In this document: piece by piece, positions 1 through 64,000 of the stretch | Position numbering within the stretch: position 1 is the first letter of the stretch | Layout of the letters: each line of letters opens with the position of its first letter | Assembly: GCA_038200305.1 (NCBI GenBank) | Contig: JBBPYD010000153.1 | Coordinates: 17,018-81,017 of the forward strand | Direction: 5' to 3' | Source: Bryobacterales bacterium | Lineage (GTDB): Bacteria; Acidobacteriota; Terriglobia; Bryobacterales; Bryobacteraceae | Length of the DNA: 64,000 nucleotides | The notes under the pieces: generated by a model | Seen by the model: the letters and a program-made list of their open reading frames with translations, nothing else | Database searches by the model: none | Told to the model about the DNA's origin: nothing | Made by a program: the position numbers and the translations under genes

Positions 1-600
1 CTGACCCAGCAGCACCAATTCGATCTGGATCTTCATGCCGAAGTATTCGAGGCATGCGCGTATCACCGTTGGGGGCTGTTTGAAAATCCGGTAAAGGCTC
101 TGGCGACGCTGGTGCTGGGCGGCGGTGTTCCCAAGAATTACAATTTGCAACCGGAGCCCGCACTCAGCCAAGTGCTCGGACTTCCAAATGTGCGGGGCTA
201 TCACTTCGACGTGCAAATTGTGACCGCGCCCGTTACCGACGGGTCCCTTTCCTCCTGCCCACCCGCGGAAGCCGTCACTTGGGGCAAAGTGGACAAGGAC
301 ACCTACCAGCAATCGACCGAGAGCATGCAAGCGGATTACTCGATGGTGATGCCGTTTCTGGTAAAGGCGCTTTTGGATAATCGAAATCGCTACGCCCAAC
401 AGGCGGAGAAGCTGGGCGAGGATACTCTCTTCGAAAGAGAGCCGCATGCGAAAGGTTATCTTCGCCCGCAATCCGGCTACCGCTTATACGAGCAGCGCGA
501 ACCGTTATGTGACCGGCTGACCGCGGATGTCCGTGAAAATCGGGAATGGCTGCTCAATAGCTTGCAATATCCGCTCGCGGGCGTGCCCACCGGGCGCTAG
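1..600 (+). CDS. deoxyhypusine synthase-like protein (5' end lies outside the window)
   Basis: Frame 1 is open from base 1 with no stop before 598-600. The translation contains LGGGVPKNY and PAEAVTWGKV, which resemble the GGGxxK and EAVSWGK signatures of deoxyhypusine/homospermidine synthase-family enzymes. Confidence 0.7.
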   Translation: MTQQHQFDLDLHAEVFEACAYHRWGLFENPVKALATLVLGGGVPKNYNLQPEPALSQVLGLPNVRGYHFDVQIVTAPVTDGSLSSCPPAEAVTWGKVDKDTYQQSTESMQADYSMVMPFLVKALLDNRNRYAQQAEKLGEDTLFEREPHAKGYLRPQSGYRLYEQREPLCDRLTADVRENREWLLNSLQYPLAGVPTGR

Positions 601-621
601 ACTATTGCAGGAGGTTCCTTC

Positions 622-1803
622 ATGTCCAGTGTGGCTGATGAGCGGAGAGGTGCGCCGCCACTGACGCTTCTGAGCGAAGAAGAGAGAATGTTCCAGTCCT
701 CGGTACGCCGGTTCGCACGCGAACAAATCGGGCCGTATGTCCGCGAGATGGATGAGGCCAGTGTCTTCCGGAAAGACATTCTCGCGAAGCTGTTCGACAT
801 GGGGCTCATGGGAATCGAGGTGCCCGAGGAGTACGGAGGACAAGGCGGGTCGTTCTTCCAGGCAGTGCTCGCGGTGGAAGAGCTTGCCGCCGTGGATCCC
901 TCCGCTTCGGTTGTCGTTGACGTGCAAAACACGCTGGTGAACAACGCAATTATCCGGTGGGCGAACGCGGAACAGAAGCGCCGGTATCTTCCCAAACTGG
1001 CCGAAGGCACTGTTGGGTCCTACGCGCTTTCAGAAGCAGGCTCCGGATCGGACGCGTTTGCGCTACAGACACACGCCGTGCTCAAGGGCGATCACTACGT
1101 ACTCAACGGCCGCAAGCTTTGGATCACCAACGCAGCTGAGGCGGGCTTTTTCCTGCTGTTTGCAACCGTGAATCCCGAAGCCGGTTACAAGGGCATTACG
1201 TGTTTCCTGATCGAACGCGGCTCCCCGGGATTTCAGGTAGGCAAGAAAGAAGATAAGCTCGGGATCCGGGCGTCCTCAACCTGCGAGCTCATTCTGGACA
1301 ATTGCCGGGTTCCGGCGGAAAACGTCATTGGCGAAGTTGGAAAAGGGTACAAGATCGCGATTGAGACTTTGAACGAGGGACGCATCGCCATCGGCGGCCA
1401 AATGCTGGGACTCGCACGCGGCGCGCTCGATCATGCCATCGGTTACGCCCGGCAGCGCAAACAGTTCGGCAAACCAATCGCGGATTATCAGGGCGTACAG
1501 TTCGATATCGCCCAAATGGCGGTGGATGTGGAGGCAGCCCGGCTATTGGTCTATAACGCGGCGCGCCTCCGCGACGCCGGCATGCCATTCGTCACTGAGG
1601 CGGCTATGGCTAAATATTTCAGTTCGCAAATCGCCGAAACCGTTGCATCACGCGCGGTGGAGATCTTTGGCGGAGTGGGCTTCACCAAAGATTATCCAGT
1701 GGAGAAGCTGTACAGGGATGCGAAGATCGGCCGGATCTACGAAGGCACCAACAACATGCAGCGCATTCTGATAGCCAGGCATTATTTAGAGAAACCAGTA
1801 TAG
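622..1803 (+). CDS. acyl-CoA dehydrogenase (short/branched-chain type)
   Basis: 393 aa. Shows YALSEAGSGSD, ITNA, and C-terminal RIYEGTNNMQRILIAR, all typical of the acyl-CoA dehydrogenase family. Starts 22 nt after the upstream stop. Confidence 0.9.
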   Translation: MSSVADERRGAPPLTLLSEEERMFQSSVRRFAREQIGPYVREMDEASVFRKDILAKLFDMGLMGIEVPEEYGGQGGSFFQAVLAVEELAAVDPSASVVVDVQNTLVNNAIIRWANAEQKRRYLPKLAEGTVGSYALSEAGSGSDAFALQTHAVLKGDHYVLNGRKLWITNAAEAGFFLLFATVNPEAGYKGITCFLIERGSPGFQVGKKEDKLGIRASSTCELILDNCRVPAENVIGEVGKGYKIAIETLNEGRIAIGGQMLGLARGALDHAIGYARQRKQFGKPIADYQGVQFDIAQMAVDVEAARLLVYNAARLRDAGMPFVTEAAMAKYFSSQIAETVASRAVEIFGGVGFTKDYPVEKLYRDAKIGRIYEGTNNMQRILIARHYLEKPV

Positions 1804-1833
1804 ACTAATAGTCGTCCTTTCCATTAGAGACAA

Positions 1834-2625
1834 ATGCGCCCTCAAGTCCTCTTTACCGCAGTGCTGGTTCTTACCAGCGGTCTTGCACAAGCCTCCGATA
1901 AGCCCGTCCCCTCCTCGGCGGAGATTGATAAGATCATTTCCTCGTTCTCTGAGAATGAAGCCGCGTTCGCCAAGGCGCGCGAAAACTACACCTACCGGCA
2001 GACGGCGAAAATGCAGGAGTTCGAGGAAAGCGGGGCTCCGGGGGGGCGCTTTGAGATCACATCGGACATCATCTTCACCCCGGAAGGCAGGCGGACCGAG
2101 CACGTTACGCGGGCTCCCGCCCCGACATTGCGTTTAATTTCGGTCTCCCCCGAAGATGAGCAGGATTTGCGGAACGTACTTCCGTTCGTGCTCACATCCA
2201 AGGACATTTCCAAGTATTATGTGCGCTACCTGGGCCGTCAGAAGGCAGATGAGATCCCCTGTTACGTTTTTGCGGTGAAGCCGAAGTCCCTTGAATCCGG
2301 GCAGCGCTACTTCACGGGCGAGATTTGGGTGGACGATCGCGACTTGATGATCGTAAAGACCTATGGACGTTCTACTGGGTTGCTGAAGAAAGGCACCGAC
2401 CAGCAGTTCCCTAAATTCGAGACTTACCGTGAGCAGGTTGACGGAAAGTACTGGTTCCCAACCTACACGATTGCGAGCAGCACCCTTCACTTCAAGGACG
2501 CCTCACCGCGCATCCGTCTCTCGGTTAAGTACGAGGATTACAAGCAGTTTAAGGCCGACACCAGGATTACGTTTGGCGACCAGGTAGACAAGGAAGCTCC
2601 GCCCAAGGAACCGAAGAAGCCTTAA
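1834..2625 (+). CDS. secreted hypothetical protein (LolA-like / lipoprotein-sorting-like fold suspected)
   Basis: 263 aa. N-terminal signal peptide [20 protein letters not shown]. Beta-rich body with a lysine/proline-rich tail. Fold assignment is tentative. Confidence 0.55.
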
Positions 2626-2713
2626 TCGTTCCATTCAGGTTTCAAAAGCTGCATTCCAGGCAAAAAGGGGGGCAACGCCCACACATTTGTGGTTAAATGC
2701 AGGTTGCACCTCT

Positions 2714-3742
2714 ATGGCGGATAGATCATTCTTCACTCGGCGCCGCCTCAAGGCCGTTCAGCGCCGGCTTCGGGAAATTCAGATGATTATGAAAGGCGTG
2801 GCCTCGACAGACCACCCCATTCTGGTCCACCTGATTCCGACCCGCCGCTGCAACCTATCCTGCACCTATTGCAACGAGTACAACGACTTCTCAAAACCGG
2901 TCTCCACTGAGACTATCTGTCATCGGATCGACCGCCTGGCTGATCTGGGCACGGCTGTTATCACCATGAGCGGCGGAGAGCCGCTGCTTCATCCCGACCT
3001 CGATCACCTTCTCGCCCACGTGCGCAAGCGGAAGATGATTGCCGGAATGATCACCAACGGTTATCTGTTAACCGCCGACCGTATCCGGAAGCTGAATCGT
3101 GCCGGATTAGATCACCTGCAGATTAGCATCGACAACGTGATGCCGGATGAGGTATCAAAGAAAAGCCTCAAGGTCCTGGACAAGAAGCTGCAATTGTTGG
3201 CCGAACATGCCGACTTCCACGTGAATATCAACTCGGTGTTGGGCGGCGGCATTCATAATCCGGAAGATGCGCTGGTGGTGGGCAGGCGCTCCATTGAACT
3301 CGGCTTCACCTCCACCGTCGGGATCATCCACGATGGGGATGGCCAACTTCGTCCGCTGGGCGATCGCGAGCGCGAAGTATTCCTGGCGATGAAGCAGCTT
3401 GAGAAGAGCAACTACGCTCAGATCAACTATTTCCAGAACGACATCGCCTACGGCCGTGCGCACAACTGGAAGTGCCGTGCCGGCGCCCGGTATCTATATA
3501 TCTGCGAGGACGGACTGGTTCACTACTGTTCTCAGCAGCGTGGATATCCGGGCAAGCCGCTGGATGAGTACACAGTAGAAGATATCCGCCGCGAATACGT
3601 TACTGAAAAATCCTGCGCGCCCTATTGTACGGTGTCCTGCGTTCACCAGATTTCCTATTTCGACTTCTGGCGCTCCCCGCAGACTATCCGGAGCCCCCAG
3701 CAGGTTTCTGAATCGACTAACCGCTTAGTACAACTGCAGTAG
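2714..3742 (+). CDS. radical SAM protein
   Basis: [11 protein letters not shown] gives the CxxxCxxC radical-SAM cluster motif, followed by the GGEPLL SAM-binding motif. The C-terminal region is Cys-rich (CRAG...YICEDG...HYC...CAPYCTVSC), consistent with an auxiliary cluster. Start is uncertain: TTG 2687, ATG 2714 or ATG 2783. Confidence 0.8.
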
Positions 3743-3874
3743 GATCGGTGCCGGTGAGTTCTAGGCGGAAGTGTTCTTGTGCGACTCGATGAACTCTTTC
3801 ACTAACTGCTCATCCAGTTCCGCTTGTCCAACCACCGTAGTCGGTTTGGTGTCCGCGCTGAATACTTCAAAGCG

Positions 3875-3900
3875 CTCGTAGCATCATCTCGTAGCATCAT
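3875..3900. repeat. perfect tandem duplication of a 13-mer (ctcgtagcatcat x2)
   Basis: Read directly: 3875-3887 equals 3888-3900. Lies in the convergent intergenic region. Confidence 0.9.
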
Positions 3901-3937
3901 GACGCAGAAGATCCTCGGCTATTTGGCTACGGGCGGA

Positions 3938-3977
3938 GTTGCCCAAAACACACGGCGGTTCCCCAAAACACACGGCG
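3938..3977. repeat. tandem duplication of a 20-mer (gttgcccaaaacacacggcg / gttccccaaaacacacggcg)
   Basis: Read directly: 3938-3957 versus 3958-3977 with one mismatch. Confidence 0.9.
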
Positions 3978-3990
3978 TTCCCATAGAAGA

Positions 3991-4052
3991 AAGCCCTCCA
4001 GGCGAGCTGCACCCTTTAAACCCCAGGGGTGCGAGTCGCCGCAGGAGGGCTT
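3991..4052. terminator. long imperfect hairpin between convergent genes (possible bidirectional terminator or REP-like element)
   Basis: aagccctcc (3991-3999) pairs with ggagggctt (4044-4052). Inner gcga/tcgc and gcaccc (4009-4014)/gggtgc (4027-4032) also pair. The loop is about 12 nt. There is no clear T-tract. Confidence 0.3.
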
Positions 4053-4076
4053 GCGCCGGCGGCCGCCGGTTAGCCG

Positions 4077-5291
4077 CTATTTGAAGCGATGCACGATGGG
4101 GCAGTTAATGATAGTGCCTTGCGATCCGAAAGGCGCGCCATCAATTCCAGTGATGAATCCCCGCTGCGCGAATGACAGGATTTCGAACTCTTCGGTCAAC
4201 CGTGAACGATACCCTTTGTCGATCGACTGTTGAGTCCATTGGTACGCGTTAAGGTCCCACAAGGGGCTGTAATCGGTAGCGACGGTAGGAATTCCGCCGA
4301 GTACGTTCAGAGGCCGGCGGCCATCCATCAGTGCGCTTTCGATTCCCTGGCGCTGTGGATTATCGCAGCCGCGTTGGCCATTGATGGCGACGAAGATTCG
4401 CTCCACCGCGCTAAATGCGCTGTCGTCATTACCGACCTCGATGTCTCTGAGGCCAGGCGCAAGCGTTGACTCTTCCAATGCGGCGACCAGAGCGGACGAT
4501 GCCTCGGTGCTCAGATACAACACTGGCCGGGCGAAACTGAACCCTGGGACCAGCCGCATGGTAACTGTCGATGCGCTTGGATTAGTAGTATTGACTTCGA
4601 TGTCGACCACGGTGTCAAGCACGGCTTTACGGTTGATGGAGCCGTCCGCGTTGTGAAACGTGGCTGCATCCCCAGCGGCTACGATAGGCGCATTGTAGAT
4701 GTGGTCCCCAGCGTTCACAATACGGACCAGGGGCGAGTAACTGGCGTCTCCAATAGAGCCGGGCTCGGCGATCATGGGCGGAAAGGGCGCGTTCACCGGG
4801 CCTGGGACCACGCGCCGTTCCGGCGTGAAATCGACATAGCCGGCATCGAACGTAAGCGTGGAGTCCCTGCCCAGGGTCGCGGTCCGCACGGCCCGCGAGC
4901 TCACGTTCGCATAACTCAACTTCGAGGAATGATTCAGGCCAAGAGCTTTGGCGTTGGCCTCATCGGTGGTATCGGTCAGGATGTACCAGATAGTGCGATT
5001 TCCGTCGCGGACAGTGCCACGGTATAACGGAAGAATAATGGTGCCGGCGCGATCGTCTAACTTTCCCGAGGTTAGCAATTGAAGACGCCCGACCAGCTCC
5101 TTTTGAACGGACGAGGGTTCGGGTCCGAAATACGTCTCCGGAACATCCGCTCCGACTGAAGGCGAGACGGGGTTTATGGCACAACCCGGACCATCGGGGC
5201 CGGGCAACGCCTGCGCGAATAGCGAGGGCGCCACGGCACCCGTCAGTAATAGAACCGAACAATTGAGGATGTAACAGGTGTTGACTTTCAT
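4077..5291 (-). CDS. secreted hypothetical protein
   Basis: About 404 aa from ATG 5291, preceded by aggag at suitable spacing. Signal peptide MKVNTCYILNCSVLLLTGAVAPSLFAQA. I recognise no family. Divergent from the ECF sigma gene. Confidence 0.65.
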   Translation of the reverse strand: MKVNTCYILNCSVLLLTGAVAPSLFAQALPGPDGPGCAINPVSPSVGADVPETYFGPEPSSVQKELVGRLQLLTSGKLDDRAGTIILPLYRGTVRDGNRTIWYILTDTTDEANAKALGLNHSSKLSYANVSSRAVRTATLGRDSTLTFDAGYVDFTPERRVVPGPVNAPFPPMIAEPGSIGDASYSPLVRIVNAGDHIYNAPIVAAGDAATFHNADGSINRKAVLDTVVDIEVNTTNPSASTVTMRLVPGFSFARPVLYLSTEASSALVAALEESTLAPGLRDIEVGNDDSAFSAVERIFVAINGQRGCDNPQRQGIESALMDGRRPLNVLGGIPTVATDYSPLWDLNAYQWTQQSIDKGYRSRLTEEFEILSFAQRGFITGIDGAPFGSQGTIINCPIVHRFK

Positions 5292-5506
5292 TGCGTTCTC
5301 CTGCAACTGGAGTTCGCGGCGCCCGGCGAAAAGTTACGGCAGGGATAAAGAGAAAGTGAGCCGGTGTTCAGCCTAAACCGTAACTCCTGGACAAGCGGAT
5401 CCGAAGTAAGGACAGGAGGGTGCCCGCGGAACTGGACGAATTGATGTTCGGATATCAGTAGGCCGATCCTCTGGCGACAGCATCGCTCATTGGCGCGGTA
5501 ACGCCA

Positions 5507-5971
5507 TTGTTGTATCGATACTTCCACTATCGTCCTTCTAGCCGGAACTACGCGGCGGATTTGGCTCAGGAGGCTTGGCTTCGCATTCACAAGTCGCGTC
5601 ACACATTCAGGCGGGGAGAGCCGGTTCTGCCATGGATGTACGCCATTGCGCGGCACGTCGAGGTGGATGGATACCTCAAGCGGCGGCGCATCGAGACTAT
5701 GGAACATCAAATGGATACACTGCCGGAAGTGGTGGCGGCAGATCCAGGGAAGCGCTGCATTCCGTCATTTGAAGCGTTGATGGCCGAGTTGCCGGAGAGC
5801 CAACGCGAGGTGGTAATGATGCTGAAAGTTACCGGCATGAGCATTGAGGAAGTCGCACGGGCCACGGCGAACACCGTTGGATCGGTAAAGCAGAAGGCGC
5901 ACAGGGCTTATGAGAAGTTGCGTCGGCTGCTGGAAACACCGATTAGCGCCGCTGGAGGGCAGTCTCGATGA
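5507..5971 (+). CDS. ECF-type RNA polymerase sigma-70 factor; the frame continues upstream to GTG 5420 but is interrupted by an in-frame TAG at 5459-5461
   Basis: Region 2 (DLAQEAWLRIHK) and region 4 (LPESQREVVMMLKVTGMSIEEVA...VGSVKQKAHRAYEKLR) are present. The upstream in-frame peptide VPAELDELMFGYQ*ADPLATASLIGAVTPLLYRYF looks like the normal ECF N-terminus. Confidence 0.8.
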   Translation: MLYRYFHYRPSSRNYAADLAQEAWLRIHKSRHTFRRGEPVLPWMYAIARHVEVDGYLKRRRIETMEHQMDTLPEVVAADPGKRCIPSFEALMAELPESQREVVMMLKVTGMSIEEVARATANTVGSVKQKAHRAYEKLRRLLETPISAAGGQSR

Positions 5972-6759
5972 CCTGCCGCGATGTGGATCTTCTGCGGGCA
6001 CGAGGCGAGTTGACGCCGGAGGCGCGAAAACATTTGGATCAATGCGCCGAATGCCGGGCGCTCGATGCGGCATTCAAAGTACCGGTTCCGGAGCCGGAGC
6101 CGCCAGGTGAATTGCAGGGCCGGATTACGCAGGCGATACTGGCGGATTTGAAGCCAGTATCGCCGCTGTCTAGCCGCCCGGTTTTAACGATTAGTCTGCT
6201 GGTGCTGACTGGGCTGGTGATTGCGCTGGGCGCATGGTATTGGGAATACGCCGGATGGGAAGCGCTTTCGCGCGGACAGGCGGCGGTGATGTTTTCGCTG
6301 CTGGGAACGGGCATTTTGCTGATGTCGGATCAAGCGGCGCGTTTGATGGTTCCGGGGACCAAGACAGCGGTGCAGCCGTGGGTGGCCGCTGGACTGCCGC
6401 TTACGACTTTGCTGATCGCGGTTCTTTTTCTATTCCCCTACGAATCCGATCCGGAATTTTTTACGATAGGTCTGCACTGCTGGCTGGTGGGCCTTGCTTG
6501 CGCGGGAGGAACGGCGCCCCTTGTGTTGTACGCGATACGAAGGAGTGCCGGCGTCACTCGAATCTGGCAGGGAGCCACTGCGGGTTTGCTTTGCGGGTTG
6601 GTGGGAGCCGCCGTGCTTGAGATCGCGTGCCCGTTCCTGGAACGGACACACATCATCGCGTGGCATCTGGGAGCAGTGCTGACAGCAATGCTGACAGGTG
6701 TGATTGCGTCGGAATGCCTGACTGAGATCCAGCGGCGGAATTCGGTGAGGCGGCCATAG
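5968..6759 (+). CDS. anti-sigma factor, zf-HC2 N-terminus plus multi-pass membrane domain (NrsF/DUF1109-like)
   Basis: ATGA overlap with the sigma gene. HLDQCAECRA gives the Hx3Cx2C motif. About six hydrophobic segments follow, with conserved-looking Cys (GLHCWLVGLACAGG, LEIACPF). The DUF1109 assignment is from pattern memory only. Confidence 0.65.
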   Translation: MTCRDVDLLRARGELTPEARKHLDQCAECRALDAAFKVPVPEPEPPGELQGRITQAILADLKPVSPLSSRPVLTISLLVLTGLVIALGAWYWEYAGWEALSRGQAAVMFSLLGTGILLMSDQAARLMVPGTKTAVQPWVAAGLPLTTLLIAVLFLFPYESDPEFFTIGLHCWLVGLACAGGTAPLVLYAIRRSAGVTRIWQGATAGLLCGLVGAAVLEIACPFLERTHIIAWHLGAVLTAMLTGVIASECLTEIQRRNSVRRP

Positions 6760-6765
6760 CCGACA

Positions 6766-7614
6766 TCACTCCCCTACTGGCAACAGTCCGGGGCGCAACA
6801 CGCCCGGTTTTGCCGCCCGGATGAATGCACTTATAAATTTCCCATCCACTTCAGGAAGGATAGCGTCTACGTCAATACCTTCGCCGGTCAAAAACTGTCT
6901 TGCCTCTTCGATGTTGTAGACCCGTGTGGGTTCCACCTCGATCGCGTCAAAGCCGGCATTTGCCAGTTCCTGAATGTATTCCGAGTCTTTCAGTGCGCCT
7001 GCAATGCACCCCACCCAAAGCTCCATGCTGCGCTTCACCTGCTCCGGTACATCGCCACGTACAACCACGTCGGAAACTGCAAGCCGTCCGCCTGGCCGAA
7101 GCACGCGGAACGCTTCCTTGAACACGCGGTCCTTATCTGCCGACAGGTTGATCACGCAATTGGAAATGATCACGTCCACCGAGTTGCCGGGCAAGGGAAT
7201 ACTCTCGATCTCGCCTTTCAGAAACTCGGCATTCTCCACGCCGGACTTTTTCTGGTTCTCACGGGCCAGGGCCAGCATCTCGTCCGTCATATCCAGACCG
7301 TAGGCTTTACCCGTGGGTCCAACCCGCTTGGCAGACAAGAGCACATCGATACCGCCGCCCGATCCCAAATCGAGCACGGTCTCACCGGCCTTCAGTTCGG
7401 CCAGCGCAGTCGGATTTCCACACCCGAGGGAAGCCCGCAATGCCGCTTCCGGCACCTCGGCCGTCTGGCTTCCCTCATACAGATTCGAGGTGATCGGATC
7501 GGGCCCGCAACTTGCGCTCGCAGGGCTGGAACCGCAGCACGAGTTGCCGCTTCCAGTGGTAACGCGCAGTGCGGCCTGGCCATATTTCTCTTTGACAACG
7601 TCTTTGACCTGCAT
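6766..7614 (-). CDS. arsM: arsenite S-adenosylmethionine methyltransferase
   Basis: 282 aa. SAM motif VLDLGSGGGID. Conserved ArsM cysteines in LGCGNP, ISNCVINL and WVGCIAGA. N-terminal SCCG motif. Confidence 0.9.
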   Translation of the reverse strand: MQVKDVVKEKYGQAALRVTTGSGNSCCGSSPASASCGPDPITSNLYEGSQTAEVPEAALRASLGCGNPTALAELKAGETVLDLGSGGGIDVLLSAKRVGPTGKAYGLDMTDEMLALARENQKKSGVENAEFLKGEIESIPLPGNSVDVIISNCVINLSADKDRVFKEAFRVLRPGGRLAVSDVVVRGDVPEQVKRSMELWVGCIAGALKDSEYIQELANAGFDAIEVEPTRVYNIEEARQFLTGEGIDVDAILPEVDGKFISAFIRAAKPGVLRPGLLPVGE

Positions 7615-7626
7615 AGTTCGGTTCTC

Positions 7627-7974
7627 CTATTTGCAACAAGTAAGAATAGTCTCTGGCTTGATGGCCTGGTTGCGGGTACAGCACTCGGCATAGAGGAAGC
7701 CTAAGAGATCTTGCAGAACTTTGGCATTGGCCGCGTACCACAAAAAAGTGCCGTCGCGCCGCACGCTGACCAAATCTTCGTTCTTCAGCTTTTCCAAATG
7801 ATGGGACAGCGTAGAGTTTGGAATTTCCAGCTCAGACTGAATGTCACCTACCACTAGGCCAGCAGGATGTGCCGAGAGCAGTACCCGCATGATCCGGAGC
7901 CTTGGCTCCGTGCCCATGGCGGAAAACATATCCGCGTATCTGGCTACTTCTTCGTCCAGCCGTTTATTCTTCAT
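7627..7974 (-). CDS. arsR: ArsR/SmtB family transcriptional regulator (C-terminal Cys-type As(III) site)
   Basis: HTH segment VGDIQSELEIPNSTLSHHLEKLKNEDLV. No CVC motif in helix 3, but C-terminal ECC...TCC pairs as in AfArsR-type regulators. Lies 12 nt upstream of arsM on the same strand. Start taken at ATG 7974 (MKNKRLDEE). Confidence 0.85.
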   Translation of the reverse strand: MKNKRLDEEVARYADMFSAMGTEPRLRIMRVLLSAHPAGLVVGDIQSELEIPNSTLSHHLEKLKNEDLVSVRRDGTFLWYAANAKVLQDLLGFLYAECCTRNQAIKPETILTCCK

Positions 7975-8303
7975 CCAGATCCTCCATAGCCGCAAAACCG
8001 CACAGCACACAACCGAACGGGGCTGCCGCCATCAAGTTGCTAATCGTTTCGTCTGAGAGGGCGACGTCTTCGTCATCCTGCTCGAGCAAGGATGGTGTCT
8101 GCATAGTTCGATATTAGCAGAAATATAGAAAAATGCAAACAAAAAATTAATTATCATCTTCCACAGCCGCACTACGGCGTCGATGAATTTACTTCCTTTG
8201 AAGATCGACGATTTCACGGCTGTGTTCGCCGGCATCGAACCACTCACCTTCATTGAAATGAGACCCGCCGAATCGGCTGGCCGTGCTCGAATTGTCTCCG
8301 CCC

Positions 8304-9164
8304 CTATTCCTGGCGCAAGGCAATAACCGGATCAATACGCAACGACTTGCGGGCCGGCAAATAACAGGCAACCAGAGCCAGGCTCGCAAGCATCAGCGGA
8401 GCCCCCACCAGCAGTACCGGGTCGGACGTGCTTCGGCTGGCCGCCGCTCCAATGCGTTGTCCGCCAGTTCCGGAGCCACGCGTCCTCCCGCTGACAGCGG
8501 CATCCACAGATCCGCAACAAACTTCATGGGCGATGCGCCTAGAAAATATTTCGGTCCTACCCCGATTACGGTGCAGGGATGCCCCAATACTGGATGCACA
8601 CCCAGCGTGGCGAAGTACGAGGGCGTGACCAGGTGTCCCCAGGTCCGCTCCGTATGCCCATCGACGGAAACGCCGAACGGCACCGGCGCAATGTAAGCCA
8701 ATGTGGAGGAGAACAGGTCCTTGCGGTCGCGATACCGCCTGTAAGTCGGATACGATGCCGCCGACTGCAGCGCAACCAACTCCTTGGGATCTTCCACTAC
8801 CGGAAGATTGCGCAAAATCGTAGCGTTCAACTCACTGAAGAAGGACGTTCCCGCGCAGATGCCCAGGCTGAGCGAGATCAGGGAGACGGCGGTGAACCCC
8901 GGCGAGGCACGAAGCATCCGCAGCCTGTAACGGATGTCCTGTCCCAACTCGGCCATGTACTCGGCGGGAACGCGCATGGCGATGTCCACCAGCAAGCGTA
9001 CTAACCCAGCACGCCATAATGCCGCCAGATCATCTCAATAGCATCCTCTGTCACCTGCATGAGCTCTTCTCCGTAGACGTTCTTGATTCGTGAGGGAAGG
9101 CGCGCGCGAGCGCACGGTACAGCCGCAGGCTGATCGCGACTGATCGATTGGATCGGGGACTCAC
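8304..9164 (-). pseudogene. ADOP-family (MacB/FtsX-like duplicated) ABC permease, decayed: multiple frameshifts and a large internal deletion
   Basis: Four pieces lie in different frames. N-terminal prefix LRLYRALARAFPHE is in one frame and VYGEELMQVTEDAI in another. IRYRLRMLRASPGFTAVSLISLSLGI...TPSYFATLGVHPVLG sits in ORF 8393-8995. The extreme C-terminus, DPVLLVGAPLMLASLALVACYLPARKSLRIDPVIALRQE (ORF 8304-8507), follows directly. About 550 aa of a normal ADOP protein are missing. Confidence 0.8.
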
Positions 9165-9172
9165 GATTCGGA

Positions 9173-9463
9173 CTACCTTTCTGCCAGGCTCGAGTGGATG
9201 ATGCGAACCAGATCCTGTAATCTCTCACTCTCCGCGACTAGCACACGCCGGCCGAGCTTTGTTAGCCGGTAGCACCGGCGCAGCGCGTCATCCAGATCCG
9301 GAGTTGGCCGCTCGCCGGATTCTTCGATCAGCTCCGCGTCCATCAGCCGTTTGAGCGTTCCCTAAAGCGTAGCGGGCCAGAGCCGTACCTTGCCGCCCGT
9401 CCGGACCAGAACCTCCTGCATGATCCCGTAACCGTGCTGCCCCTCGTCCGCGAGCGACAACAA
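9173..9463 (-). pseudogene. PadR-family transcriptional regulator with in-frame TAG
   Basis: Manual minus-strand translation gives LLSLADEGQHGYGIMQEVLVRTGGKVRLWPATL*GTLKRLMDAELIEESGERP...YRLTKLGRRVLVAESERLQDLV. The TAG at 9362-9364 sits where PadR proteins have the conserved Tyr of the GTLY motif. Confidence 0.75.
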
Positions 9464-9548
9464 TGGACGCGTTGAAAACGGGGTTCTCAGGTTACTCGAA
9501 CGGAATCAGCTTCGGGATAATGCGAATCTCTGACGTGACGGCGGGGCG

Positions 9549-10901
9549 TCAACGCTTAGACGGAATCTTGGGCGCTTTCCCAGTCTTCTGGATCAGCTTC
9601 GTCAGAAGCTCCACCGCTTTATCGATCGGAAGAATATCGGCCACGATAATCGGCGTCCTTCCGCTCGCGTCTTGCGCATCCAGATCGGCCCCTTTATCCG
9701 CCAAAAACTGGATCACCTTGCAGATCTCCGGTTGGGTTGAAGACTGCATCGATCCCGTCACGGCGGCGTGCATCACGGTGTTCTTCCGCTCCGTCGTCGC
9801 CTGGATCTCCGGAGACAATTCGTATGCGTAACGTACGATCTCCACATGACCGCTGCTCGCTGCCGCCATCAGCAGCGTCGTACCGTCCTGAGCCTTGATC
9901 TTCGGGTCGGCGCCACCGGCAACCAACGCCCGCATCACGCTCTCGTGGTTCGCTCTCGCCGCGAAAAGCAGTGGTGTCTGTTCCCCGGCGGGCGCACGGA
10001 AGGGATTTGCGGCGGCCCTCCCACTGGCAGCCGCAGTCTTAGCCGTCCGCAGGTTTGGATTTGCACCTTTTCCAAACAGTTTCTGAACCAATTCCAGGTT
10101 GCCCGCCTGCGCCGCCAGGTGCAGCGCCGTATTGCCGCCGCGATCCGCAGCGTTTACGCCCGCGCCTTTATCCAGCAGAACTTCCGCAACCTCATTCTTC
10201 GCACCGGCAGCCGCGATCTGCAAAACACTTGTCCCGTTCGGCAAAGTGAAGCTTGGGTCCAAACCCGCTTCCACCAAGCTCAACACGGATTTCGCATCTC
10301 CTTTCTGAGCCGCGAAAACCAGAGGTGTGAATCCGGCCTTGGAAGCGGTCTTCGCATTCACCCCGGCATGGATCAGCACATCCACCACTTCGGAATGTCC
10401 TTCCGCGGCCGCCCACATCAACGCGTTCTGGCCTTTTCGCGATTCCACCGCGTCCACCTTCGCGCCGTACGCCAGCAGAAGTTTCACACCTTCCACGCTG
10501 CCCGAACGCGCCACGATCATCAGCGCGGTCTCGCCATTCCAGCGCGCGGCATTCGGGTCCGCATCTTTCTTAAGCAGCTTTTCGATAATGCCCGCGTTCC
10601 CGGTCGAACAAGCCAGCGTGAGAGGCGTCTCGCCATACTCGTCCGGCGTGTTCACCTTTGCCCCGGCCTTCACCAGCGCATCCACCGTGTCCGCCTGATC
10701 CAGGTACACAGCCCACGCAAGCGCGGTAGCGCCGTCAGGCTGCGGCGCGTTCACATCCACATGAGCACGGATCAGCGAGTCCACGACGTTGCGGTTCTGG
10801 TCCTTCACCGCCTCAATCAGCCGAAGATCTCCACTAGCCACGCACGGCCCCGCCAACATCACTGCTGAGAATCCGTATTGTGCAAGAACCCGAACGCGCA
10901 T
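9549..10901 (-). CDS. secreted ankyrin-repeat protein
   Basis: 450 aa. N-terminal hydrophobic signal-like segment. At least 10 repeats of the G.TALM.AA..GH..VV..LI..GA..N type. Confidence 0.85.
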   Translation of the reverse strand: MRVRVLAQYGFSAVMLAGPCVASGDLRLIEAVKDQNRNVVDSLIRAHVDVNAPQPDGATALAWAVYLDQADTVDALVKAGAKVNTPDEYGETPLTLACSTGNAGIIEKLLKKDADPNAARWNGETALMIVARSGSVEGVKLLLAYGAKVDAVESRKGQNALMWAAAEGHSEVVDVLIHAGVNAKTASKAGFTPLVFAAQKGDAKSVLSLVEAGLDPSFTLPNGTSVLQIAAAGAKNEVAEVLLDKGAGVNAADRGGNTALHLAAQAGNLELVQKLFGKGANPNLRTAKTAAASGRAAANPFRAPAGEQTPLLFAARANHESVMRALVAGGADPKIKAQDGTTLLMAAASSGHVEIVRYAYELSPEIQATTERKNTVMHAAVTGSMQSSTQPEICKVIQFLADKGADLDAQDASGRTPIIVADILPIDKAVELLTKLIQKTGKAPKIPSKR

Positions 10902-10910
10902 CTGCCCCCG

Positions 10911-12263
10911 CTACACGCCGGAGAGTTGATCCAGCTTCCCGGTACTGTCGCCCAGTGTTTCCGCCGGGATTCCCGCCTTGTCCAACATGGAAAGCAGCAG
11001 GTTGTTCATGGGCGTTTCTTCCGCATACCGGATGTGCCGCCCGCCCTTGATCTTGCCGGCTGCCCCGCCCACCAGCACCAGCGGCAGGTCGTGGTGCGTG
11101 TGAACATTGCCGTCGCCGATGCTGCTGCCGTACAGAATCATGGAGTGATCCAACAGCGTGCCATCGCCGTCCGGAGTAGAATCCAGTTTGTTCAACAGGT
11201 AAGCGAACGTCTTCACATGCAATTCGTCGATCTTTATCGTCTTGGCGATCTTTTCCGGATCGTTCTGATGATGGGTAACCGAGTGATGCCCGTCGGCAAC
11301 TCCGACCGACCGATAGCTTCGGTTGCTCCCTTCGCGCGCCATCATGAAGCTGATCACCCTGGTCATATCCGTCTGGAAAGCGATCACCATCAGATCGCTC
11401 ATGAGCTTCGCGTGCTCCTCGAACTCGTCGGGAATGCTGGACGGACGTTCTATCAGTGGCATCTTCATGGTGGCGCTCTGCTCTTCCGCCCGTTGAATGC
11501 GCCGTTCGATATCCCGAATTCCTTCCAGGTACTCGTCCAGCTTACTCTTGTCTCTCGCTCCCAATCCCGGTTGCAGCCGCGCAACATCCGCACGGACAAA
11601 ATCGAGAATACTCCGGTCTTCCTTCATCAACTTCAAACGAGCCGCCGGATCGGTGGTGTCGCCATCTCCGAACAGCCGTTCGAACACGGCTCGCGGATTG
11701 ATTTCCATCGGATTCGGCGTAGTCGGGGTGCGCCACGAAATCGTGTTCGTATACGCACAGCTATAGCCGGTGTCGCAGCTTCCAGCCAGAGTTGGCTCTT
11801 CCAAACCGATTTCAAGCGACGCAAGCTGCGTGCTCTTGCCCAGTTCCCTGGCGGCAATCTGATCCGCCGAGATCCCGGCTCGAATGTCCGATCCCTCGGT
11901 CCTCTTCGGGTGGACTCCGGTGAGCCAGCTCGCGCCCGCGCGCGCATGATCGCCCGCGCCATCGCCGAGCGCGCGGCCACCCACCTGAGCCAGATTGCTC
12001 AGCACCAGCATCTTCTCGCGGAATGCCTCCAGCGGTTTCATCGTCGAAGCAAATTCGTAGCCGGTTCCCACCTTCGATGGAAGCCACGCCTTCTGAATAA
12101 TCCCGTTGGGAACGTACACGAACCCCAAGCGGACCGCGGGCTTGGCTGTAAGCCGGGTCGCGGCCATTGCGGGCGCCATCGCGTCCAGCAGTGGCAGCGC
12201 TAATGTGGCGCCAATGCCCCGCAAAAACGTGCGGCGCGGCAGAGACTTTTTCGTGATGGTCAT
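10911..12263 (-). CDS. DUF1552 domain protein with twin-arginine signal
   Basis: 450 aa. Tat motif RRTFLRGIGATLALPLL. Typical partner of the upstream DUF1592-family protein. 4-nt overlap with it (12260-12263). Confidence 0.8.
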   Translation of the reverse strand: MTITKKSLPRRTFLRGIGATLALPLLDAMAPAMAATRLTAKPAVRLGFVYVPNGIIQKAWLPSKVGTGYEFASTMKPLEAFREKMLVLSNLAQVGGRALGDGAGDHARAGASWLTGVHPKRTEGSDIRAGISADQIAARELGKSTQLASLEIGLEEPTLAGSCDTGYSCAYTNTISWRTPTTPNPMEINPRAVFERLFGDGDTTDPAARLKLMKEDRSILDFVRADVARLQPGLGARDKSKLDEYLEGIRDIERRIQRAEEQSATMKMPLIERPSSIPDEFEEHAKLMSDLMVIAFQTDMTRVISFMMAREGSNRSYRSVGVADGHHSVTHHQNDPEKIAKTIKIDELHVKTFAYLLNKLDSTPDGDGTLLDHSMILYGSSIGDGNVHTHHDLPLVLVGGAAGKIKGGRHIRYAEETPMNNLLLSMLDKAGIPAETLGDSTGKLDQLSGV

Positions 12264-14611
12264 CGCTCTCGGGTTCTCCTCATTTGAAACTGCGGGCTCT
12301 TTACGACGGAACTGATAAGTGCGGGAATCGTGCTGTCTTGCGTGGCGGCATCCCGCATGATGGCGCGCATGGCCGGCCTGTCGTAAAATTCAAGCCCCCG
12401 GCCCAGGGCGTAAGTTAGAAGCTTTTCCGTGAATGTCGAAATGAACTCGTCGCGGTGGCCCGTCAGCAGCAGGTTCTTAAGCCCGCCCGGGCCTTGAAAC
12501 GTCGTGCCATCCGGCAGCTTCCCTGTCGCATCGATCGCACTGCCTGCGTCCTTGGCCCGCCACGCGCCCACGCCGTCATAATTCTCCAGTGAAAATCCAA
12601 TCGGATCCATGCGGGCGTGGCACGCCGCGCACGTAGGGTTCGCCCGGTGCTGTTCCATCTGCTGCCGCATTGTCAGCAGCTTCCCATCTTTCGCATGAGC
12701 TTCCAGAGCCGGAATATCCGGCGGTGGCGGCGGTGGGGGCGTTCCCAGTAAATTCTCAAGCACCCACTTGCCACGTTGCACCACTGAAGTCCGGTTCGGG
12801 TATGACGTCACTGTGAGGATACTACCTTGCCCCAGCAGCCCGCCCCGGTTCGGATCTTTCAACGAGACTCTGCGAAACTGCGAACCATAGATATTCCGGA
12901 TCCCGTAATGCCCGGCCAAACGCTGATTCAGATAGGTGAAATCGGCGCTCAACAAATCCGTCACAGGACGGTTCTCACGCATCACAGCTTCAAAAAACAG
13001 TTCCGTCTCGCGCTGGAAAGACTGCCGCAAGCTAGAATCAAACTCGGGAAACGACTCCTGATCGGGCCTCACCTGCGCCAGATTGCGAAGATAGAGCCAC
13101 TGGCCCGCAAAATTGGTGACGAACGCCTTCGACCGGCGGTCCTCCAGCATCCGGTATACCTGGGTCGAGAGAATAGCCGGATCCTTTAACTTGCCCTGTT
13201 CGGCAACACGAAGAAGCTCATCGTCGGGAATGCTGCTCCACAGGAAAAACGAAAGCCTCGATGCCAGTTCGAAATCGTCCACCCGGTGTACGGTTCCTGG
13301 CGCACTCTCCGCCGGATCCCGCTCCATGCGAAACAAAAATCCCGGGGCGACCAGCATCGCCCGAATCGCCGTTTTAATCCCGTTATCAAAGCTGCCTTCG
13401 CCACGGCCGGCGCGATAGAAGGCGAGTAGCGGCTTCAGATCCGCGTCGGTAAATGTCCTGCGGTAGGCACGGCGCCCCAGCGTGGAAATGATCTTCCGGG
13501 CGCAGGGCTCTTCCTCCTTAGCCATCCCCGGATTGCACACGAAAATCTTCTTCCGGCTTGGCGTTTCCCCCGGACCCTGAATATTGTAAGGGCCGGAAAT
13601 GGTAACGCTGGAGAACCGTGGGGCAGCGCCTAGCTGCGGCACATCATATAATTTCAACCGCGCTCCGTCCAGGCGCAAGTCCATCTTCGCCATCAATGGC
13701 GCACCAGCGCCCGCCGCGCCAACCGGTCCGCCGCCACCTCGGCGTCCACTGCTGGCAAGCACTTCCGGCACCGTGTTCTCACTCAAAAAAGTGACGCCCA
13801 CCATCCGCGTCCCCGCCTTCACCACCTGGCGGAATTCGAGAATTTGCGGTTCTGGCGCTATTCCGTCAAATGCAGCCTGGACAGGCATCTTGATCTTGAT
13901 CGCGTACTCCGCATCCACCGGGAAATGATATGGAATCGACAGGCCCCCGGCGGAATCGAAAGGCAAATCGTCGCTTACCCGCCCACGTCCCCCAGCCGGC
14001 AGCACGGCGCTTCTTTGCGGTTCCCTGGGCAGCGCGAATTCATTCACTTCCGGTTTGACACTGGTCTCGCCCACCGCGAGGCGGCTCACCATGCGCGCCA
14101 CCGACATGTACCGCTCAATCAGGATTGGCGACATCGACAGCACATCGCCGATGTTGTCGAACCCATAACCGGTGTCGTCGGCCGGAAGCCTCGATCCAGG
14201 CTTGATATCTAATGCCAACAGATCGCGGATGGCGTTGCTGTACTCGGCTCTGTTGAGGCGGTGAATGGTGGGGTGCCCGGGATTCGGATTTGCCGCCGCG
14301 GCACGGTCCAGTTCGTCGGCCAGTAACTTGGTGAATGCAGCCGATGCTGAAGACGAAGGGTGCGGCAGGCCGGCCGGAGGCATCTGGCCGGCCCCGACTT
14401 TGCGCAGAACCTTTTCCCAGACCACGGCATTTTCACCGATGTTCGCCAAATCCAGCCCGTCCAGCGACACTCCGGCTGTACTCAGCTTTTTGTTATGACA
14501 GCCAACGCAATACTGCTGGATCAGCGCGCGAGACGAAGGTACGGTTACCGCCTGCTGGGCGAAGGCCAGCGGCCCCGCGATCATCGCAATCGAAAACAGA
14601 TTTCCGCGCAT
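12260..14611 (-). CDS. DUF1587/DUF1592/DUF1595/DUF1588/DUF1585-type protein with cytochrome-c-like CxxCH motifs
   Basis: 783 aa. Signal peptide. CVGCH near the N-terminus and CAACHARMDPIGF near the C-terminus. This architecture is characteristic of the Planctomycetes/Acidobacteria family. Confidence 0.8.
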   Translation of the reverse strand: MRGNLFSIAMIAGPLAFAQQAVTVPSSRALIQQYCVGCHNKKLSTAGVSLDGLDLANIGENAVVWEKVLRKVGAGQMPPAGLPHPSSSASAAFTKLLADELDRAAAANPNPGHPTIHRLNRAEYSNAIRDLLALDIKPGSRLPADDTGYGFDNIGDVLSMSPILIERYMSVARMVSRLAVGETSVKPEVNEFALPREPQRSAVLPAGGRGRVSDDLPFDSAGGLSIPYHFPVDAEYAIKIKMPVQAAFDGIAPEPQILEFRQVVKAGTRMVGVTFLSENTVPEVLASSGRRGGGGPVGAAGAGAPLMAKMDLRLDGARLKLYDVPQLGAAPRFSSVTISGPYNIQGPGETPSRKKIFVCNPGMAKEEEPCARKIISTLGRRAYRRTFTDADLKPLLAFYRAGRGEGSFDNGIKTAIRAMLVAPGFLFRMERDPAESAPGTVHRVDDFELASRLSFFLWSSIPDDELLRVAEQGKLKDPAILSTQVYRMLEDRRSKAFVTNFAGQWLYLRNLAQVRPDQESFPEFDSSLRQSFQRETELFFEAVMRENRPVTDLLSADFTYLNQRLAGHYGIRNIYGSQFRRVSLKDPNRGGLLGQGSILTVTSYPNRTSVVQRGKWVLENLLGTPPPPPPPDIPALEAHAKDGKLLTMRQQMEQHRANPTCAACHARMDPIGFSLENYDGVGAWRAKDAGSAIDATGKLPDGTTFQGPGGLKNLLLTGHRDEFISTFTEKLLTYALGRGLEFYDRPAMRAIMRDAATQDSTIPALISSVVKSPQFQMRRTRER

Positions 14612-14720
14612 TATTCCCCAGTTTGTAGGCGTCTTGGTGAAACATCCTGGTTACCAGGACACACCAAGATTATATAAGGTTTTACGTTCACCCACACCCA
14701 AAGGACGCGTCGGCCGCAGT

Positions 14721-16466
14721 CTACAAGCGCGGCGCAGGCGGCTTCACGGCGGTCCATGGAAACACACCTTTGCTCCGAAGCTGCCGTCGATAGACCTTGT
14801 CGCCGTTGGTCACGTAGAGAGTATGCAGGTCCGCACCGCCGAAGACGGCATTCGATAGCCGTTGGTTTTGCGGCTTGCGGATGATGCCGACCACCCGGCC
14901 CGCCTGATCGCAAATTTGGACACCCATCTTTGTCGCCACATATAAATAGCCGTCGGCATCGACCGTCATGCCGTCCGCGCCGCTGCCAGTAGACTCATCG
15001 GAAATTTCCAGCAGATAGAACGGAAGGCCATTGGCCAGAGAGCCGTCGGACTGCACTTGGAACGACCACACTGCCTTGCCCTGCGTGTCGGCAACCGAAA
15101 GAAGCGCCTGGTCCGGTGAGAGGCGAACCCCGTTCGGAAATGTGATGCCTTCATGCACCACGCGCTTGGCGCCCTTCGCATCGATGAACCAGACCCGCTT
15201 GGTTGGAGGCTCACTGAAGTAGATTTCATTACGCACATTCACCACCAGATCGTTCGAGTTCACCCCTTCGGCGATGGTGGATTCCGTCCCGTCCGGCGCA
15301 TAGGCTACAATCTTCTTCCGGCCATTTTGGCAAGCGTATAGCCGCCCATCGGGGCCGAACATCAGCCCATTGGCTCCGCCGCTGTCTTCCTTGAATACGG
15401 TCACTTTCCCGTCGAGTCCGATCTTGTGAATACGATTGTTCGGAATATCGGAGAAGAACACATTCCCCTGCTTATCTACAGCCGGTCCTTCCGTATACTT
15501 ATAGCCCTCTCCCACCAGCTCCCAATCCTTGCCGGATTCCAGAAAGCTGGTGATATTCCTTTCAACAACCGCGGTCGATTTCGCAATAGGCTTTGGGTAT
15601 TCGCGCCACAGCCACCGCAGCGCATCGGGTAGAATCGCGGAGCCGTGCTTACCGTTGTGGCCTTCGGTGCCGACGACAAACGTAGAGTCATAGCCGGCAT
15701 ACTTGAGCGCGGATGCCATATCCTGATTGCCGATATACCAGTTGCCACTGTAGATATTCTGGTCATTGCTGCCATCTTGCAGGAAGACGCGAAGCGGCAG
15801 AGGCTCGGTTTTACGAATCAGCGAAGAGAGAATCTCACCGCCCCGCAGGTTCGTGTAACTGCCGATGAAGCTGAGCACGCGCCGAAACGAATCCGGACGG
15901 TTCCATGCCCCGGCGAACGAAGCGATGCCGCCAGAGCTGGATCCAGCCAGCCCACGGTCGTTCGGGTTTTTGGAAATGTTGTACTGCTTGCCGACTTCGG
16001 GCAGAATCTCATCCAATAGGAAGCGGGCATAAGCGTCGGTGATGGAATCGTATTCGAAACTCCGGTTGAAGCGTGGCTGCTGGTCCTTTGAGAGCGCCGG
16101 CAACACACCCGGATTGATGAACACGCCGATGGTGACCGGCATATCGCCCTTCTGGATCAAATTGTCGAACACGACGGGCGCATGCCAAGTGCCCCTCTCG
16201 CTCACAAATCCGCCGCCGTCCTGGAAAACCATCAGGCACGCGGGCTTGTCCGCCTTATACTGTGCGGGAACGTAAATCCAGTAATCGCGGACAGTGCCAG
16301 GAAAGATTTTGCTGGTCCAGGTATGCTGCGCCACCGTGCCTTTCGGGACATTCGCCTGCGGCTGGGAATCCGGGCCAATCTTGTATTCTTCCGCCCAGGC
16401 AAGGGAGCTCGCCGCAAGCAGAACGATGCTGAGTAGTGTGATGATCCGTGGCATGACTTCAAACAT
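14721..16466 (-). CDS. fusion protein: esterase (alpha/beta hydrolase, enterochelin-esterase/esterase-D-like) + SMP-30/gluconolactonase/LRE-like beta-propeller
   Basis: Signal peptide from ATG 16466 (MFEVMPRIITLLSIVLLAASSLAWA). Nucleophile elbow GSSSGG. The C-terminal half has YTEGPAVDKQGNVFFSD, NGLMFGPDGRLYAC and PNGVRLSPD, typical of SMP-30/LRE propellers. Confidence 0.8.
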   Translation of the reverse strand: MFEVMPRIITLLSIVLLAASSLAWAEEYKIGPDSQPQANVPKGTVAQHTWTSKIFPGTVRDYWIYVPAQYKADKPACLMVFQDGGGFVSERGTWHAPVVFDNLIQKGDMPVTIGVFINPGVLPALSKDQQPRFNRSFEYDSITDAYARFLLDEILPEVGKQYNISKNPNDRGLAGSSSGGIASFAGAWNRPDSFRRVLSFIGSYTNLRGGEILSSLIRKTEPLPLRVFLQDGSNDQNIYSGNWYIGNQDMASALKYAGYDSTFVVGTEGHNGKHGSAILPDALRWLWREYPKPIAKSTAVVERNITSFLESGKDWELVGEGYKYTEGPAVDKQGNVFFSDIPNNRIHKIGLDGKVTVFKEDSGGANGLMFGPDGRLYACQNGRKKIVAYAPDGTESTIAEGVNSNDLVVNVRNEIYFSEPPTKRVWFIDAKGAKRVVHEGITFPNGVRLSPDQALLSVADTQGKAVWSFQVQSDGSLANGLPFYLLEISDESTGSGADGMTVDADGYLYVATKMGVQICDQAGRVVGIIRKPQNQRLSNAVFGGADLHTLYVTNGDKVYRRQLRSKGVFPWTAVKPPAPRL

Positions 16467-16528
16467 GCTACACCAGAACCGGACCTGCCGCTGTTTGCCG
16501 CTTGCAGATCCGAATTCCCGCGATTGGA

Positions 16529-17539
16529 TCATTTTCGAATCGCGGAAATCTTGTTTCGGTTCCGCTCTTCCACTTCCTTAACCTCTTTGAAGCGGTTCAT
16601 TTCCGCCTGTGCCTCTTCATTCCGCCCGCTGGATCGGAGCAACAGACTAAGACGGTAGTGCACTTCAGAGATGCCCGGGTCCAGTTGGATCGCGCGGCGG
16701 AGCACGGCTTCGGCACGCGCGGTCTGTTGACGCGCTACCAAAAGAAGTCCCAGGATAGAAAGTGCGTGAGCTTCGGGACAGACCTTCTCGGATTCTTCCA
16801 GCACCGCCAGCGCTTCGGTGTCGTTTCCCAACACCCTCAAGATTTTTGCGTAGCTGAGATACGCCCATGCGTAGGGGGCCTTCTGCAGTTTGCTTTGGCG
16901 AATCGCTTCGCGGTAAAGGCGCAAAGCGGTATCGTTGTCGGCCAACTGTTCCGAACACAATCCAAGATAGGTCATCGCGCTGAAATGAGCCGGCGCCAGG
17001 CGCAATGTTTCCCGAAGCCAGACCGCTGCTTCATTCGGAAAATCGGCTTCGTAAAACAGCCTGCCGAGGTAGTAGGTGGTCTGCGCATCGCGCGGATTGA
17101 GTTTGTTCGCCGCGATCCAGGCACGATAGGCCGCATCGTGATCCCGAAGTTCCAGCTCGATTTCGCCCTGAGTCCGTAAGGCTTCGTAAGACTTTGGGGA
17201 AAGATGGAGGGCGCGCTGAATGGAAGTGCGCGCTTCGGGAAACTGCTTCTGGAGCAATTGCGCCCGGCTGAGCCAGTACCAGCCGTTTGCATCGGAAGGT
17301 TGCGCCGAGACGTAGGCGAGCAGGCGGACCGATGCTTCCGGCCAGCGGTCAAGCTTTGCGAGGCAGACGCCCCGGTAGAAATCACGCGCCGGCTTAGCTT
17401 CGCCGGCTTTCTCAGATGCGCTGAATTCATCAAGGGCTGCCCGAAGACTGCCGCCACGATAGAGAGAAAGCCCCGCTTCAAATCTGGAAGTCTGGGCTAA
17501 AGCGGGGGCAATTGCAATAAGCAGTAGCAAAGTCCGCAC
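16529..17539 (-). CDS. tetratricopeptide (TPR) repeat protein, secreted
   Basis: 336 aa. Signal peptide MRTLLLLIAIAPALAQ. Repeated A..Y..A....P motifs. Confidence 0.8.
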   Translation of the reverse strand: MRTLLLLIAIAPALAQTSRFEAGLSLYRGGSLRAALDEFSASEKAGEAKPARDFYRGVCLAKLDRWPEASVRLLAYVSAQPSDANGWYWLSRAQLLQKQFPEARTSIQRALHLSPKSYEALRTQGEIELELRDHDAAYRAWIAANKLNPRDAQTTYYLGRLFYEADFPNEAAVWLRETLRLAPAHFSAMTYLGLCSEQLADNDTALRLYREAIRQSKLQKAPYAWAYLSYAKILRVLGNDTEALAVLEESEKVCPEAHALSILGLLLVARQQTARAEAVLRRAIQLDPGISEVHYRLSLLLRSSGRNEEAQAEMNRFKEVKEVEERNRNKISAIRK

Positions 17540-18894
17540 TATGGCACCGCGCTCAGAAGCGCACCCTCGGGCGAAGCCAGCCGAAGCACGGTCTTGCCGG
17601 TTTTGAGAGCCTCGGCATTGAGCTGCGTCCCGAGCGCGCGTTCCTTTTCGGCCTGCTCCATGAGATGCAACCGGAAGAGCACAGTCGAAAGTTTGTAGTG
17701 GGCCGCGCCGAAGCCTGGGTCACTCTGAATCGCGGTCTCGAAACGCGCCCGCGCTCCGTTGAGATCGCCCCGCTTCAGCAAAACATCCCCGTAAGCGGCA
17801 TTGGCTTTCGCATGGTGCGGCTCTTGTTCCAATACAGTGCGCAAGAGCGTCTCCGCTGAATCGAGCCGGCCTTCGTCTAAATCGAGTTGAGCGAGTTCGT
17901 ACCGCGGATCGGCGGAGTTGGCCGCCAGGTTCAGGCAATGCTCCAGTTTCTCTCTCGCCTCTGTCCTCCGGTTCAGCTTAATGTCAAGCCAACCTAAAGC
18001 GTAGTACGTATCGGCGAAGTTCGGGACACGCCGGGCGAACTCGCTGAAGAGGCGGTAAGCCTTCTGCCATTGCTGAACGCCGATCTGGGCGCGCGCGTAA
18101 AAGTACAAGGCAGCGTTGTTAGACGGCGCCAGATTGTAGGCGTGCTCCAACGCCGCCAGCGCATCGATCGTCAAATCGCGCCGTAAACATACGGCTCCAA
18201 AGTGGACGAGCGTGCCGATATCGCTGGGGTGCGCCTGTTTGGCGCGAAGCAGAAAACTGAGGGCCTTTTCATCGAGCTTTTGCGTTTCGGCGGCGGATGC
18301 GGCTCCATTCAAACCGCGAAGGTCGTCCGGGGCCAATGCCAGCGCGCGCGAGAAGCTGCTCTCTGCCGCGGCCGGATTTTGGGGTAGTTCCGCCAAACCG
18401 CGTTCATCCCAGTAATCGGGGTAACTCGATAGCGCGGCTTCGAGGCCCTTCAAGTCAGTTAACGCTTGCTCGCGTTCTCCCGTGCGAATTCTGGCGGCGG
18501 CGAGGCTAAAAGCCACTCCGGCGTTCTTGCTGCCGAGCGATAGAGCCTTCGCGAGATACGATTTCGCATCGGCATAGCGATCCTGGCGATAGTAAAAAAA
18601 ACCGAGATTCTCATTCAAAGAAACGGAATCGGGCGAGATCTTCAAGCCGCGCTCGAAAGCATCCTGCGCAGAAGCCGTTCTGCCAAGCTCGCCTTCTGAG
18701 ATGCCGAACAAGTTCCAGAGCCGGACATCTTTTGGATAGAGCTGCACCGAGCGGCTGAGCACCGAGGATGCCGCGTTGAAGTCGCGAGCTTCGATACGAT
18801 GGGTTGCTTCCTCTATCACCGCTTCAAGCTTTTGCTGGCCCGCTAAGCCGAAACAGGCGAGCAGAAGCAGAAGCACATCGGGATGAAGGCGCAT
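17539..18894 (-). CDS. tetratricopeptide (TPR) repeat protein, secreted
   Basis: 451 aa. Signal peptide. Many TPR units. 1-nt overlap with the downstream TPR gene. Confidence 0.8.
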   Translation of the reverse strand: MRLHPDVLLLLLACFGLAGQQKLEAVIEEATHRIEARDFNAASSVLSRSVQLYPKDVRLWNLFGISEGELGRTASAQDAFERGLKISPDSVSLNENLGFFYYRQDRYADAKSYLAKALSLGSKNAGVAFSLAAARIRTGEREQALTDLKGLEAALSSYPDYWDERGLAELPQNPAAAESSFSRALALAPDDLRGLNGAASAAETQKLDEKALSFLLRAKQAHPSDIGTLVHFGAVCLRRDLTIDALAALEHAYNLAPSNNAALYFYARAQIGVQQWQKAYRLFSEFARRVPNFADTYYALGWLDIKLNRRTEAREKLEHCLNLAANSADPRYELAQLDLDEGRLDSAETLLRTVLEQEPHHAKANAAYGDVLLKRGDLNGARARFETAIQSDPGFGAAHYKLSTVLFRLHLMEQAEKERALGTQLNAEALKTGKTVLRLASPEGALLSAVP

Positions 18895-18906
18895 ATCGGG
18901 TAGAGC

Positions 18907-21900
18907 CTAGAAATTCACCCGCAAAGTGAACTGTACGTTTCTGGGTGCATCGATAGTGCTAGTGACTAGTCCGAAGTTTGGGCTATTCGGTCCTGTATCG
19001 GGCCGCGCGAAAATGTGCCTGTTGAAAGCGTTTAGCAATTCCCCCTTGAGTTGCACCGTGAAGAACTCTCCTACCCGGACGTTCCTGATGATGCTGAAAT
19101 CCTCGTTGTAGTACGGCTTCATACGCGCGTCACTGTTGACGCGCGGGTAATTGCCAAGCCGGTAAGCGCCGCCGTTCCGATTTACATTCGGATCCACAAA
19201 CGCCGCCCGGTTGTAATAGCGGCCGGCGAACGGATCAAAATGATCGCTCGTGACGGCGTCGCTCAGAGGAGATAGCCCAGGTACACGGTCGAAGCGAATG
19301 CAGTTATCCCACCCTGGGATACCCTGAGCGCATCCAAAGGCGTTCGGCTCGCCGCTTTGATACCGTAGCACGCCGCCGACCTGCCAACCACCGAGGACCG
19401 CGGAGGCGATATTGCCCCCATTTAAAAACCGCTTGCCTTTGCCAAACGGCAGCTCATAAAGAAAAGCCGTCGTGAAAACCAGTGGAATGTCCTGAATGCT
19501 GATGGCTTTCTCCAGGCTTAGATTCCTGGGATCTTGGATCTGCTGGGTGCCGCCATTGATGCCGGGCAGAATACTGTCGGCGTTGGTGATGTTTTTCTGC
19601 CATGCAAACGAGGCCTGGAGACTGATGCCCTGGCTGAACCGGCGTTCCAGAGTAGCCTGGAGCGCCTCATAGGTGGACTGACCTGCGTTCTGAAGCGTGT
19701 CCGTATTGATAAATTGATACTGCGGGAACGGCCGCAACGCCTGCTGAACCTGTCCCGTAGGGCTGAAGCTCGCGTAAGGAAGCCCCACTCCGGCAGTGTT
19801 GTTGTTTACTGGCTGTAGCAGTTTATCGCCCAGGCTGAAGTTAGCCGGATCGATATTATTCACGTTCTCAAGAGCGGAGCGTAGATGCGTGCCATGTGAT
19901 CCCACCCAACCGACGGTACCCACCATGCTGGAGCCAAGCTGTTTCTGAATCTGCAGACTCCAGCTTTGGATCAAGCCTGGGCGTCCATACTCAGGCTTGA
20001 TGTAGTTGGTCCCGCCCTGGCCATTGGTCTGGCTCGGATCGAAATCCGGTGGAAGCGGAACATTTGGGAAACCGTTGTCCCACTGGAAACGCGGAGTAAA
20101 TGCATCTACGCTACTCAGGTTTGGCGTCGAAATATATCCCTGTTGCTGAGCGCCGCCGAAATCCGTATATTGCATTGGAGAATAAAAGATTCCATAGCCG
20201 CCTCGAATGACAACGGAATTATTGAGCAGGCCGGGTGTCCACGCAAAGCCAAAACGGGGCGCCCACGCTTTGTAATAAGTGTCAGCCCATTTCGCATTGC
20301 ATTTGCACAAATTGCCGAAAACCAATGCACCCAGTCTTCCATTGGCCGCCGGATTGGGCTCAGCCGGACTGAAATTCGACGTGTCGTCGTGCGACTCTTT
20401 GCGGGGCACGTCCAGGTTCCAACGCAAGCCGATGTTCAACGTAAGATTCGGAAGTAACTTGAAATCGTCCTTGACATACGCGGCGAAGTAGGGCTGAGTC
20501 CAGCGAGCCACATGCCCGTTAATCCGGCGGCTGCCGCTTCCTACCTGGCCAAGTAGAAAACTCGCAATTCCATTGCCTGAATTCGATGTCAGGCTTGGAA
20601 TCGCCGCTGTTGCGGCACGGCCGAAGTTGTAAATTCCACTGTCGGTTCCGGACGCAAAGGTGGAATACAGCTGATTCCTGAAATCGACGCCGAAAGCCAG
20701 GTTGTGCTTCCCTTTTGTCCAACTCACTGAATCGTTGAAGCGCTCCCCATTATCGATATTGTCGTCGTTATTGCCGATTCCCAGCCTGGGCACCCCTTCG
20801 CCTACGTTCACGTTCGGAAATTGATGACCGACTACGCCCGTAATGTTCTGTATTCCCAACTTCGAAGCCCAGCTAAAGTTGCCGGTGGCCGCCAGAGTGA
20901 CGGCTGGAGCCAGATTGATGCTGTTTGTCCGGTTATAGCCGAGATTCAGGTGATTCAGCAGCGTGGATGAAAAAACGTAATCCCAGCCCACGCGGGCGTA
21001 GTGAGTGATGAAGTCCTGGTTCCAGCCATTGGGGTCCACCGGGTCCGGGTAGATCCGGGTATTGGTGTACCGGGCGTTCTCACGGGAGGAGTACGAAGCA
21101 AACACCTTGCTCCTGTCGGAGAAATTCTGGTCGACCCGGATTTGATATGTCGTATTAAAAAGAGGGTTCGAATCGCTGAACGTGAAGTTACTGATGGTTC
21201 CGGGGCCAGTTGGCTGCGGATAGTAACTCAGAAAGTTTTTGCTTACCGTGGAAATGCGGTTGGCTGGAATAATGTTGCCCGGGAAAGCGGTGCGGCACGG
21301 GATTCCGCCCGGTCCCGTGGTCTGGGTCGCGGGATCGAAGATCTGTCCCTGGAAAACAGGTGTGCCGTTGCAAGGATTCGTCCCGACCTGCTGGTTGGTC
21401 AGGACCTCAGAGAAGTTTCCGCCGCGCTCGGCCAGCGTGGGCACGTTCCCAATGTTCGTGCCACCCCTGTTCTCCTGATACTGCTCCCAGTTGAAAAAGA
21501 AGAATGTTTTATCTTTGCCGTTATAAAGTTTGGGAATCCAGACGGGACCTCCCAGGTTTACTCCATAATCGTTCTTCTTATCTTTCGGCCGCAGGTTGCG
21601 GGACTGACAAGGCCCGTCGCCAGGGGCGCATTGAGCGAGCCGCGCATTGTTGAACCAGGTATTCGCGTCCAGGGCATCGTTCCGGAAAATATCGTAAACC
21701 GTTCCATGATACCGGTTGCCGCCATTTTTGATAGTGAAGCTCTCGATGCCGCCGGTGGTGCGGTCGTATTCGGTGGGGAGAGTCGAAGTAATCACCCGGA
21801 ACTCCTGGATCGCTTCCACGGAAGGCGCGGCCTCGTCGAATGACGATCCATTTTCTGTCCTGAGGATACTGGCGCCGTCCAGCAGAATCTCGTTTCCAAA

Positions 21901-22476
21901 GTTCTGTCCGCCGCCAATCTTGGAAATGAAAATCCCGTTGTTGCTATTGCCGGTACCGGGTCCTGTCGCCCCTGGAGTGAGGAACACGAATGCCTCGGGC
22001 GATCGCATGGCGCCTACGCCGCCGAGCGCCAACGGCAACTCGATCACCTGATGAGTGTCGACGGTGGTTCCGACATCGGAACTCTCCGACTGAATCGAGG
22101 TGCCTTCCGCCGAAACGGTCAGCGATTGGGTGACGTCGCCGACCTTCAGAGTGAAGTTGACGGCAGTGGTGGAGCTGACCTGAACGTCCACCCCGGTTTG
22201 CTTGGAACCGCTGAAGCCTGGAGCCGAAGCGCTTACGTCATATTTTCCGATCAGCAGGGAGGGAAAACGGAAAGAACCCGCGGCGACAGTGGTAGTCGAA
22301 ACCTGACCCGTTGCCGAATTTGTTGCGGTCACGGTTGCCCCGTCCACCGCCGCGCCGGTGGGGTCCAGTACGCTTCCGGCTATGACACCGTTATTGGTTT
22401 GGGCCAGAAGAGAAATCGAGACTAAATTCAATGCCAGGACATTCAAACCGGCCAGAATCGCTAGTGTTCTTGCCAT
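18907..22476 (-). CDS. TonB-dependent receptor with N-terminal carboxypeptidase-regulatory-like domain
   Basis: 1189 aa. Signal peptide, then GVIAGSVLDPTGAAVDGATVTATNSATG...GSFRFPSLLIGKYDVSASAPGF (CarboxypepD_reg). Plug and barrel follow, ending in the aromatic terminal FTLRVNF. Confidence 0.9.
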   Translation of the reverse strand: MARTLAILAGLNVLALNLVSISLLAQTNNGVIAGSVLDPTGAAVDGATVTATNSATGQVSTTTVAAGSFRFPSLLIGKYDVSASAPGFSGSKQTGVDVQVSSTTAVNFTLKVGDVTQSLTVSAEGTSIQSESSDVGTTVDTHQVIELPLALGGVGAMRSPEAFVFLTPGATGPGTGNSNNGIFISKIGGGQNFGNEILLDGASILRTENGSSFDEAAPSVEAIQEFRVITSTLPTEYDRTTGGIESFTIKNGGNRYHGTVYDIFRNDALDANTWFNNARLAQCAPGDGPCQSRNLRPKDKKNDYGVNLGGPVWIPKLYNGKDKTFFFFNWEQYQENRGGTNIGNVPTLAERGGNFSEVLTNQQVGTNPCNGTPVFQGQIFDPATQTTGPGGIPCRTAFPGNIIPANRISTVSKNFLSYYPQPTGPGTISNFTFSDSNPLFNTTYQIRVDQNFSDRSKVFASYSSRENARYTNTRIYPDPVDPNGWNQDFITHYARVGWDYVFSSTLLNHLNLGYNRTNSINLAPAVTLAATGNFSWASKLGIQNITGVVGHQFPNVNVGEGVPRLGIGNNDDNIDNGERFNDSVSWTKGKHNLAFGVDFRNQLYSTFASGTDSGIYNFGRAATAAIPSLTSNSGNGIASFLLGQVGSGSRRINGHVARWTQPYFAAYVKDDFKLLPNLTLNIGLRWNLDVPRKESHDDTSNFSPAEPNPAANGRLGALVFGNLCKCNAKWADTYYKAWAPRFGFAWTPGLLNNSVVIRGGYGIFYSPMQYTDFGGAQQQGYISTPNLSSVDAFTPRFQWDNGFPNVPLPPDFDPSQTNGQGGTNYIKPEYGRPGLIQSWSLQIQKQLGSSMVGTVGWVGSHGTHLRSALENVNNIDPANFSLGDKLLQPVNNNTAGVGLPYASFSPTGQVQQALRPFPQYQFINTDTLQNAGQSTYEALQATLERRFSQGISLQASFAWQKNITNADSILPGINGGTQQIQDPRNLSLEKAISIQDIPLVFTTAFLYELPFGKGKRFLNGGNIASAVLGGWQVGGVLRYQSGEPNAFGCAQGIPGWDNCIRFDRVPGLSPLSDAVTSDHFDPFAGRYYNRAAFVDPNVNRNGGAYRLGNYPRVNSDARMKPYYNEDFSIIRNVRVGEFFTVQLKGELLNAFNRHIFARPDTGPNSPNFGLVTSTIDAPRNVQFTLRVNF

Positions 22477-22548
22477 CGTTAAGCTCCTTGCTGCAACATA
22501 CCCTTGTATATCTTATTCCTGTTGCTGTCAATCCTATTGCTCTGCCGT

Positions 22549-24240
22549 TTATTTCTTTTGAGGTTCTAGTATTGTGAGGATCTGGTTCGCTGGGCTATTT
22601 TCGAGCCGCTGCACGATTCCGCTCGGCCATGTTACTTCTATCAGAGCGGCGCTGGCGCTGGCGCCAAGCCCGAAGTGGACCCGCTTGTCGCTGCTTGACA
22701 GGTAACTGCCGGCCGTCCCCACCATTGCGTACTGATGCAGTCCCAATGCTGTCACCAAATGCACACGGGCGCCGATTCCATCCCGGTTGCTGACGCTGCC
22801 TATGGTGTTGATTGTCAGCCAGCGATTCGCGTTCCCCCGGTTCTGCAGGATCAGGGCATGGCCATCGTTGCAGTTGATCGCAATGTCGATAAAGCCGTCG
22901 TTGTTCAGATCCCCGAACGCGGCGCCGCGCGCGGCAAGCGGTACACGGAATGGCGCGCCAGATTGCCCGGAAACATCTTGAAACCGCCCTTTCGTGTTGC
23001 GCATCAGCAGCAACGGTTCCCGGTACCGGAGCGACGGTTGCGTCTGTTCGATGTTGTCCATCACATGGCCTTGGGCGACGAAGAGATCCTTCCAGCCGTC
23101 GTTATCATAATCGATGAATTGTGTGCCCCAGCCGGAGTGAAGCGCAGTAATAGCGCCGACGCCGCTCGAATTGGTTACATAGTCCATAAAGTCCGCGTTA
23201 TTTTTGTAGAGCGCGTACCTCTGATTCGAAAGATTGTCGATGAATATGTCGGGGCGTCCGTCGTTATCGTAATCTTCGAAGCTCAGGCCCATGCCCGAAT
23301 ACGTTTTTCCGTCCTCGTCGTAGGCGAGGCCGGTCCGCGCGCCAATATCGGTGAAGGTGCCGTCCCGATTATTGCGAAAGAGCTGTTGGGGTCTGGCGTC
23401 ATTGGCGATCAGGATATCGGGCCATCCGTCCAGATCTACATCGTTGAACGCGATTCCGAGTCCGTTTCCGGCTAGTTTTGAGAGGCCGGCTTTCGCGGTC
23501 ACGTCGGTGAATGTGCCATCTCCGTTGTTGTGATAAAGGATGGGGGCGGCGGGCTTGAAAACGTCTGGATGACAGTAGGCGCGGAAGTTTTTCGATGGAT
23601 CGCCGCACCAGGGGTTCTTGTGGAGGTCCCATTCGAGATAGCGGGAGACGATCAGGTCGAGCTTGCCGTCGCGATCGTAATCGACAAAGCATGCGCCAGC
23701 CGACCATCCACCGGCAGCGACGCCGGCCCGCTCCGTCACGTCCGTGAATGTGCCGTCTCCATTGTTGTGATAGAGGATATTGCGGCCGTAATTCGTCACA
23801 TAGATATCCTGGCGGCCGTCGTTGTCGTAATCCCCGGTGACGACACCCATGCCGTAGGAATGTCCGCGAACGCCGGCCTTTTCCGTGACATCGAGAAACG
23901 TGCCGTCGCCGTTGTTGCGATACAGACGGTTCCAGTAGCGCGGGTCGGATTTATCGGGCATCTTGCCCTCTGGCATCGGGTCCTGAAGCGCAGCCCCATT
24001 GACGAAGAAGAGGTCGAGATTCCCATTGCCAGTGGAGTCGAACATCGCAACCCCGCCCACCATGCTCTCGATCAGATATTTTTGCGATGTATGCGATGCC
24101 GAACAGTGGAAGCCGACGCCGGATTGCGCGGTAACATCGACGAACATAGGTAAGACAGAAGTAGTTCCGGCAGTCTGAGCGGCCGTGCCCGGGAGGATGC
24201 CGTAACCCAGCATCGCGGTCAGGAATCTGCGGCGATCCAT
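22549..24240 (-). CDS. CRTAC1-family protein (FG-GAP/VCBS repeats + ASPIC/UnbV C-terminal domain)
   Basis: Tat-like start MDRRRFLTAML. Repeated NNGDGTFTDVT...DYDNDG units. C-terminal NRDGIGARV...SSSD..VHFGLG is the ASPIC/UnbV signature. Confidence 0.85.
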   Translation of the reverse strand: MDRRRFLTAMLGYGILPGTAAQTAGTTSVLPMFVDVTAQSGVGFHCSASHTSQKYLIESMVGGVAMFDSTGNGNLDLFFVNGAALQDPMPEGKMPDKSDPRYWNRLYRNNGDGTFLDVTEKAGVRGHSYGMGVVTGDYDNDGRQDIYVTNYGRNILYHNNGDGTFTDVTERAGVAAGGWSAGACFVDYDRDGKLDLIVSRYLEWDLHKNPWCGDPSKNFRAYCHPDVFKPAAPILYHNNGDGTFTDVTAKAGLSKLAGNGLGIAFNDVDLDGWPDILIANDARPQQLFRNNRDGTFTDIGARTGLAYDEDGKTYSGMGLSFEDYDNDGRPDIFIDNLSNQRYALYKNNADFMDYVTNSSGVGAITALHSGWGTQFIDYDNDGWKDLFVAQGHVMDNIEQTQPSLRYREPLLLMRNTKGRFQDVSGQSGAPFRVPLAARGAAFGDLNNDGFIDIAINCNDGHALILQNRGNANRWLTINTIGSVSNRDGIGARVHLVTALGLHQYAMVGTAGSYLSSSDKRVHFGLGASASAALIEVTWPSGIVQRLENSPANQILTILEPQKK

Positions 24241-24315
24241 ATAATTGAACCGTATCAGATTCGTTAGCACCCGTTACTGCCGCCGTGAAACAATAGTGCC
24301 GTCCGGTACGAGGAT

Positions 24316-26313
24316 ATGAACATGAAAAACATCTTGCTCGCCTGCACTCTGACGATCTCTCTTTCCGCCCAGACGGCCATCGATATCGATGCCGCAAAGC
24401 CGGCCTCATACAAGATCCCGCGTACCATCTACGGGACGTTCCTTGAGCCAATCGGAAACTCTACATACAACGGTCTGTGGGCGGAGATTCTGGAAAACCC
24501 CAGCTTCGAGGAGAATCTCTGGAGCGCCGCGGGCGTCCGGCGCATGACGGAAGCCGAGCCATCGCTGATCCGCTCTTCGCAGATGGGTCTTCCACTGCCT
24601 TGGGAGCCGCTCGATTACACTCAAGGCGCGCGCTACGAACCGCGTTGGAACGATGCGGCGAACTCTGAGCGATCGCTGTTGTTGATGGCGCTTCCCGGGA
24701 AGCAGACAGGCGTGCGGCAGCGCGTTTATCTCCCCACATACCGCACGCTGAATTATACGGGGAGCCTGTACGCAAAGCACGTAAGCGGACCCGCGGACGC
24801 GGAGGTCTCTCTGCGCGGCCGGAACCATCCGGAAAGAGTTTTCGCGCGCCAACAGATCCGCCTCACTGGACCGGCCTGGAAGCGTTATGAATTCAAGCTC
24901 GACGTGCCGGCCGGGCAACTTGCGCCGCTTGAGCCTGCGGATTTCGTGATTGCGCTTTCCGATGAAGGTCGAGCTTTGATCGATCAGGCGGCGCTGATAC
25001 CGGCGGATAACGTGGATGGGATGGACCGCGAGATGGTGGACCTGTCGCGCGATTTGAAAACGCCCATCGTTCGTTTCGGCGGAAACTTCACTTCCGCTTA
25101 CCACTGGCGCGATGGCATCGGCCCGCGCGAAAAGCGCGTCAGCATGCTCAACATCGCATGGGGCATCCCGGAGTACAACACCTTCGGCACGGATGAGTTT
25201 CTCCGTTTTTGCCAACTGATCGGCGCGCAACCGCAAGTCGCCCTGAATCTTGGCACGGGATCGCCAGAGGAAGCCGCCGAGTGGGTGCGGTACATCAATT
25301 CTCACTGGGGCGATAAGTCCGGCGGGCTGCTGTGGGAATTGGGCAACGAGTTATGGGGCGATTTCCAGGTTGGCTATCCCACGCTGTCCAGGGTAGCGGC
25401 GCGAACCAAGGAATTCGCCAACGCCATTCATGGCGTCGACCGGCGCGCGAGACTGATCGCCACTGGAGCGGACCCCGACCATTTCCGCGAGTGGAACGCG
25501 GCGCAACTGGCGAACGCGGCGGATTTCGATTTTCTGTCAACGCACTTCGTCGTGCGCGATGATGCTGTGCGGCGCAAAGATCCTTCACCGGAGTTTCTAG
25601 CGCAGTCTTCTCTGGCTTTGCCGGTTGAACTAGAGCGGCGTTTGCGGGACATGAACGCCCAGATTGAAGCCGATCCGCACGCCAAAGGCCGTGTAAAAAT
25701 TGCCTTCACGGAATGGCTCTTCCACGGGCAGCCGGACCGTGTGCCGCGGTTTGATAATCTGGGCGGCGCCCTCTGCACCGCGGGCTTTCTGAATACATTG
25801 ATGCGAACGGCCGATTTCACGCGGGTCTCCGACATGACGGGGCTCATCGAATTCGGCGGCATCTGGAAGAAACGCGGAAGGGTCTATGCCGTTCCCGCTT
25901 ACTGGGCGTTCCGCATGTATTCGAACGCGGATGCCGTCACCCCCGTGGAAACTCGCACGGCTGTCGAGACGTACGATATTCACGAGGGCAACAACCGGCT
26001 GCCGGAGATCGAGAGAGTGCCATATCTGGATGTTGTTTCCGCCTTGAACCAAGGCGGCGATAAGCTGACGCTGTTCTGCGTGAATCGCCATTTGAACCGG
26101 GATCTCGCGTCGCAAATCCGCGTGGCTGGATTCGCGCCGGACCGCAGCGCGCGCATTCAGACGCTCTCTGGAAACAGTCTCTACCAGGCAAACGATGAGA
26201 TGCGGCCGGAGGCGGTTCATCCCGTCGAAAGTGCCATGGATGTCTCAGGGCCGCAGTTTACGTACACCTTCCCGCATGCCAGCGTGACCGTGATTGAGCT
26301 GAAGAAGAAATAG
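24316..26313 (+). CDS. alpha-L-arabinofuranosidase (GH51-like)
   Basis: 665 aa. Signal peptide. GGNFTSAYHWRDGIGP, the catalytic-region WELGNELWGDFQVGY, and a C-terminal beta-sandwich region. Confidence 0.8.
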   Translation: MNMKNILLACTLTISLSAQTAIDIDAAKPASYKIPRTIYGTFLEPIGNSTYNGLWAEILENPSFEENLWSAAGVRRMTEAEPSLIRSSQMGLPLPWEPLDYTQGARYEPRWNDAANSERSLLLMALPGKQTGVRQRVYLPTYRTLNYTGSLYAKHVSGPADAEVSLRGRNHPERVFARQQIRLTGPAWKRYEFKLDVPAGQLAPLEPADFVIALSDEGRALIDQAALIPADNVDGMDREMVDLSRDLKTPIVRFGGNFTSAYHWRDGIGPREKRVSMLNIAWGIPEYNTFGTDEFLRFCQLIGAQPQVALNLGTGSPEEAAEWVRYINSHWGDKSGGLLWELGNELWGDFQVGYPTLSRVAARTKEFANAIHGVDRRARLIATGADPDHFREWNAAQLANAADFDFLSTHFVVRDDAVRRKDPSPEFLAQSSLALPVELERRLRDMNAQIEADPHAKGRVKIAFTEWLFHGQPDRVPRFDNLGGALCTAGFLNTLMRTADFTRVSDMTGLIEFGGIWKKRGRVYAVPAYWAFRMYSNADAVTPVETRTAVETYDIHEGNNRLPEIERVPYLDVVSALNQGGDKLTLFCVNRHLNRDLASQIRVAGFAPDRSARIQTLSGNSLYQANDEMRPEAVHPVESAMDVSGPQFTYTFPHASVTVIELKKK

Positions 26314-26415
26314 GGGAGTTCACTTCGACGGGATGGGCGTTAGGCGGCCAACTGGAGTTGATAACAGGTTGCAGGAATCTGACAGCTTTCCTGCTATTAA
26401 ACGCGTGCGCGTCAT

Positions 26416-27912
26416 CTACGAAATGTCCGGGTGCTTCTTGCCGAAGCCAGTCGCCTGTTCGAACGCCTGCGCCATTTGCAGGACACTGAAGTCTTCGTTG
26501 TTGCGGCCGACTATCTGGACGCCAACCGGGAGTCCTTCAGGCGTGAAGCCCCCCGGTACCGAGGCCGCTGGATTGCCCGTTGCCGAGATATACCAGCAGG
26601 ACTTCATCCAGTCGATGTAGTTATTAAGCTTTACGCCCGCGATCTCCGTTGGATATGGCGTGTTAACGTCGAATGGCGGCAACTGCGTGGTTGGGAGAAC
26701 GAAGTACTCGTAGTTTTCGAGGAATGCCTGAAAACGCCGCCAGAACTGGCTGTGGGCGGTCTCTGCGCGTGCGATGTCCACACCGGTCAATCGCAATCCT
26801 TCCTCGATCTCGCCCTTCAGTGTGTCCTTGAAAGCGTTTGGGTGCTCACGCAGCCGTACGCTGTAGGTATTCGCCGAATTCCATGCGCGCAGCACGCGAA
26901 ACGCGATTTCGGCAGGAGCGAAGTCCGGCTCCGCTTGCTCGACGATGCACCCCAGGGATTCAAATGTTTTGCGATGCCCATCCACAATGGTGCGCACACG
27001 CGAGTCGAAGGGCACGCCGCCCAGGTTCTTGAACCAGGCCACCCGCACACCTTTGAAGCCGCGGTCCAATTGGCGCGCGAAGCGTTCCCCCGGTTCGTTG
27101 ATGGAGAGCGGCGCGCGGGAATCGGGTCCTGCGATGGTGCTGAGCACGAGAGCGAGGTCGGCCACTGAGCGTCCGAGGCATCCGGAGGTACTGAGCGTAA
27201 ACCAACCGAACGCGGCTTTGGGATTCGGCACGCGGCCGATCGAAGGGCGGAAACCAACCACGTTGCAGAATGCGGCCGGATTGCGAAGGGAGCCGCCGGT
27301 GTCGGAGCCATCGGCCACGGGCACGAGTCCGCAGGCTAAAGCGACGGCTGCGCCGCCGGAAGAGCCGCCGCAAGTCTTGGTCAGGTCGTAGGGGTTGTGG
27401 GTCGCACCGAAGACGGTGTTGAAGGTCTGCGATCCCGAGCCGAATTCTGGTGTGTTGGTCTTGCCGATGGTAATTGCGCCGGCACGGCGGAGCCGTTCGA
27501 CAATCAGATCGTTTTCGGTGGGGATGTTGTCTTTGTAGAGCGGCGATCCAAAAGTGGTGCGGATGCCGCGGGTTTCCACCAGGTCTTTGTGCGCGACCGG
27601 CAGACCATGCAACGGCCCCAACTTCTCTTTGCGGGCCTGCATCTCATCGGCCTTTGCGGCGGCCTCGGCGGCCATTTCCGGCACCAGAGTTACGATGGCA
27701 TTGACCTTCGGGTTTACACGCTCGATCTGCTTCAGGTGCGCGGCCAGCGCTTCGCGTGCCGACAGCTTCCTCGTGCGAATCAGCCGCGCCATCTCGACCG
27801 TGCTCGTGAAACAGAGGGAGGAAACGGCTTGAGCATCCAGAGCGCTTGTGAAGAGAGGTGCGGCAGCCAGCCCCCGTAAGGCTTCACGGCGGGTTGGACG
27901 GTTCTCGCTCAT
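26416..27912 (-). CDS. amidase (amidase-signature family) with Tat-like signal
   Basis: 498 aa. GGSSGGAAVALA amidase signature. N-terminal RREALRGLAAAPL. Confidence 0.9.
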   Translation of the reverse strand: MSENRPTRREALRGLAAAPLFTSALDAQAVSSLCFTSTVEMARLIRTRKLSAREALAAHLKQIERVNPKVNAIVTLVPEMAAEAAAKADEMQARKEKLGPLHGLPVAHKDLVETRGIRTTFGSPLYKDNIPTENDLIVERLRRAGAITIGKTNTPEFGSGSQTFNTVFGATHNPYDLTKTCGGSSGGAAVALACGLVPVADGSDTGGSLRNPAAFCNVVGFRPSIGRVPNPKAAFGWFTLSTSGCLGRSVADLALVLSTIAGPDSRAPLSINEPGERFARQLDRGFKGVRVAWFKNLGGVPFDSRVRTIVDGHRKTFESLGCIVEQAEPDFAPAEIAFRVLRAWNSANTYSVRLREHPNAFKDTLKGEIEEGLRLTGVDIARAETAHSQFWRRFQAFLENYEYFVLPTTQLPPFDVNTPYPTEIAGVKLNNYIDWMKSCWYISATGNPAASVPGGFTPEGLPVGVQIVGRNNEDFSVLQMAQAFEQATGFGKKHPDIS

Positions 27913-28027
27913 GGGTGTGAGTCTATCACGCGATGGATATTTGTTTCAGCCACCCCCGCCTTGTTTGCCGTGCGTTATTCTGGTGTGTATACAGGACATC
28001 GCGGCACTTTCTTCCAACTTTTCTCCC

Positions 28028-29449
28028 ATGGACACTCCGTCCACACTCACAGGGCCGGCAGAGCCGTCCACATTCTGGTCTTCAGTTCTCGATTCGCTGC
28101 GCGGAAAACAACACGACTACACCAAAGGCAGCATTGGACGCGCCATTCTACTGCTATCCGTTCCCATGGTTTTGGAAATGGCCATGGAATCGCTTTTCGG
28201 ACTCGTGGACGTCTTCTTTGTGGCGCACCTTGGCTCGGACGCGACAGCGACGGTGGGCCTAACGGAGTCGATCTTCACACTCATCTTCGCTGCCGCGCTT
28301 GGCCTGGGAATCGCCACTACGGCGACCGTTGCGCGGAGAATTGGAGAGAAAAACCCCGAAGGCGCTGAAGTGGCGGCGGTACAATCCATCGCGCTTGGCG
28401 TGATTGTTTCCATCTTCTTCGGAGCCATCGGCATCTTATGGGGGCCAGATCTCCTTCATTTGATGGGAGCCAGCCCGGCCATCGTTGCAACTGGTTCCAC
28501 GTATACGCGAATCATGTTGGGAGGCAGCGGGACCGTCTTCCTGCTCTTTCTGATCAATGCGATTTTCCGAGGTGCCGGCGACCCTGCGATTGCAATGCGT
28601 GTGCTCTGGATCGCGAACGCCATCAACATCGTGCTCGATCCGTGTCTGATTCTGGGGCTGGGGCCATTTCCCGAGCTCGGTGTAACCGGCGCAGCCGTCT
28701 CGACGACAATCGGCCGCTCCATGGGAGTGCTTCTCCAACTCTGGTATCTGTTCAGCGCCAGGAGCCGCGTGACCATTCGCCGCAGGCAGCTTGTTCTGGA
28801 TGCCGATGTGATGAGACGGCTGATGCGCCTGGCAATAAGCGGAATGCTGCAGTACGCGGTGGCAACGGCGAGTTGGCTTGCGCTGGTCCGGCTGGTGGCG
28901 CGCTTCGGATCGAACGCGCTTGCCGGATACACCATCGCCATCCGGATCATTATCTTCGCCATACTCCCCTCATGGGGGATGAGCAATGCGGCCGCAACTC
29001 TGGTGGGACAGAACCTAGGCGCGCGGCGGCCTGACCGGGCGGAACAAGCCGTGTGGCGGACTGGACTGTACAATATGATTTTCCTGGGCAGTGTCGCGAT
29101 TGTGTTTGTCACCTTCGCCCGGCCCATTGTGGGTAATTTCACGAATGATCCCGCCGTGCAGGAATTTGGCGTTGAGTGTTTGCGATTCGTCAGTTACTGC
29201 TTCGTCTTCTATGCGTGGGGCATGGTGATGGTGCAAGCGTTCAACGGCGCTGGCGACACATTCACGCCGACGATGATAAACCTCTGCTGTTATTGGCTGT
29301 GGCAAATTCCGCTGGCGTATACGCTTTCCACCAACACCTCAATGGGGGTGCGTGGCATATTTCTGGCCATCGCGATTTCCGAAGCCACCCTGGCCGTGGC
29401 TGCCATACTCGCATTCCGGCGCGGGCGATGGAAGAATCGGAAAGTATGA
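28028..29449 (+). CDS. MATE family efflux transporter
   Basis: Start moved to ATG 28028 (MDTPSTL...) because the longer ORF overlaps the amidase start. 12-TM pattern with LSVPMVLEMAMESLFGLVDVFFVAHLG, typical of the MATE N-terminus. Confidence 0.85.
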   Translation: MDTPSTLTGPAEPSTFWSSVLDSLRGKQHDYTKGSIGRAILLLSVPMVLEMAMESLFGLVDVFFVAHLGSDATATVGLTESIFTLIFAAALGLGIATTATVARRIGEKNPEGAEVAAVQSIALGVIVSIFFGAIGILWGPDLLHLMGASPAIVATGSTYTRIMLGGSGTVFLLFLINAIFRGAGDPAIAMRVLWIANAINIVLDPCLILGLGPFPELGVTGAAVSTTIGRSMGVLLQLWYLFSARSRVTIRRRQLVLDADVMRRLMRLAISGMLQYAVATASWLALVRLVARFGSNALAGYTIAIRIIIFAILPSWGMSNAAATLVGQNLGARRPDRAEQAVWRTGLYNMIFLGSVAIVFVTFARPIVGNFTNDPAVQEFGVECLRFVSYCFVFYAWGMVMVQAFNGAGDTFTPTMINLCCYWLWQIPLAYTLSTNTSMGVRGIFLAIAISEATLAVAAILAFRRGRWKNRKV

Positions 29450-30105
29450 ATAAACGCGTCGCGGTCACGTTCAGCAATCCCAACAAGGCGGAACCGTACG
29501 AAGCGGCGCTTCGCGGCGTGGGCTTGGAGCCAGTGCGCAATCCGCCATCGCTCGACGGGCTCGCGGGTCTGTTGCTGACCGGCGGAACCGACGTGAATCC
29601 TGCGCTGTACCACCAGGCTCGCCATCCGGAAACGCAGGAACCAGACATCCAACGCGACGATCTGGAAATTCGATTGTTAGAGGAAGCGTTGAATGCCGAT
29701 CTTCCCGTGCTGGCAATCTGCCGTGGCCTTCAGCTATTCAACGTCGTACATGGAGGCACCCTCATGCAACATCTGCCCGGCGGGAAGCATGAGAAGAATA
29801 CTGAGCTTGCCGTCTCCGCTGACGCGCATACGGCTAAAATTGAGCTGGATACAAAGCTCGCGCAAATTATTGGCCCCGGTGAGATCTCTGTGAACTCCCG
29901 GCATCATCAGGCGATCGATCGGGTAGGGGATGGTCTTCGAGTCTCCGCTATGTCGCCAGATGATGTAATTGAAGCCGTGGAACGGCCCGATAAATCCTTC
30001 GCGTTGGCAGTGCAATGGCATCCGGAGGACCGGTGCCTGATGGATGCAAGCGACCGCAAACTCTTCGAGAGCTTTGCCGCAGCCGTAGAACAACACAATA
30101 GATGA
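29446..30105 (+). CDS. class I glutamine amidotransferase / gamma-glutamyl-GABA hydrolase-like (peptidase C26)
   Basis: ATGA overlap with the MATE stop. LLLTGGTDVNP, nucleophile LAICRGLQ, HHQAI and VQWHPE motifs. Confidence 0.85.
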   Translation: MNKRVAVTFSNPNKAEPYEAALRGVGLEPVRNPPSLDGLAGLLLTGGTDVNPALYHQARHPETQEPDIQRDDLEIRLLEEALNADLPVLAICRGLQLFNVVHGGTLMQHLPGGKHEKNTELAVSADAHTAKIELDTKLAQIIGPGEISVNSRHHQAIDRVGDGLRVSAMSPDDVIEAVERPDKSFALAVQWHPEDRCLMDASDRKLFESFAAAVEQHNR

Positions 30106-32030
30106 CGAGCCCGGTCAAAACCCTTACTGCCCGTCAGTTTTTTTCCCACCACGGCGTGCTGTCGAAATGGCACCCCAATTATGAACACCGGCCAGGCCAG
30201 ATGCAAATGGCGGAGGCGGTGGAGTCGGCCCTGGCGGATAAGAAGCATTTAATTGTGGAAGCTGGCACGGGCACGGGCAAAACGCTGGCCTACCTGATAA
30301 CGGCCATCCTGTCCGGAAAGCGGGTGGTCATCTCCACCGGAACAAAGAATTTGCAGGAGCAGCTCTTCTACAAAGACATTCCTTTCTTACAGCAACATCT
30401 GGCCACTCCCATTCAGGTCTGCTATATGAAGGGGCGCCGAAACTTCGCTTGCAGACAGAAGATTTACGATGCGGAGAAGACTCCCGTTCTGACGGGCCTT
30501 GAAGAAGTGGCGGATTTCGAAATTATCCGTGAGTGGGAAAAGACGACGCTCACCGGCGATCGCGCGGAGATCAAAACACTGCCGGAACACAGCTCCGCGT
30601 GGGCGAAGATCGATGCGCGCCGCGATCTGTGCAGCGGGCAGAAGTGCCAGCAGTTTGAACGGTGCTTTCTAACCCAGATGCACCAGCGCGCGGTGGAGAG
30701 CAACATCATCATTGTGAATCACCATCTCTTCTTCGCCGATCTGGCATTGAAAGAAGAGGATTTCGGGTCGATCATTCCGGAATACGCCGCGGTGATCTTT
30801 GATGAGGCTCATGAGATTGAAGACATCGCCGGGCAGTATTTCGGTGTATCCATCAGCAGCCATCAGCTGCACGATTTAACGCGTGACGTGTCGGCTCTTG
30901 CGCAGCAGAAGAAATTCGGGTCCATGGAACTCGACGAGATTCTGCAGGTAGCGGGACAGGCCGCCGATCAATTCTTTCAGTTGTTCGGGTCATCCGAAGG
31001 CCGTAGCGGCTTTCGGGAGCGTAGTCTATTTCTTGAAAAGTACGATGAGCAGTACCGGAATTTCCTTCGTGCGATTGAGCTGATCGGCCTGGAGTTGCAG
31101 TTGATTAAGCACGCTCCGGAAGAAGTGACTCCGCTCTGCCGGCGCAGCCGTGAACTTTCCGAAAAGCTGCGGTTTTGGATGGAGGGCGCGGAGAAATCGT
31201 TTGTCTATTGGGTGGAGCGGCGGGGACGCGGCTGCTTTCTGCAAGCTACGCCGATTGATGTATCTACCGTGCTGGATGAGAAGCTGTTCAGCCGTGCCGG
31301 CAGCGTGATTCTGACGTCGGCCACGCTCGCGGTATCGGGAGAGTTTGCCTTCACCGAGGGCCGGCTCGGGCTGCGGCAGTGCCGGACGCTCATCGTAGAC
31401 GGTCATTTCGATTACCAGAAACAGGCGCTACTTTACGTCCCCCAGAAACTGCCCGATCCCAGGACCCCTGCGTTTTCGTTGGCTGCCGCCGATGAGATTG
31501 TCAAAATTCTGGAGTTTAGCCGGGGGCGCGCGTTCGTGCTGTTCACAAGTTACCAGCAGATGCGCATTGTTCATGACCGCGTCTCGCTTGCGATCGGATA
31601 TCCAACACTGCTGCAGGGAACCGGCCCCAGAAGCGCACTGTTGGAAGAGTTCCGCGCGACCCCGAATTGCGTCTTGTTCGCCACGTCGTCGTTTTGGCAG
31701 GGAGTGGATGTGCAGGGCGAACAATTGAGCTGCGTGATTATCGACAAACTGCCGTTTGCGGTGCCCAGTGATCCGGTGGTGGAGGCCCGGGTGGCTGCGA
31801 TTCGCGAAGAGGGCGGCAATCCGTTTTACGATTACCAGATCCCGCAGGCGGCGCTGGCGTTGAAGCAAGGCTTCGGCCGCCTTATCCGCAGCCGATCGGA
31901 CCGCGGCGTGCTGGTAATGCTCGATAATAGGATTACGAAGCAGCGTTACGGACAGCTCTTTTTCGACAGCTTGCCGGATTACGCGTTCACAACCTTGATC
32001 GAAGACGTGGAGAGATTTTTCAATGTTTGA
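30102..32030 (+). CDS. dinG: ATP-dependent DNA helicase, DinG/XPD-like with Fe-S cysteines
   Basis: 642 aa. Walker A EAGTGTGKTLAY, DEAH box (FDEAHEIED), four Cys between motifs I and II (ACRQK, LCSGQKCQQFERC), C-terminal helicase motifs (QGFGRLIRS). Confidence 0.85.
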   Translation: MTSPVKTLTARQFFSHHGVLSKWHPNYEHRPGQMQMAEAVESALADKKHLIVEAGTGTGKTLAYLITAILSGKRVVISTGTKNLQEQLFYKDIPFLQQHLATPIQVCYMKGRRNFACRQKIYDAEKTPVLTGLEEVADFEIIREWEKTTLTGDRAEIKTLPEHSSAWAKIDARRDLCSGQKCQQFERCFLTQMHQRAVESNIIIVNHHLFFADLALKEEDFGSIIPEYAAVIFDEAHEIEDIAGQYFGVSISSHQLHDLTRDVSALAQQKKFGSMELDEILQVAGQAADQFFQLFGSSEGRSGFRERSLFLEKYDEQYRNFLRAIELIGLELQLIKHAPEEVTPLCRRSRELSEKLRFWMEGAEKSFVYWVERRGRGCFLQATPIDVSTVLDEKLFSRAGSVILTSATLAVSGEFAFTEGRLGLRQCRTLIVDGHFDYQKQALLYVPQKLPDPRTPAFSLAAADEIVKILEFSRGRAFVLFTSYQQMRIVHDRVSLAIGYPTLLQGTGPRSALLEEFRATPNCVLFATSSFWQGVDVQGEQLSCVIIDKLPFAVPSDPVVEARVAAIREEGGNPFYDYQIPQAALALKQGFGRLIRSRSDRGVLVMLDNRITKQRYGQLFFDSLPDYAFTTLIEDVERFFNV

Positions 32031-32376
32031 AGTGATTCTGGAGCAGACCTTCGCGGCCGCGCATGCGTTGCGCAACTACCACGGAAGCTGCGAGCGCACG
32101 CACGGCCACAACTTTCGAGTGCAGATCACCGTAGTGGGCGATTCGGTTGACGAGGCCGGAATGTTGGTGGATTTCTTGGACCTCAAAAAGCATATCGATC
32201 CGGTGGTAATGCGGTTGGATCACCAGTTTCTGAATGAGATTGAACCTTTCCTGACGCTGAGCCCATCGGCCGAGAACATTGCAAAATACATTCACCAAGA
32301 GGTGAGCAAGTTCACCGCGGTAGCGAAGGTGCGGGTATGGGAAACCAGCGATGCGAGCGCCGTCTATTATGAGTAA
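32023..32376 (+). CDS. queD: 6-carboxy-5,6,7,8-tetrahydropterin synthase / 6-pyruvoyl-tetrahydropterin synthase family
   Basis: 117 aa. CERTHGHNF gives the Cx3HGH motif. Zn-ligand histidines. 8-nt overlap with the dinG stop. Confidence 0.85.
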   Translation: MFEVILEQTFAAAHALRNYHGSCERTHGHNFRVQITVVGDSVDEAGMLVDFLDLKKHIDPVVMRLDHQFLNEIEPFLTLSPSAENIAKYIHQEVSKFTAVAKVRVWETSDASAVYYE

Positions 32377-32845
32377 TCCATACGCGTCTTACCTAGGTGG
32401 CCGGGAGCCCATGGGCGTTCTGGAGACCACAGCGGAACGCATTGCGGAACTGACCAGGAGCATGGGCGCAGAGCAGCTTGCGGCGCAACCCGCACCCGGT
32501 AAGTGGTCCATTCACGAGATCGTCGCGCATTTGGCGGATCAGGAACTGGTGTCACTGGCCCGCTGCAGATGGATTCTCTTTGAGAACAACCCCGAGCTGA
32601 TCGGCTATGACCAGAATAACTGGAGCAAGGGTTGGCGAAAAGAGGAGGAGCCCTTTCGAGAGACTCTGAACCGTTTCCGCGTGCTGCGCGGTTCCTTGTT
32701 AAGGCTACTCCGGACATGCACGGAAGCGGACTTGGCGCGTACCGGAAATCATATGGAGAGGGGCGCCATCACCCTGGGTAGCTTCCCGCCCCACCTAGCC
32801 GGTCATGACATTAACCATCTACTTCAGATCGAAAGGCTATCGTAA
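32369..32845 (+). CDS. DinB family protein
   Basis: About 158 aa from ATG 32369 (8-nt overlap with queD). WSIHEIVAHLADQE ... HLAGHDINHLLQI is the DinB/YfiT-like His triad pattern. Confidence 0.7.
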   Translation: MSNPYASYLGGREPMGVLETTAERIAELTRSMGAEQLAAQPAPGKWSIHEIVAHLADQELVSLARCRWILFENNPELIGYDQNNWSKGWRKEEEPFRETLNRFRVLRGSLLRLLRTCTEADLARTGNHMERGAITLGSFPPHLAGHDINHLLQIERLS

Positions 32846-32847
32846 TC

Positions 32848-33357
32848 ATGGGCAATGTAAACCGACAAACTGTCGACCTTTCCGCATACCCCGATCTGGT
32901 AGTCATCTATCTGGGCATGCGCGTCAATGCTCTCACCGGCCTCAAGGCGCTGCTTGGCTTCGGACCGAAGATCTCAGCCAGCGTTGCCGCTAGACCCGAT
33001 GGCCTTTTATTACATGAGAATTTTCTATTCAGTATGTTCCCTCCACATGCGGGCATGCGGCAGTATTGGCAGGATTTCGAATCGCTGGAAAGATGGACAC
33101 GGTCGGAACCACACCGGACGTGGTGGAAGAACTTTCTGCGCGACTCCGGCGGCACCGGCTTCTGGCATGAGACCTATTTCCGGCGAGGGGGAATGGAGGC
33201 CATTTACGATGACCTCGCGGCGCCAATCGGAATGATGAAATTTGCCCGCCTGCAGCCGGCTCGCGGTCCTATGTTCTCCGCGCGTACTCGCGCCGGAATG
33301 GCTAATGCCTCTGACACCTCGCCGGTTCCCGAGAGCGATCTTTACAACCGCGAGTAA
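32848..33357 (+). CDS. DUF4188 domain protein (monooxygenase-like small protein)
   Basis: 169 aa. VVIYLGMRVN...GLLLHE...MRQYWQDFESLERW...H...WW pattern recalled from the DUF4188 family. Starts 2 nt after the DinB stop. Confidence 0.6.
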   Translation: MGNVNRQTVDLSAYPDLVVIYLGMRVNALTGLKALLGFGPKISASVAARPDGLLLHENFLFSMFPPHAGMRQYWQDFESLERWTRSEPHRTWWKNFLRDSGGTGFWHETYFRRGGMEAIYDDLAAPIGMMKFARLQPARGPMFSARTRAGMANASDTSPVPESDLYNRE

Positions 33358-33484
33358 CTCCGCCCAACTCCACGGCAATAGAAACCGTGAGCATGGTGCC
33401 CAGCCGTAGCTGCGCGAATCGCGCGAAACTTTGCCCAGTCGGCGTGTCCAATTTCCGAGAGGCACACGGCAAGGCAAGAAAGCT

Positions 33485-34523
33485 ATGAAACTTAAAAAGT
33501 TAAAGGAGCAGGTAATTGTAATTACCGGTGCTACCAGTGGAATCGGCCTGGTGACCGCCCGCATGGCGGCGAAGGAAGGAGCGCGGCTTGTTCTGGCGGC
33601 GCGCAACCAGGAGACTCTGAAAGAGTTGAGCCGCGAATTGTCACAGGCCGAGCGTGTTCCGGCCGATGTGGCGAATGAGGAACAGTTGCGGCGAGTGGCC
33701 GATCACGCAATCGAAAAGTTCGGCCATTTTGATACGTGGGTCAACAATGCGGGCGTTTCCATCTATGGTCCTTTGATGGATGTTGCCATCGAAGACCAGC
33801 GCCGTCTGTTTGAAACGAATTACTGGGGTACGGTGATCGGCTCGAAAATCGCCGTGGAGCATCTCCGCCGCAAGGGTGGTGCTCTGATCAATCTTGGCAG
33901 TGTTCTGTCCGACGTCTCCATTCCCCTGCAAGGCGCCTATTCGGCGTCAAAACACGCTGTGAGGGCTTTACCGATGCTTTACGCATGGAGATTGAAAAGG
34001 AAGGGGCGCCGATCTCGATTACGCTGATCAAGCCGACTTCCATTGACACTCCTTACCGGGACCACGCAAAGAATTATCTCGGTACGGAGCCGGAAAATCC
34101 GCCGCCAGTCTACGCCCCGGATATTGTTGCAAAGCGATTCTGTTTTGCGCGCAGCACCAACGCAGGGACGTTTTCGTTGGAAGCGGCGGAAAAATCCTGT
34201 CGCTGTCGGGCAAGTATGCGCCACGCCTTACGGACCAAATGATGCAGGCCAGTGTGTTTGATATTGAGCGTTCGGGCAAACCTTCCCAAGACGCAGGACG
34301 ATAGCCTATACGGCCCATCAAAGGACCTTGCGGAGCGTGGCGGGTACGACGGTATGTTGCGTGAGACAAGCCTGTATACGAAGGCCAGCCTGCATCCGGC
34401 GCTGACCGGCATGATGGCAATTGGCGGTGGCTTGGCCATAGCAGCCTATATGAATCCTCACGGCGCCAGAAGGCACACTCGGAAACCTACAATTCCCCAT
34501 CGTGTAAAAGCCAAAATACATAA
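33485..34523 (+). pseudogene. SDR-family oxidoreductase disrupted by at least three frame changes
   Basis: The frame switches near 33960, near 34131 and near 34290-34300. MKLKKLKEQVIVITGATSGIG...NNAG...YSASKHAV is in frame A. (K)GFTDALRMEIEKEGAPISITLIKPTSIDTPY...VYAPDIVA is in frame B. KAILFCAQHQRRDVFVGSGGKILSLSGKYAPRLTDQMMQASVFDIERSGK is in frame C. SLYGPSKDLAERGGYDGMLRETSLYTKASLHPALTG is back in frame B. The 3' end is uncertain. Confidence 0.75.
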
Positions 34524-34573
34524 TTGTCAGCTTGGTATAAGCCGGGGCGCACTTCCTACCGCGCCCCAGCTTT

Positions 34574-35594
34574 CTATCGTCCGGCTGAAAGATCCGCTAC
34601 GTGAACCGTCCTCTGCATCGCAGCCGCATCGCTCCGCGACAGAATCGCTCGAGCTCTCTTGTCCAACTCATCCGCCTTGGCCCGCCGTTTCAATTTCCGC
34701 GGTACGGCGGCCTCACTCGAAAGGAGCTGCGCCAGAAAGGGATGTTCAAGTCCCATCGTGCTTTCTGCGATCGCCATCGCGCGTCTCAACACAACGTCGG
34801 CGTCGGCAAAGCGGTCGCGAATAAAATAGACACGTCCAAGATTCGACAGCGGCCGAACCAGGTCTGAATGATCTAGCCCCGCCGTGTCCTCCAGGATTTT
34901 TATCGTACGGCCAAGCAAAGCGGTAGCCTCTAACTGCTGCCCCATTTTTGACCGCAGCACGCCAAGTGCATGCAGCACGAGTGCGGTCTCCCGGCTGCGT
35001 AAACCCCGGCTCTTCTCAAAGCTCGCCAGCGCTTTCCCATACAGTGCGGCAGCTTCATCCAAGCGGCCCTGTCCCAGACAGCTCGTCCCAAGATCCTGCA
35101 AAACCTTCGCAACGTCCGGATCGCCGGGCCCGGACTCCGCCATGCGCAGTTCCAGTGACCGTCTCTGCAAAGACTCGGCCTGCCCGTACTTCCCGTTTTC
35201 CACGTATAACGATCCCAAGTTAGCCAGCGGCTTCGCAAGAACCACGTGCGACGGACCAAACTGAGTTTCCATCAAACCAATAGCCCGCCGGTACGCAGTC
35301 TCCGCGTCCACATACCGCCCCAAATACTGGTAAACCTTTCCAAGATTATTCAGCGTAGTGCTCACGCGAGGATCGCCGGCCCGGCGAGAATCAACCGGCC
35401 CCACGAGGATAGTCGGCCCGACCCTCCTCAGCCTCGCTCAGCGCACGGGACAACGTAATCCGGGCCTCCTCATACCGGCCTTGCGCAAGAAACTGATGGG
35501 ATGATGAATCAGCATTTCCCATGGCTCTGGCCTGACCAAAAACCAATCCCGGCGCCACGGTCAACAAGGCCCCTGTTAGCAACGCGAGCTTCAC
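34574..35594 (-). pseudogene. secreted TPR-repeat protein, probably split by one frameshift near 35415-35425
   Basis: ORF 35391-35594 encodes a signal peptide (MKLALLTGALLTVAPGLVFGQARA) plus the first helix, then stops. ORF 34574-35404 continues in the +1 frame with TPR_10/12-like units (DPRVSTTLNNLGKVY...). It could also be two genes. Confidence 0.5.
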
Positions 35595-35713
35595 GGCAGC
35601 ACCCCCAAAGTTCCCGGGTAGTACGGCGGCTACGCCGACTAGGGCTGTCGGATATTGTATTCGATTAACCGTTACTGCGGTGCTTTACGTTAGAACCTTG
35701 GCCACTGGCGCGC

Positions 35714-37213
35714 TCAAGCCTTGATCAACGCCGCGGCCAAATCGGTCTTGCCCGCTACGTCGGTAAGACGGAAATCCCGGCCCAGATAGCGATAGGTGAG
35801 CTGCGTATGTTCAAGGCCGAGCATCGCGAGAATTGTGGCATGCAGGTCATGCAAGTGAATAGGATTTTCCGTCGCTCGCAATCCAAGCTCGTCGGTAGCG
35901 CCGATGACCTTGCCTCCCTTCACCCCGCCGCCTGCCATCCATGTGGTGAACCCGTAGGGATTGTGGTCGCGGCCGGAGCTGTCTCCCGCCCCGTTGCCAC
36001 CGCCGTCCGAGGTTGGGCTGCGCCCGAATTCGCCGCCCCACAAGACAAGCGTCGAATCGAGCAGGCCGCGCGACTTCAAATCTGTAATCAGCCCTGCAAC
36101 CGCCTTGTCTGTTGCGGCCGCTCGCGCCAGATGGTTTTTATCGCACTGCTTGTGGCCGTCCCAATCGGTTTCGTTCATGCCGTTTCCGGACCAGACTTGC
36201 ACAAACCGGACGCCGCGCTCAACCAGACGCCGAGCTAAAAGACACCGGCCGCCAAAGTCCGCCGTCAACGGATTATCGAGTCCGTAAAGCTTTTTGGTCG
36301 CCTCGGATTCGCTGGCTATGTTGGTCGCCTCAGGGGCCGCCATCTGCATGCGGAAGGCGAGTTCATAAGAGGCCATGCGAGCTGCCAATTCCGAGTCGTG
36401 ATTGCGTGTTTCAAGGTGCTGCTCATTCATCTTGCGCAACGTATCGAGCATGTCGCGCTGTTCTTCCTCTTTCATGTCCGCCGGGCGGCTGAGGTTAAGA
36501 ATCGCATCCGGACCATTTCGAAACGGTGTGCCCTGATAAGCTGCGGGAAGGAAGCCCTGTCCGTACACGGCAGGACCCGTCCTCACACCGCCTTCGAGGA
36601 GAACAACAAATCCGGGCAGGTTCTCATTCTCGCTGCCAAGACCATAGAGAACCCAGGAACCAAGGCTCGGCCGCCCGATACGCGGCCAGCCGTTATTCAT
36701 TAAGAACAGAGCCTGCGAATGCGTGAACCCCTCATGATGGCAGGACCGGATGACCGCAAGATCGTCAGCTCTCTGCGATGTATGTGGAAACAGATCCGAG
36801 ATTTCGATGCCCGACTGGCCGTACTTCTTAAACGTTCGTTTCGAGGCGAGAAGAACTGTGTCGCGGAACTTAGAGTCCTGGAAGTCGGCGTCACCGAAAC
36901 TTTCCGGCGGGTGCTGGCCGTTGAGTTTCGTCAGCAACGGCTTTGGATCGAACGTGTCGATATGGCTTGGCCCACCCTGCATGAATAGCGAAATAACGCT
37001 CTTAGCCGTTGCAGGCATCGGAGGCTTTTTCGGCGCCAGGGGATTCGCAGGCATAGGATCGGCAGCCGCGTTTCGCTCGAACAGGCTCATCGCGGCCAAC
37101 CAGCCAAGACCAAGACCTGAATTCTGCAGGAAGTGACGGCGTGTATCGGCGTCCCAGCTTCGTTTTTCTCTGGACCCGTCAATCCACCGGTTAATCGACT
37201 GGTTAATCGACAT
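35714..37213 (-). CDS. DUF1501 domain protein (sulfatase-like fold) with Tat signal
   Basis: 499 aa. RRHFLQNSGLGLGWLA Tat motif. GGPSHIDTFDPKP, C-terminal WGGEFGR...GRDH, HDLHATIL. Confidence 0.85.
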   Translation of the reverse strand: MSINQSINRWIDGSREKRSWDADTRRHFLQNSGLGLGWLAAMSLFERNAAADPMPANPLAPKKPPMPATAKSVISLFMQGGPSHIDTFDPKPLLTKLNGQHPPESFGDADFQDSKFRDTVLLASKRTFKKYGQSGIEISDLFPHTSQRADDLAVIRSCHHEGFTHSQALFLMNNGWPRIGRPSLGSWVLYGLGSENENLPGFVVLLEGGVRTGPAVYGQGFLPAAYQGTPFRNGPDAILNLSRPADMKEEEQRDMLDTLRKMNEQHLETRNHDSELAARMASYELAFRMQMAAPEATNIASESEATKKLYGLDNPLTADFGGRCLLARRLVERGVRFVQVWSGNGMNETDWDGHKQCDKNHLARAAATDKAVAGLITDLKSRGLLDSTLVLWGGEFGRSPTSDGGGNGAGDSSGRDHNPYGFTTWMAGGGVKGGKVIGATDELGLRATENPIHLHDLHATILAMLGLEHTQLTYRYLGRDFRLTDVAGKTDLAAALIKA

Positions 37214-39647
37214 AAATAAACTCGCTCATATTGAACAACAGCAAACAGAGTCTCGGCAAAGAATTCCGCTTCAGGTAATCGATCGCGCTTGTGCGTTCTT
37301 TAGGCGACGGCAGCCGGCCAAATGCGAGCAGCCAGCCGTTGTTAACCAAGGCTTCTGGATCATTGCCATTTTCTTTTTGAAGCCGGTTTGCAAACTTCTC
37401 AGCCTGGCCAAGGCTGAGCGGTCCGTTCATTAATGTGAGTGCCTGCGGCGCTACAGTCGACACGTCCCGGCGTGCGCAACTTGTCGCTGTATCGGGCGCA
37501 TCGAACGTTTGCAGCATCGGCAGCGTCATCGACCGCTTCATTTGTAAGTAAATAGTGCGCCGGGTATATTCCGACGGATCGGGATTCGCCGGCCACAAGT
37601 CTGGCATGCGCGCAGCTTGCAATTCTTCCTTGCTGAGCGGAGGAATAATTCCCATACCGCCCATCTTCAGATTGAGCGTACCCGCCACATCCAGGACGGT
37701 GTCCCGAATGGCATCCCCATCCAGGCGGCGGCGGTTCATACGGCCTAGCAAATGATTCTCCGGATCTTTCTCAAGACTACTCGCATCCGCGGTGCTCGAT
37801 TGCCGGTACGCATTCGACAGCATGATAAGGCGGTGCATCTGCTTAATGCTGTATCCGCGTTGCACAAATTCAGTAGCCAGCCAGTCGAGAAGTTCGGGAT
37901 GTGTGGGCGCATCGCCTTGCCGGCCGAAGTCGTTGGGCGTGGCCACGATGCCCGTGCCAAAGTGCCCCTGCCAAATGCGATTCATCATTACACGGTTTAC
38001 CAGCGGCTGATCCGGCGACGTAAGCCAAAGCGCCAAAGCTTTGCGGCGCTGTGGAACAAATAACACCCCGGCCGGCTCGTTGATGGCCGGACCCGGATTC
38101 AGAGCCGGAGGAAATCCGGGCTCCACTTTCTCACCCTTGTTCTTATATTCGCCGCGATTCAGGATGTGCGTATCGGGAATCGTCTCCTGGTGCGCCAGAA
38201 CATGCGCGGTGGCGTAATGGTTGGGAAGCCTGGTGTACAGTTCGCCGATCCGCTGCATCAGCGCCGCGCGTTCAGCCTGCTGTTCCGCCGATGGCATCTT
38301 GGGTGTAGGAGCGCTCGCGATCGTCTCTCCTGTTTCGACAGGTCCCGAACCATCTTTCTTTTCCGCGGAGATCTTCGCATCGGCATTCTGGGCCGCAGCG
38401 TTCCTGTTTCGCATCCCGCCACCGCGCTGCCGCGCCATCTGCTTCAGGCTCTCCACTTGAGAAATGAGCGGCATGGCACGCGTGTAAGTAAGAATGTCGA
38501 ATTGACTAACCAGGGGGATCTCGCGCTCTTCGCTCCCGGCAAAAAATGCGGCGAAGCTGTAATAGTCGCGCTGCCGTATCGGATCGAACTTGTGATCGTG
38601 GCAGCGCGCGCAGCCGAGGGTCAGCCCAAGGAAAGCCGCGCCCACTGTATCGACGGCATCCGCCTGCCATTCCGCCCGGTACTGGTCACCGTAGTACGTA
38701 AACTCGATCGGGAACGACCCAAGCGTGAAAAGACTGGTGCCAATGCGCCGGTTCACGTTCTCCTGTTTCTTTTTGGGCAGATGCAGCGTTCCTTCCAACT
38801 CCAAATTGCCCGGCCATATTTCGTCTGCCGCAATCTGTTCCTGAACGAAAGTGTTATAAGGCTTGTCCGCATTAAGAGAGCTAATTACATAATCGCGATA
38901 CCGCCACGCGGTCGGGAAGAAATGATCCGTTTCAAATCCTGACGTATCGGCGTAACGCACCAAATCCAGCCAGTACCGTCCCCATCGTTCGCCATAGCGC
39001 GGCGACTCCAGCAGCCGGTCGATCAGCTTTTCATAGGCATTGTCCGATTTGTCGCTGAGGAACTCGTCCACTTCTTTCGGAGTGGGCGGCAGTCCATGAA
39101 GGTCGAAGTAGGCCCGCCGGACCAACGTGCGCCGGTCTGCCGCGGGAGCCGGGTGTAGCCCTTCCTTGTCGAGCTTTGCCAGGATAAACGCATCGACCGG
39201 ATTGCGCACCCAAGCCGGGTTCTTCACTGGCGGAACAAGAGGCCGCTCCGGCTTCTTAAAAGACCACCAGGCCGATTGCTGGAGAGCTTTTGCACTCGCA
39301 TTCCATTTGGCGCCGCCATCAATCCATGCGCGCAGCGCTTCCACCTCGCTGGCCGGCAGAGGGGTCTTGCCCGGCGGCATCTGCAGATCGCCCTCGCGCT
39401 TTACGGCCTTAAAAAGCAGACTCTCCCCGGCTTTATGAGGAACAATAGCAGGTCCACGCGTCCCGCCCTTTAATAATGTTGCGGATTCCCGGACGTCTAG
39501 GCCGGACATCCTGGCATCGCCGTGGCAGCTTGCACACCTGGTGCTAAGGATCTTACGCGCGGACTCTTCGACGGATGTGGATTGGGCGAACAGCAAAGCC
39601 GGACCGATACCCGAAAACACGGCCAACCAAAGAGGTGAAGATCTCAT
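37203..39647 (-). CDS. PSCyt1 / DUF1549 / DUF1553 (PSD1) domain protein
   Basis: 814 aa. Signal peptide. CASCHG heme-like motif. NPVDAFILAKL...YFDLHGLPPTPKEVDEF (DUF1549). CARCHDHKFDPIRQRDYY (DUF1553). 11-nt overlap with the DUF1501 gene. Confidence 0.85.
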   Translation of the reverse strand: MRSSPLWLAVFSGIGPALLFAQSTSVEESARKILSTRCASCHGDARMSGLDVRESATLLKGGTRGPAIVPHKAGESLLFKAVKREGDLQMPPGKTPLPASEVEALRAWIDGGAKWNASAKALQQSAWWSFKKPERPLVPPVKNPAWVRNPVDAFILAKLDKEGLHPAPAADRRTLVRRAYFDLHGLPPTPKEVDEFLSDKSDNAYEKLIDRLLESPRYGERWGRYWLDLVRYADTSGFETDHFFPTAWRYRDYVISSLNADKPYNTFVQEQIAADEIWPGNLELEGTLHLPKKKQENVNRRIGTSLFTLGSFPIEFTYYGDQYRAEWQADAVDTVGAAFLGLTLGCARCHDHKFDPIRQRDYYSFAAFFAGSEEREIPLVSQFDILTYTRAMPLISQVESLKQMARQRGGGMRNRNAAAQNADAKISAEKKDGSGPVETGETIASAPTPKMPSAEQQAERAALMQRIGELYTRLPNHYATAHVLAHQETIPDTHILNRGEYKNKGEKVEPGFPPALNPGPAINEPAGVLFVPQRRKALALWLTSPDQPLVNRVMMNRIWQGHFGTGIVATPNDFGRQGDAPTHPELLDWLATEFVQRGYSIKQMHRLIMLSNAYRQSSTADASSLEKDPENHLLGRMNRRRLDGDAIRDTVLDVAGTLNLKMGGMGIIPPLSKEELQAARMPDLWPANPDPSEYTRRTIYLQMKRSMTLPMLQTFDAPDTATSCARRDVSTVAPQALTLMNGPLSLGQAEKFANRLQKENGNDPEALVNNGWLLAFGRLPSPKERTSAIDYLKRNSLPRLCLLLFNMSEFIYVD

Positions 39648-39836
39648 TGCTTCTCCGGGACGAGAGTTCTGTCATAAGGCAGACAATTAATAATGAAAAA
39701 GTGGCGGACTGAATGTCAAACACGAATTCGTTTCACAATAATGTTTCTTTGTGCGAAACGCGCGGTAACGGGCCGGATCTCACAACGAGGTTCTGCACTC
39801 ACACGCAGTGGCGCACTTATACTTGCGGGTTAATTA

Positions 39837-39855
39837 CGTTTCGCTAGGCGAAACG
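39837..39855 (-). terminator. perfect 8-bp stem / 3-nt loop hairpin downstream of the SDR gene
   Basis: cgtttcgc-tag-gcgaaacg read directly, 20 nt after the TAA at 39875-39877. The trailing U-tract is weak. A related cgtttcac...gtgcgaaacg element lies near 39729-39764. Confidence 0.4.
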
Positions 39856-39874
39856 GTAAGCGCATAGATTCGTT

Positions 39875-40633
39875 TTACCCGCGCCCTACAAGCGGCATCT
39901 TGGTGGCCATCAGTGTCATAAACTGTACGTTAGCCTCCAACGGCAGATTCGCAATGTAAAGCACCGCTTCGGCCACATGCCGTAAGTCCATTCGGGGTTC
40001 CGCCATCTTTCTACCATCGGCTTGCAAAACTCCAGAAGTGATCCGCTCCGTCATCTCAGTAGCCGCATTGCCGATATCGATCTGGCTGCAAGCAATGTCG
40101 TACTTACGACCGTCGAGTGAGAAGCACTTGGTCATCCCAGTGATCGCGTGTTTGGTTGAGGTGTAAGGGACATGGTTGGGCCGCGGAGCGGAGGCTGCAA
40201 TGGAACCGTTGTTGATGATGCGTCCGCCACGCGGCTCCTGGTCCTTCATCAACCGGAACGCTGCCTGCGCACAGAGAAAGGCGCCCGTGAGATTGACGTT
40301 GACGATAGCGCTCCACGTCTCGAAAGGCAGATCTTCAATCGGGATGCCAGGCGCGTTCAGACCGGCATTATTGAAAAGCACATCGAGACGGCCAAATGTT
40401 TCCTTTACTCTTGCGAAAAGCGCATTCACCGACTCCGGGCTGGCGACGTCGGCCGGAACTGCCAGCATCTTGCCACCGGACCCATTGGCCATCGCGATGG
40501 TTTTTTCAAGTGGTTCCGCGCGTCTTCCCGCCACCACCACGGAATACCCCGCAGCTTGCAACGCCAACGAAGCCGCGCGGCCTATACCGCTGCCGGCCCC
40601 GGTCACAAGCGCAATTCTGCCATTCATTCCCAT
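39875..40633 (-). CDS. SDR-family oxidoreductase
   Basis: 252 aa. [10 protein letters not shown] cofactor motif, NNAG, catalytic YTSTKHAI. Confidence 0.9.
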
Positions 40634-40821
40634 TTTGTAACGTGTCCCCTGTCTATGCGGTTAAATCCGGAACCATTATTGTGCCAGACTGTATTCCTTA
40701 GTGACAAAATCCAGTGAGCAGGCTTGATTTTCCTCGATCCTAGCCTGACACTATCTGAGAGTTCGGCGCCCCCGATAAGGGCTTGCTTCAGTGGTTCGAC
40801 TTCTTCTAAGAGGAGTATTGG

Positions 40822-41209
40822 ATGACCAGGTTAGCCAGTCCGTTCTGTAATTACAGCAGGTGGTGGATCTCAATTCTTCAACTCGGCCTGCTTCTGGCAG
40901 GCCGAGCCAACGCTCAAGATATCCGCGCTAAGCTGACAATCACTGTCACGGACCCCGCCGGTGCGTCTTTGCCGCCGCGGACATCGAACTCCGCAACGTG
41001 AAGACGGCTGAAGTTTTTCCGGCCAAAAACGGATGGAAGCGGAGTGTATTCTTTTCTCTTCCTGCAACCGGGTACCTACACAATGAAAGTCTCCGCGCCC
41101 GGATTAAATCCAGCGAACGCGACAATATTGTTCTTCAGTCTTTTCAGGCCAGTGGACTCGACATAAACTTGATATCGGCGGCGTGGCCGACAGCGTCACC
41201 GTAACCGCG
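40822..41209 (+). pseudogene. 5' fragment of a CarboxypepD_reg-type TonB-dependent receptor gene, with at least 4 frameshifts and 3' truncation
   Basis: Good RBS (aggag 40811-40815) and ATG 40822. Signal peptide ...LLLAGRANAQ. Family-typical peptides then alternate between frames: TITVTDPAGA / ADIELRNVKTAEVF / KTDGSGVYSFLFLQPGTYTMKVSAPG / KSSERDNIVLQSFQASGLDI / LDIGGVADSVTVTA. Homology stops near 41209. Confidence 0.75.
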
Positions 41210-42557
41210 GTTCCGCCCGGTCCTGCTTCCGGTTGCGCCGAAAATCCGCCCAGCGAATGGGACGGCCACCCTTAGCAATCAATTCGTGGATTGCCGTCAC
41301 CCGAGCCGGCCTGGGTAGATTGTGATTGGCGCACTCGCGCGCGACCTCCGCCTGCAGCCACTCCCCAAAATCCCCACGACCTCGCCGGTGGTGGCGCGGC
41401 GGAACAAACGGAGTGGCGCTGGTGAAGATTTTCTTCTCTTTACTCCGGCCTCCGCCCCAATGCACGGGAATACACCGCACATCCGGTCTTCCGCCTCCCT
41501 GCCACAACGAACTGAACTCATCAAGCGCCTGACACTCCAATGGATCGAATCCTTCGCGGCAGTGTACCAGCAGATGGTCCAGCCGCCCACCTCCGTTGTA
41601 GTCCAGCGGAAGATAAAACGCATGCCGGTGATCCCGCAGCGGCTCTCCGCTCCGGTCCTTTCCGCTGAATTTGACCGAGACGTGTTGCGGTCCCCCAGCC
41701 AATCGCTTGTGAATGCCCATCAGTTTTGTGCGCACTCGTTCGGCCACTTCCAGCGTCTCTGTCACGTCGGGCGGCACTTTTGAATCGAGTGCATACAGTA
41801 CCGAACAAATTCGCGAATCTTTGCGCTGCCTGTTTACGCGAACCTCCGGCGCGAAAGAATTCACCGGCCGCAGGTAGTCTACGTACCGCATCGCTGGCGG
41901 GTGGCTCCAGCCCGCCCCCAAGATGACTTCGGTTCCGGTCGCGATGGCTTCCATCCAGGTTAGATGCTTCAGCGTTTTGCCGCGCCCGATAGCCGCTGGT
42001 TTGTAATCGTGTGGTGGTATCGCAGACGCAACCGGCACAATCTCCATCTCACAATTCACAGACTCCGCGGATTGCGTGAAGCAATTCCACTCCACCCCGG
42101 ATACGCCCCGCAACGTGCGTGCTTCGATCCACGATTCAGATCGCCCCAAATAGTTCAGCCTGGAAAGCAATTCATCCAGGTCGTCCAAGAAATCCGAATC
42201 GGGCGTCAGGTCCGGCCACCCCATCAACACGGTAGCGCGTGAAGAAAGCACGACAAACCCATCGAAAATCAGAGTCTTGCTCTGAAGATCCTGTTCGTTC
42301 TTGCTGAGGAACGATCGGGTATGCGAAACCGTCGCGGACGGCAGGCGATAGCGCGGCGCGGAGGTCCCGAGCATGCCCAGTAATCGTTCCACACGCGACT
42401 CCTCCCATTCCGGGAGCTTGCGTTTCCAAACGTCATAAAGCGCGCGTATCAGTCGATAACCGGACGGAGGCCATTCTGGAATGCCCTCGTTCACATGCCG
42501 TCCCCAGGCGGTCGCATGATCGCGGCCCGCGGGAAACGCGAGTTCGATCAGTAGCAT
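41196..42557 (-). CDS. csb2: type I-G (I-U) CRISPR-associated Csb2 (Cas5-Cas6 fusion, GSU0054 family); C-terminus probably truncated
   Basis: 453 aa. N-terminus LLIELAFPAGRDHATAWGRHVNEGIPEWPPSGYRLIRAL matches the GRYHATPWGRHVNEG..EWPPSPWRL signature of the family. It ends ...RWADFRRNRKQDRAEPRLR without the terminal glycine-rich RAMP loop. The last 3-4 codons and the stop lie in TonB-receptor-derived sequence. Confidence 0.8.
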   Translation of the reverse strand: MLLIELAFPAGRDHATAWGRHVNEGIPEWPPSGYRLIRALYDVWKRKLPEWEESRVERLLGMLGTSAPRYRLPSATVSHTRSFLSKNEQDLQSKTLIFDGFVVLSSRATVLMGWPDLTPDSDFLDDLDELLSRLNYLGRSESWIEARTLRGVSGVEWNCFTQSAESVNCEMEIVPVASAIPPHDYKPAAIGRGKTLKHLTWMEAIATGTEVILGAGWSHPPAMRYVDYLRPVNSFAPEVRVNRQRKDSRICSVLYALDSKVPPDVTETLEVAERVRTKLMGIHKRLAGGPQHVSVKFSGKDRSGEPLRDHRHAFYLPLDYNGGGRLDHLLVHCREGFDPLECQALDEFSSLWQGGGRPDVRCIPVHWGGGRSKEKKIFTSATPFVPPRHHRRGRGDFGEWLQAEVARECANHNLPRPARVTAIHELIAKGGRPIRWADFRRNRKQDRAEPRLR

Positions 42558-42567
42558 GAGCGTCTCC

Positions 42568-43569
42568 CTAACCGTTCGCGGCTTGCGCTTCTTCTTTCTT
42601 ATCGGCTTTCAAAACCACTGCCGTCTCCACAATGGTGACCGCGGGAGATGCAAACAGGCCATCCTCTGTACATTTCTTGATGCTCGCTTGCACCGCTGCC
42701 AGCAACTCCGGTTCTTCCGGCAGTATGAAACCGGATGGGGATTTCACCGCAAGATCGCGGGCGGGCTCAAAGTTGCACGCCGTGCGTAAACGGAGGCCGC
42801 TCGACAGGAACCGGCGCACCTTCAACAGCGACAATCCAATCAGCAACTCCTGAGCCGGCTCCGACAGACGAAAACCGGAAATCAACGCGAGATCCAGGTT
42901 GAAGTACGCCATGATGCACCCGGCGGTATATTCCACCCTGGGATACGGCACATTCCCGTAAACGTCCTTGTCGTAGTCCTTGGCGCGGATCTTACCGGTC
43001 GGATCGAGCGCATTGTTCTTCACGCCACCGGATACCGCTTCCAACACGTCGGCCGCTTCGATGAAGCCCGTGAGAGCCCGCGGAAGCCTCACCCGACCGT
43101 CTTCCAGGTTCGCCATGAACACGCCATGCACCAGCGCGTTCGGATCGAAATAGAAGAACGTCTCCGCGATCTTATCCCAGGCGATCGGTTTTCCCTTTTC
43201 ATATCCCGACTTCTTGAGAAATTCGCCTTGAAACTTCTTGTTACTGATGATGAACGGCGAGTTGATGCGGTGCGCTTCAATCAACGAACTGGTTTCCGTC
43301 TCCGTGGCGCCCGTCAGCTTGGCTACGATATACGGCAGACCTTCCAAGTCCTTACCGAGCCGTGGGCCTTCCCCGTCCAAGCATGTCTTTTCGAGTCTGT
43401 TGGCTACCGATTGAGCCGATTCCACAAGCAGCATTCGCTTGCCATCGTGCCGCCGGTAATCGGCCGCGCCGAGGTCGGCGAAGCCGGTCGGCTGAAAACG
43501 GTCGCCCTGAAGGGGCTTGAGTTCCTGTTCCAAAAGCAATCGAGGTGCGTTTATGAGTTGTTTAAACAT
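42568..43569 (-). CDS. csb1: type I-G (I-U) CRISPR-associated Csb1 (Cas7, GSU0053 family)
   Basis: 333 aa. RLLLEQELKPLQGDRFQPTGFADLGAADY...LLVESAQSVANRLE matches the family N-terminal signature. 10 nt upstream of csb2. 8-nt overlap with the csx17 end. Confidence 0.85.
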   Translation of the reverse strand: MFKQLINAPRLLLEQELKPLQGDRFQPTGFADLGAADYRRHDGKRMLLVESAQSVANRLEKTCLDGEGPRLGKDLEGLPYIVAKLTGATETETSSLIEAHRINSPFIISNKKFQGEFLKKSGYEKGKPIAWDKIAETFFYFDPNALVHGVFMANLEDGRVRLPRALTGFIEAADVLEAVSGGVKNNALDPTGKIRAKDYDKDVYGNVPYPRVEYTAGCIMAYFNLDLALISGFRLSEPAQELLIGLSLLKVRRFLSSGLRLRTACNFEPARDLAVKSPSGFILPEEPELLAAVQASIKKCTEDGLFASPAVTIVETAVVLKADKKEEAQAANG

Positions 43570-45937
43570 GAGTTGTCATCCTTTTTGTCTGCGCCGCAAC
43601 TTTGGGTTCTTGCTCGTGGAGGACCAGTCGCGATAAGGCCTCGATCGATGGAACTGTAATTGGAATTAGCAGACTGGCCGCGAGCCGTGTTCCATCCACG
43701 CTCCCGGAAAACCGCGCTTTCACGGGCGCTCTGCCGGAGACCCGCAGTCTGCGCATCGCCACTTCGCAGGCATCTCCGATCCGGTTTCCCGTGAGCAACG
43801 ACAGAATCGCCGGTTCCGGGCGAGTCTCAGTCTCAACACCGGAATGAAACAGATGTTTCAGCACAGCATACTCTCTCGGGACGATCGACTGCGAAGGCTC
43901 CGAACGCCAGGAAGAGTACAACTCCGGTTTCACTTGATCCAGCGCCTCCTTGTCATGCCATTCCACCAGCGTCAAACCGAAAAGCAGATCCTCGATTCGG
44001 GATTCATCAATCCCGTCATTCTCGAGGAACGAAACCGCATCTCCAGGTTGCGCGCGGACAGCGCCCCAAAGCGGCAACGATTCGCAATTGAGCCGCTCGC
44101 CATCCATCATCCGGCGCTTCAAGACGCTCACCATTCTCTGCGCCAAGTTGCTCCCGGTCCACGCCGTCTGCCCCGCTCCTATCGCCCACTTCCAGGGTTC
44201 TTTCGGATGAATGGGCGTCAGGTTTGCGCGGATGCTCCCCACGTCGCCGGAACGGAGAATGGACGCCAGGGAAACGGCGATCCGGAAATTGGGCGATCTA
44301 TCGTTCGCCGCCAGCAGCCACCGGGTACTCAGTCCACCAAGAGGACTGTCCAGTTTTGGTTCCAGTTTGAGATCCCGCTGCGCGAAATATCGCTCCATGC
44401 GGCCAATCGCCGCCAGCACATTTTGGAGCCGGTCCTTTTCGCCGCGTAAGACGAATTCATAAACGCTCCCGTCGATCTGCCGCCGCAGTGAGCTGAACCG
44501 GGGCGGTGGAGCCTCCGATTTGAACCCGCGCGCGAACCGGTCGATTCGCGCTAGAACCCGATCAAGTTCTTCGAGCAGATCGACGTCTACCCGTTCCCGT
44601 ACTGGAAATCGACCCAATGGCAATGCGAGAAAACTGTCCCCACGCCGTTTAATAATGCTGTATCGCTGAAATGCGCCGATCCCCGCTGCGTTCCGAGAGA
44701 GACGGCTGCTTCGGCGAATTGCATCGCATCCTCGACAGGTTTACCGCCCCACTCCACCCGGCCTTCTCGCAACAGCGTACGCACTTCTTCAAACCGGCTG
44801 GGCCGCTCCCAAACAGGCATCCAAATCTCGGCTCGCGCGGAAGCCTGGTCTCCTTCATCGGCAGACCCGTACCCCACGGGGCGCGAGCGCACCGTAAATG
44901 GACTGCAGGAAACGCCATGAGTGCCGATACCTTGGCGGCGGGCCGCGCCGCTGGCCCAGGCGACTGCCCCTTCCATGGCGAACACAAAATCCCAATGGTT
45001 GATGGGGCAGCTTGCCCCGATCCCAGGACCTTGGTTATAGCCCCCGGCGCGGCCAGGGTCGAGTTGGCCGACTGCCCCGATAGCCAACTCGGTAGTCGAT
45101 TGGCCAAAGAGCGCATTGCCCAACAGGCTGTTTGTCGCAGGCTCCCCTGAAAGCAGCAATCCGGCGAGCCGCTCCATAAAGCAATTCGTGTAATCGAGCC
45201 GGCCTTCGCTGCCTCCGGTGCCGAGCAGCGGCGGATACATTAGCTTCGTCGTGGTTCGTAACACAACCGCGCTATCGATCCAATCCACCGAGCCGTCTCC
45301 CAGGCGATTGCGGCACGCCCGGACAATCTCATCTTTACCTCCCGTCCGGCGATTCTTCTTCGCCGCTGTGCGCAGTTTGGTCAATGATTTATAAATGGGC
45401 CTGGCCGCTGTTTCAACCTCTTTCATGCTCAAGGAAAGCAGAGGCTGGATATCGATTCCGTTCTTGCCGGCCGCATTTTCCAGATCCGCGAGGAGCTTCA
45501 ACAGTTCGTCTTGCGCCTTGCCCGGTCTGGATGCCGTGGCGGCTCCCCGCACCTCGCGAAGGATCTGATCCACCGTCATCTCACCCGCGCCAAGCTCCGG
45601 CCACGAGAAGATTTCCCTTGATCGTGCGTCCGTACTCCGCAAAGCGCGGCGAGTCGCTGCCGAGGATGGCGTCGATTCCATCCCGGCGGTCCCCTTCGCT
45701 AAATCCGCTCCCGCCATTCCACGGAGCAACGATCGGTGTAGGGCAGTACTCATCGAGGAAAAACCCGACCAGCCCATCTTCGTCGAACTTCGATTCCAGG
45801 CAGAACGCATTCCCTTCCCACCAGCCCCGCGCGCCGGGGTCGGCCTGTTCACTCACAAGACGCAAAACCGCCAGCGCCTTCAAGTACCCGGCCATGGGCT
45901 CGACCGTGCAGCCTTTGAGAATCAACCTGCTTTTCAC
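43562..45937 (-). pseudogene. csx17: type I-G (I-U) large subunit Csx17 (Cas8u2), interrupted by two frameshifts
   Basis: Three consecutive ORFs (45581-46057, 44587-45852, 43562-44623) together rebuild one Csx17. (1) VKSRLILKGCTVEPMAGYLKALAVLRLVSEQ...PTPIVAPWNGGSGF...AEYGRTIK. (2) EIFSWPELG...NHWDFVFAMEGAVAWA...SPFTVRS...EIWMPVWERP...SLGTQRG. (3) IGAFQRYSIIKRRGDSFLALPLGRFPV... The GTG start at 45937 overlaps the cas3 TGA (GTGA). Confidence 0.85.
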
Positions 45938-48300
45938 GCCAACACTTCCTTCGGCGCGTTGCTCGCGCGCCAGTCGGCCGCGACAATCAGCGCTTCCAAA
46001 TAAGCCAGCCGGAACACGCCGAGCCGGTCTTGCAGTTCCAGCATCCGGTCCGTCCACGATTCCACATCGTTTTCCGCCATCCCGAACAACATCGGCGCCA
46101 GATCGAGAGTCATGGCCGTAGTCGAAATACTACCGAGCTTGGCGGCCGGCAACAGATCTCCATCGTAAATGCCCCGCGCAAATTTGATGCTGCCTGGCTT
46201 CGGTTGCATCTCGCCGGGCCACGCGCGAATCGATAGCCGCACCTTTCCGTGATGCGCCGCCGCAAGATACACCGTCAGGTCCGATGCGCCATTCTGCAAC
46301 AACGCCAATGCGCTCGCCAGTTCGTGCCGGAAGTAGGGGCGCCCGTGCTTCCCGTTGCCGGTCGCCTTAGCCATCAACTCCCCAGCGCCACTGGGGTTTA
46401 CCGTCTTTTGGAAAACCTCATGCGCCTTGCCCCAATCATGATGAAGCGCCGCAATCAGTAGCTCTTCCCGGTATTGGCCAATCCTTAAATTCGGAAGCGC
46501 ATTGATAATTTCACGCATCTTCTCATGCACCTCACGGGTGTGCGCTTCCAGCGTCTGCGCATATTTCTGGAAGGTACGAGGCTCGTCGCCGGCGCCTTCT
46601 TCTTTTCCATGAGTTACAAGAGCCTCGGGAACCGGCTTCGTGGAATCCGTATCCCATCCGCGCGAAATACTGTATCCTCCCGATTTGGCGTTGGCGACCA
46701 GCATCATTCCCGGTCGAAGGGCATCCGCATCCACGGCCCTCCACTTGCTTTCCAGCGCGTTCCAGGAACAGATCTCGAACCGGTTGCGGCCTTTTTTGAC
46801 GCCCTTGAGCAGCGCCTCCACTTCGTGAATCGGCGCCGGACATAACTCATCCCGCCCCGGCGCGTCCTTTTTCGTAACAGGCGGATAGGCTTCGCGCCAC
46901 GCAATCAGCACATCGCGATCCTGTTCACTGCGAATGAACCGGGAGACGTCCAGATCGTACCCGGAAAGATCCTGCGTGGTGTCGAAGAGGTCGAGAAGAT
47001 CCCTTCGGCGAAGCACATGCTTTGGCGAGAATTCCGTCTGATGGTTTGGCAGGTCCGCAATTGTTGCCGAGGCCATTTGCGAGACTCTCGATTCAGCTTC
47101 CTGCAACTCTTCCACGGCGTAGGGCAGCGCGATTTCCTCTGTGATCTCGCCGGTTGCCGCCAATTTGAGTTTTCCAAACAACGGGCGATCCACCCAATAA
47201 ATTTCCGCATCGTCCAACTCCCCGGCGCGATTGCAGCGGCCGAAGCGCTGCACCAGACTAGACCACGGCGCCAGATCGGTAACCAGCAGCGCGGAGGAGA
47301 TATCGACGCCGGCTTCAATCACCTGCGTGGAGATCAAAATGCGCCCTTCCAACGGAACGGGACCATCCAGCAGACCCCGCCACCGCTCTTTTTCCGCAGG
47401 CCGGAAGCGCGAGTGGAGCAACTCGCATGGCTGATCCGGCGCGATCCGGCGCAACTCATCGAAGGTCTCGCGGGCCCGGCCCACCCGATTCACCACGGCA
47501 ATCGTTTGCGTTCCCGACCGATGATGGGCCGCGAGGAATTCCGCGAGGCCGGCGGGCCGGCAGCACTCCTCCGGCGCTTTCGCGACCTTCTTCGGCGCGT
47601 TCAATCGCCGCCTGAGGTCTTCGCGAGAGGAATCCTCCGCTGTCAACCGGAACATTTCGGGCGCGTGTATTTGGTCGACGCTCTTCAGCATCGCGGCGTC
47701 CATCGTGGCCGACATCCAAATGGTCGGGCAACTGCCGAAAACACCAAATCGCTCGCGAAAAGCCGCGAGCTGGCACGACGTCGCGAGGCCGTCGCCCATC
47801 AGTTGGACCTCATCCATGATCCAGGCGCAATCGTTCGACAGCATCCCAAAATGAGCGGGCCACTGATACCTGCTCATCCCATATCCCCGGTTGAGTCCTC
47901 TGCTCAGCAGCATTTCCTGCGTGCCGATCAGGATAGCGGGGTGCTCCGGTTGAATAGCCCAATCCTGGTTCACCTCGCCGCCCATCAGAATATGCACACT
48001 GACTTTTATGCCTGTGAGAAGCGCAAACCGTTCCACCCACTTGCGAACGTTCGTCCCGGTTTGCCTCACCAGCGTTCGCATGGGCAAACAATAGGCGAGC
48101 CTGCGCGAAGTCTCGTCAGGTCTCGTAGACAGATTCCAAAGCCAGGCAAGCACCACGGCCGCGGTTTTTCCGGCCCCGGTGGGGACATGAATGGCCCTGC
48201 TCTCCACCGGCTTACCCGCCAGGTCCACTTGGTACTTGTAAGGCCGCAAGCCAACGCACTCGTAAAAAAAGTCGCTGAATTCGGTTATTTTTTCTGACAC
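45934..48300 (-). CDS. cas3: CRISPR-associated helicase/nuclease Cas3 with C-terminal HD domain (type I-G/I-U architecture)
   Basis: 788 aa. N-terminal SF2 helicase: motif I VPTGAGKT, motif II MDEVQL, motif III MSAT, motif VI QRFGRCNRAG. C-terminal HD nuclease: LEAHTREVH, AALHHDWGKAHEVFQ, FRHELASALAL, AAAHHGKVR. Confidence 0.9.
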   Translation of the reverse strand: MSEKITEFSDFFYECVGLRPYKYQVDLAGKPVESRAIHVPTGAGKTAAVVLAWLWNLSTRPDETSRRLAYCLPMRTLVRQTGTNVRKWVERFALLTGIKVSVHILMGGEVNQDWAIQPEHPAILIGTQEMLLSRGLNRGYGMSRYQWPAHFGMLSNDCAWIMDEVQLMGDGLATSCQLAAFRERFGVFGSCPTIWMSATMDAAMLKSVDQIHAPEMFRLTAEDSSREDLRRRLNAPKKVAKAPEECCRPAGLAEFLAAHHRSGTQTIAVVNRVGRARETFDELRRIAPDQPCELLHSRFRPAEKERWRGLLDGPVPLEGRILISTQVIEAGVDISSALLVTDLAPWSSLVQRFGRCNRAGELDDAEIYWVDRPLFGKLKLAATGEITEEIALPYAVEELQEAESRVSQMASATIADLPNHQTEFSPKHVLRRRDLLDLFDTTQDLSGYDLDVSRFIRSEQDRDVLIAWREAYPPVTKKDAPGRDELCPAPIHEVEALLKGVKKGRNRFEICSWNALESKWRAVDADALRPGMMLVANAKSGGYSISRGWDTDSTKPVPEALVTHGKEEGAGDEPRTFQKYAQTLEAHTREVHEKMREIINALPNLRIGQYREELLIAALHHDWGKAHEVFQKTVNPSGAGELMAKATGNGKHGRPYFRHELASALALLQNGASDLTVYLAAAHHGKVRLSIRAWPGEMQPKPGSIKFARGIYDGDLLPAAKLGSISTTAMTLDLAPMLFGMAENDVESWTDRMLELQDRLGVFRLAYLEALIVAADWRASNAPKEVLA

Positions 48301-48361
48301 GTGTTCGCCTATTCTTTACTACCGCGAGCAAAAATACAAGTGATGAAAATGCAAATAAGTA

Positions 48362-48595
48362 CTATAGTGGTCTGGGCGCCCGTTTACTCTCCATGGGTGG
48401 ACCAGGAGTCTCACCCAACCCCCTCCGGCAACTCCCGCAACTCCACCAGCGCCGCATAACGGCATCTTTCGCGTCCCCAAACGGCGCAATGGCGCGTAAA
48501 ATGGCCGCTCGGACACGACCCCACTCCTCCTCCGACCGCTCCGCCTTCGTCATCACCGCGGCAATTTCCGGAAACACATTCCTCCGCACCCGCAT
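48362..48595 (-). CDS. hypothetical small protein immediately upstream of cas3 (speculative)
   Basis: Part of ORF 48362-48757. Only the distal 63-77 aa look protein-like (MRVRRNVFPEIAAVMTKAERSEEEWGRVRAAILRAIAPFGDAKDAVMRRWWSCGSC...). I recognise no family and see no clear RBS. Confidence 0.2.
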   Translation of the reverse strand: MRVRRNVFPEIAAVMTKAERSEEEWGRVRAAILRAIAPFGDAKDAVMRRWWSCGSCRRGLGETPGPPMESKRAPRPL

Positions 48596-48829
48596 CACAA
48601 TTCTGAAATTCACAGTCCGCCCCCCACATCCCGAAATTAACGCTCCTCCTATCTCGTCAAAAACTTGAAAATAATCAAAACCAAGCAAACAAACCAAATA
48701 GATAGCCAAAGATTTCGTGACCCGAAACCGAATCACAACTTTTTTCAACAATCGCACTTACAGCCCAACAACTTACCAGCACCCCGCCCGGCAACCCCCA
48801 CCGCCGTACCCTGGACCCAGGAAAACCAC

Positions 48830-49497
48830 ATGACCTTAAAACAACGACGTACCCAGGCACGCCAAAACGGCGCGAAAGCCGCCGGCACAAAATCCCCCGC
48901 CGGTCTCCAGAAATCTTCCATGAACTCCACCCGTCACGGCCTCACCGCCAAGACCTTGGTCCTTTCCAACGAATCCCCCGAAGCATTCGCCGAGCTCCTC
49001 GAATACCACATCGCCAAATTCCTCCCGCAAGACGAAGTCGAACAGGACCTCATCGACGAAATGGTCGCCTCCCTCTGGCGCCTCCGCCGTATGCGGACGC
49101 TCTAAACCGCGCTCTTTGATCTCCAGATGGACCGCCAGGAACAGGAGTCGCCAAATCCTTCACCCAGATCGACGAACCCACCCGCGTCGCCGTCGCCTTC
49201 GACCACATGGCCAACAACTCCAAGTCCCTCGCCCTCTACCTGCGCTACGAAACCACCTTCCGCCGCAGCTATGACCGCGCCTTGAACAACCTCCTCCGCC
49301 GCCGCTCCAAGCCAAAGGAATCAGCGCCATCCGAGCCGCACGAACCCCAAGAACCGAATTTACGAAACGACCCCAAACCGCTGCCCACAGAATCCCCGAT
49401 CCTCGTCTTCCCGATCGGTGCATCCGGTCCCGCCCCAACCTCCCAACCCCCCGTAACCGCCAAAGGTCACCCGAATGCCGATGCCCGGCCTTTATAA
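48830..49497 (+). pseudogene. conserved-looking hypothetical gene with an in-frame TAA (49103-49105) and a frameshift (about 49150-49165)
   Basis: MTLKQRRTQARQNGAKAAGTKSPAG...SNESPEAFAELLEYHIAKFLPQDEVEQDLIDEMVASLWRLRRMRTL*TALFDLQMDRQEQE is followed in another frame by KSFTQIDEPTRVAVAFDHMANNSKSLALYLRYETTFRRSYDRALNNLLRRR... The two parts read as one helical protein. Family unknown. Confidence 0.55.
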
Positions 49498-49505
49498 TGA
49501 GGAAT

Positions 49506-50993
49506 ATGTCCACCCTCGCTGCCATGCCATCGCCCCAGGTCTTGGCCAAATACGAGATCGTCATCGGCCTTGAGGTCCACGTGCAGCTAGGCACCCGCAC
49601 CAAAATTTACTGCGGTTGCCCCACCAGCTTCGGCGCGCCGCCCAACACCAACGTCTGCCCCGTTTGCCTCGGCCTTCCCGGTGCCCTGCCCGTCCTCAGT
49701 AAGCCCGCCGTCGAAATGGCCATCAAAGCCGCCATTGCGCTCAATTGCCAAGTCCGCCCCCTCTCGCGCCTCGCCCGCAAGAATTATTTCTATCCGGACC
49801 TCCCCAAGGGCTATCAGATCTCCCAATTCGATCAGCCCCTCGCCGAACACGGTTTCGTGGACATCAATGTGGCCGCCGCCATCGATGGCGTCCCGAAACG
49901 CATCGGCGTCACCAGGGTTCACATGGAAGACGATGCCGGCAAGAGCATTCACGACGGATTCAAAGACTCGGATCGCTACTCCTACGTCGATCTCAACCGC
50001 TCCGGCACCCCTCTCATCGAAATCGTCAGTGAGCCGGATATCCGCAGTGCCGGCGAAGCCTACGCCTATCTCACGGAGATCAAGCAGATGATGCAGTTCA
50101 TCGGTGTCTCCGATTGCGACATGGAGAAAGGCCAGCTCCGCTGCGACGCCAACATCTCTGTCCGTATCAAAGGCGCTCCAAAATTTGGAACCAAGGTCGA
50201 GGTGAAGAATCTCAACTCGTTCCGTCACGTCAAACTGGGCATCGAATATGAAACGCTCCGCCAGATCTCCATCGTCGAAAGCGGTGGCAAGGTCTTTCAG
50301 GAATCGCGCCTGTACAACGCCGATCTCGGCGAAACCGTCAGTATGCGCGGCAAGGAACAGGCGCACGATTATCGCTATTTCCCCGAACCCGACCTAGTTC
50401 CGCTCCGCATCGGCGAGGAATGGCTCCATCGCCTGCGAGCTGAAATACCCGAACTGCCCGCAACCATGAAGGCCCGGTTCGTCGAATCCTACGGTCTCCG
50501 CGAATACGACGCGCAGGTCCTCACCCTCACGCGTTCCTCCAGCGAATATTTCGAGCGCGCCGTCAAAGCATCTGGCGATCCGCGCGCTACGTCGAACTGG
50601 GTGACGGGTGACCTCATGGCCGCGCTCAAATCCGAAGGCAAAGACTTCTCCGAATCGCCCATCGCTCCGGAGAACCTCGGCGAGCTCGTTGCCTTGATCG
50701 GAAAGGGCGAGATCACAGGAAAGCTCGCGAAAGAGATCTTCTCGAAAATGCTTTCCACCGGCGACCCCGCCCCCCTCATCATGGAACGCGAAGGGCTGAA
50801 GCAGATCGGCGATACCGGCGCTCTCAGCAAAATTCTTGACGAAGTGCTCGCCGCAAACATCAAACAGGTGGAACAATATAAGAGCGGCAAGACGGCGGTG
50901 ATCGGCTTTCTTGTCGGCCAGGCCATGAAGGCGTCTCGCGGTCAGGCTAACCCGGCCACCATCAATGAGATGCTCAAGGCGAGGTTGCAATAA
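49506..50993 (+). CDS. gatB: Asp-tRNA(Asn)/Glu-tRNA(Gln) amidotransferase subunit B
   Basis: YEIVIGLEVHVQL, CPVCLGLPGALPV, RKNYFYPDLPKGYQISQ, and the C-terminal GatB/YqeY domain. Start is ATG 49506 or 49497. Confidence 0.95.
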   Translation: MSTLAAMPSPQVLAKYEIVIGLEVHVQLGTRTKIYCGCPTSFGAPPNTNVCPVCLGLPGALPVLSKPAVEMAIKAAIALNCQVRPLSRLARKNYFYPDLPKGYQISQFDQPLAEHGFVDINVAAAIDGVPKRIGVTRVHMEDDAGKSIHDGFKDSDRYSYVDLNRSGTPLIEIVSEPDIRSAGEAYAYLTEIKQMMQFIGVSDCDMEKGQLRCDANISVRIKGAPKFGTKVEVKNLNSFRHVKLGIEYETLRQISIVESGGKVFQESRLYNADLGETVSMRGKEQAHDYRYFPEPDLVPLRIGEEWLHRLRAEIPELPATMKARFVESYGLREYDAQVLTLTRSSSEYFERAVKASGDPRATSNWVTGDLMAALKSEGKDFSESPIAPENLGELVALIGKGEITGKLAKEIFSKMLSTGDPAPLIMEREGLKQIGDTGALSKILDEVLAANIKQVEQYKSGKTAVIGFLVGQAMKASRGQANPATINEMLKARLQ

Positions 50994-51014
50994 TAACCAT
51001 ATGGAAGGTCCCGC

Positions 51015-52259
51015 ATGGCGGCGGAAAACTGGCTCTTCTGCACCGAACTCATGGGCCTCCCGGTCTACGACACCCGTGGCCGTAAGATCGGTCGCGTCCG
51101 CGACGCCGCGCTGGTTCCACTCGTCGATCCCGCTCGCATCGATCGATTCCTGGTCGGCGGCGGTTGGGCCTGGCTGAGTTTTCGTTACGATCAGGTTCGT
51201 TCCATTTCGCTCAAAGGAATCTACCTCAAAGATGAGCAGCTCACGCCGTATCACGCTGACGAGTACATGCTCCGCATGGTGCGCGACCTACTCGATCAAC
51301 AGATCATCGACGCCCAGGGCCGCAAAGTAGTCCGTGTCACCGATGTGACGTTCGGTATTCGCGCCGAAAGGCAAGGCGATGTCCTCTATGTCGTCGAGGT
51401 GGATATCGGTCTCCGCAGCATCTTCCGCCGCCTCGTCCATGGCGTCGTGCCGCCCTCCATCATACGCCGCATCCAGGGGCCCATCCCTCCCAATTCCATC
51501 GGTTGGGAGTACTGCAACATCGTTGAGCCCGATCCGCAACGCCGCCTGCGCCTCAACATCAGCAACCGGGCGCTCGAAAAAATGCATCCGGCCGACCTCG
51601 CCGACATCGTGGAAGATCTCAGCCCCGACGACCGCGAAGCCCTTATTGAAACCATGGATACCGAGGTCGCCGCCGACGCACTCTCTGAAATGGACCCGGA
51701 TGTCCAGGCCAGCATCCTGGAATCCCTCGAGACCGAAAAAGCGGCGGAGATCATTGAAGAGATGTCTCCCGATGAAGCCGCCAACGCGCTCGGTGAGCTT
51801 GAGGAAGAGACCTCGCAAGAGATCCTGGATGAGATGACGGCCGAATCGAAGACCGAAGTCAGCGAGCTGATCGAGTACAAAGAGAACACCGCTGGCGCAA
51901 TGATGAACACGGAGTTCGTGGCCCTTCGTGAGACCTCCAGTGTTCTCGAAGCCATGGATTCCTTGAAGGCGAATGAAGAGCTTCTCGAATCGCTCAACAC
52001 TCTGTTCCTGGTGGATGACCAGGATCGCCTCTGCGGCGCCGTCCCGCTGGCCAAGCTGTTCATCGTGCCCGGCTCGGCTCACTTGAAAGACCTTGCCTCC
52101 GGAACGCTCATCAAGGTGCCGGTCGATGAGAGGGAAGATCGCATCACCGAGCTCTTCGATAAATACAACATCCTGACTCTTCCCGTCGTTGACAGAGAGA
52201 ACCGCCTGGAAGGGGTGATCACGGCCGACGATATCATCACGGTCCTCAGGCAGAGATAG
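51015..52259 (+). CDS. soluble PRC-barrel + MgtE N-terminal domain + CBS-pair protein (MgtE cytosolic sensor module without the membrane domain)
   Basis: 414 aa. Two PRC-barrel-like segments (GLPVYDTRGRKIGRVRDA; IIDAQGRKVVRVTDV). Acidic helical MgtE_N region (DLSPDDREALIETMD...AEIIEEMSPDEAANAL). Two CBS motifs ending VVDRENRLEGVITADDIITVL. No TM segments. Confidence 0.8.
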   Translation: MAAENWLFCTELMGLPVYDTRGRKIGRVRDAALVPLVDPARIDRFLVGGGWAWLSFRYDQVRSISLKGIYLKDEQLTPYHADEYMLRMVRDLLDQQIIDAQGRKVVRVTDVTFGIRAERQGDVLYVVEVDIGLRSIFRRLVHGVVPPSIIRRIQGPIPPNSIGWEYCNIVEPDPQRRLRLNISNRALEKMHPADLADIVEDLSPDDREALIETMDTEVAADALSEMDPDVQASILESLETEKAAEIIEEMSPDEAANALGELEEETSQEILDEMTAESKTEVSELIEYKENTAGAMMNTEFVALRETSSVLEAMDSLKANEELLESLNTLFLVDDQDRLCGAVPLAKLFIVPGSAHLKDLASGTLIKVPVDEREDRITELFDKYNILTLPVVDRENRLEGVITADDIITVLRQR

Positions 52260-52266
52260 AGATCCG

Positions 52267-53508
52267 ATGCTGAAACGCTTCCGCTATCACATCGCAATCT
52301 TCTTCTCCGTCATCGGCCCGGGCTTCATTACCGCGGTCGTAGACAACGATGCCGGTGGCATCTTCACCTACTCGCAGGCGGGTGCGAAGTTCGGCTACCT
52401 CCCGCTCTGGACTCTGCTCCCCATCACCTTACTGCTTATCGTCACGCAGGAGATGTGCTCCCGGATGGGCGCGGTCACCGGCAAAGGTCTGTCTGACCTG
52501 ATCAGAGAAGAGTTCGGCCTTCGGACCACGTTCTTCATGATGGCCGCGCTGATCTTGGCGAATCTGACCAACGTGATGGCGAACTTTGCCGGCGTCGCCA
52601 GTTCGCTCGGCCTTTTCGGCATCAGTAAGTACATCTCCGTTCCACTCGCCGCTGCGGGGGTTTGGCTCCTGATCGTAAAAGGCACCTATCAGAGCATCGA
52701 GAAGATTTTCCTCTTCGCCTGTTCGTTGTACATCTGTTACATCGTCTCCGGCATCCTTGTGAAACCCGATTGGCGCGAAGCCGCCATTTACAGCGTGAAA
52801 CCGGTGCTCATCTTCGACAAGGAGTACATCGGGATGCTGATCGCCATGGTCGGCACCTCCATCGCTCCATGGATGCAGTTCTATCTCCAGGCCGCCATTG
52901 TTGAGAAGGGGATCGGGCCCAAGGAGTACAAAGAATCGCGAATCGAGGTGGTCGTCGGCTGTATCGTGATGTCGGTGATTGCGTTCTTCATCATCGTGGC
53001 GTGCGCCGGCGCTATCTGGGCTAACAAACCACAGGACATCACCGATGCGGCTGATGCCGCGAAGGCCCTGAAACCCTTCGGCAACTACGCCTTTCTTCTG
53101 TTCTGCGCCGGGCTCCTCAACGCCTCGATATTCGCGGCCTGTATCCAACCGCTCTCCACCGCCTACACCGTGTGTGAGGGCTTGGGTTTTGAATCCGGCG
53201 TCAATCGCACCTTCAGGGAAGCTCCCATCTTTTACTGGCTGTTTACCTTCCTGGTGGTTTTCGGAGCCGGTGTCATCCTGCTGCCAGGTTTCCCGCTCAT
53301 TAAGATGATTCTGTTCTCGCAGGTAATCAACGGCGTTTTGCTTCCTTTCGTTCTGATCTACATGATCCTGATCGTCAACAAGAAGGCGCTGATGAAGGAA
53401 TGGACCAACTCCCCAAGCTACAATCTGATCGCCTGGAGTGCGGTTGCGGTAATGATCGGGCTTACCACGGCACTGGTTGGAATTAGCATAAAGGATTTGA
53501 TCCGATGA
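52267..53508 (+). CDS. NRAMP/SLC11-related transporter with a non-canonical (NRMT-like) metal site
   Basis: 413 aa, multi-pass. The TM1 motif GPGFITAVVDNDAGG (D-A-G-G at 52348-52359) replaces the canonical DPGN. The TM6 motif GTSIAPW (52852-52872) replaces the canonical A-x-x-M-P-H. Confidence 0.8.
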   Translation: MLKRFRYHIAIFFSVIGPGFITAVVDNDAGGIFTYSQAGAKFGYLPLWTLLPITLLLIVTQEMCSRMGAVTGKGLSDLIREEFGLRTTFFMMAALILANLTNVMANFAGVASSLGLFGISKYISVPLAAAGVWLLIVKGTYQSIEKIFLFACSLYICYIVSGILVKPDWREAAIYSVKPVLIFDKEYIGMLIAMVGTSIAPWMQFYLQAAIVEKGIGPKEYKESRIEVVVGCIVMSVIAFFIIVACAGAIWANKPQDITDAADAAKALKPFGNYAFLLFCAGLLNASIFAACIQPLSTAYTVCEGLGFESGVNRTFREAPIFYWLFTFLVVFGAGVILLPGFPLIKMILFSQVINGVLLPFVLIYMILIVNKKALMKEWTNSPSYNLIAWSAVAVMIGLTTALVGISIKDLIR

Positions 53509-53915
53509 AAATAAACCAAATGACACGCGGACTATGCTGGGTTTTTCTTCTCATGGCTCTCACCGCATTCGCGCAGAAGGGCAAGCAGCCGAAGCCGCCT
53601 GAAGTCGAACTGATAGAAGCCAGCGCCCGCCGGCAGGAAGGTAATATCATGATCGACGCAAGGGTGAAGAATATTAGTGAGAAGCCCATCAAGGCTCTGG
53701 TCCTGTTGATCGACTTTATTGCTTCCGACCACAAACAGGTGATCACCACTAAGCGCGGCAGCCTCGACCAGGAGATGCTGGACCCAGGCGAGGAAGCCGG
53801 ATTTCGTGCTCAAATTGAGGATCCCTCCCGCGCCACCGAGTTTCGTATCAACTTTGAAGATGGCGGCGGCAAGTATCTTCGGGCCGAGAAGACCGGACCT
53901 TTTCCGGTCGAGTGA
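53505..53915 (+). CDS. small secreted hypothetical protein
   Basis: 136 aa. Signal peptide LCWVFLLMALTAFAQ. 4-nt overlap with the transporter stop. Confidence 0.6.
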   Translation: MKINQMTRGLCWVFLLMALTAFAQKGKQPKPPEVELIEASARRQEGNIMIDARVKNISEKPIKALVLLIDFIASDHKQVITTKRGSLDQEMLDPGEEAGFRAQIEDPSRATEFRINFEDGGGKYLRAEKTGPFPVE

Positions 53916-53942
53916 AAGCCGCTTGATAGAATAACGGTTTCC

Positions 53943-55226
53943 ATGAAAAAAACGATCTCCCCCGCCCGCCGTGTCAGTGGCTCCGTCCGCATACCGGGCG
54001 ACAAGTCGGTCTCGCATCGCTACGCGATGCTCGCCTCCGTCGCCGGAGGTGTCAGCCGCATCCACAACTATTCCACCGGCGCCGACTGTCAATCGACGCT
54101 CGGATGCATGCGGGCGCTGGGCATTGAGATCGGGAAGAAAGAGAACGATGTTGAGATTCACGGAAAGGGTCTTGATGGGCTGAAGGAACCCGCCGGCACG
54201 CTGGATGCTGGCAATTCCGGCTCGACCATCCGCATGCTCTCCGGCATCCTCGCCGGGCAGCCGTTCCGCAGCCGGATTGCCGGTGACGAGTCGCTGTCCC
54301 GCCGTCCGATGGAACGGATCATGAAGCCGCTCGCCGAGATGGGAGCGGCTGTTTCGGCGCACAACGGAAAGTTTCCGCCGCTTGAGATTCAGGGCGGACC
54401 ATTGAAAGTGATCGACTATACGCTTCCCGTTGCGAGCGCTCAGGTTAAGACTTGTGTGTTGTTCGCGGGTCTCTATGCCGACGGTACCACGGTTGTCCGT
54501 GAACCGGTTCGCACTCGCGACCACAGCGAACTGGCGCTGCGCGAGTTCGGCGCGGAGATCAAGAGCGCGGGCGGCGTGATCTCGATCGAAGGCAGGCCCA
54601 AGCTGGAAGGCCGCGAGCTCATGGTGCCCGGCGACCTCTCCTCGGCGGCCTTCTTCCTGGTCGCCGCACTGATCTTGCCCGGCTCCGAGTTGATCCTGCA
54701 AGCTGTTGGATTGAACCCGACGCGGTCATCCTTGATCGATTTTTTGACCTCGATGGGCGCCGAGATCAAGGTGCCCCAGATTCAAGAAGCCGGAGGCGAG
54801 CTGATCGGGAATCTGAAAGTGCGAGGAGGGCGAATCGCCGGAGGCGTGATCGAAAAAGCCCTCACGGCGGCGCTGATCGACGAGATCCCGGTGTTGGCGG
54901 TACTGGGCGCGCTGAGTGAGTCGGGTCTGACGGTACGGGATGCTTCCGAGCTTCGTATCAAGGAGACAGACCGGATCGCTACCATGGCCGAGAACTTCTC
55001 ACGGATGGGTGTCTCGATGGAAGTGTTGCCCGACGGATTCCATGTCCCCGGCAAGCAAAGGTTTCATGCGGCCGAGGTGGACTCTTTTGGGGACCACCGG
55101 ATCGCAATGGCCTGTGCCGTAGCCGCCCTTGCAGCCGACGGAAACTGTACCGTCGATAACGCGGAGGCGGCCTCGGTTTCCTATCCGGAGTTCTACGATG
55201 CCTTACAGGCAATCAGGCAGGCTTAG
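53943..55226 (+). CDS. aroA: 3-phosphoshikimate 1-carboxyvinyltransferase (EPSP synthase)
   Basis: 427 aa. PGDKSVSHR, LDAGNSGSTIRML, RPMERI, and ELRIKETDRI motifs. Confidence 0.95.
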   Translation: MKKTISPARRVSGSVRIPGDKSVSHRYAMLASVAGGVSRIHNYSTGADCQSTLGCMRALGIEIGKKENDVEIHGKGLDGLKEPAGTLDAGNSGSTIRMLSGILAGQPFRSRIAGDESLSRRPMERIMKPLAEMGAAVSAHNGKFPPLEIQGGPLKVIDYTLPVASAQVKTCVLFAGLYADGTTVVREPVRTRDHSELALREFGAEIKSAGGVISIEGRPKLEGRELMVPGDLSSAAFFLVAALILPGSELILQAVGLNPTRSSLIDFLTSMGAEIKVPQIQEAGGELIGNLKVRGGRIAGGVIEKALTAALIDEIPVLAVLGALSESGLTVRDASELRIKETDRIATMAENFSRMGVSMEVLPDGFHVPGKQRFHAAEVDSFGDHRIAMACAVAALAADGNCTVDNAEAASVSYPEFYDALQAIRQA

Positions 55227-55519
55227 CTGGAAGCGGCTGCGTTCGCGAGCTTCAGTTGGTTGACCACGCGTTGAACGCCTTTCACCTTCTTGGCCAGCTT
55301 TTCCGCCTTCATTCGAACGCCTTCTTTCTTGACGACTCCGCTCAACTCGACCACGCCTTGGTTCACCTTCACCGTGATGTCGCCACCGCCAACATCGCGG
55401 TCGCCGGCAAGCTTCAGGCGTACCTGATCGTAAATGGCGTCATCGGAAAGATCTTTCGAAGCCGCGAACACAGTCATCCCAACCAGGAACATCAATAACA
55501 ACAGAGAAATCGTACGCAT
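55223..55519 (-). CDS. BON domain protein (secreted)
   Basis: 98 aa. Signal peptide. DITVKVNQGVVELSGVV...K....A.K.A..V.GV..VVNQL is the BON pattern. Confidence 0.75.
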   Translation of the reverse strand: MRTISLLLLMFLVGMTVFAASKDLSDDAIYDQVRLKLAGDRDVGGGDITVKVNQGVVELSGVVKKEGVRMKAEKLAKKVKGVQRVVNQLKLANAAASS

Positions 55520-55520
55520 G

Positions 55521-56453
55521 TTACTCAGCCTCGTTTGTATTCATGGTACGCCAATCCAATTCATTTAAGAACTCAGGATTATCTCTCCAATTGGCCCGCA
55601 CCTTAACGTTTAACTCTAGAAATACCTTTCGTCCGAGCAGAAGCTCAATCTCCTTGCGGGCTAAGGTGCCGACCCGCTTCAACATGGATGCCTTCGCGCC
55701 GATGAGAATGGCTTTCTGACCCTCCCGCTCCACATAGATAGTAGCGGCGATGCGCGTGAGAGTCTTCTTATCCTGAAACTCGTCCACCATCACGGCAACC
55801 GAGTGCGGCACCTCCTGCCGTGTCTCGCGCAGAATCCGCTCACGGATGAGTTCGGCCGCCATGAAGCGCTCGGGTTGATCGGTGATGTAGTCGGCGGGAA
55901 AGTGCTCGGGGCCGGCCGGCATCCGTTTCAGGATCGCGGCGCGAAGTTCATCCAGACCCTGGCCCTTCAGAGCGGAAACGGGTAGGTATTCATCGAATTC
56001 GAGCGCGCTCTTATACTGCTCAATGAGCGGCAGCAACTGCGCTTTCTCTTTCACCCAGTCAATCTTATTCAGGACCAGGAAGACGGGTGTGTCCGCCTTG
56101 CGCACCAGGTCCAGCGCTTGAGCGTCCTCTTCCTCAAAGCGGCGGGTTGCATCGGCGGTGTAGAGCAGAAGATCGCGCTCGTCCAATGACGCGCGAACGG
56201 CGATCATCATACGCCGGTTGAAGAGCGTGTCGGACCGATGGATGCCTGGGGTATCGAGAAAAACTACCTGAGAATGTGCCGTAGTCCAGACACCCTGTAT
56301 GGAGGTGCGCGTGGTCTGTGGCTGCTCGGCGACGATGGCGAGCTTTGCGCCTACAAGTGCATTCAGGAGCGTGGACTTTCCAGCGCTCGGGCGGCCTAGA
56401 ATCGAGACGAATCCGGAGACGAACTCCGGTTGACCACTACTGGTTTCAGGCAT
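55521..56453 (-). CDS. era: GTPase Era
   Basis: 310 aa. G1 GRPSAGKSTLLN, G3 DTPG, G4 NKID. C-terminal KH domain. Confidence 0.95.
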   Translation of the reverse strand: MPETSSGQPEFVSGFVSILGRPSAGKSTLLNALVGAKLAIVAEQPQTTRTSIQGVWTTAHSQVVFLDTPGIHRSDTLFNRRMMIAVRASLDERDLLLYTADATRRFEEEDAQALDLVRKADTPVFLVLNKIDWVKEKAQLLPLIEQYKSALEFDEYLPVSALKGQGLDELRAAILKRMPAGPEHFPADYITDQPERFMAAELIRERILRETRQEVPHSVAVMVDEFQDKKTLTRIAATIYVEREGQKAILIGAKASMLKRVGTLARKEIELLLGRKVFLELNVKVRANWRDNPEFLNELDWRTMNTNEAE

Positions 56454-57723
56454 CGGGTCTCAATTCGGACTTCTCCACTTCCGTCTTTGAAATGCGTACC
56501 TGGTCCACTCGCAGCTCGTTTCCAGCGAGCACTTCGATGCGGATGCCGCCGCGTTCAATGGCCTCGCCAACGCGTGGAACCCGGCCCATCAGCTCACTCA
56601 CCAAGCCACCGACGGTTGTAGATTCGATTTCACCGGATGCGCGGAATCCCACTAATTCGTCCAGATGATCGACGTTAAAGCTACCCGAAACGATGAAACG
56701 TCCCGCTGTATCCTGTTCGATGTCGAGCGTGGGCTCATGCTCGTCGCGGATCTCCCCGACAATCTCTTCCACCATGTCTTCCATGGTGGCTAGACCAGCG
56801 GTATTTCCATACTCATCAATCACAATTGCCATGTGAGCGCCGTCACGCTGCATTTCGCGGAGCAGGTCGTTCACTGGCTTGGTTTCGGGAACAAGACGGA
56901 CCGGACGCGCAAGTTCCCGGACTGTCCGTTGCGAGCGGTCGCCATGATCGAGCTCAAACATATCGCGAACGTGAACGAATCCAATTGGCTGGTCTATGGA
57001 ATCCTCGTACACAGGGATTCTGGAAAACTGTTCATTGATGACCAGGCGCCGGAGATCGTCGAGAGTGCTGTCCGCTGAGATTGCTACGATATTCGGGCGC
57101 GGCGTCATCACTTCCCGGACGGTCTTGTCTCCGAATGCGACCACCGATTGAATGAGCCGGCGGTCGTCCTCTTCGATGATGCCCTCTTCCGTACCAGCGG
57201 AGATGAGAGCTTCGATATTCTCAGCCGGGGTAGATGCCTCTTCCGCTTTCTTCTCTTCGGCTCCCAACTGAGCCAGCGATTGCAAGAATTCGAGCAGCCC
57301 GGTTAGCGGCCGGACTACGATTGCGAGCCCGCTTAGGATGGGTGAGAACCCGGCCAGCCATCTGCCGGAAGTGTGCCGGTAAAGGAGTTGTGGCACTACA
57401 TACGTGCCGATCAGCATGGTGAGCCAGGCGAACGCGAGGGCTTCAATTACACTCTGTTTGGAAATTACATCCTCACGCGTGTAGATGGCGGCGTAGAAGA
57501 CGCCGACAAAGACTAGAAGGCTGTGTTTGATAAGCGAAAAACTCAACGTGCCATTTTCCGGCTTCAGCCCGATGCGGTCTTCGAGTGTCTCCTTGAAGAA
57601 TTGCAGCGAAGGCAGGTCTCGCGCTCTCAGCCGCTGCGCCTCGATGTAGAACATCTGGACGAGCGTCACCAGCGCGAGTAGGATAGTGGCCGCGATCACC
57701 AGTACAATAAAGAGCGCTGTCAT
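56446..57723 (-). CDS. CNNM/HlyC-CorC family transporter (DUF21 + CBS pair + CorC_HlyC)
   Basis: 425 aa. N-terminal TM domain. VREVMTPR, CBS pair. C-terminal transporter-associated domain. Confidence 0.85.
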   Translation of the reverse strand: MTALFIVLVIAATILLALVTLVQMFYIEAQRLRARDLPSLQFFKETLEDRIGLKPENGTLSFSLIKHSLLVFVGVFYAAIYTREDVISKQSVIEALAFAWLTMLIGTYVVPQLLYRHTSGRWLAGFSPILSGLAIVVRPLTGLLEFLQSLAQLGAEEKKAEEASTPAENIEALISAGTEEGIIEEDDRRLIQSVVAFGDKTVREVMTPRPNIVAISADSTLDDLRRLVINEQFSRIPVYEDSIDQPIGFVHVRDMFELDHGDRSQRTVRELARPVRLVPETKPVNDLLREMQRDGAHMAIVIDEYGNTAGLATMEDMVEEIVGEIRDEHEPTLDIEQDTAGRFIVSGSFNVDHLDELVGFRASGEIESTTVGGLVSELMGRVPRVGEAIERGGIRIEVLAGNELRVDQVRISKTEVEKSELRPDA

Positions 57724-58166
57724 ACGCGGGCGCGCTCAGTGAGTGCGGCGGGCAGGTTAAACAACTTACGCCACCGCTTTTCAGAGCGCGACATCTCACC
57801 CGAGTCGGTTTCGTGATCCATGCCGGTCAGGTGGAGGAGACCGTGCAACATGAGGATTTTGATCTCCTCTGCGATGGAATGATCAAATTCCGCAGCTTGT
57901 TCAGCCGCTCGATCGGCGGAGATAGCGATGTCGCCAAGGCTCTCCGTCGGCTCGTCTGACGGAAATGACAGGACATCTGTTGGGTAGTCTTTTAGGCGGA
58001 AGTCACGGTTGAGACGCCGCAATTCGCGATCATCGGTGATTAGACAGCAGAACTCCCGGCCTCCCGCTACCTCCCGCTGCAACACGCCGGCAAATTCCTT
58101 CAAATCACGCCGCGGCAAGCCTGTAGGCGCCCGGCGGAATAGAAGAAGGCTCTCCTGAGCGGGCAT
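57720..58166 (-). CDS. ybeY: rRNA maturation endoribonuclease YbeY
   Basis: HGLLHLTGMDHE zinc motif. Start set at ATG 58166 to avoid overlap with the phoH end. Confidence 0.9.
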   Translation of the reverse strand: MPAQESLLLFRRAPTGLPRRDLKEFAGVLQREVAGGREFCCLITDDRELRRLNRDFRLKDYPTDVLSFPSDEPTESLGDIAISADRAAEQAAEFDHSIAEEIKILMLHGLLHLTGMDHETDSGEMSRSEKRWRKLFNLPAALTERARV

Positions 58167-58176
58167 TGACGGAAAA

Positions 58177-59244
58177 TCATGCGTTGGGAAATTCCAGCCC
58201 ATTATTCGGCGCGAGAGGAATCACGCCGGGTTCGCCCGGCGCTTCCAATTGCAAATCTCCGCCGAGTTTCAGAGCGAACTGGCGGCCCGCTCCGATCTGC
58301 TTGTTATAGCGCTCGTAAGCCTGCACGATTTTTTGCACCAGACTATGCCGGACGACGTCGGAATCGTCGAATTGCACGAAACTGATGCCTTCCACGCCAC
58401 GGAGCACTTCAGTGGCGTTCAACAGCCCACATATCTTGCCGGAGGGAAGATCGACTTGTGTCAGATCTCCGGTGACCACCATTTTGGAATTAAATCCCTG
58501 CCGGGTGAGGATCATTTTCATCTGTTCGGAGGTGCTGTTCTGCGCTTCGTCCATAATGATGAAACTGTCGTTCAGCGTGCGCCCGCGCATGAAAGCAATG
58601 GGAGCTACTTCAATGACGGACTTTTCAAGAAGCTTCTCCACCTTCTCCGCCTCGATCATCTCAAACAGGGCGTCGTACAGCGGGCGAAGATATGGATCGA
58701 TTTTCTCCTGTAAAGTGCCGGGCAGGAAGCCGAGCTTTTCTCCGGCTTCGACGGCCGGCCGGGTCAGAATGATACGGCTGACCTTCTTGTTCAACAGCGC
58801 GGAAACGGCCATCGCAACGGCGAGATAGGTCTTGCCGGTTCCGGCCGGACCGATGCCGAACGTGAGGTCATGGCGCTCGATTGCGTCAATGTAGCGCCGT
58901 TGATTTATTGTTTTCGGCGCAAGCGTCTTCTTGCCGAACGCGCGCTGGCGTCCACTGACCACCAGGTTGCGCAAGGTGACTGAAGGATCGTTCACAACCA
59001 CGCGAAGATAGCTATTCAGGTCGCCGTTATTGAACGTTTGTCCCTCGCGGATCAGAGAGGCGTAGTCGGCGAGAATGCTCTCAGCGCGGAGTACGCTGGC
59101 GTCTTCGCCTTCGATTTCTATACTTTCATTGGCGATGCGGGTGCGGACATTTAAGCCGTTTTCCAGGAGGCGGATGTTTTCATCCCGGGTTCCGAAGAGG
59201 GACTCGATACCATTCGTCATCTGAACACTAACTTTCATTAGCAA
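58177..59244 (-). CDS. phoH: PhoH family ATPase
   Basis: Walker A GPAGTGKTYLAVA. Walker B IIMDEAQN. Conserved phoH-ybeY-CNNM-era order. The exact start is uncertain (59244, 59238 or 59220). Confidence 0.9.
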   Translation of the reverse strand: MLMKVSVQMTNGIESLFGTRDENIRLLENGLNVRTRIANESIEIEGEDASVLRAESILADYASLIREGQTFNNGDLNSYLRVVVNDPSVTLRNLVVSGRQRAFGKKTLAPKTINQRRYIDAIERHDLTFGIGPAGTGKTYLAVAMAVSALLNKKVSRIILTRPAVEAGEKLGFLPGTLQEKIDPYLRPLYDALFEMIEAEKVEKLLEKSVIEVAPIAFMRGRTLNDSFIIMDEAQNSTSEQMKMILTRQGFNSKMVVTGDLTQVDLPSGKICGLLNATEVLRGVEGISFVQFDDSDVVRHSLVQKIVQAYERYNKQIGAGRQFALKLGGDLQLEAPGEPGVIPLAPNNGLEFPNA

Positions 59245-59360
59245 AGGAGAGGATTACCTCCATTTAGGAATTTTGTGGAAGTACGGACTTGGAACTATCG
59301 AGATGCGAGAGGAAAGCATCCGCTGGGGCAGGAGAGATATGTACATCCGTCCTTATTATA

Positions 59361-60389
59361 TCAGGGCCGATCTGGAATTCGATCCACGATTTCGACACGC
59401 CCCCGCTCCGCGGCTACGGACGGGTGGGAGCCGTACTTCTCAGCGTAAATATGAGTGAATTCCGCACCGAGGAAAAAGATCTGAGCCGAATAGTAAACCC
59501 AGATGAGCAGAATGACCAGAGAGCCGGCCGCACCATAGGTGGAACCGAAACCAGCTTTACCGAGATAGAGTCCAATCAGGAATTTCCCAACGGTGAACAA
59601 CAAGGACGTGATTGCCGCGCCCAGCGCCACGTCTCCCCACGAGATGTAGATATCGGGGATGAACTTGTAGATGAGCGCGAATAGGAACGTGACCACCACG
59701 AACGAGATGACGAAGTTCGCGATCTGCAAAATCCACTCTTCCGTCGGAAGATAATTTTTGAACGAATCGCCAAGAGCAGCGAGTGCCGCATTGATTGCCA
59801 GCGACACCAACAAAAGGAATCCAACTCCCATCACCATCGCGAAAGCAAGAGTGCGGTCTCGCAGCACGGCAACGATACTTTTCAATAGACCGCACGCCTC
59901 CTTGGCGGGAACGTTCCAAATTACGTTCAGAGCATCGCGAAGTTCCGCAACCACGGCAGAAGCGCCAAAGAAAAGGGTGATCAGGCCCAGAACCGCGGCG
60001 ATGGCGCCGGAGGCAGGCTTATGGGCACTGGTGAGCATCGCCTTGACCGCCTGCGCACCTTCATACCCCACCAGGTCCTGAATCTGCCAGACTACCTGGC
60101 CGATAGCGGCTTCGCGCCCGAATACAAGCCCCGCAACGGCTATGACGACCACCAGGAGAGGGGCAAGCGACAGGATGGTGTAAAAAGCGAGGGACGCGCC
60201 CAGACGAGGAACTTTATGGATCAGGAAGTAGTCGGAAGTCGTCGTTAGCAAATTCCAGATCTGGCTCCAGCGCAGAGACGCCACGCGCCGAATTGTTATA
60301 TCTGAACGGTCTTCGGGATTTGCACCGGTTTGCGTCAGCCGGGGCGTCTCCGAAGGTTCTGGATCGGTAAGACTGATATCGCGCCTCAC
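59361..60389 (-). CDS. YihY/BrkB (virulence factor BrkB / former ribonuclease BN) family membrane protein
   Basis: 342 aa. Six TM segments. LGASLAFYTILSLAPLL and GAAGSLVILLIWVYYSAQIFFLGAEFT signatures. Confidence 0.85.
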   Translation of the reverse strand: MRRDISLTDPEPSETPRLTQTGANPEDRSDITIRRVASLRWSQIWNLLTTTSDYFLIHKVPRLGASLAFYTILSLAPLLVVVIAVAGLVFGREAAIGQVVWQIQDLVGYEGAQAVKAMLTSAHKPASGAIAAVLGLITLFFGASAVVAELRDALNVIWNVPAKEACGLLKSIVAVLRDRTLAFAMVMGVGFLLLVSLAINAALAALGDSFKNYLPTEEWILQIANFVISFVVVTFLFALIYKFIPDIYISWGDVALGAAITSLLFTVGKFLIGLYLGKAGFGSTYGAAGSLVILLIWVYYSAQIFFLGAEFTHIYAEKYGSHPSVAAERGRVEIVDRIPDRP

Positions 60390-60391
60390 AC

Positions 60392-61198
60392 CTAGGTGAG
60401 ACGCTGGGAAGAGTGGGGTGTTTCGTTTGTGGCGTACTCGGCTGTCTGTACGGCGGTTTTGCGGAAATATCGAGCAAGCCTGGGATTAGCGCCTTGGAGT
60501 CCGTCCGCAATCTCCCCCAGCAGGGCTTCGCTAGATCCTGGCAATGCTTTCGCACCCGATTTCAGGAAGTCCCGCAGCGTCTTCTCAACAAGCGTGGCAG
60601 CGATCTGATGGGCGTACCTTATGGGAAGCCCCGAATCCCGTAGACAATCCACGGCACCGGTGATTGTGGAAGCCAGAAAGTCAGTGGCGAAGGTGATGCC
60701 CGCCAGGTATTGTTTTTTGGCCCCCTGGCGAATCTCGATCGCACGGACATCCCCTTGTTCGATCAACGCACGCATCTCCCGGACGGCGGAGTCATTTCCT
60801 TCGATCACATAACGGAGGTCCTCAAATCCGGTAATCGCATCAAAGGAGCCCACGGCGGCACCTTGCGATTCCAGACGCGTTAGCTCACCGCTACCAAGAG
60901 AGGAGTTGCACAAGATCGCAATCTTCTGCGTCCAATCGATTCCGGTTCCGGCAAGCTCTCCAAGGATGCCAGGGAGTTGGTCATCCGGCACGTTCACCAG
61001 GATGGTTTGCGAATCGGCAATCGCCTGGTATTCGGCAACCGGAGCGCCACCACCCAGAGCGTTAACGGCGCGGCTTGCGCGTTGTAGGGTTCCGGACTTT
61101 ACTGGCCCGAGTTGAGCGATGATCTTGGGAAGCCGCGCAATGCCGTTCCTACTAATTGGACCCGCGCACACCAGAGCTAAGGATCGTGCTTTCGTCAT
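60392..61198 (-). CDS. Rossmann-like / DUF2520-type protein (hypothetical)
   Basis: Start moved to ATG 61198 ([14 protein letters not shown]...). This still overlaps the uvrB 3' end by 47 nt. Family assignment is weak. Confidence 0.5.
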
Positions 61199-63176
61199 AC
61201 AATCCGCGTCCCTTGACAGCTTTGATCCGGTCGCGCAATTGCGCCGCCTTTTCGAACTCGAAGTGCTTGGCGAACTCACGCATTTGCCGCTCCATCTCAA
61301 CAAGGTACTGTTGCCTCTCGACCTCTGTCATCTCCTCCACCGGGCTTTCAGGCTCTACGGGAACCGTGACGTAATCCGCTTCAGCCACTCTGATAAGACT
61401 CATATCGATCGGCTTGATTATCGATTCAGGAGTGATGTCATTTTCGGTATTGTAAGCCGCCTGAATGCTACGCCGGCGATAGGTCTCATCCATGGCCCGC
61501 TTCATGCTTGCGGTGATGACATCGGCGTACAAAATGGCGAGACCGTTCAGGTTCCGGGCAGCGCGGCCGATGGTCTGGATGAGCGATCCCCCTGAGCGCA
61601 AGAACCCTTCTTTATCCGCATCGAGGATCGCGACGAGTGAAACTTCCGGCAGGTCGAGGCCCTCACGGAGAAGATTGACTCCGATGAGAGCATCGAACAC
61701 GCCGCGGCGCAGGTCGCGAAGGATTTTGATCCGGTCGAGCGTGCTCACTTCCGAGTGGAGGTACGCGCATTTAATGCCAACTTCCGAGTAGTACTCCGCG
61801 AGATCTTCCGACATGCGCTTGGTGAGTGTGGTCACCAACACGCGCTCGTTCTTCTCGGTGCGTAGCCGGATCTCGTTCAAAAGATCGTCCACTTGTCCTT
61901 TGATGGGGCGAACGTCTATCTCGGGGTCGATCAGGCCAGTAGGGCGGATGATCTGTTCTACTACCACTCCGGCGGATTTGGTGAGCTCATAAGGTCCCGG
62001 AGTAGCCGAGACGTAGATGACTTGATTCACTCGGTTCTCAAATTCTTCGAATGTGAGAGGCCGATTATCGAGCGCGCTAGGAAGCCGGAAACCATATGAA
62101 ATCAGGTTCTCTTTGCGGGAGCGGTCGCCATGAAACATCGCTTGTAGTTGGGGCATGGTCTGATGGCTCTCGTCGATGAACATGAGCGAATCGTGCGGCA
62201 GATAATCGAGCAGCGTAGGCGGCGCTTCGCCCGGAAGCCGTCCGGAGAAGTGCCGGGAATAGTTCTCAACGCCGTGGCAATATCCGATCTCGCGCATCAT
62301 TTCCAGGTCGAACATGGTGCGCTGATAAAGCCGCTGCGCCTCAATAAGCTTTCCGCCCTTTTCGAGCTCTTTGTGCCACCACCCAAGCTCCAGCTCAATG
62401 CTGCGCATGGCTTGTTCACGCGTGGCCGGGCTCATTACGTAATGGGTTTTGGGATAGATGGGAAGGCGCAGATACGTCTGCTTAATTTGGCCAAGCAGCG
62501 GATCGATCTGCGACAGGGTCTCAATCTCATCGCCCCAGAATTCAATTCGATACGCGTTGTCGTCGTAGGTGGGAAACAACTCCACCACATCGCCACGCAC
62601 GCGGAATGTGCCGCGGCGGAAGTCATGATCGTTGCGTTCGTACAACAGTTCGACCAGTTTACCGGTGAGTTCTTTGCGAGATATCTTCTGGCCCTTTTCC
62701 AGCATCAGCAGCATGCCGTAATAGGCTTCGGGTGACCCGAGACCGTAAATGCAACTGACGCTGGCGACGATCACGCAATCGCGGCGCTCAAACAGGGACC
62801 TGGTTGCGGAGAGCCGCAGCTTATCGAGTTCCTCATTGATGGTGGACTCTTTTTCGATGTAGACGTCGCCCGAAGGAATGTACGCTTCCGGCTGGTAATA
62901 ATCGTAGTAGCTGACGAAATATTCGACGGCGTTCGATGGAAAGAAAGTTTTGAACTCGTGGTAGAGCTGGGCGGCAAGCAGCTTATTATGAGCCAGAACC
63001 AGCGCGGGGCGGCCCATCCGCTCAATGATCTTAGCCATGGTGAAGGTTTTGCCGGAACCGGTAACCCCGAGCAGAACCTGATGTTTTTCGTCTTCCTTAA
63101 TACCTCGAACGAGTTGTTCGATGGCGGTCACCTGATCGCCGCGAGGGCGATAATCGACGGCCAGTTGGAAACCCAT
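61152..63176 (-). CDS. uvrB: excinuclease ABC subunit B
   Basis: 674 aa. [17 protein letters not shown]-terminal UVR domain ([13 protein letters not shown]). Confidence 0.95.
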
Positions 63177-63242
63177 ATATTTTTAGTGTGCCACAGGGGC
63201 GAGGGTCCCCTACCGCGCCGCGTGGTATGTGGAAAGATAAGG

Positions 63243-63449
63243 ATGAAGCGGCCATTTCCCGCAACTGTCTGGCGCGAGGGTGAGTGGTACGTTTCACAGT
63301 GTTTGGAGACTAACGTTGCCAGCCAGGGTGAAACGGAAGAAGAGGCCCTTGCAAACCTAAAGGAAGCGCTGGAACTCCACTTCGAGTCTCCGAAGGCGCC
63401 TCGTCCGCCGGGAGTTCGCATGATAGGCCGAGGTTGGGCGGCGGCTTAG
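63243..63449 (+). CDS. HicB-like antitoxin-family small protein (solitary)
   Basis: 68 aa from ATG 63243. ATVWREGEWYVSQCLETNVASQGETEEEALANLKEALELHFE matches the short HicB/UPF0150 pattern. No HicA-like ORF on either side. Confidence 0.6.
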   Translation: MKRPFPATVWREGEWYVSQCLETNVASQGETEEEALANLKEALELHFESPKAPRPPGVRMIGRGWAAA

Positions 63450-63494
63450 CTTCAACCTTTTCGCTAAGTCAAACATCGACTTGAAGTAGCAGGC

Positions 63495-64000
63495 TTACTC
63501 ATAGCGCAAGGCCACAATCGGGTCGACACGCGTTGCGCGTATTGCTGGAATGCAGCAGGCCGCGAGTCCGAAAACGACGATCACCAACACGCCACAGGCC
63601 AGAGCAACCGGATCAAACGCCGCGACAGCCCACACCTGACTCGATATCAGCCGGTTTGCCGCAAAGCTGGCCAGCACGCCTATTAAGACGCCAACGCCGA
63701 TCAGCCGTAGCGCCATACCCAAAACCGTTTGGAATACGTCGCGCCGTCTGGCGCCAAGAGCCAGGCGAATCCCGATTTCCCGGGTTTGACGAGACACTGC
63801 ATACGCCATGACGCCGTATACACCCGTGCCGACCAGCACCAGACCGATGCCGGCGAACACGCTCAATAGCATTACGCTGAAGCGCGGACGCGCATACGAA
63901 CCATCGCGAAGCATATCCTCCAAGGTTGCCGTCTGCCCCAGCATGATGTTGCTGTCGACCGCGCGAATCTCTTGCCTGACGGCGCTCAGGATCGGATGAC
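63495..64000 (-). CDS. ADOP-family ABC permease, C-terminal FtsX domain (5' part outside the window)
   Basis: The frame is open to the window edge (...HPILSAVRQEIRAVDSNIMLGQTATLEDML...). REIGIRLALGARRRDV and the terminal IPAIRATRVDPIVALRYE are ADOP/MacB signatures. Confidence 0.85.
   Translation of the reverse strand, partial: HPILSAVRQEIRAVDSNIMLGQTATLEDMLRDGSYARPRFSVMLLSVFAGIGLVLVGTGVYGVMAYAVSRQTREIGIRLALGARRRDVFQTVLGMALRLIGVGVLIGVLASFAANRLISSQVWAVAAFDPVALACGVLVIVVFGLAACCIPAIRATRVDPIVALRYE

What the first reader, a model, noticed from the sequence alone, without database searches (positions are those of the whole stretch)
41196..48300. Type I-G (formerly I-U) CRISPR-Cas interference module with no adaptation genes and no array
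Four co-directional, tightly packed minus-strand genes read as follows:
- cas3: helicase first, HD nuclease at the C-terminus.
- csx17/cas8u2.
- csb1/cas7 (GSU0053-like).
- csb2/cas5-cas6 (GSU0054-like).

This is the order described for the Geobacter GSU0051-GSU0054 prototype. In that prototype a cas4-cas1 fusion, cas2 and the array follow csb2. Here csb2 is followed immediately by a TonB-receptor gene fragment and an SDR gene.

I found no spaced direct repeats by eye in 39.6-41.2 kb or 48.3-49.5 kb, nor anywhere else in the window. So this is either an orphan effector served by a distant array, a relic, or a module used for something other than canonical adaptive immunity.
Basis: partly seen in the sequence, partly recalled or inferred. 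Interest (0 to 1): 0.75.

Follow-up and report, generated by a model that had tools for sequence, protein, structure and literature searches.

The report
Broken remnant of type I-G CRISPR-Cas
This is a real type I-G CRISPR-Cas gene cluster, but it is a recently disabled leftover: one gene carries two frameshifts, another has lost its catalytic end, and the spacer-acquisition genes and repeat array have been deleted. It is ordinary genome decay rather than a new kind of immune module.

Summary
Profile searches assign the minus-strand genes at 41196-48300 to type I-G: Cas3g, Csx17/Cas8g, Csb1/Cas7g and Csb2. The 64 kb window contains no cas1, cas2, cas4 or CRISPR array.

- **csx17/cas8g** is split into three ORFs by a +1 insertion (about 45617) and a -1 deletion (about 44684). 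Four relatives lack both indels.
- **csb2** loses homology at 41214/41215. It lacks the last ~35 residues, which include the conserved GCHFGLG loop and, by inference, the catalytic histidine.
- **The breakpoint** joins csb2 to the antisense strand of a decayed 5' fragment of a TonB-dependent receptor gene.

The closest relative (85% identical Csb2) continues csb2-cas2-cas4/cas1-array. So do 63 of 71 informative I-G loci.

An independent Logan assembly is 100% identical over 15 kb, including both indels and the junction.

The decay looks recent. Cas3 motifs are intact, the repaired csx17 has no stop codons, dN/dS is 0.07-0.18, and relative-rate tests show no acceleration.

Best reading: a recently inactivated type I-G relic (confidence about 0.8). 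A functional orphan effector is unlikely. Interest is low.

The parts
45934..48300 (-). cas3g: fused helicase (N-terminal) and HD nuclease (C-terminal), 788 aa, apparently intact
   Evidence: TIGR02621 E=1.4e-216. Pfam DEAD, Helicase_C, Cas3-like_C_2 and Cas3_HD. Walker A GAGKT, Walker B DEVQ, motif VI QRFGRCNR and HD motifs HHDWGK, FRHE and HHGK are all conserved against 10 relatives. It aligns in a single frame to L003 Cas3 at 68% identity.
43562..45937 (-). csx17/cas8g pseudogene: three ORF pieces (45581-45937, 118 aa; 44587-45579, 330 aa; 43562-44623, 353 aa)
   Evidence: TIGR04113 matches profile positions 125-352 and 365-716 in two different ORFs. The N-terminal 110 aa lie in a third ORF. 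The intact 790-aa Csx17 of L003 aligns in three frames. The repaired ORF is 791 aa with no internal stop.
45615..45617 (-). Frameshift 1 in csx17: one extra G (GG to GGG in ATCAAGGGAAATC)
   Evidence: The DNA alignment with L003, L008, L009 and L026 shows a 1-nt insertion only in the window.
44681..44684 (-). Frameshift 2 in csx17: one base missing at the G run in CAGCGGGGATCGG
   Evidence: The DNA alignment with four relatives shows a 1-nt deletion only in the window. All other indels against L003 are multiples of 3.
42568..43569 (-). csb1/cas7g, 333 aa, apparently intact
   Evidence: TIGR02570 E=2e-25 and PF09617 E=8e-38. It is 80% identical over its full length to the 333-aa Csb1 of L003.
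41196..42557 (-). csb2 (Cas5-Cas6 fusion), truncated at the 3' end: 453 aa, with the last 5 codons plus the stop encoded by foreign sequence
   Evidence: TIGR02165 E=5e-33, covering profile positions 1-455 of 492. Homologues are 480-490 aa, and the window lacks the conserved tail ...GFGLRLEF...ALGYGCHFGLGxF. The AF2 model of the closest relative places strands 452-462 and 478-481 and the loop in the missing part. Its best fold matches are Cas6.
41210..41215 (.). Deletion junction: csb2 codon ~448 joined to the antisense strand of the TonB-receptor fragment
   Evidence: Nucleotide homology to csb2 of L006 and L003 stops at 41214/41215. tblastn of L006 Csb2 ends at 41214. The plus-strand receptor reading '...ADSVTVTA' runs to about 41209.
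40822..41213 (+). Decayed 5' fragment (~135 codons) of a TonB-dependent-receptor-type gene, with signal peptide and CarboxypepD_reg domain and about 4 frame changes
   Evidence: The stitched translation matches PF13620 positions 2-81 of 82, E=1e-18. It is colinear with intact receptor genes in other loci. In the window it needs three reading frames. The rest of the ~1100-codon gene is absent.
48830..49494 (+). Pseudogene of a small conserved protein ('MTLKQRR...'), with one in-frame stop and one frameshift, divergent from cas3
   Evidence: Translations. It gives two HSPs in different frames. Intact 236-245 aa homologues lie upstream of cas3 on the opposite strand in I-G loci L026, L018, L012 and L040. 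It has no family assignment.

Best explanation
This is a recently inactivated remnant of a canonical type I-G CRISPR-Cas locus, sitting between ordinary chromosomal genes (SDR and gatB).

**Ancestral state (inferred from relatives):** cas3g - cas8g - cas7g - csb2 - cas2 - cas4/cas1 - array.

**Damage (shown):**
- A deletion with its left end at csb2 codon ~448 removed the end of csb2, cas2, cas4-cas1 and the array. It fused the stump to the antisense strand of an already decayed TonB-receptor gene fragment.
- Two single-base indels broke cas8g into three ORFs.

**Consequences (inferred from published I-G biochemistry):**
- Csb2 without its C-terminal strands, glycine-rich loop and catalytic histidine cannot cleave or hold the crRNA hairpin.
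- Without full-length Cas8g, Cascade cannot recruit Cas3.
- The locus therefore cannot perform crRNA-guided interference, whether or not an array exists elsewhere.

cas3 and cas7 still look intact only because the inactivation is recent.
For: **Identity of the genes.**

**cas8g frameshifts.**
- They are shown. Four relatives lack both indels, and the L003 orthologue is an intact 790-aa ORF.
- They are not an artefact of one assembler. Logan contig SRR24807095_54176 is 100% identical over 14,986 bp, including both indels and the junction.
- The same homopolymer and GATC contexts occur in 43.8 kb of uninterrupted ORFs elsewhere in the window without frameshifts.
- Large genes outside the island show full-length domain coverage.

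**csb2 truncation.**
-.
- The missing part holds H473 of P0002 in the conserved GCHFGLG motif.
- Published mutagenesis places the catalytic histidine near the C-terminus. T. sulfidiphilus H503A is inactive (PMC9638904). B. animalis H520A and D530A are inactive in a 545-aa protein (bioRxiv 10.1101/2022.08.19.504415).
- The AF2 model (pLDDT 85) and Cas6 fold matches agree.
- Cas3 joins the complex only when Cas8g is present (PMC9638904).

**Expected continuation.**
- L006 (85% identical Csb2) has csb2-cas2-cas4/cas1-array.
- 63 of 71 informative I-G loci carry adaptation genes next to the effector.

**Nothing left in the window.**

**Recency.**
- The repaired csx17 has no stop codons.
- Cas3 motifs are intact.
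- Relative-rate tests are non-significant for all four genes, and the window has no more private changes at otherwise invariant columns than its relatives (0-5 per gene).
- dN/dS is 0.07-0.18.

**Neighbouring decay.** The island's edges also hold pseudogene fragments.
Against: - The cas genes show no sign of relaxed selection apart from the three lesions. A still-useful module would look the same.
- The adjoining receptor fragment has about 4 frame changes in 400 bp, against 2 in 7.1 kb of cas DNA. If one deletion created both stumps at the same time, the cas genes must have stayed under selection long afterwards. I explain this with two steps: the receptor gene was disrupted earlier and the cas deletion came later. 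I could not test that.
- Both frameshifts lie in short G runs next to GATC, which is a context prone to long-read errors. The sequencing platform of SRR24807095 is unknown to me, and the Logan contig comes from the same reads.
- The rest of the genome was not available, so an array or a second cas locus elsewhere cannot be excluded.
- Mapping the published catalytic histidine onto GCHFGLG is an inference from position and conservation, not from an alignment with the published proteins.
Confidence: 0.8

Rival explanations
1. A functional orphan effector served in trans. The module is still expressed and uses crRNAs from a type I-G array, and possibly adaptation genes, elsewhere in the genome.
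For: - cas3 and cas7g are intact, and no rate acceleration is seen.
- Four other I-G effector loci (L051, L056, L084, L085) have intact genes and no array or adaptation genes within 5-10 kb. Stand-alone I-G effectors therefore do occur.
- A preprint reports that Csb1 can also process pre-crRNA. That could in principle offset the loss of the Csb2 active site.
Against: - cas8g is split by two frameshifts, and Cas8g is needed to recruit Cas3.
- Csb2 lacks the part that binds and cleaves the repeat hairpin.
- The intact orphan loci all keep a full-length csb2 and a single-frame csx17.
- The window contains no array.
Confidence: 0.07
2. Partly an artefact. The two csx17 frameshifts are homopolymer or methylation-motif sequencing errors, so cas8g is really intact. 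Only the csb2 truncation and the loss of the adaptation genes and array are real.
For: - Both indels are single bases in G runs next to GATC.
- The repaired ORF has no stops and no private changes at 142 invariant columns.
- L007, from a MAG on a 1.1 Mb contig, shows similar frame breaks in csx17 against the 96-99% identical L003. This shows that such artefacts can occur in assemblies of this kind.
Against: - An independent Logan assembly is identical at both sites, though it uses the same reads.
- 5 GGGGATC/GATCCCC sites and 255 G/C runs of 4 or more lie in 43.8 kb of uninterrupted ORFs outside the island with no frameshift.
- All frame breaks found in the window lie in the 8.9 kb island (csx17, the receptor fragment, the MTLKQ gene). 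ORFs elsewhere are long and uninterrupted, and the 30 or so I checked against Pfam show no split genes.
- Even if this were true, Csb2 would remain truncated and the array would still be absent.
Confidence: 0.08
3. A repurposed module. The stump (Cas3, Cas7g, C-terminally truncated Csb2 and Cas8g fragments) has been kept for a function that needs no array, such as gene regulation, DNA repair or an RNA-independent nuclease role.
For: - The cas genes are far less decayed than the adjoining receptor fragment (against 35, 41).
- dN/dS is low.
- The piece-1 stop and the piece-2 ATG are arranged as TGAgATG. The third piece covers the part that includes the Cas11-like C-terminal domain described in PMC9638904.
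Against: - No relative shares this architecture.
- The low dN/dS reflects the long shared history since the split from L006 (dS 0.43), not necessarily the time since truncation.
- The window has no partner genes such as Tn7-like transposition genes, regulators or other nucleases.
- Two out-of-frame breaks in one gene are typical of loss, not of domestication.
Confidence: 0.05

Closest known systems
Canonical type I-G (formerly I-U) CRISPR-Cas, e.g. Geobacter sulfurreducens GSU0051-0054 and Thioalkalivibrio sulfidiphilus HL-EbGr7 (Shangguan et al. 2022, PMC9638904)
   Same: It has the same four effector gene families in the same order, cas3g-cas8g-cas7g-csb2. Cas3 has the helicase first and the HD domain last. 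The cas3 stop and csx17 start overlap by 4 nt, as in L003.
   Different: cas8g carries two frameshifts. Csb2 lacks the C-terminal part of its Cas6 domain. The window has no cas4-cas1, no cas2 and no array.
Closest sequenced relatives: metagenome contig L006 (JGI 3300066662; Csb2 85% identical), L003 (JGI 3300079509) and L007 (Bryobacteraceae MAG; Csb2 69-70% identical)
   Same: The effector genes are orthologous at 65-85% amino-acid identity. L003 and L007 have also lost cas2 and most of cas4-cas1 by deletion.
   Different: L006 keeps cas2, cas4-cas1 and an array. L003 and L007 keep a full-length csb2, a 66-codon cas1 remnant and a degenerate 13-repeat array. L003 has an intact 790-aa csx17. 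The window has lost all of these.
Decaying or partial CRISPR-Cas loci in general, a well-known outcome of CRISPR-Cas turnover (my own knowledge, not tested here)
   Same: It shows loss of the adaptation genes and array, frameshifted cas genes and flanking pseudogenes.
   Different: Nothing in principle. This is one more example, in a subtype and lineage (probably Acidobacteriota) where few have been described.
Stand-alone intact I-G effector loci L051, L056, L084 and L085 (GTDB species representatives)
   Same: They have no adaptation genes or array within 5-10 kb of cas3-csx17-csb1-csb2.
   Different: Their four genes are each full-length and in a single frame. The window's are not.

Membership tests
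Type I-G CRISPR-Cas system | Cas3 with an N-terminal superfamily-2 helicase and a C-terminal HD nuclease (Cas3g) | tested here: met
   TIGR02621 E=1.4e-216. DEAD at residues 37-201, Helicase_C at 253-360 and Cas3_HD at 589-782. Catalytic motifs are conserved.
Type I-G CRISPR-Cas system | Large subunit Cas8g/Csx17 encoded as one intact gene | tested here: not met
   The sequence is clearly csx17 (TIGR04113, E=5e-68 and 3e-60). It is split into three ORFs by a +1 and a -1 indel that four relatives lack.
Type I-G CRISPR-Cas system | Cas7g/Csb1 backbone subunit (GSU0053 family) | tested here: met
   TIGR02570 E=2e-25 and PF09617 E=8e-38. It is full-length against L003.
Type I-G CRISPR-Cas system | Csb2, a Cas5-Cas6 fusion with a complete C-terminal Cas6 domain (glycine-rich loop and catalytic histidine) | tested here: not met
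   TIGR02165 E=5e-33, but it covers only profile positions 1-455 of 492. The last ~35 residues, including GCHFGLG, are absent. The published catalytic histidine lies within the last ~25 residues in B. animalis and at H503, near the C-terminus, in T. sulfidiphilus.
Type I-G CRISPR-Cas system | cas4-cas1 fusion gene and cas2 next to the effector genes | tested here: not met
   tblastn with the closest relative's Cas4-Cas1 and Cas2 finds nothing in 64 kb. Pfam scans of the other ORFs find no Cas1, Cas2 or Cas4. Elsewhere in the genome could not be tested.
Type I-G CRISPR-Cas system | CRISPR array of ~36-nt repeats | tested here: not met
   TRF, repeat finder, a k-mer chain search, the clade's repeat consensus at up to 13 mismatches, and Rfam all find nothing in the window. 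The rest of the genome could not be tested.
Functional orphan effector using a distant array | All effector genes intact | tested here: not met
   csx17 is frameshifted twice and csb2 is truncated.
Functional orphan effector using a distant array | A cognate array elsewhere in the same genome | not testable with these tools
   The source genome is not among the GTDB representatives (best hit 69%). Only a 15 kb Logan contig of the same sample could be retrieved.
CRISPR-associated transposon or other repurposed type I module | Loss of cas3 together with Tn7-like genes (tnsA/B/C, tniQ) or other partner genes nearby | tested here: not met
   cas3 is present and looks intact. The Pfam-scanned ORFs of the window include no transposition, integrase or recombinase genes.

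The most novel reading that the evidence does not exclude
The truncated module (intact Cas3g and Cas7g, Csb2 without its Cas6 active site, Cas8g made as separate pieces) has been kept by selection since the deletion. It would work without its own array or adaptation genes, either with crRNAs supplied and processed in trans or in a role that needs no crRNA.

The only positive hints are:
- the cas genes are far less decayed than the receptor fragment fused to them;
- they show no rate acceleration.
Probability: 0.05. Interest if true: 0.6.

Novelty: new member of a known kind. Interest (0 to 1): 0.15.

Why it matters
It matters little beyond annotation. The locus should be recorded as a type I-G remnant (cas8g pseudogene, truncated csb2), not as a working or 'orphan' interference module.

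It adds one dated snapshot of how type I-G loci are lost. The window has lost the array and adaptation genes by deletion and carries point indels in an effector gene. Related loci (L003, L007) have lost only the adaptation genes and keep a degenerate array, and the closest relative (L006) keeps everything.

The small census made here gives a useful baseline. About 89% of informative I-G loci keep adjacent adaptation genes. About 6% have an array only, and about 6% have neither.

Tried and rejected
- **Programmed frameshifting or a naturally split cas8g.** Rejected. Relatives have one ORF, the two sites need shifts in opposite directions, and neither is a slippery heptamer.
- **Systematic sequencing error.** Considered because both sites are G runs next to GATC. 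Judged unlikely from the identical Logan assembly and the many identical contexts that are not frameshifted. Not excluded.
- **Empty-site comparison.** I tried to date the deletion by scanning metagenome contigs with the neighbouring PSD1 protein. Relatives are only 60-76% identical (87% for one short fragment), their gene order is rearranged, and the one close contig (L123) is 2 kb. Uninformative.
- **Source genome.** I looked for it in the GTDB representatives, through cluster names and in the literature under the run accession. It was not found, so the organism is only inferred to be Acidobacteriota-like, from the closest cas relatives and the receptor architecture.
- **The rest of the TonB-receptor gene on the far side of the island.** None found.
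- **The 131-aa ORF upstream of cas3 (48362-48757).** It has no family hit and no homologue in 80 I-G loci. Probably not a gene.
- **Promoter and terminator scan of the island.** No more sites than in shuffled sequence.
- **Exact mapping of T. sulfidiphilus H503.** Not possible without that sequence. The related Thioalkalivibrio MAG protein (L081) has histidines at 495 and 502, and both lie in the segment missing from the window.

Full report
**1. What is in the sequence**

The minus strand of 41196-48300 carries five ORFs, not four. NCBIfam and Pfam assign them without ambiguity to type I-G:
- 45934-48300 is Cas3g (TIGR02621, E=1.4e-216). The helicase domains come first and Cas3_HD lies at residues 589-782.
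- 42568-43569 is Csb1/Cas7g (TIGR02570, PF09617).
- 41196-42557 is Csb2 (TIGR02165).
- Two adjacent ORFs, 44587-45852 and 43562-44623, both hit the Csx17/Cas8g model, at profile positions 125-352 and 365-716.
- The missing N-terminus of Csx17 lies in a third frame at 45581-45937.

The large-subunit gene, however, is broken.

**2. The two frameshifts in csx17/cas8g**

The intact 790-aa Csx17 of a related contig (L003) aligns to the window in three frames: residues 1-110, 108-437 and 420-789.

A DNA alignment with four relatives shows one extra G at 45615-45617 and one missing base at the G run 44681-44684. Every other indel against L003 is a multiple of three.

After repairing both sites, the ORF is 791 codons long with no stop.

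As the sequence stands, translation from the csx17 start gives about 105 native residues followed by 13 out-of-frame residues and a stop.

**3. Are the frameshifts real?**

- A contig assembled independently by Logan from run SRR24807095 is 100% identical to window 38584-53569. It includes both indels and the csb2 junction.
- Both sites are short G runs next to GATC, a context prone to long-read errors. I therefore checked the rest of the window. It has 43.8 kb of long uninterrupted ORFs containing 5 GGGGATC/GATCCCC sites and 255 G/C runs of four or more, and none of them breaks a reading frame.
- The genes I scanned outside the island show full-length domain coverage, for example EPSP synthase 3-417 of 417 and OMP_b-brl_4 1-838 of 838.
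- All the frame breaks I found lie within the 8.9 kb between the SDR gene and gatB.

I conclude the indels are most likely real. The Logan contig uses the same reads, and I do not know the platform, so a residual doubt remains.

**4. csb2 is truncated**

More than a hundred homologues are 480-490 aa long. The window's protein is 453 aa.

Alignments show that homology stops after residue ~448 (...FRRNRKQDRA). The window lacks the conserved tail ...GFGLRLEF...ALGYGCHFGLGxF. At the DNA level, similarity to L006 and L003 ends at 41214/41215.

An AlphaFold model of the closest full-length relative (P0002, pLDDT 85) places strand 452-462, the glycine-rich loop with H473, and strand 478-481 in the missing part. 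Its best PDB fold matches are Cas6 enzymes.

Published work locates the Csb2 active site at this end:
- T. sulfidiphilus H503A cannot cleave the repeat, and the C-terminal Cas6 domain binds the hairpin (PMC9638904).
- B. animalis H520A and D530A are inactive in a 545-aa protein (bioRxiv 10.1101/2022.08.19.504415).

Equating those histidines with the conserved GCHFGLG histidine is my inference. In a Thioalkalivibrio MAG protein, the only C-terminal histidines (495 and 502 of 511) both fall in the segment the window has lost.

**5. What should follow csb2, and what does**

*In relatives:*
- The closest relative (L006, Csb2 85% identical) continues csb2-cas2-cas4/cas1-array, with a 36-nt repeat.
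- Among 80 I-G loci from GTDB species representatives, 63 have adaptation genes adjacent. Four have an array only, four have neither, and nine are too short to tell.

*In the window:*
- Nothing matches Cas4-Cas1 or Cas2.
- There is no spaced repeat.
- Nothing comes within 12 mismatches of the clade's repeat.
- There is no Rfam hit.

Instead, the csb2 stump is fused to the antisense strand of the first ~135 codons of a TonB-dependent-receptor-type gene (40822-41213, plus strand). The stitched translation matches CarboxypepD_reg over positions 2-81 of 82 (E=1e-18), but it needs about four frame changes. The remaining ~1000 codons are gone.

On the other side of the island, between cas3 and gatB, lies another pseudogene (48830-49494, one stop and one frameshift). 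Its intact homologues sit upstream of cas3 in four other I-G loci.

**6. How old is the damage?**

- Cas3 keeps every helicase and HD motif.
- Tajima relative-rate tests of the window against L003 (and against L006 for csb2) are non-significant for all four genes. The one nominally significant outgroup comparison (csb1 with L008) points to faster change in L003, not in the window.
- The window has 0-5 private changes at otherwise invariant columns, the same range as its relatives.
- dN/dS is 0.18 for csb2 against L006 (dS 0.43) and 0.07-0.12 against L003.

The module was therefore under purifying selection until recently, and the lesions are young.

The receptor fragment is much more decayed than the cas genes. 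This is easiest to explain if that gene was already broken, perhaps when the island arrived, and the deletion that removed the csb2 end, cas2, cas4-cas1 and the array came later. I could not test this. An attempt to find an 'empty site' in relatives failed because they are too distant and rearranged.

**7. Mechanistic conclusion**

Shown:
- the gene identities;
- the two indels;
- the truncation and its breakpoint;
- the absence of adaptation genes and an array in 64 kb;
- the canonical layout in relatives.

Inferred from published I-G biochemistry:
- Csb2 without its C-terminus cannot process or hold crRNA.
- Without full-length Cas8g, the Cas7-crRNA backbone cannot recruit Cas3.
- The locus therefore cannot carry out interference, even if a compatible array exists elsewhere.

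I put 0.8 on 'recently inactivated relic'. The remainder is split three ways: a functional orphan served in trans, frameshifts that are sequencing errors on top of a real truncation, and a repurposed stump.

**8. Comparison with known systems, and novelty**

By gene content this is a type I-G locus. As a system it fails four of the six defining features I tested: intact cas8g, complete csb2, adaptation genes, and array. It should be filed as a I-G remnant.

Partial and decaying CRISPR-Cas loci are common knowledge. Related loci L003 and L007 show an intermediate stage, with cas2 and most of cas4-cas1 deleted and a degenerate array retained.

Intact stand-alone I-G effectors do exist (L051, L056, L084, L085) and would make a better target for the 'orphan effector' question than this window.

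The rest of the window consists of ordinary chromosomal genes and has no mobile-element or defence genes. Interest is low.

Noticed in passing
window 48830-49494 (+); L026 1957-2694 (-), L012 2060-2770 (-), L018 388-903, L040 2623-3093: A small protein family with no Pfam or NCBIfam assignment ('M..RR....N...S.GP.T..GK..S..NA.RHGL...') recurs 1.5-4 kb upstream of cas3, on the opposite strand, in at least four acidobacterial I-G loci. The window's copy is a pseudogene. It could be a passenger of the same mobile island or a gene associated with I-G.
   Followed up: partly
L003 11486-12750 and L007 11489-12623: The next-closest relatives have lost cas2 and most of cas4-cas1. Only the last ~66 codons of cas1 remain directly after csb2, followed by a 13-repeat array whose repeats are 64-97% identical, some with indels. 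L003 also carries a large serine recombinase and a DUF2924 gene a few kb upstream of cas3, which suggests a mobile-element context.
   Followed up: partly
L051, L056, L084, L085 (GTDB species representatives): Four I-G effector loci have cas3, csx17, csb1 and csb2 all full-length and in a single frame, but no adaptation genes or array within 5-10 kb. L084 has a second cas3-like gene right after csb2, and L085 has a partial second csb2. These are better candidates than this window for truly orphan I-G effectors.
   Followed up: partly
L007 6567-8978 versus L003 6610-8982: The Bryobacteraceae MAG L007 (1.1 Mb contig) is 96-99% identical to L003 but shows two frame breaks in csx17 that L003 lacks. 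L016, L025 and L026 show similar breaks in cas genes. These may be indel errors of long-read MAGs, which is a caution for any pseudogene call from such assemblies.
   Followed up: no
window 48001-50000: The strongest composition anomaly in the window lies here (GC skew -0.29, AT skew +0.14). It coincides with the C- and A-rich coding strand of the MTLKQ-like pseudogene and its proline-rich tail, not with any repeat.
   Followed up: partly
window 33431-34027 (+) and 34574-35404 (-): A 198-aa SDR ORF covers only profile positions 1-169 of 195, so it may be a truncated gene. A 276-aa protein made only of TPR_12 repeats lies nearby. These may be further gene fragments about 6 kb from the cas island.
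   Followed up: no
window 9549-14611 and 35714-39647 (-): Two sets of 'planctomycete-type' gene pairs are present: DUF1552 with PSD2-5/PSCyt3, and DUF1501 with PSCyt1/PSCyt2/PSD1. The DUF1501-PSD1 pair is syntenic in about 60 metagenome contigs, while the position of the neighbouring SDR gene varies between them.
   Followed up: partly
window 3938-3982: A perfect-to-95% tandem duplication of a 20-mer (GTTSCCCAAAACACACGGCG, 2.3 copies) lies in the intergenic region between a radical SAM gene and a DUF7482 gene.
   Followed up: no

What the first reader, a model, noticed from the sequence alone, without database searches (positions are those of the whole stretch)
40822..41230. Candidate deletion scar: truncated csb2 3' end abuts a decayed 5' fragment of a convergent TonB-receptor gene
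On the plus strand, a TonB-receptor gene starts normally with RBS, ATG 40822 and a signal peptide. It is riddled with frame changes, and family-like sequence ends with DSVTVTA at about 41209.

On the minus strand, csb2 ends at 41196 with ...FRRNRKQDRAEPRLR*. Its last codons and stop are encoded by the complement of the receptor fragment. The glycine-rich C-terminal RAMP segment I expect in GSU0054-family proteins is absent.

The simplest reading is one deletion between two convergent genes. It would have removed the csb2 tail, cas4-cas1, cas2, the CRISPR array and about 1000 codons of the receptor gene.
Basis: inference. Interest (0 to 1): 0.6.

Follow-up and report, generated by a model that had tools for sequence, protein, structure and literature searches.

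The report
Deletion scar in decaying CRISPR locus
A bacterial immune (CRISPR-Cas type I-G) gene cluster has lost its memory-writing genes, its spacer array and the end of one effector gene, and the cut end is fused to the stump of an older dead outer-membrane receptor gene; this is ordinary gene decay, here mapped to within four bases.

Summary
csb2 (41196-42557, minus strand) encodes 453 aa. All uncut relatives have 470-510 aa. Homology to the closest relative (85% identical; csb2-cas2-cas4/cas1-array) stops abruptly at 41214. The last 35 residues are missing. They form three terminal beta-strands of the Cas6-like domain and carry the invariant GYGCHFGLG motif. Five unrelated codons and a stop replace them, read from the complement of the receptor stump.

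On the plus strand, 40822-41209 encodes a signal peptide and a CarboxypepD_reg domain. This is the first ~130 of ~1200 codons of a TonB-dependent receptor, broken by four one-base indels. The junction lies at 41210-41213.

The genome assembly holds no cas1, no I-G cas2 or cas4, no CRISPR array and no I-G repeat. cas8g carries two one-base frameshifts. cas3 and cas7 look healthy. A separate assembly of a public run matches the window 100% across the junction.

"One deletion" is plausible but unproven, because no relative keeps the ancestral layout. Frameshifts are about 36 times denser in the receptor stump than in the cas genes (P = 1e-4). The receptor was therefore probably dead before the cas locus was cut. 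This is an ordinary decaying locus of low interest.

The parts
40822..41209 (+). 5' stump of a TonB-dependent receptor gene (pseudogene). It encodes a signal peptide and a CarboxypepD_reg domain, about 130 of about 1200 codons. Four one-base indels lie at about 40972-40980, 41025-41029, 41104-41105 and 41171. The first in-frame stop is TGA 40999-41001.
   Evidence: Three-frame translation. Pfam PF13620 E 5.6e-18 on the frame-corrected read. Collinear tblastn to the G014 receptor, 1209 aa. Indel contexts.
41210..41213 (.). Junction (gttc). These four bases cannot be assigned to either parent. Receptor homology ends at 41209 and csb2 homology starts at 41214.
   Evidence: DNA alignment with L011, protein alignments and reading of the sequence.
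41196..42557 (-). csb2 (Cas5-Cas6 fusion), truncated. Residues 1-448 are homologous. The last 35 residues are replaced by EPRLR and a stop read from the complement of the receptor stump.
   Evidence: TIGR02165 E 4.6e-33, matching profile positions 1-455 of 492. Alignments A1 and A3. Model of the full-length relative.
42568..43569 (-). cas7g / csb1, intact (333 aa).
   Evidence: TIGR02570 E 2.2e-25. 7 lineage-specific changes against 13-30 in three relatives.
43562..45937 (-). cas8g / csx17 pseudogene. It is collinear with a 790-aa relative and is broken by two one-base indels in G-runs: plus-strand CCC 45615-45617 (one base extra) and CCCC 44681-44684 (one base missing).
   Evidence: Three ORF pieces all hit TIGR04113, covering profile positions 2-106, 125-352 and 365-716. 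tblastn with L030 Cas8g. Indel contexts.
45934..48300 (-). cas3g (helicase followed by HD nuclease), intact (788 aa).
   Evidence: TIGR02621 E 1.4e-216. The alignment with three relatives shows motif II DEVQ in all of them, and 36 lineage-specific changes against 26-45.
48830..49490 (+). Context, right flank. A pseudogene copy of a multi-copy small-protein family, with a TAA nonsense codon at 49103-49105 and one frameshift. It lies directly upstream of gatB (49497).
   Evidence: Three-frame translation compared with intact paralogs in the genome.

Best explanation
[quoted passage not shown] It probably belongs to a Bryobacterales-type acidobacterium.

DNA loss by illegitimate recombination cut the operon inside csb2 at codon 448. 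No repeats or site-specific signals mark the ends. By comparison with the nearest relatives, the loss removed:
- the last 35 codons of csb2;
- cas2 and cas4-cas1;
- the leader and the 36-nt-repeat array.

The cut end was joined to the first ~130 codons of a convergent TonB-dependent receptor gene, whose remaining ~1070 codons are also gone. At least about 6 kb were lost.

The receptor stump carries about 36 times more frameshifts per base than the cas genes. It was therefore most likely already a pseudogene when the cas operon was cut.

The lost Csb2 tail forms the last three beta-strands of the Cas6-like domain. It carries the invariant His/Gly-rich motif, which is inferred to include the catalytic His described for T. 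sulfidiphilus Csb2. Without it, without an array and with a frameshifted Cas8g, no crRNA-guided complex can form. cas3 and cas7 are still intact only because too little time has passed.

Shown: the truncation, the junction, the absence of the missing parts, and the unequal decay.
Inferred: what lay in the gap, the number and order of events, and the loss of function.
For: - Csb2 is 453 aa against 470-510 aa in relatives. Its homology ends at residue 448 and it lacks seven invariant tail positions (G453, F458, G469, H473, G475, G477, F479).
- There is an abrupt DNA homology break against L011.
- All 80 genomic Csb2 not cut by contig ends are full length, and most are followed by cas2, cas4-cas1 and an array. 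L011 itself reads csb2-cas2-cas4/cas1-array.
- The genome assembly has no Cas1 (PF01867; the control rang in 7 known genomes). It has no I-G cas2 or cas4-cas1 by tblastn, no array and no I-G repeat within 8 mismatches.
- The receptor stump is identified by Pfam and by collinearity with a 1209-aa receptor.
- Frameshift density is 4/388 nt against 2/7087 nt, P = 1e-4.
- There is no excess of odd substitutions in Csb2, Cas3 or Cas7.
- cas8g has exactly two indels.
- The AlphaFold model of the full-length relative places strands 452-463, 466-470 and 473-481 in the lost tail, with pLDDT 86-91. The best structural neighbours are Cas6 and Cascade subunits, though weakly.
- PMC9638904: the C-terminal domain of Csb2 is the Cas6 nuclease, and H503A near the C-terminus abolishes repeat cleavage.
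- A separate assembly is 100% identical across the junction.
- A parallel case: in L117 (69% Csb2) only the last 66 codons of cas4-cas1 remain between csb2 and the array.
Against: - No relative with the undeleted arrangement was found, so the content of the gap and the single-locus history are inferred.
- SDR orthologs in metagenomes have no receptor beside them. The stump's left side may itself be a rearrangement border.
- The MAG is about 94% complete and arrays often fail to assemble or bin. Absence of an array or cas1 elsewhere is not absolute.
The second assembly may rest on the same reads.
- Csb1/Cas7 of a Bifidobacterium I-G system was reported to cleave pre-crRNA too (bioRxiv 10.1101/2022.08.19.504415). 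Loss of the Csb2 active site alone might not abolish processing.
- The equivalence of H473 with T. sulfidiphilus H503 was not tested by alignment.
Confidence: 0.6

Rival explanations
1. One deletion hit two intact, neighbouring, convergent genes at once, and both sides have decayed only since then.
For: There is one clean junction with only four unassigned bases. The gene content expected between csb2 and a convergent neighbour matches what is missing.
Against: Frameshift density differs about 36-fold between the stump and the cas module (P = 1e-4). Cas3, Cas7 and Csb2 show no relaxed-constraint signal. Equal-age neutral decay is therefore unlikely, unless the cas genes stayed under selection without an array, which has no known basis.
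Confidence: 0.15
2. An already incomplete I-G block (cas3 to codon 448 of csb2) was acquired by horizontal transfer. Illegitimate recombination inserted it into a decaying, rearrangement-prone region, between an old receptor stump and an old pseudogene upstream of gatB.
For: - Both flanks are pseudogenes with more lesions per base than the cas block.
- Related I-G loci sit on mobile elements: a serine recombinase with DUF2924 in L030, and a TraG-like protein in L033/L034.
- The region upstream of gatB differs among all three genus members and carries transposase remnants in one of them.
- SDR orthologs have other neighbours.
Against: - No integrase, tRNA, terminal direct or inverted repeats, or att-like sites lie at the borders.
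- The GC content of the cas block (56-64%) is close to that of its surroundings (52-62%).
- A fragment ending inside a gene is more simply a deletion end-point.
Confidence: 0.18
3. It is an assembly or sequencing artefact. The junction is a chimeric join and the frameshifts are homopolymer errors.
For: Most indels lie in short runs (A5, G3, G4, TT). The source is a 259-contig MAG. Reads could not be checked.
Against: - An independent Logan contig of 15.4 kb is 100% identical across the junction and all indels.
- The lesions cluster within 8.7 kb, while ORFs of 600-1189 aa elsewhere in the window are unbroken.
- The runs are short (3-5 bases).
Confidence: 0.03
4. The short Csb2 is a working variant, and the array-less module has a CRISPR-independent role.
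For: cas3 and cas7 are intact and show no excess substitutions.
Against: - cas8g is frameshifted twice.
- The new Csb2 tail is read from the complement of a pseudogene.
- No other Csb2 among 80 loci and 120 database hits ends there.
- The lost tail holds seven invariant residues.
Confidence: 0.03

Closest known systems
Type I-G (formerly I-U) CRISPR-Cas, as characterised in Thioalkalivibrio sulfidiphilus (Shangguan et al. 2022, PMC9638904) and defined by the Geobacter GSU0051-0054 TIGRFAM models
   Same: The same four interference genes lie in the same order (cas3g, cas8g/csx17, cas7g/csb1, csb2), and all hit the I-G equivalog models. [quoted passage not shown]
   Different: There are no cas4-cas1, no cas2 and no array. 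Csb2 lacks its last 35 residues, including the invariant His-Gly motif. cas8g is frameshifted twice. The locus is a remnant, not a working system.
L011, a soil-metagenome contig (JGI Ga0618246_0003086) carrying the closest Csb2 (85% identity)
   Same: About 85% DNA identity through csb2 up to window position 41214.
   Different: Its csb2 continues for 35 more codons and is followed by cas2, cas4-cas1 and a 36-nt-repeat array starting CTTTCCGCGATCAATTGATCGCGG.
L117, a Bryobacteraceae MAG (CAVYPH010000004.1), with L030 as a second case: I-G loci that have lost the adaptation module
   Same: They belong to the same I-G clade (Csb2 69-70% identical). An independent deletion starts just after csb2: in L117 only the last 66 codons of cas4-cas1 remain. 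L030 has csb2 followed directly by a degenerate array.
   Different: Their csb2 is complete and an array survives. The window's deletion reached into csb2 and took the array as well.
TonB-dependent receptors with an N-terminal carboxypeptidase-regulatory-like domain, a very large paralog family in Acidobacteriota (104 or more matches in this genome)
   Same: A signal peptide and a CarboxypepD_reg domain ending in the typical ...VTVTA motif.
   Different: The plug and the beta-barrel (about 1070 codons) are missing, and the stump has four frameshifts.

Membership tests
[quoted passage not shown] | Cas3g with helicase followed by a C-terminal HD domain (TIGR02621) | tested here: met
   E 1.4e-216, 722 bits against a cut-off of 400. 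The 788-aa ORF is intact.
[quoted passage not shown] | Cas8g/Csx17 large subunit (TIGR04113) | tested here: inconclusive
   The sequence is present and collinear over the whole profile, but it is split by two one-base frameshifts. The family is met; an intact gene is not.
[quoted passage not shown] | Cas7g/Csb1 (TIGR02570) | tested here: met
   E 2.2e-25, 89.5 bits against a cut-off of 38.
[quoted passage not shown] | Full-length Csb2 (Cas5-Cas6 fusion, TIGR02165) with a C-terminal Gly-rich/His motif | tested here: not met
   The profile is matched only to position 455 of 492. The last 35 residues and seven invariant positions are absent.
[quoted passage not shown] | Adaptation genes cas4-cas1 (fused) and cas2 | tested here: not met
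   There is no PF01867 hit in the whole assembly, with a positive control in 7 known genomes. tblastn with L011 Cas2 and Cas4-Cas1 gives no hit better than E 0.15. Caveat: the MAG is about 94% complete.
[quoted passage not shown] | CRISPR array with the clade's 36-nt palindromic repeat | tested here: not met
   A k-mer array scan of the genome finds only a 48-bp tandem repeat without spacers. No match to three clade repeats within 8 mismatches. No array in the window.
TonB-dependent receptor (CarboxypepD_reg type) | N-terminal signal peptide and CarboxypepD_reg domain (PF13620) | tested here: met
   E 5.6e-18 on the frame-corrected read. Met only after four frame corrections.
TonB-dependent receptor (CarboxypepD_reg type) | Plug domain and 22-strand beta-barrel | tested here: not met
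   Homology to the 1209-aa relative ends at residue ~140. The only other receptor matches on this contig are two full-length paralogs (27-29% identity); none lies next to the cas block.
Cas6-like RNA endonuclease domain (C-terminal half of Csb2) | Complete second RRM with the terminal beta-strands and the catalytic His | tested here: not met
   The model of the full-length relative has strands 452-463, 466-470 and 473-481 in the lost part. The catalytic His near the C-terminus is taken from PMC9638904. The equivalence H473 = H503 is inferred, not aligned.

The most novel reading that the evidence does not exclude
Loss of the csb2-proximal adaptation module may be a recurrent, perhaps favoured, route of decay in Bryobacterales-type I-G loci. 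The window, L117, L030, L132 and L137 all lack cas2 and most or all of cas4-cas1 just downstream of csb2. One possible cause is that spacer acquisition carries an autoimmunity cost. On this reading the window shows the end stage, where the deletion overshot into csb2 and the array.
Probability: 0.1. Interest if true: 0.4.

Novelty: new member of a known kind. Interest (0 to 1): 0.18.

Why it matters
The main value is for annotation. The cas genes here should be called a non-functional I-G remnant: csb2 truncated, cas8g a pseudogene, and no adaptation genes or array. The 59-codon ORF at 40822 should be called a receptor pseudogene.

It is also a cleanly mapped example of how CRISPR-Cas loci die, with a junction resolved to four bases. 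The flanking stump is measurably older than the cas lesions. This shows that a single tidy junction need not mean a single event that hit two working genes. Together with L117 and L030, it adds to the evidence that adaptation modules of I-G loci in soil Acidobacteriota are lost repeatedly.

Tried and rejected
- Synteny with relatives gave no ancestral layout:
  - A DNA search of 40 relatives matched only the SDR gene.
  - Genus members G001 and G003 share gatB and its downstream genes but not the upstream region.
  - The best receptor ortholog (G014, 57%) has unrelated neighbours.
- The metagenome scan with the SDR protein found orthologs at 87% and 80%. Their neighbours are a molybdenum oxidoreductase pair and a divergent PSD1 gene, not a receptor.
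- Exact-protein look-ups of the SDR and Cas7 found only one other contig, identical to the window.
- Mobile-element signals at the borders were sought and none was found:
  - No significant direct or inverted repeats.
  - No tRNA in the window.
  - No Rfam match.
  - No compositional step.
- The 0.5 kb upstream of cas3 has no similarity to related cas loci or to the rest of the genome and no Pfam family.
- A PDB sequence search with full-length Csb2 found nothing. The fold search gave only weak Cas6/Cascade matches (E 0.007-0.03).
- Simple insertion of a cas island into the receptor gene was rejected, because no receptor 3' part lies on the far side of the block.
- Cas3 motif II DEVQ was rejected as a lesion, because all three compared relatives share it.

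Full report
**What is there**

The window carries four co-directional minus-strand genes. All hit the NCBIfam equivalog models of type I-G CRISPR-Cas.
- cas3g, 45934-48300 (TIGR02621, E 1.4e-216).
- cas8g/csx17, in three ORF pieces covering profile positions 2-106, 125-352 and 365-716 of TIGR04113.
- cas7g/csb1, 42568-43569 (TIGR02570).
- csb2, 41196-42557 (TIGR02165, matched only to profile position 455 of 492).

An SDR gene lies to the left (39875-40633, minus strand). gatB lies to the right (49497-50993, plus strand).

**The csb2 truncation**

- A database search returned about 900 Csb2 relatives. The uncut ones among the best 120 are about 470-510 aa, against 453 aa here. The best is 85% identical and 483 aa long.
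- In alignment A1 the window protein follows the family up to ...FRRNRKQDRA (residue 448). It then reads EPRLR-stop, where every relative continues with (R/V)xSG(F/Y)GxRxEF...ALGYGCHFGLGxF.
- In a 33-sequence alignment, seven invariant columns lie in the lost 35 residues: G453, F458, G469, H473, G475, G477 and F479.
- At DNA level, identity to the closest relative's contig L011 is about 85% up to window position 41214 and then disappears.
- In 80 loci from named genomes, every Csb2 not cut by a contig end reaches residue 479-483 of 483. The short end is therefore unique to this locus.
- An AlphaFold model of the full-length relative (mean pLDDT 81) puts three confident beta-strands (452-463, 466-470, 473-481) in the lost part.
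- The model's best PDB neighbours are Cas6 and Cascade subunits, but the scores are weak.
- Shangguan et al. (PMC9638904) showed that the C-terminal domain of Csb2 is the Cas6 nuclease and binds the repeat hairpin. They also showed that a His near the C-terminus (H503) is catalytic.
- That H473 is the equivalent residue is my inference, not a tested alignment.

**The receptor stump**

- From ATG 40822, preceded by GAGGAG, the plus strand encodes a signal-peptide-like start.
- After four one-base frame corrections it encodes a CarboxypepD_reg domain ending ...DSVTVTA at 41209.
- The corrected 130 aa hit PF13620 at E 5.6e-18.
- They are collinear with residues 17-140 of a 1209-aa receptor of a same-family genome (57% identity; the next best hit is 47%). 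About 1070 codons are therefore missing.
- The indels are as follows:
  - one base missing in a GC-rich repeat at about 40972-40980;
  - one extra A in the run at 41025-41029;
  - one T missing at 41104-41105;
  - one G missing at 41171.
- The uncorrected ORF stops after 59 codons.
- Receptor homology ends at 41209 and csb2 homology begins at 41214. Four bases (gttc) cannot be assigned to either side.

**What is missing**

- In L011, csb2 is followed by cas2, a cas4-cas1 fusion and an array with the clade's 36-nt palindromic repeat.
- Most of the 80 genomic loci show the same order.
- The window's genome is a 259-contig MAG, about 94% complete. In it:
  - no Cas1 was found, with a positive control in 7 known genomes;
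  - tblastn found no I-G cas2 or cas4-cas1;
  - no array was found; the only periodic k-mer hit is a 48-bp tandem repeat without spacers;
  - nothing lies within 8 mismatches of three clade repeats.

**State of the rest of the module**

- cas8g is collinear with a 790-aa relative. It has exactly two one-base indels in G-runs: plus-strand CCC 45615-45617 and CCCC 44681-44684.
- Csb2, Cas3 and Cas7 carry no more lineage-specific changes at otherwise invariant columns than their relatives do. Counts are 3 against 1-9, 36 against 26-45, and 7 against 13-30.
- Cas3 motif II reads DEVQ in all compared I-G relatives, so it is a clade trait and not a lesion.
- The cas damage is therefore recent.

**Is it real?**

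- A Logan contig from run SRR24807095 (15.4 kb) is 100% identical to window 38584-53569. It includes the junction and every indel.
- Lesions cluster between 40.8 and 49.5 kb. ORFs of 600-1189 aa elsewhere in the window are unbroken.

**One deletion or several events?**

- Frameshifts are 4 in 388 nt in the stump against 2 in 7087 nt in the cas module. The binomial probability of four or more of six falling in the stump is 1e-4.
- The gene on the other flank (48830-49490) belongs to a small-protein family with at least 18 copies in this genome. It is also a pseudogene, with a TAA nonsense codon at 49103-49105 and one frameshift.
- Both flanks are thus older wrecks than the cas block.
- Relatives give no ancestral layout:
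  - genus members share gatB and its two downstream genes but differ upstream;
  - the nearest SDR orthologs (87% and 80%) are flanked by a molybdenum oxidoreductase pair and a divergent PSD1 gene, with no receptor;
  - the best receptor ortholog has no shared neighbours.
- No repeats, tRNA, integrase or compositional step mark the borders.
- My preferred history has two steps. The receptor paralog was already dead. Another frameshifted receptor lies on contig C65. A later deletion then ran from codon 448 of csb2 through cas2, cas4-cas1, the array and the rest of the dead receptor.
- The rivals are these:
  - acquisition of an already incomplete cas block beside old pseudogenes; related I-G loci do ride on mobile elements;
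  - an artefact or a working short variant, both unlikely.

**Comparison and verdict**

- The locus works like nothing any more. It is a member, by descent, of type I-G. It fails three defining features of a complete system: full-length Csb2, an adaptation module and an array.
- Independent adaptation-module losses occur in its nearest relatives. In L117 only the last 66 codons of cas4-cas1 remain between csb2 and the array. In L030, csb2 abuts a degenerate array.
- Earlier notes of this scan describe similar eroded I-G loci in other genomes. I did not test those.
- This is ordinary CRISPR-Cas decay, mapped precisely.

Noticed in passing
window 48665-49490, with copies on genome contigs C104, C193, C123, C203, C62, C13, C88 and others: A family of small proteins of about 200-230 aa (MxxKQRRxQARxNGAKAAGTKSPxG...WRLRR...LRYETxFxR) has at least 18 copies in this genome. 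Many lie within a few hundred bases of contig ends. It has no Pfam match. The window copy has a TAA nonsense codon (49103-49105) and a frameshift. Copies or fragments also lie upstream of gatB in two genus relatives. It may belong to a repeated or mobile element.
   Followed up: partly
genome contig C65:33479-37027 (outside the window): A second CarboxypepD_reg-type TonB receptor gene is split over three reading-frame segments (frames 2, 1, 2), which means two frameshifts. Receptor paralogs seem to decay repeatedly in this genome.
   Followed up: partly
L117:7446-8606 (Bryobacteraceae MAG CAVYPH010000004.1): This is the closest genomic relative of the cas locus. After an intact csb2 it keeps only the last 66 codons of cas4-cas1, followed by an 11-repeat array. 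This is an independent deletion of cas2 and most of cas4-cas1.
   Followed up: partly
L030:1-13263 and L033/L034:1-3000: Related I-G loci sit next to mobile-element genes. L030 has a large serine recombinase and DUF2924, and its array directly after csb2 has degenerate repeats (64-97% identity, with indels). L033 and L034 have a TraG-like coupling protein and a PIN toxin gene upstream of cas3.
   Followed up: no
window 47803-47814: Cas3 helicase motif II reads DEVQ instead of DExH. The same DEVQLMGDG is present in all three compared I-G Cas3 proteins, so it is a clade trait.
   Followed up: yes
genome contig C208:20212-20410: A 48-bp unit is repeated four times in tandem without spacers, so it is not a CRISPR array. 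It lies a few hundred bases from another copy of the small-protein family.
   Followed up: no
window 35714-40633 compared with L037 and L038: In the two closest SDR-ortholog contigs, a 2Fe-2S and molybdopterin oxidoreductase pair lies between a divergent PSD1/DUF1553 gene and the SDR gene. In the window the SDR is followed directly by PSD1 and DUF1501 on the same strand, and the oxidoreductase pair is absent. The SDR side of the stump has therefore also been rearranged.
   Followed up: partly
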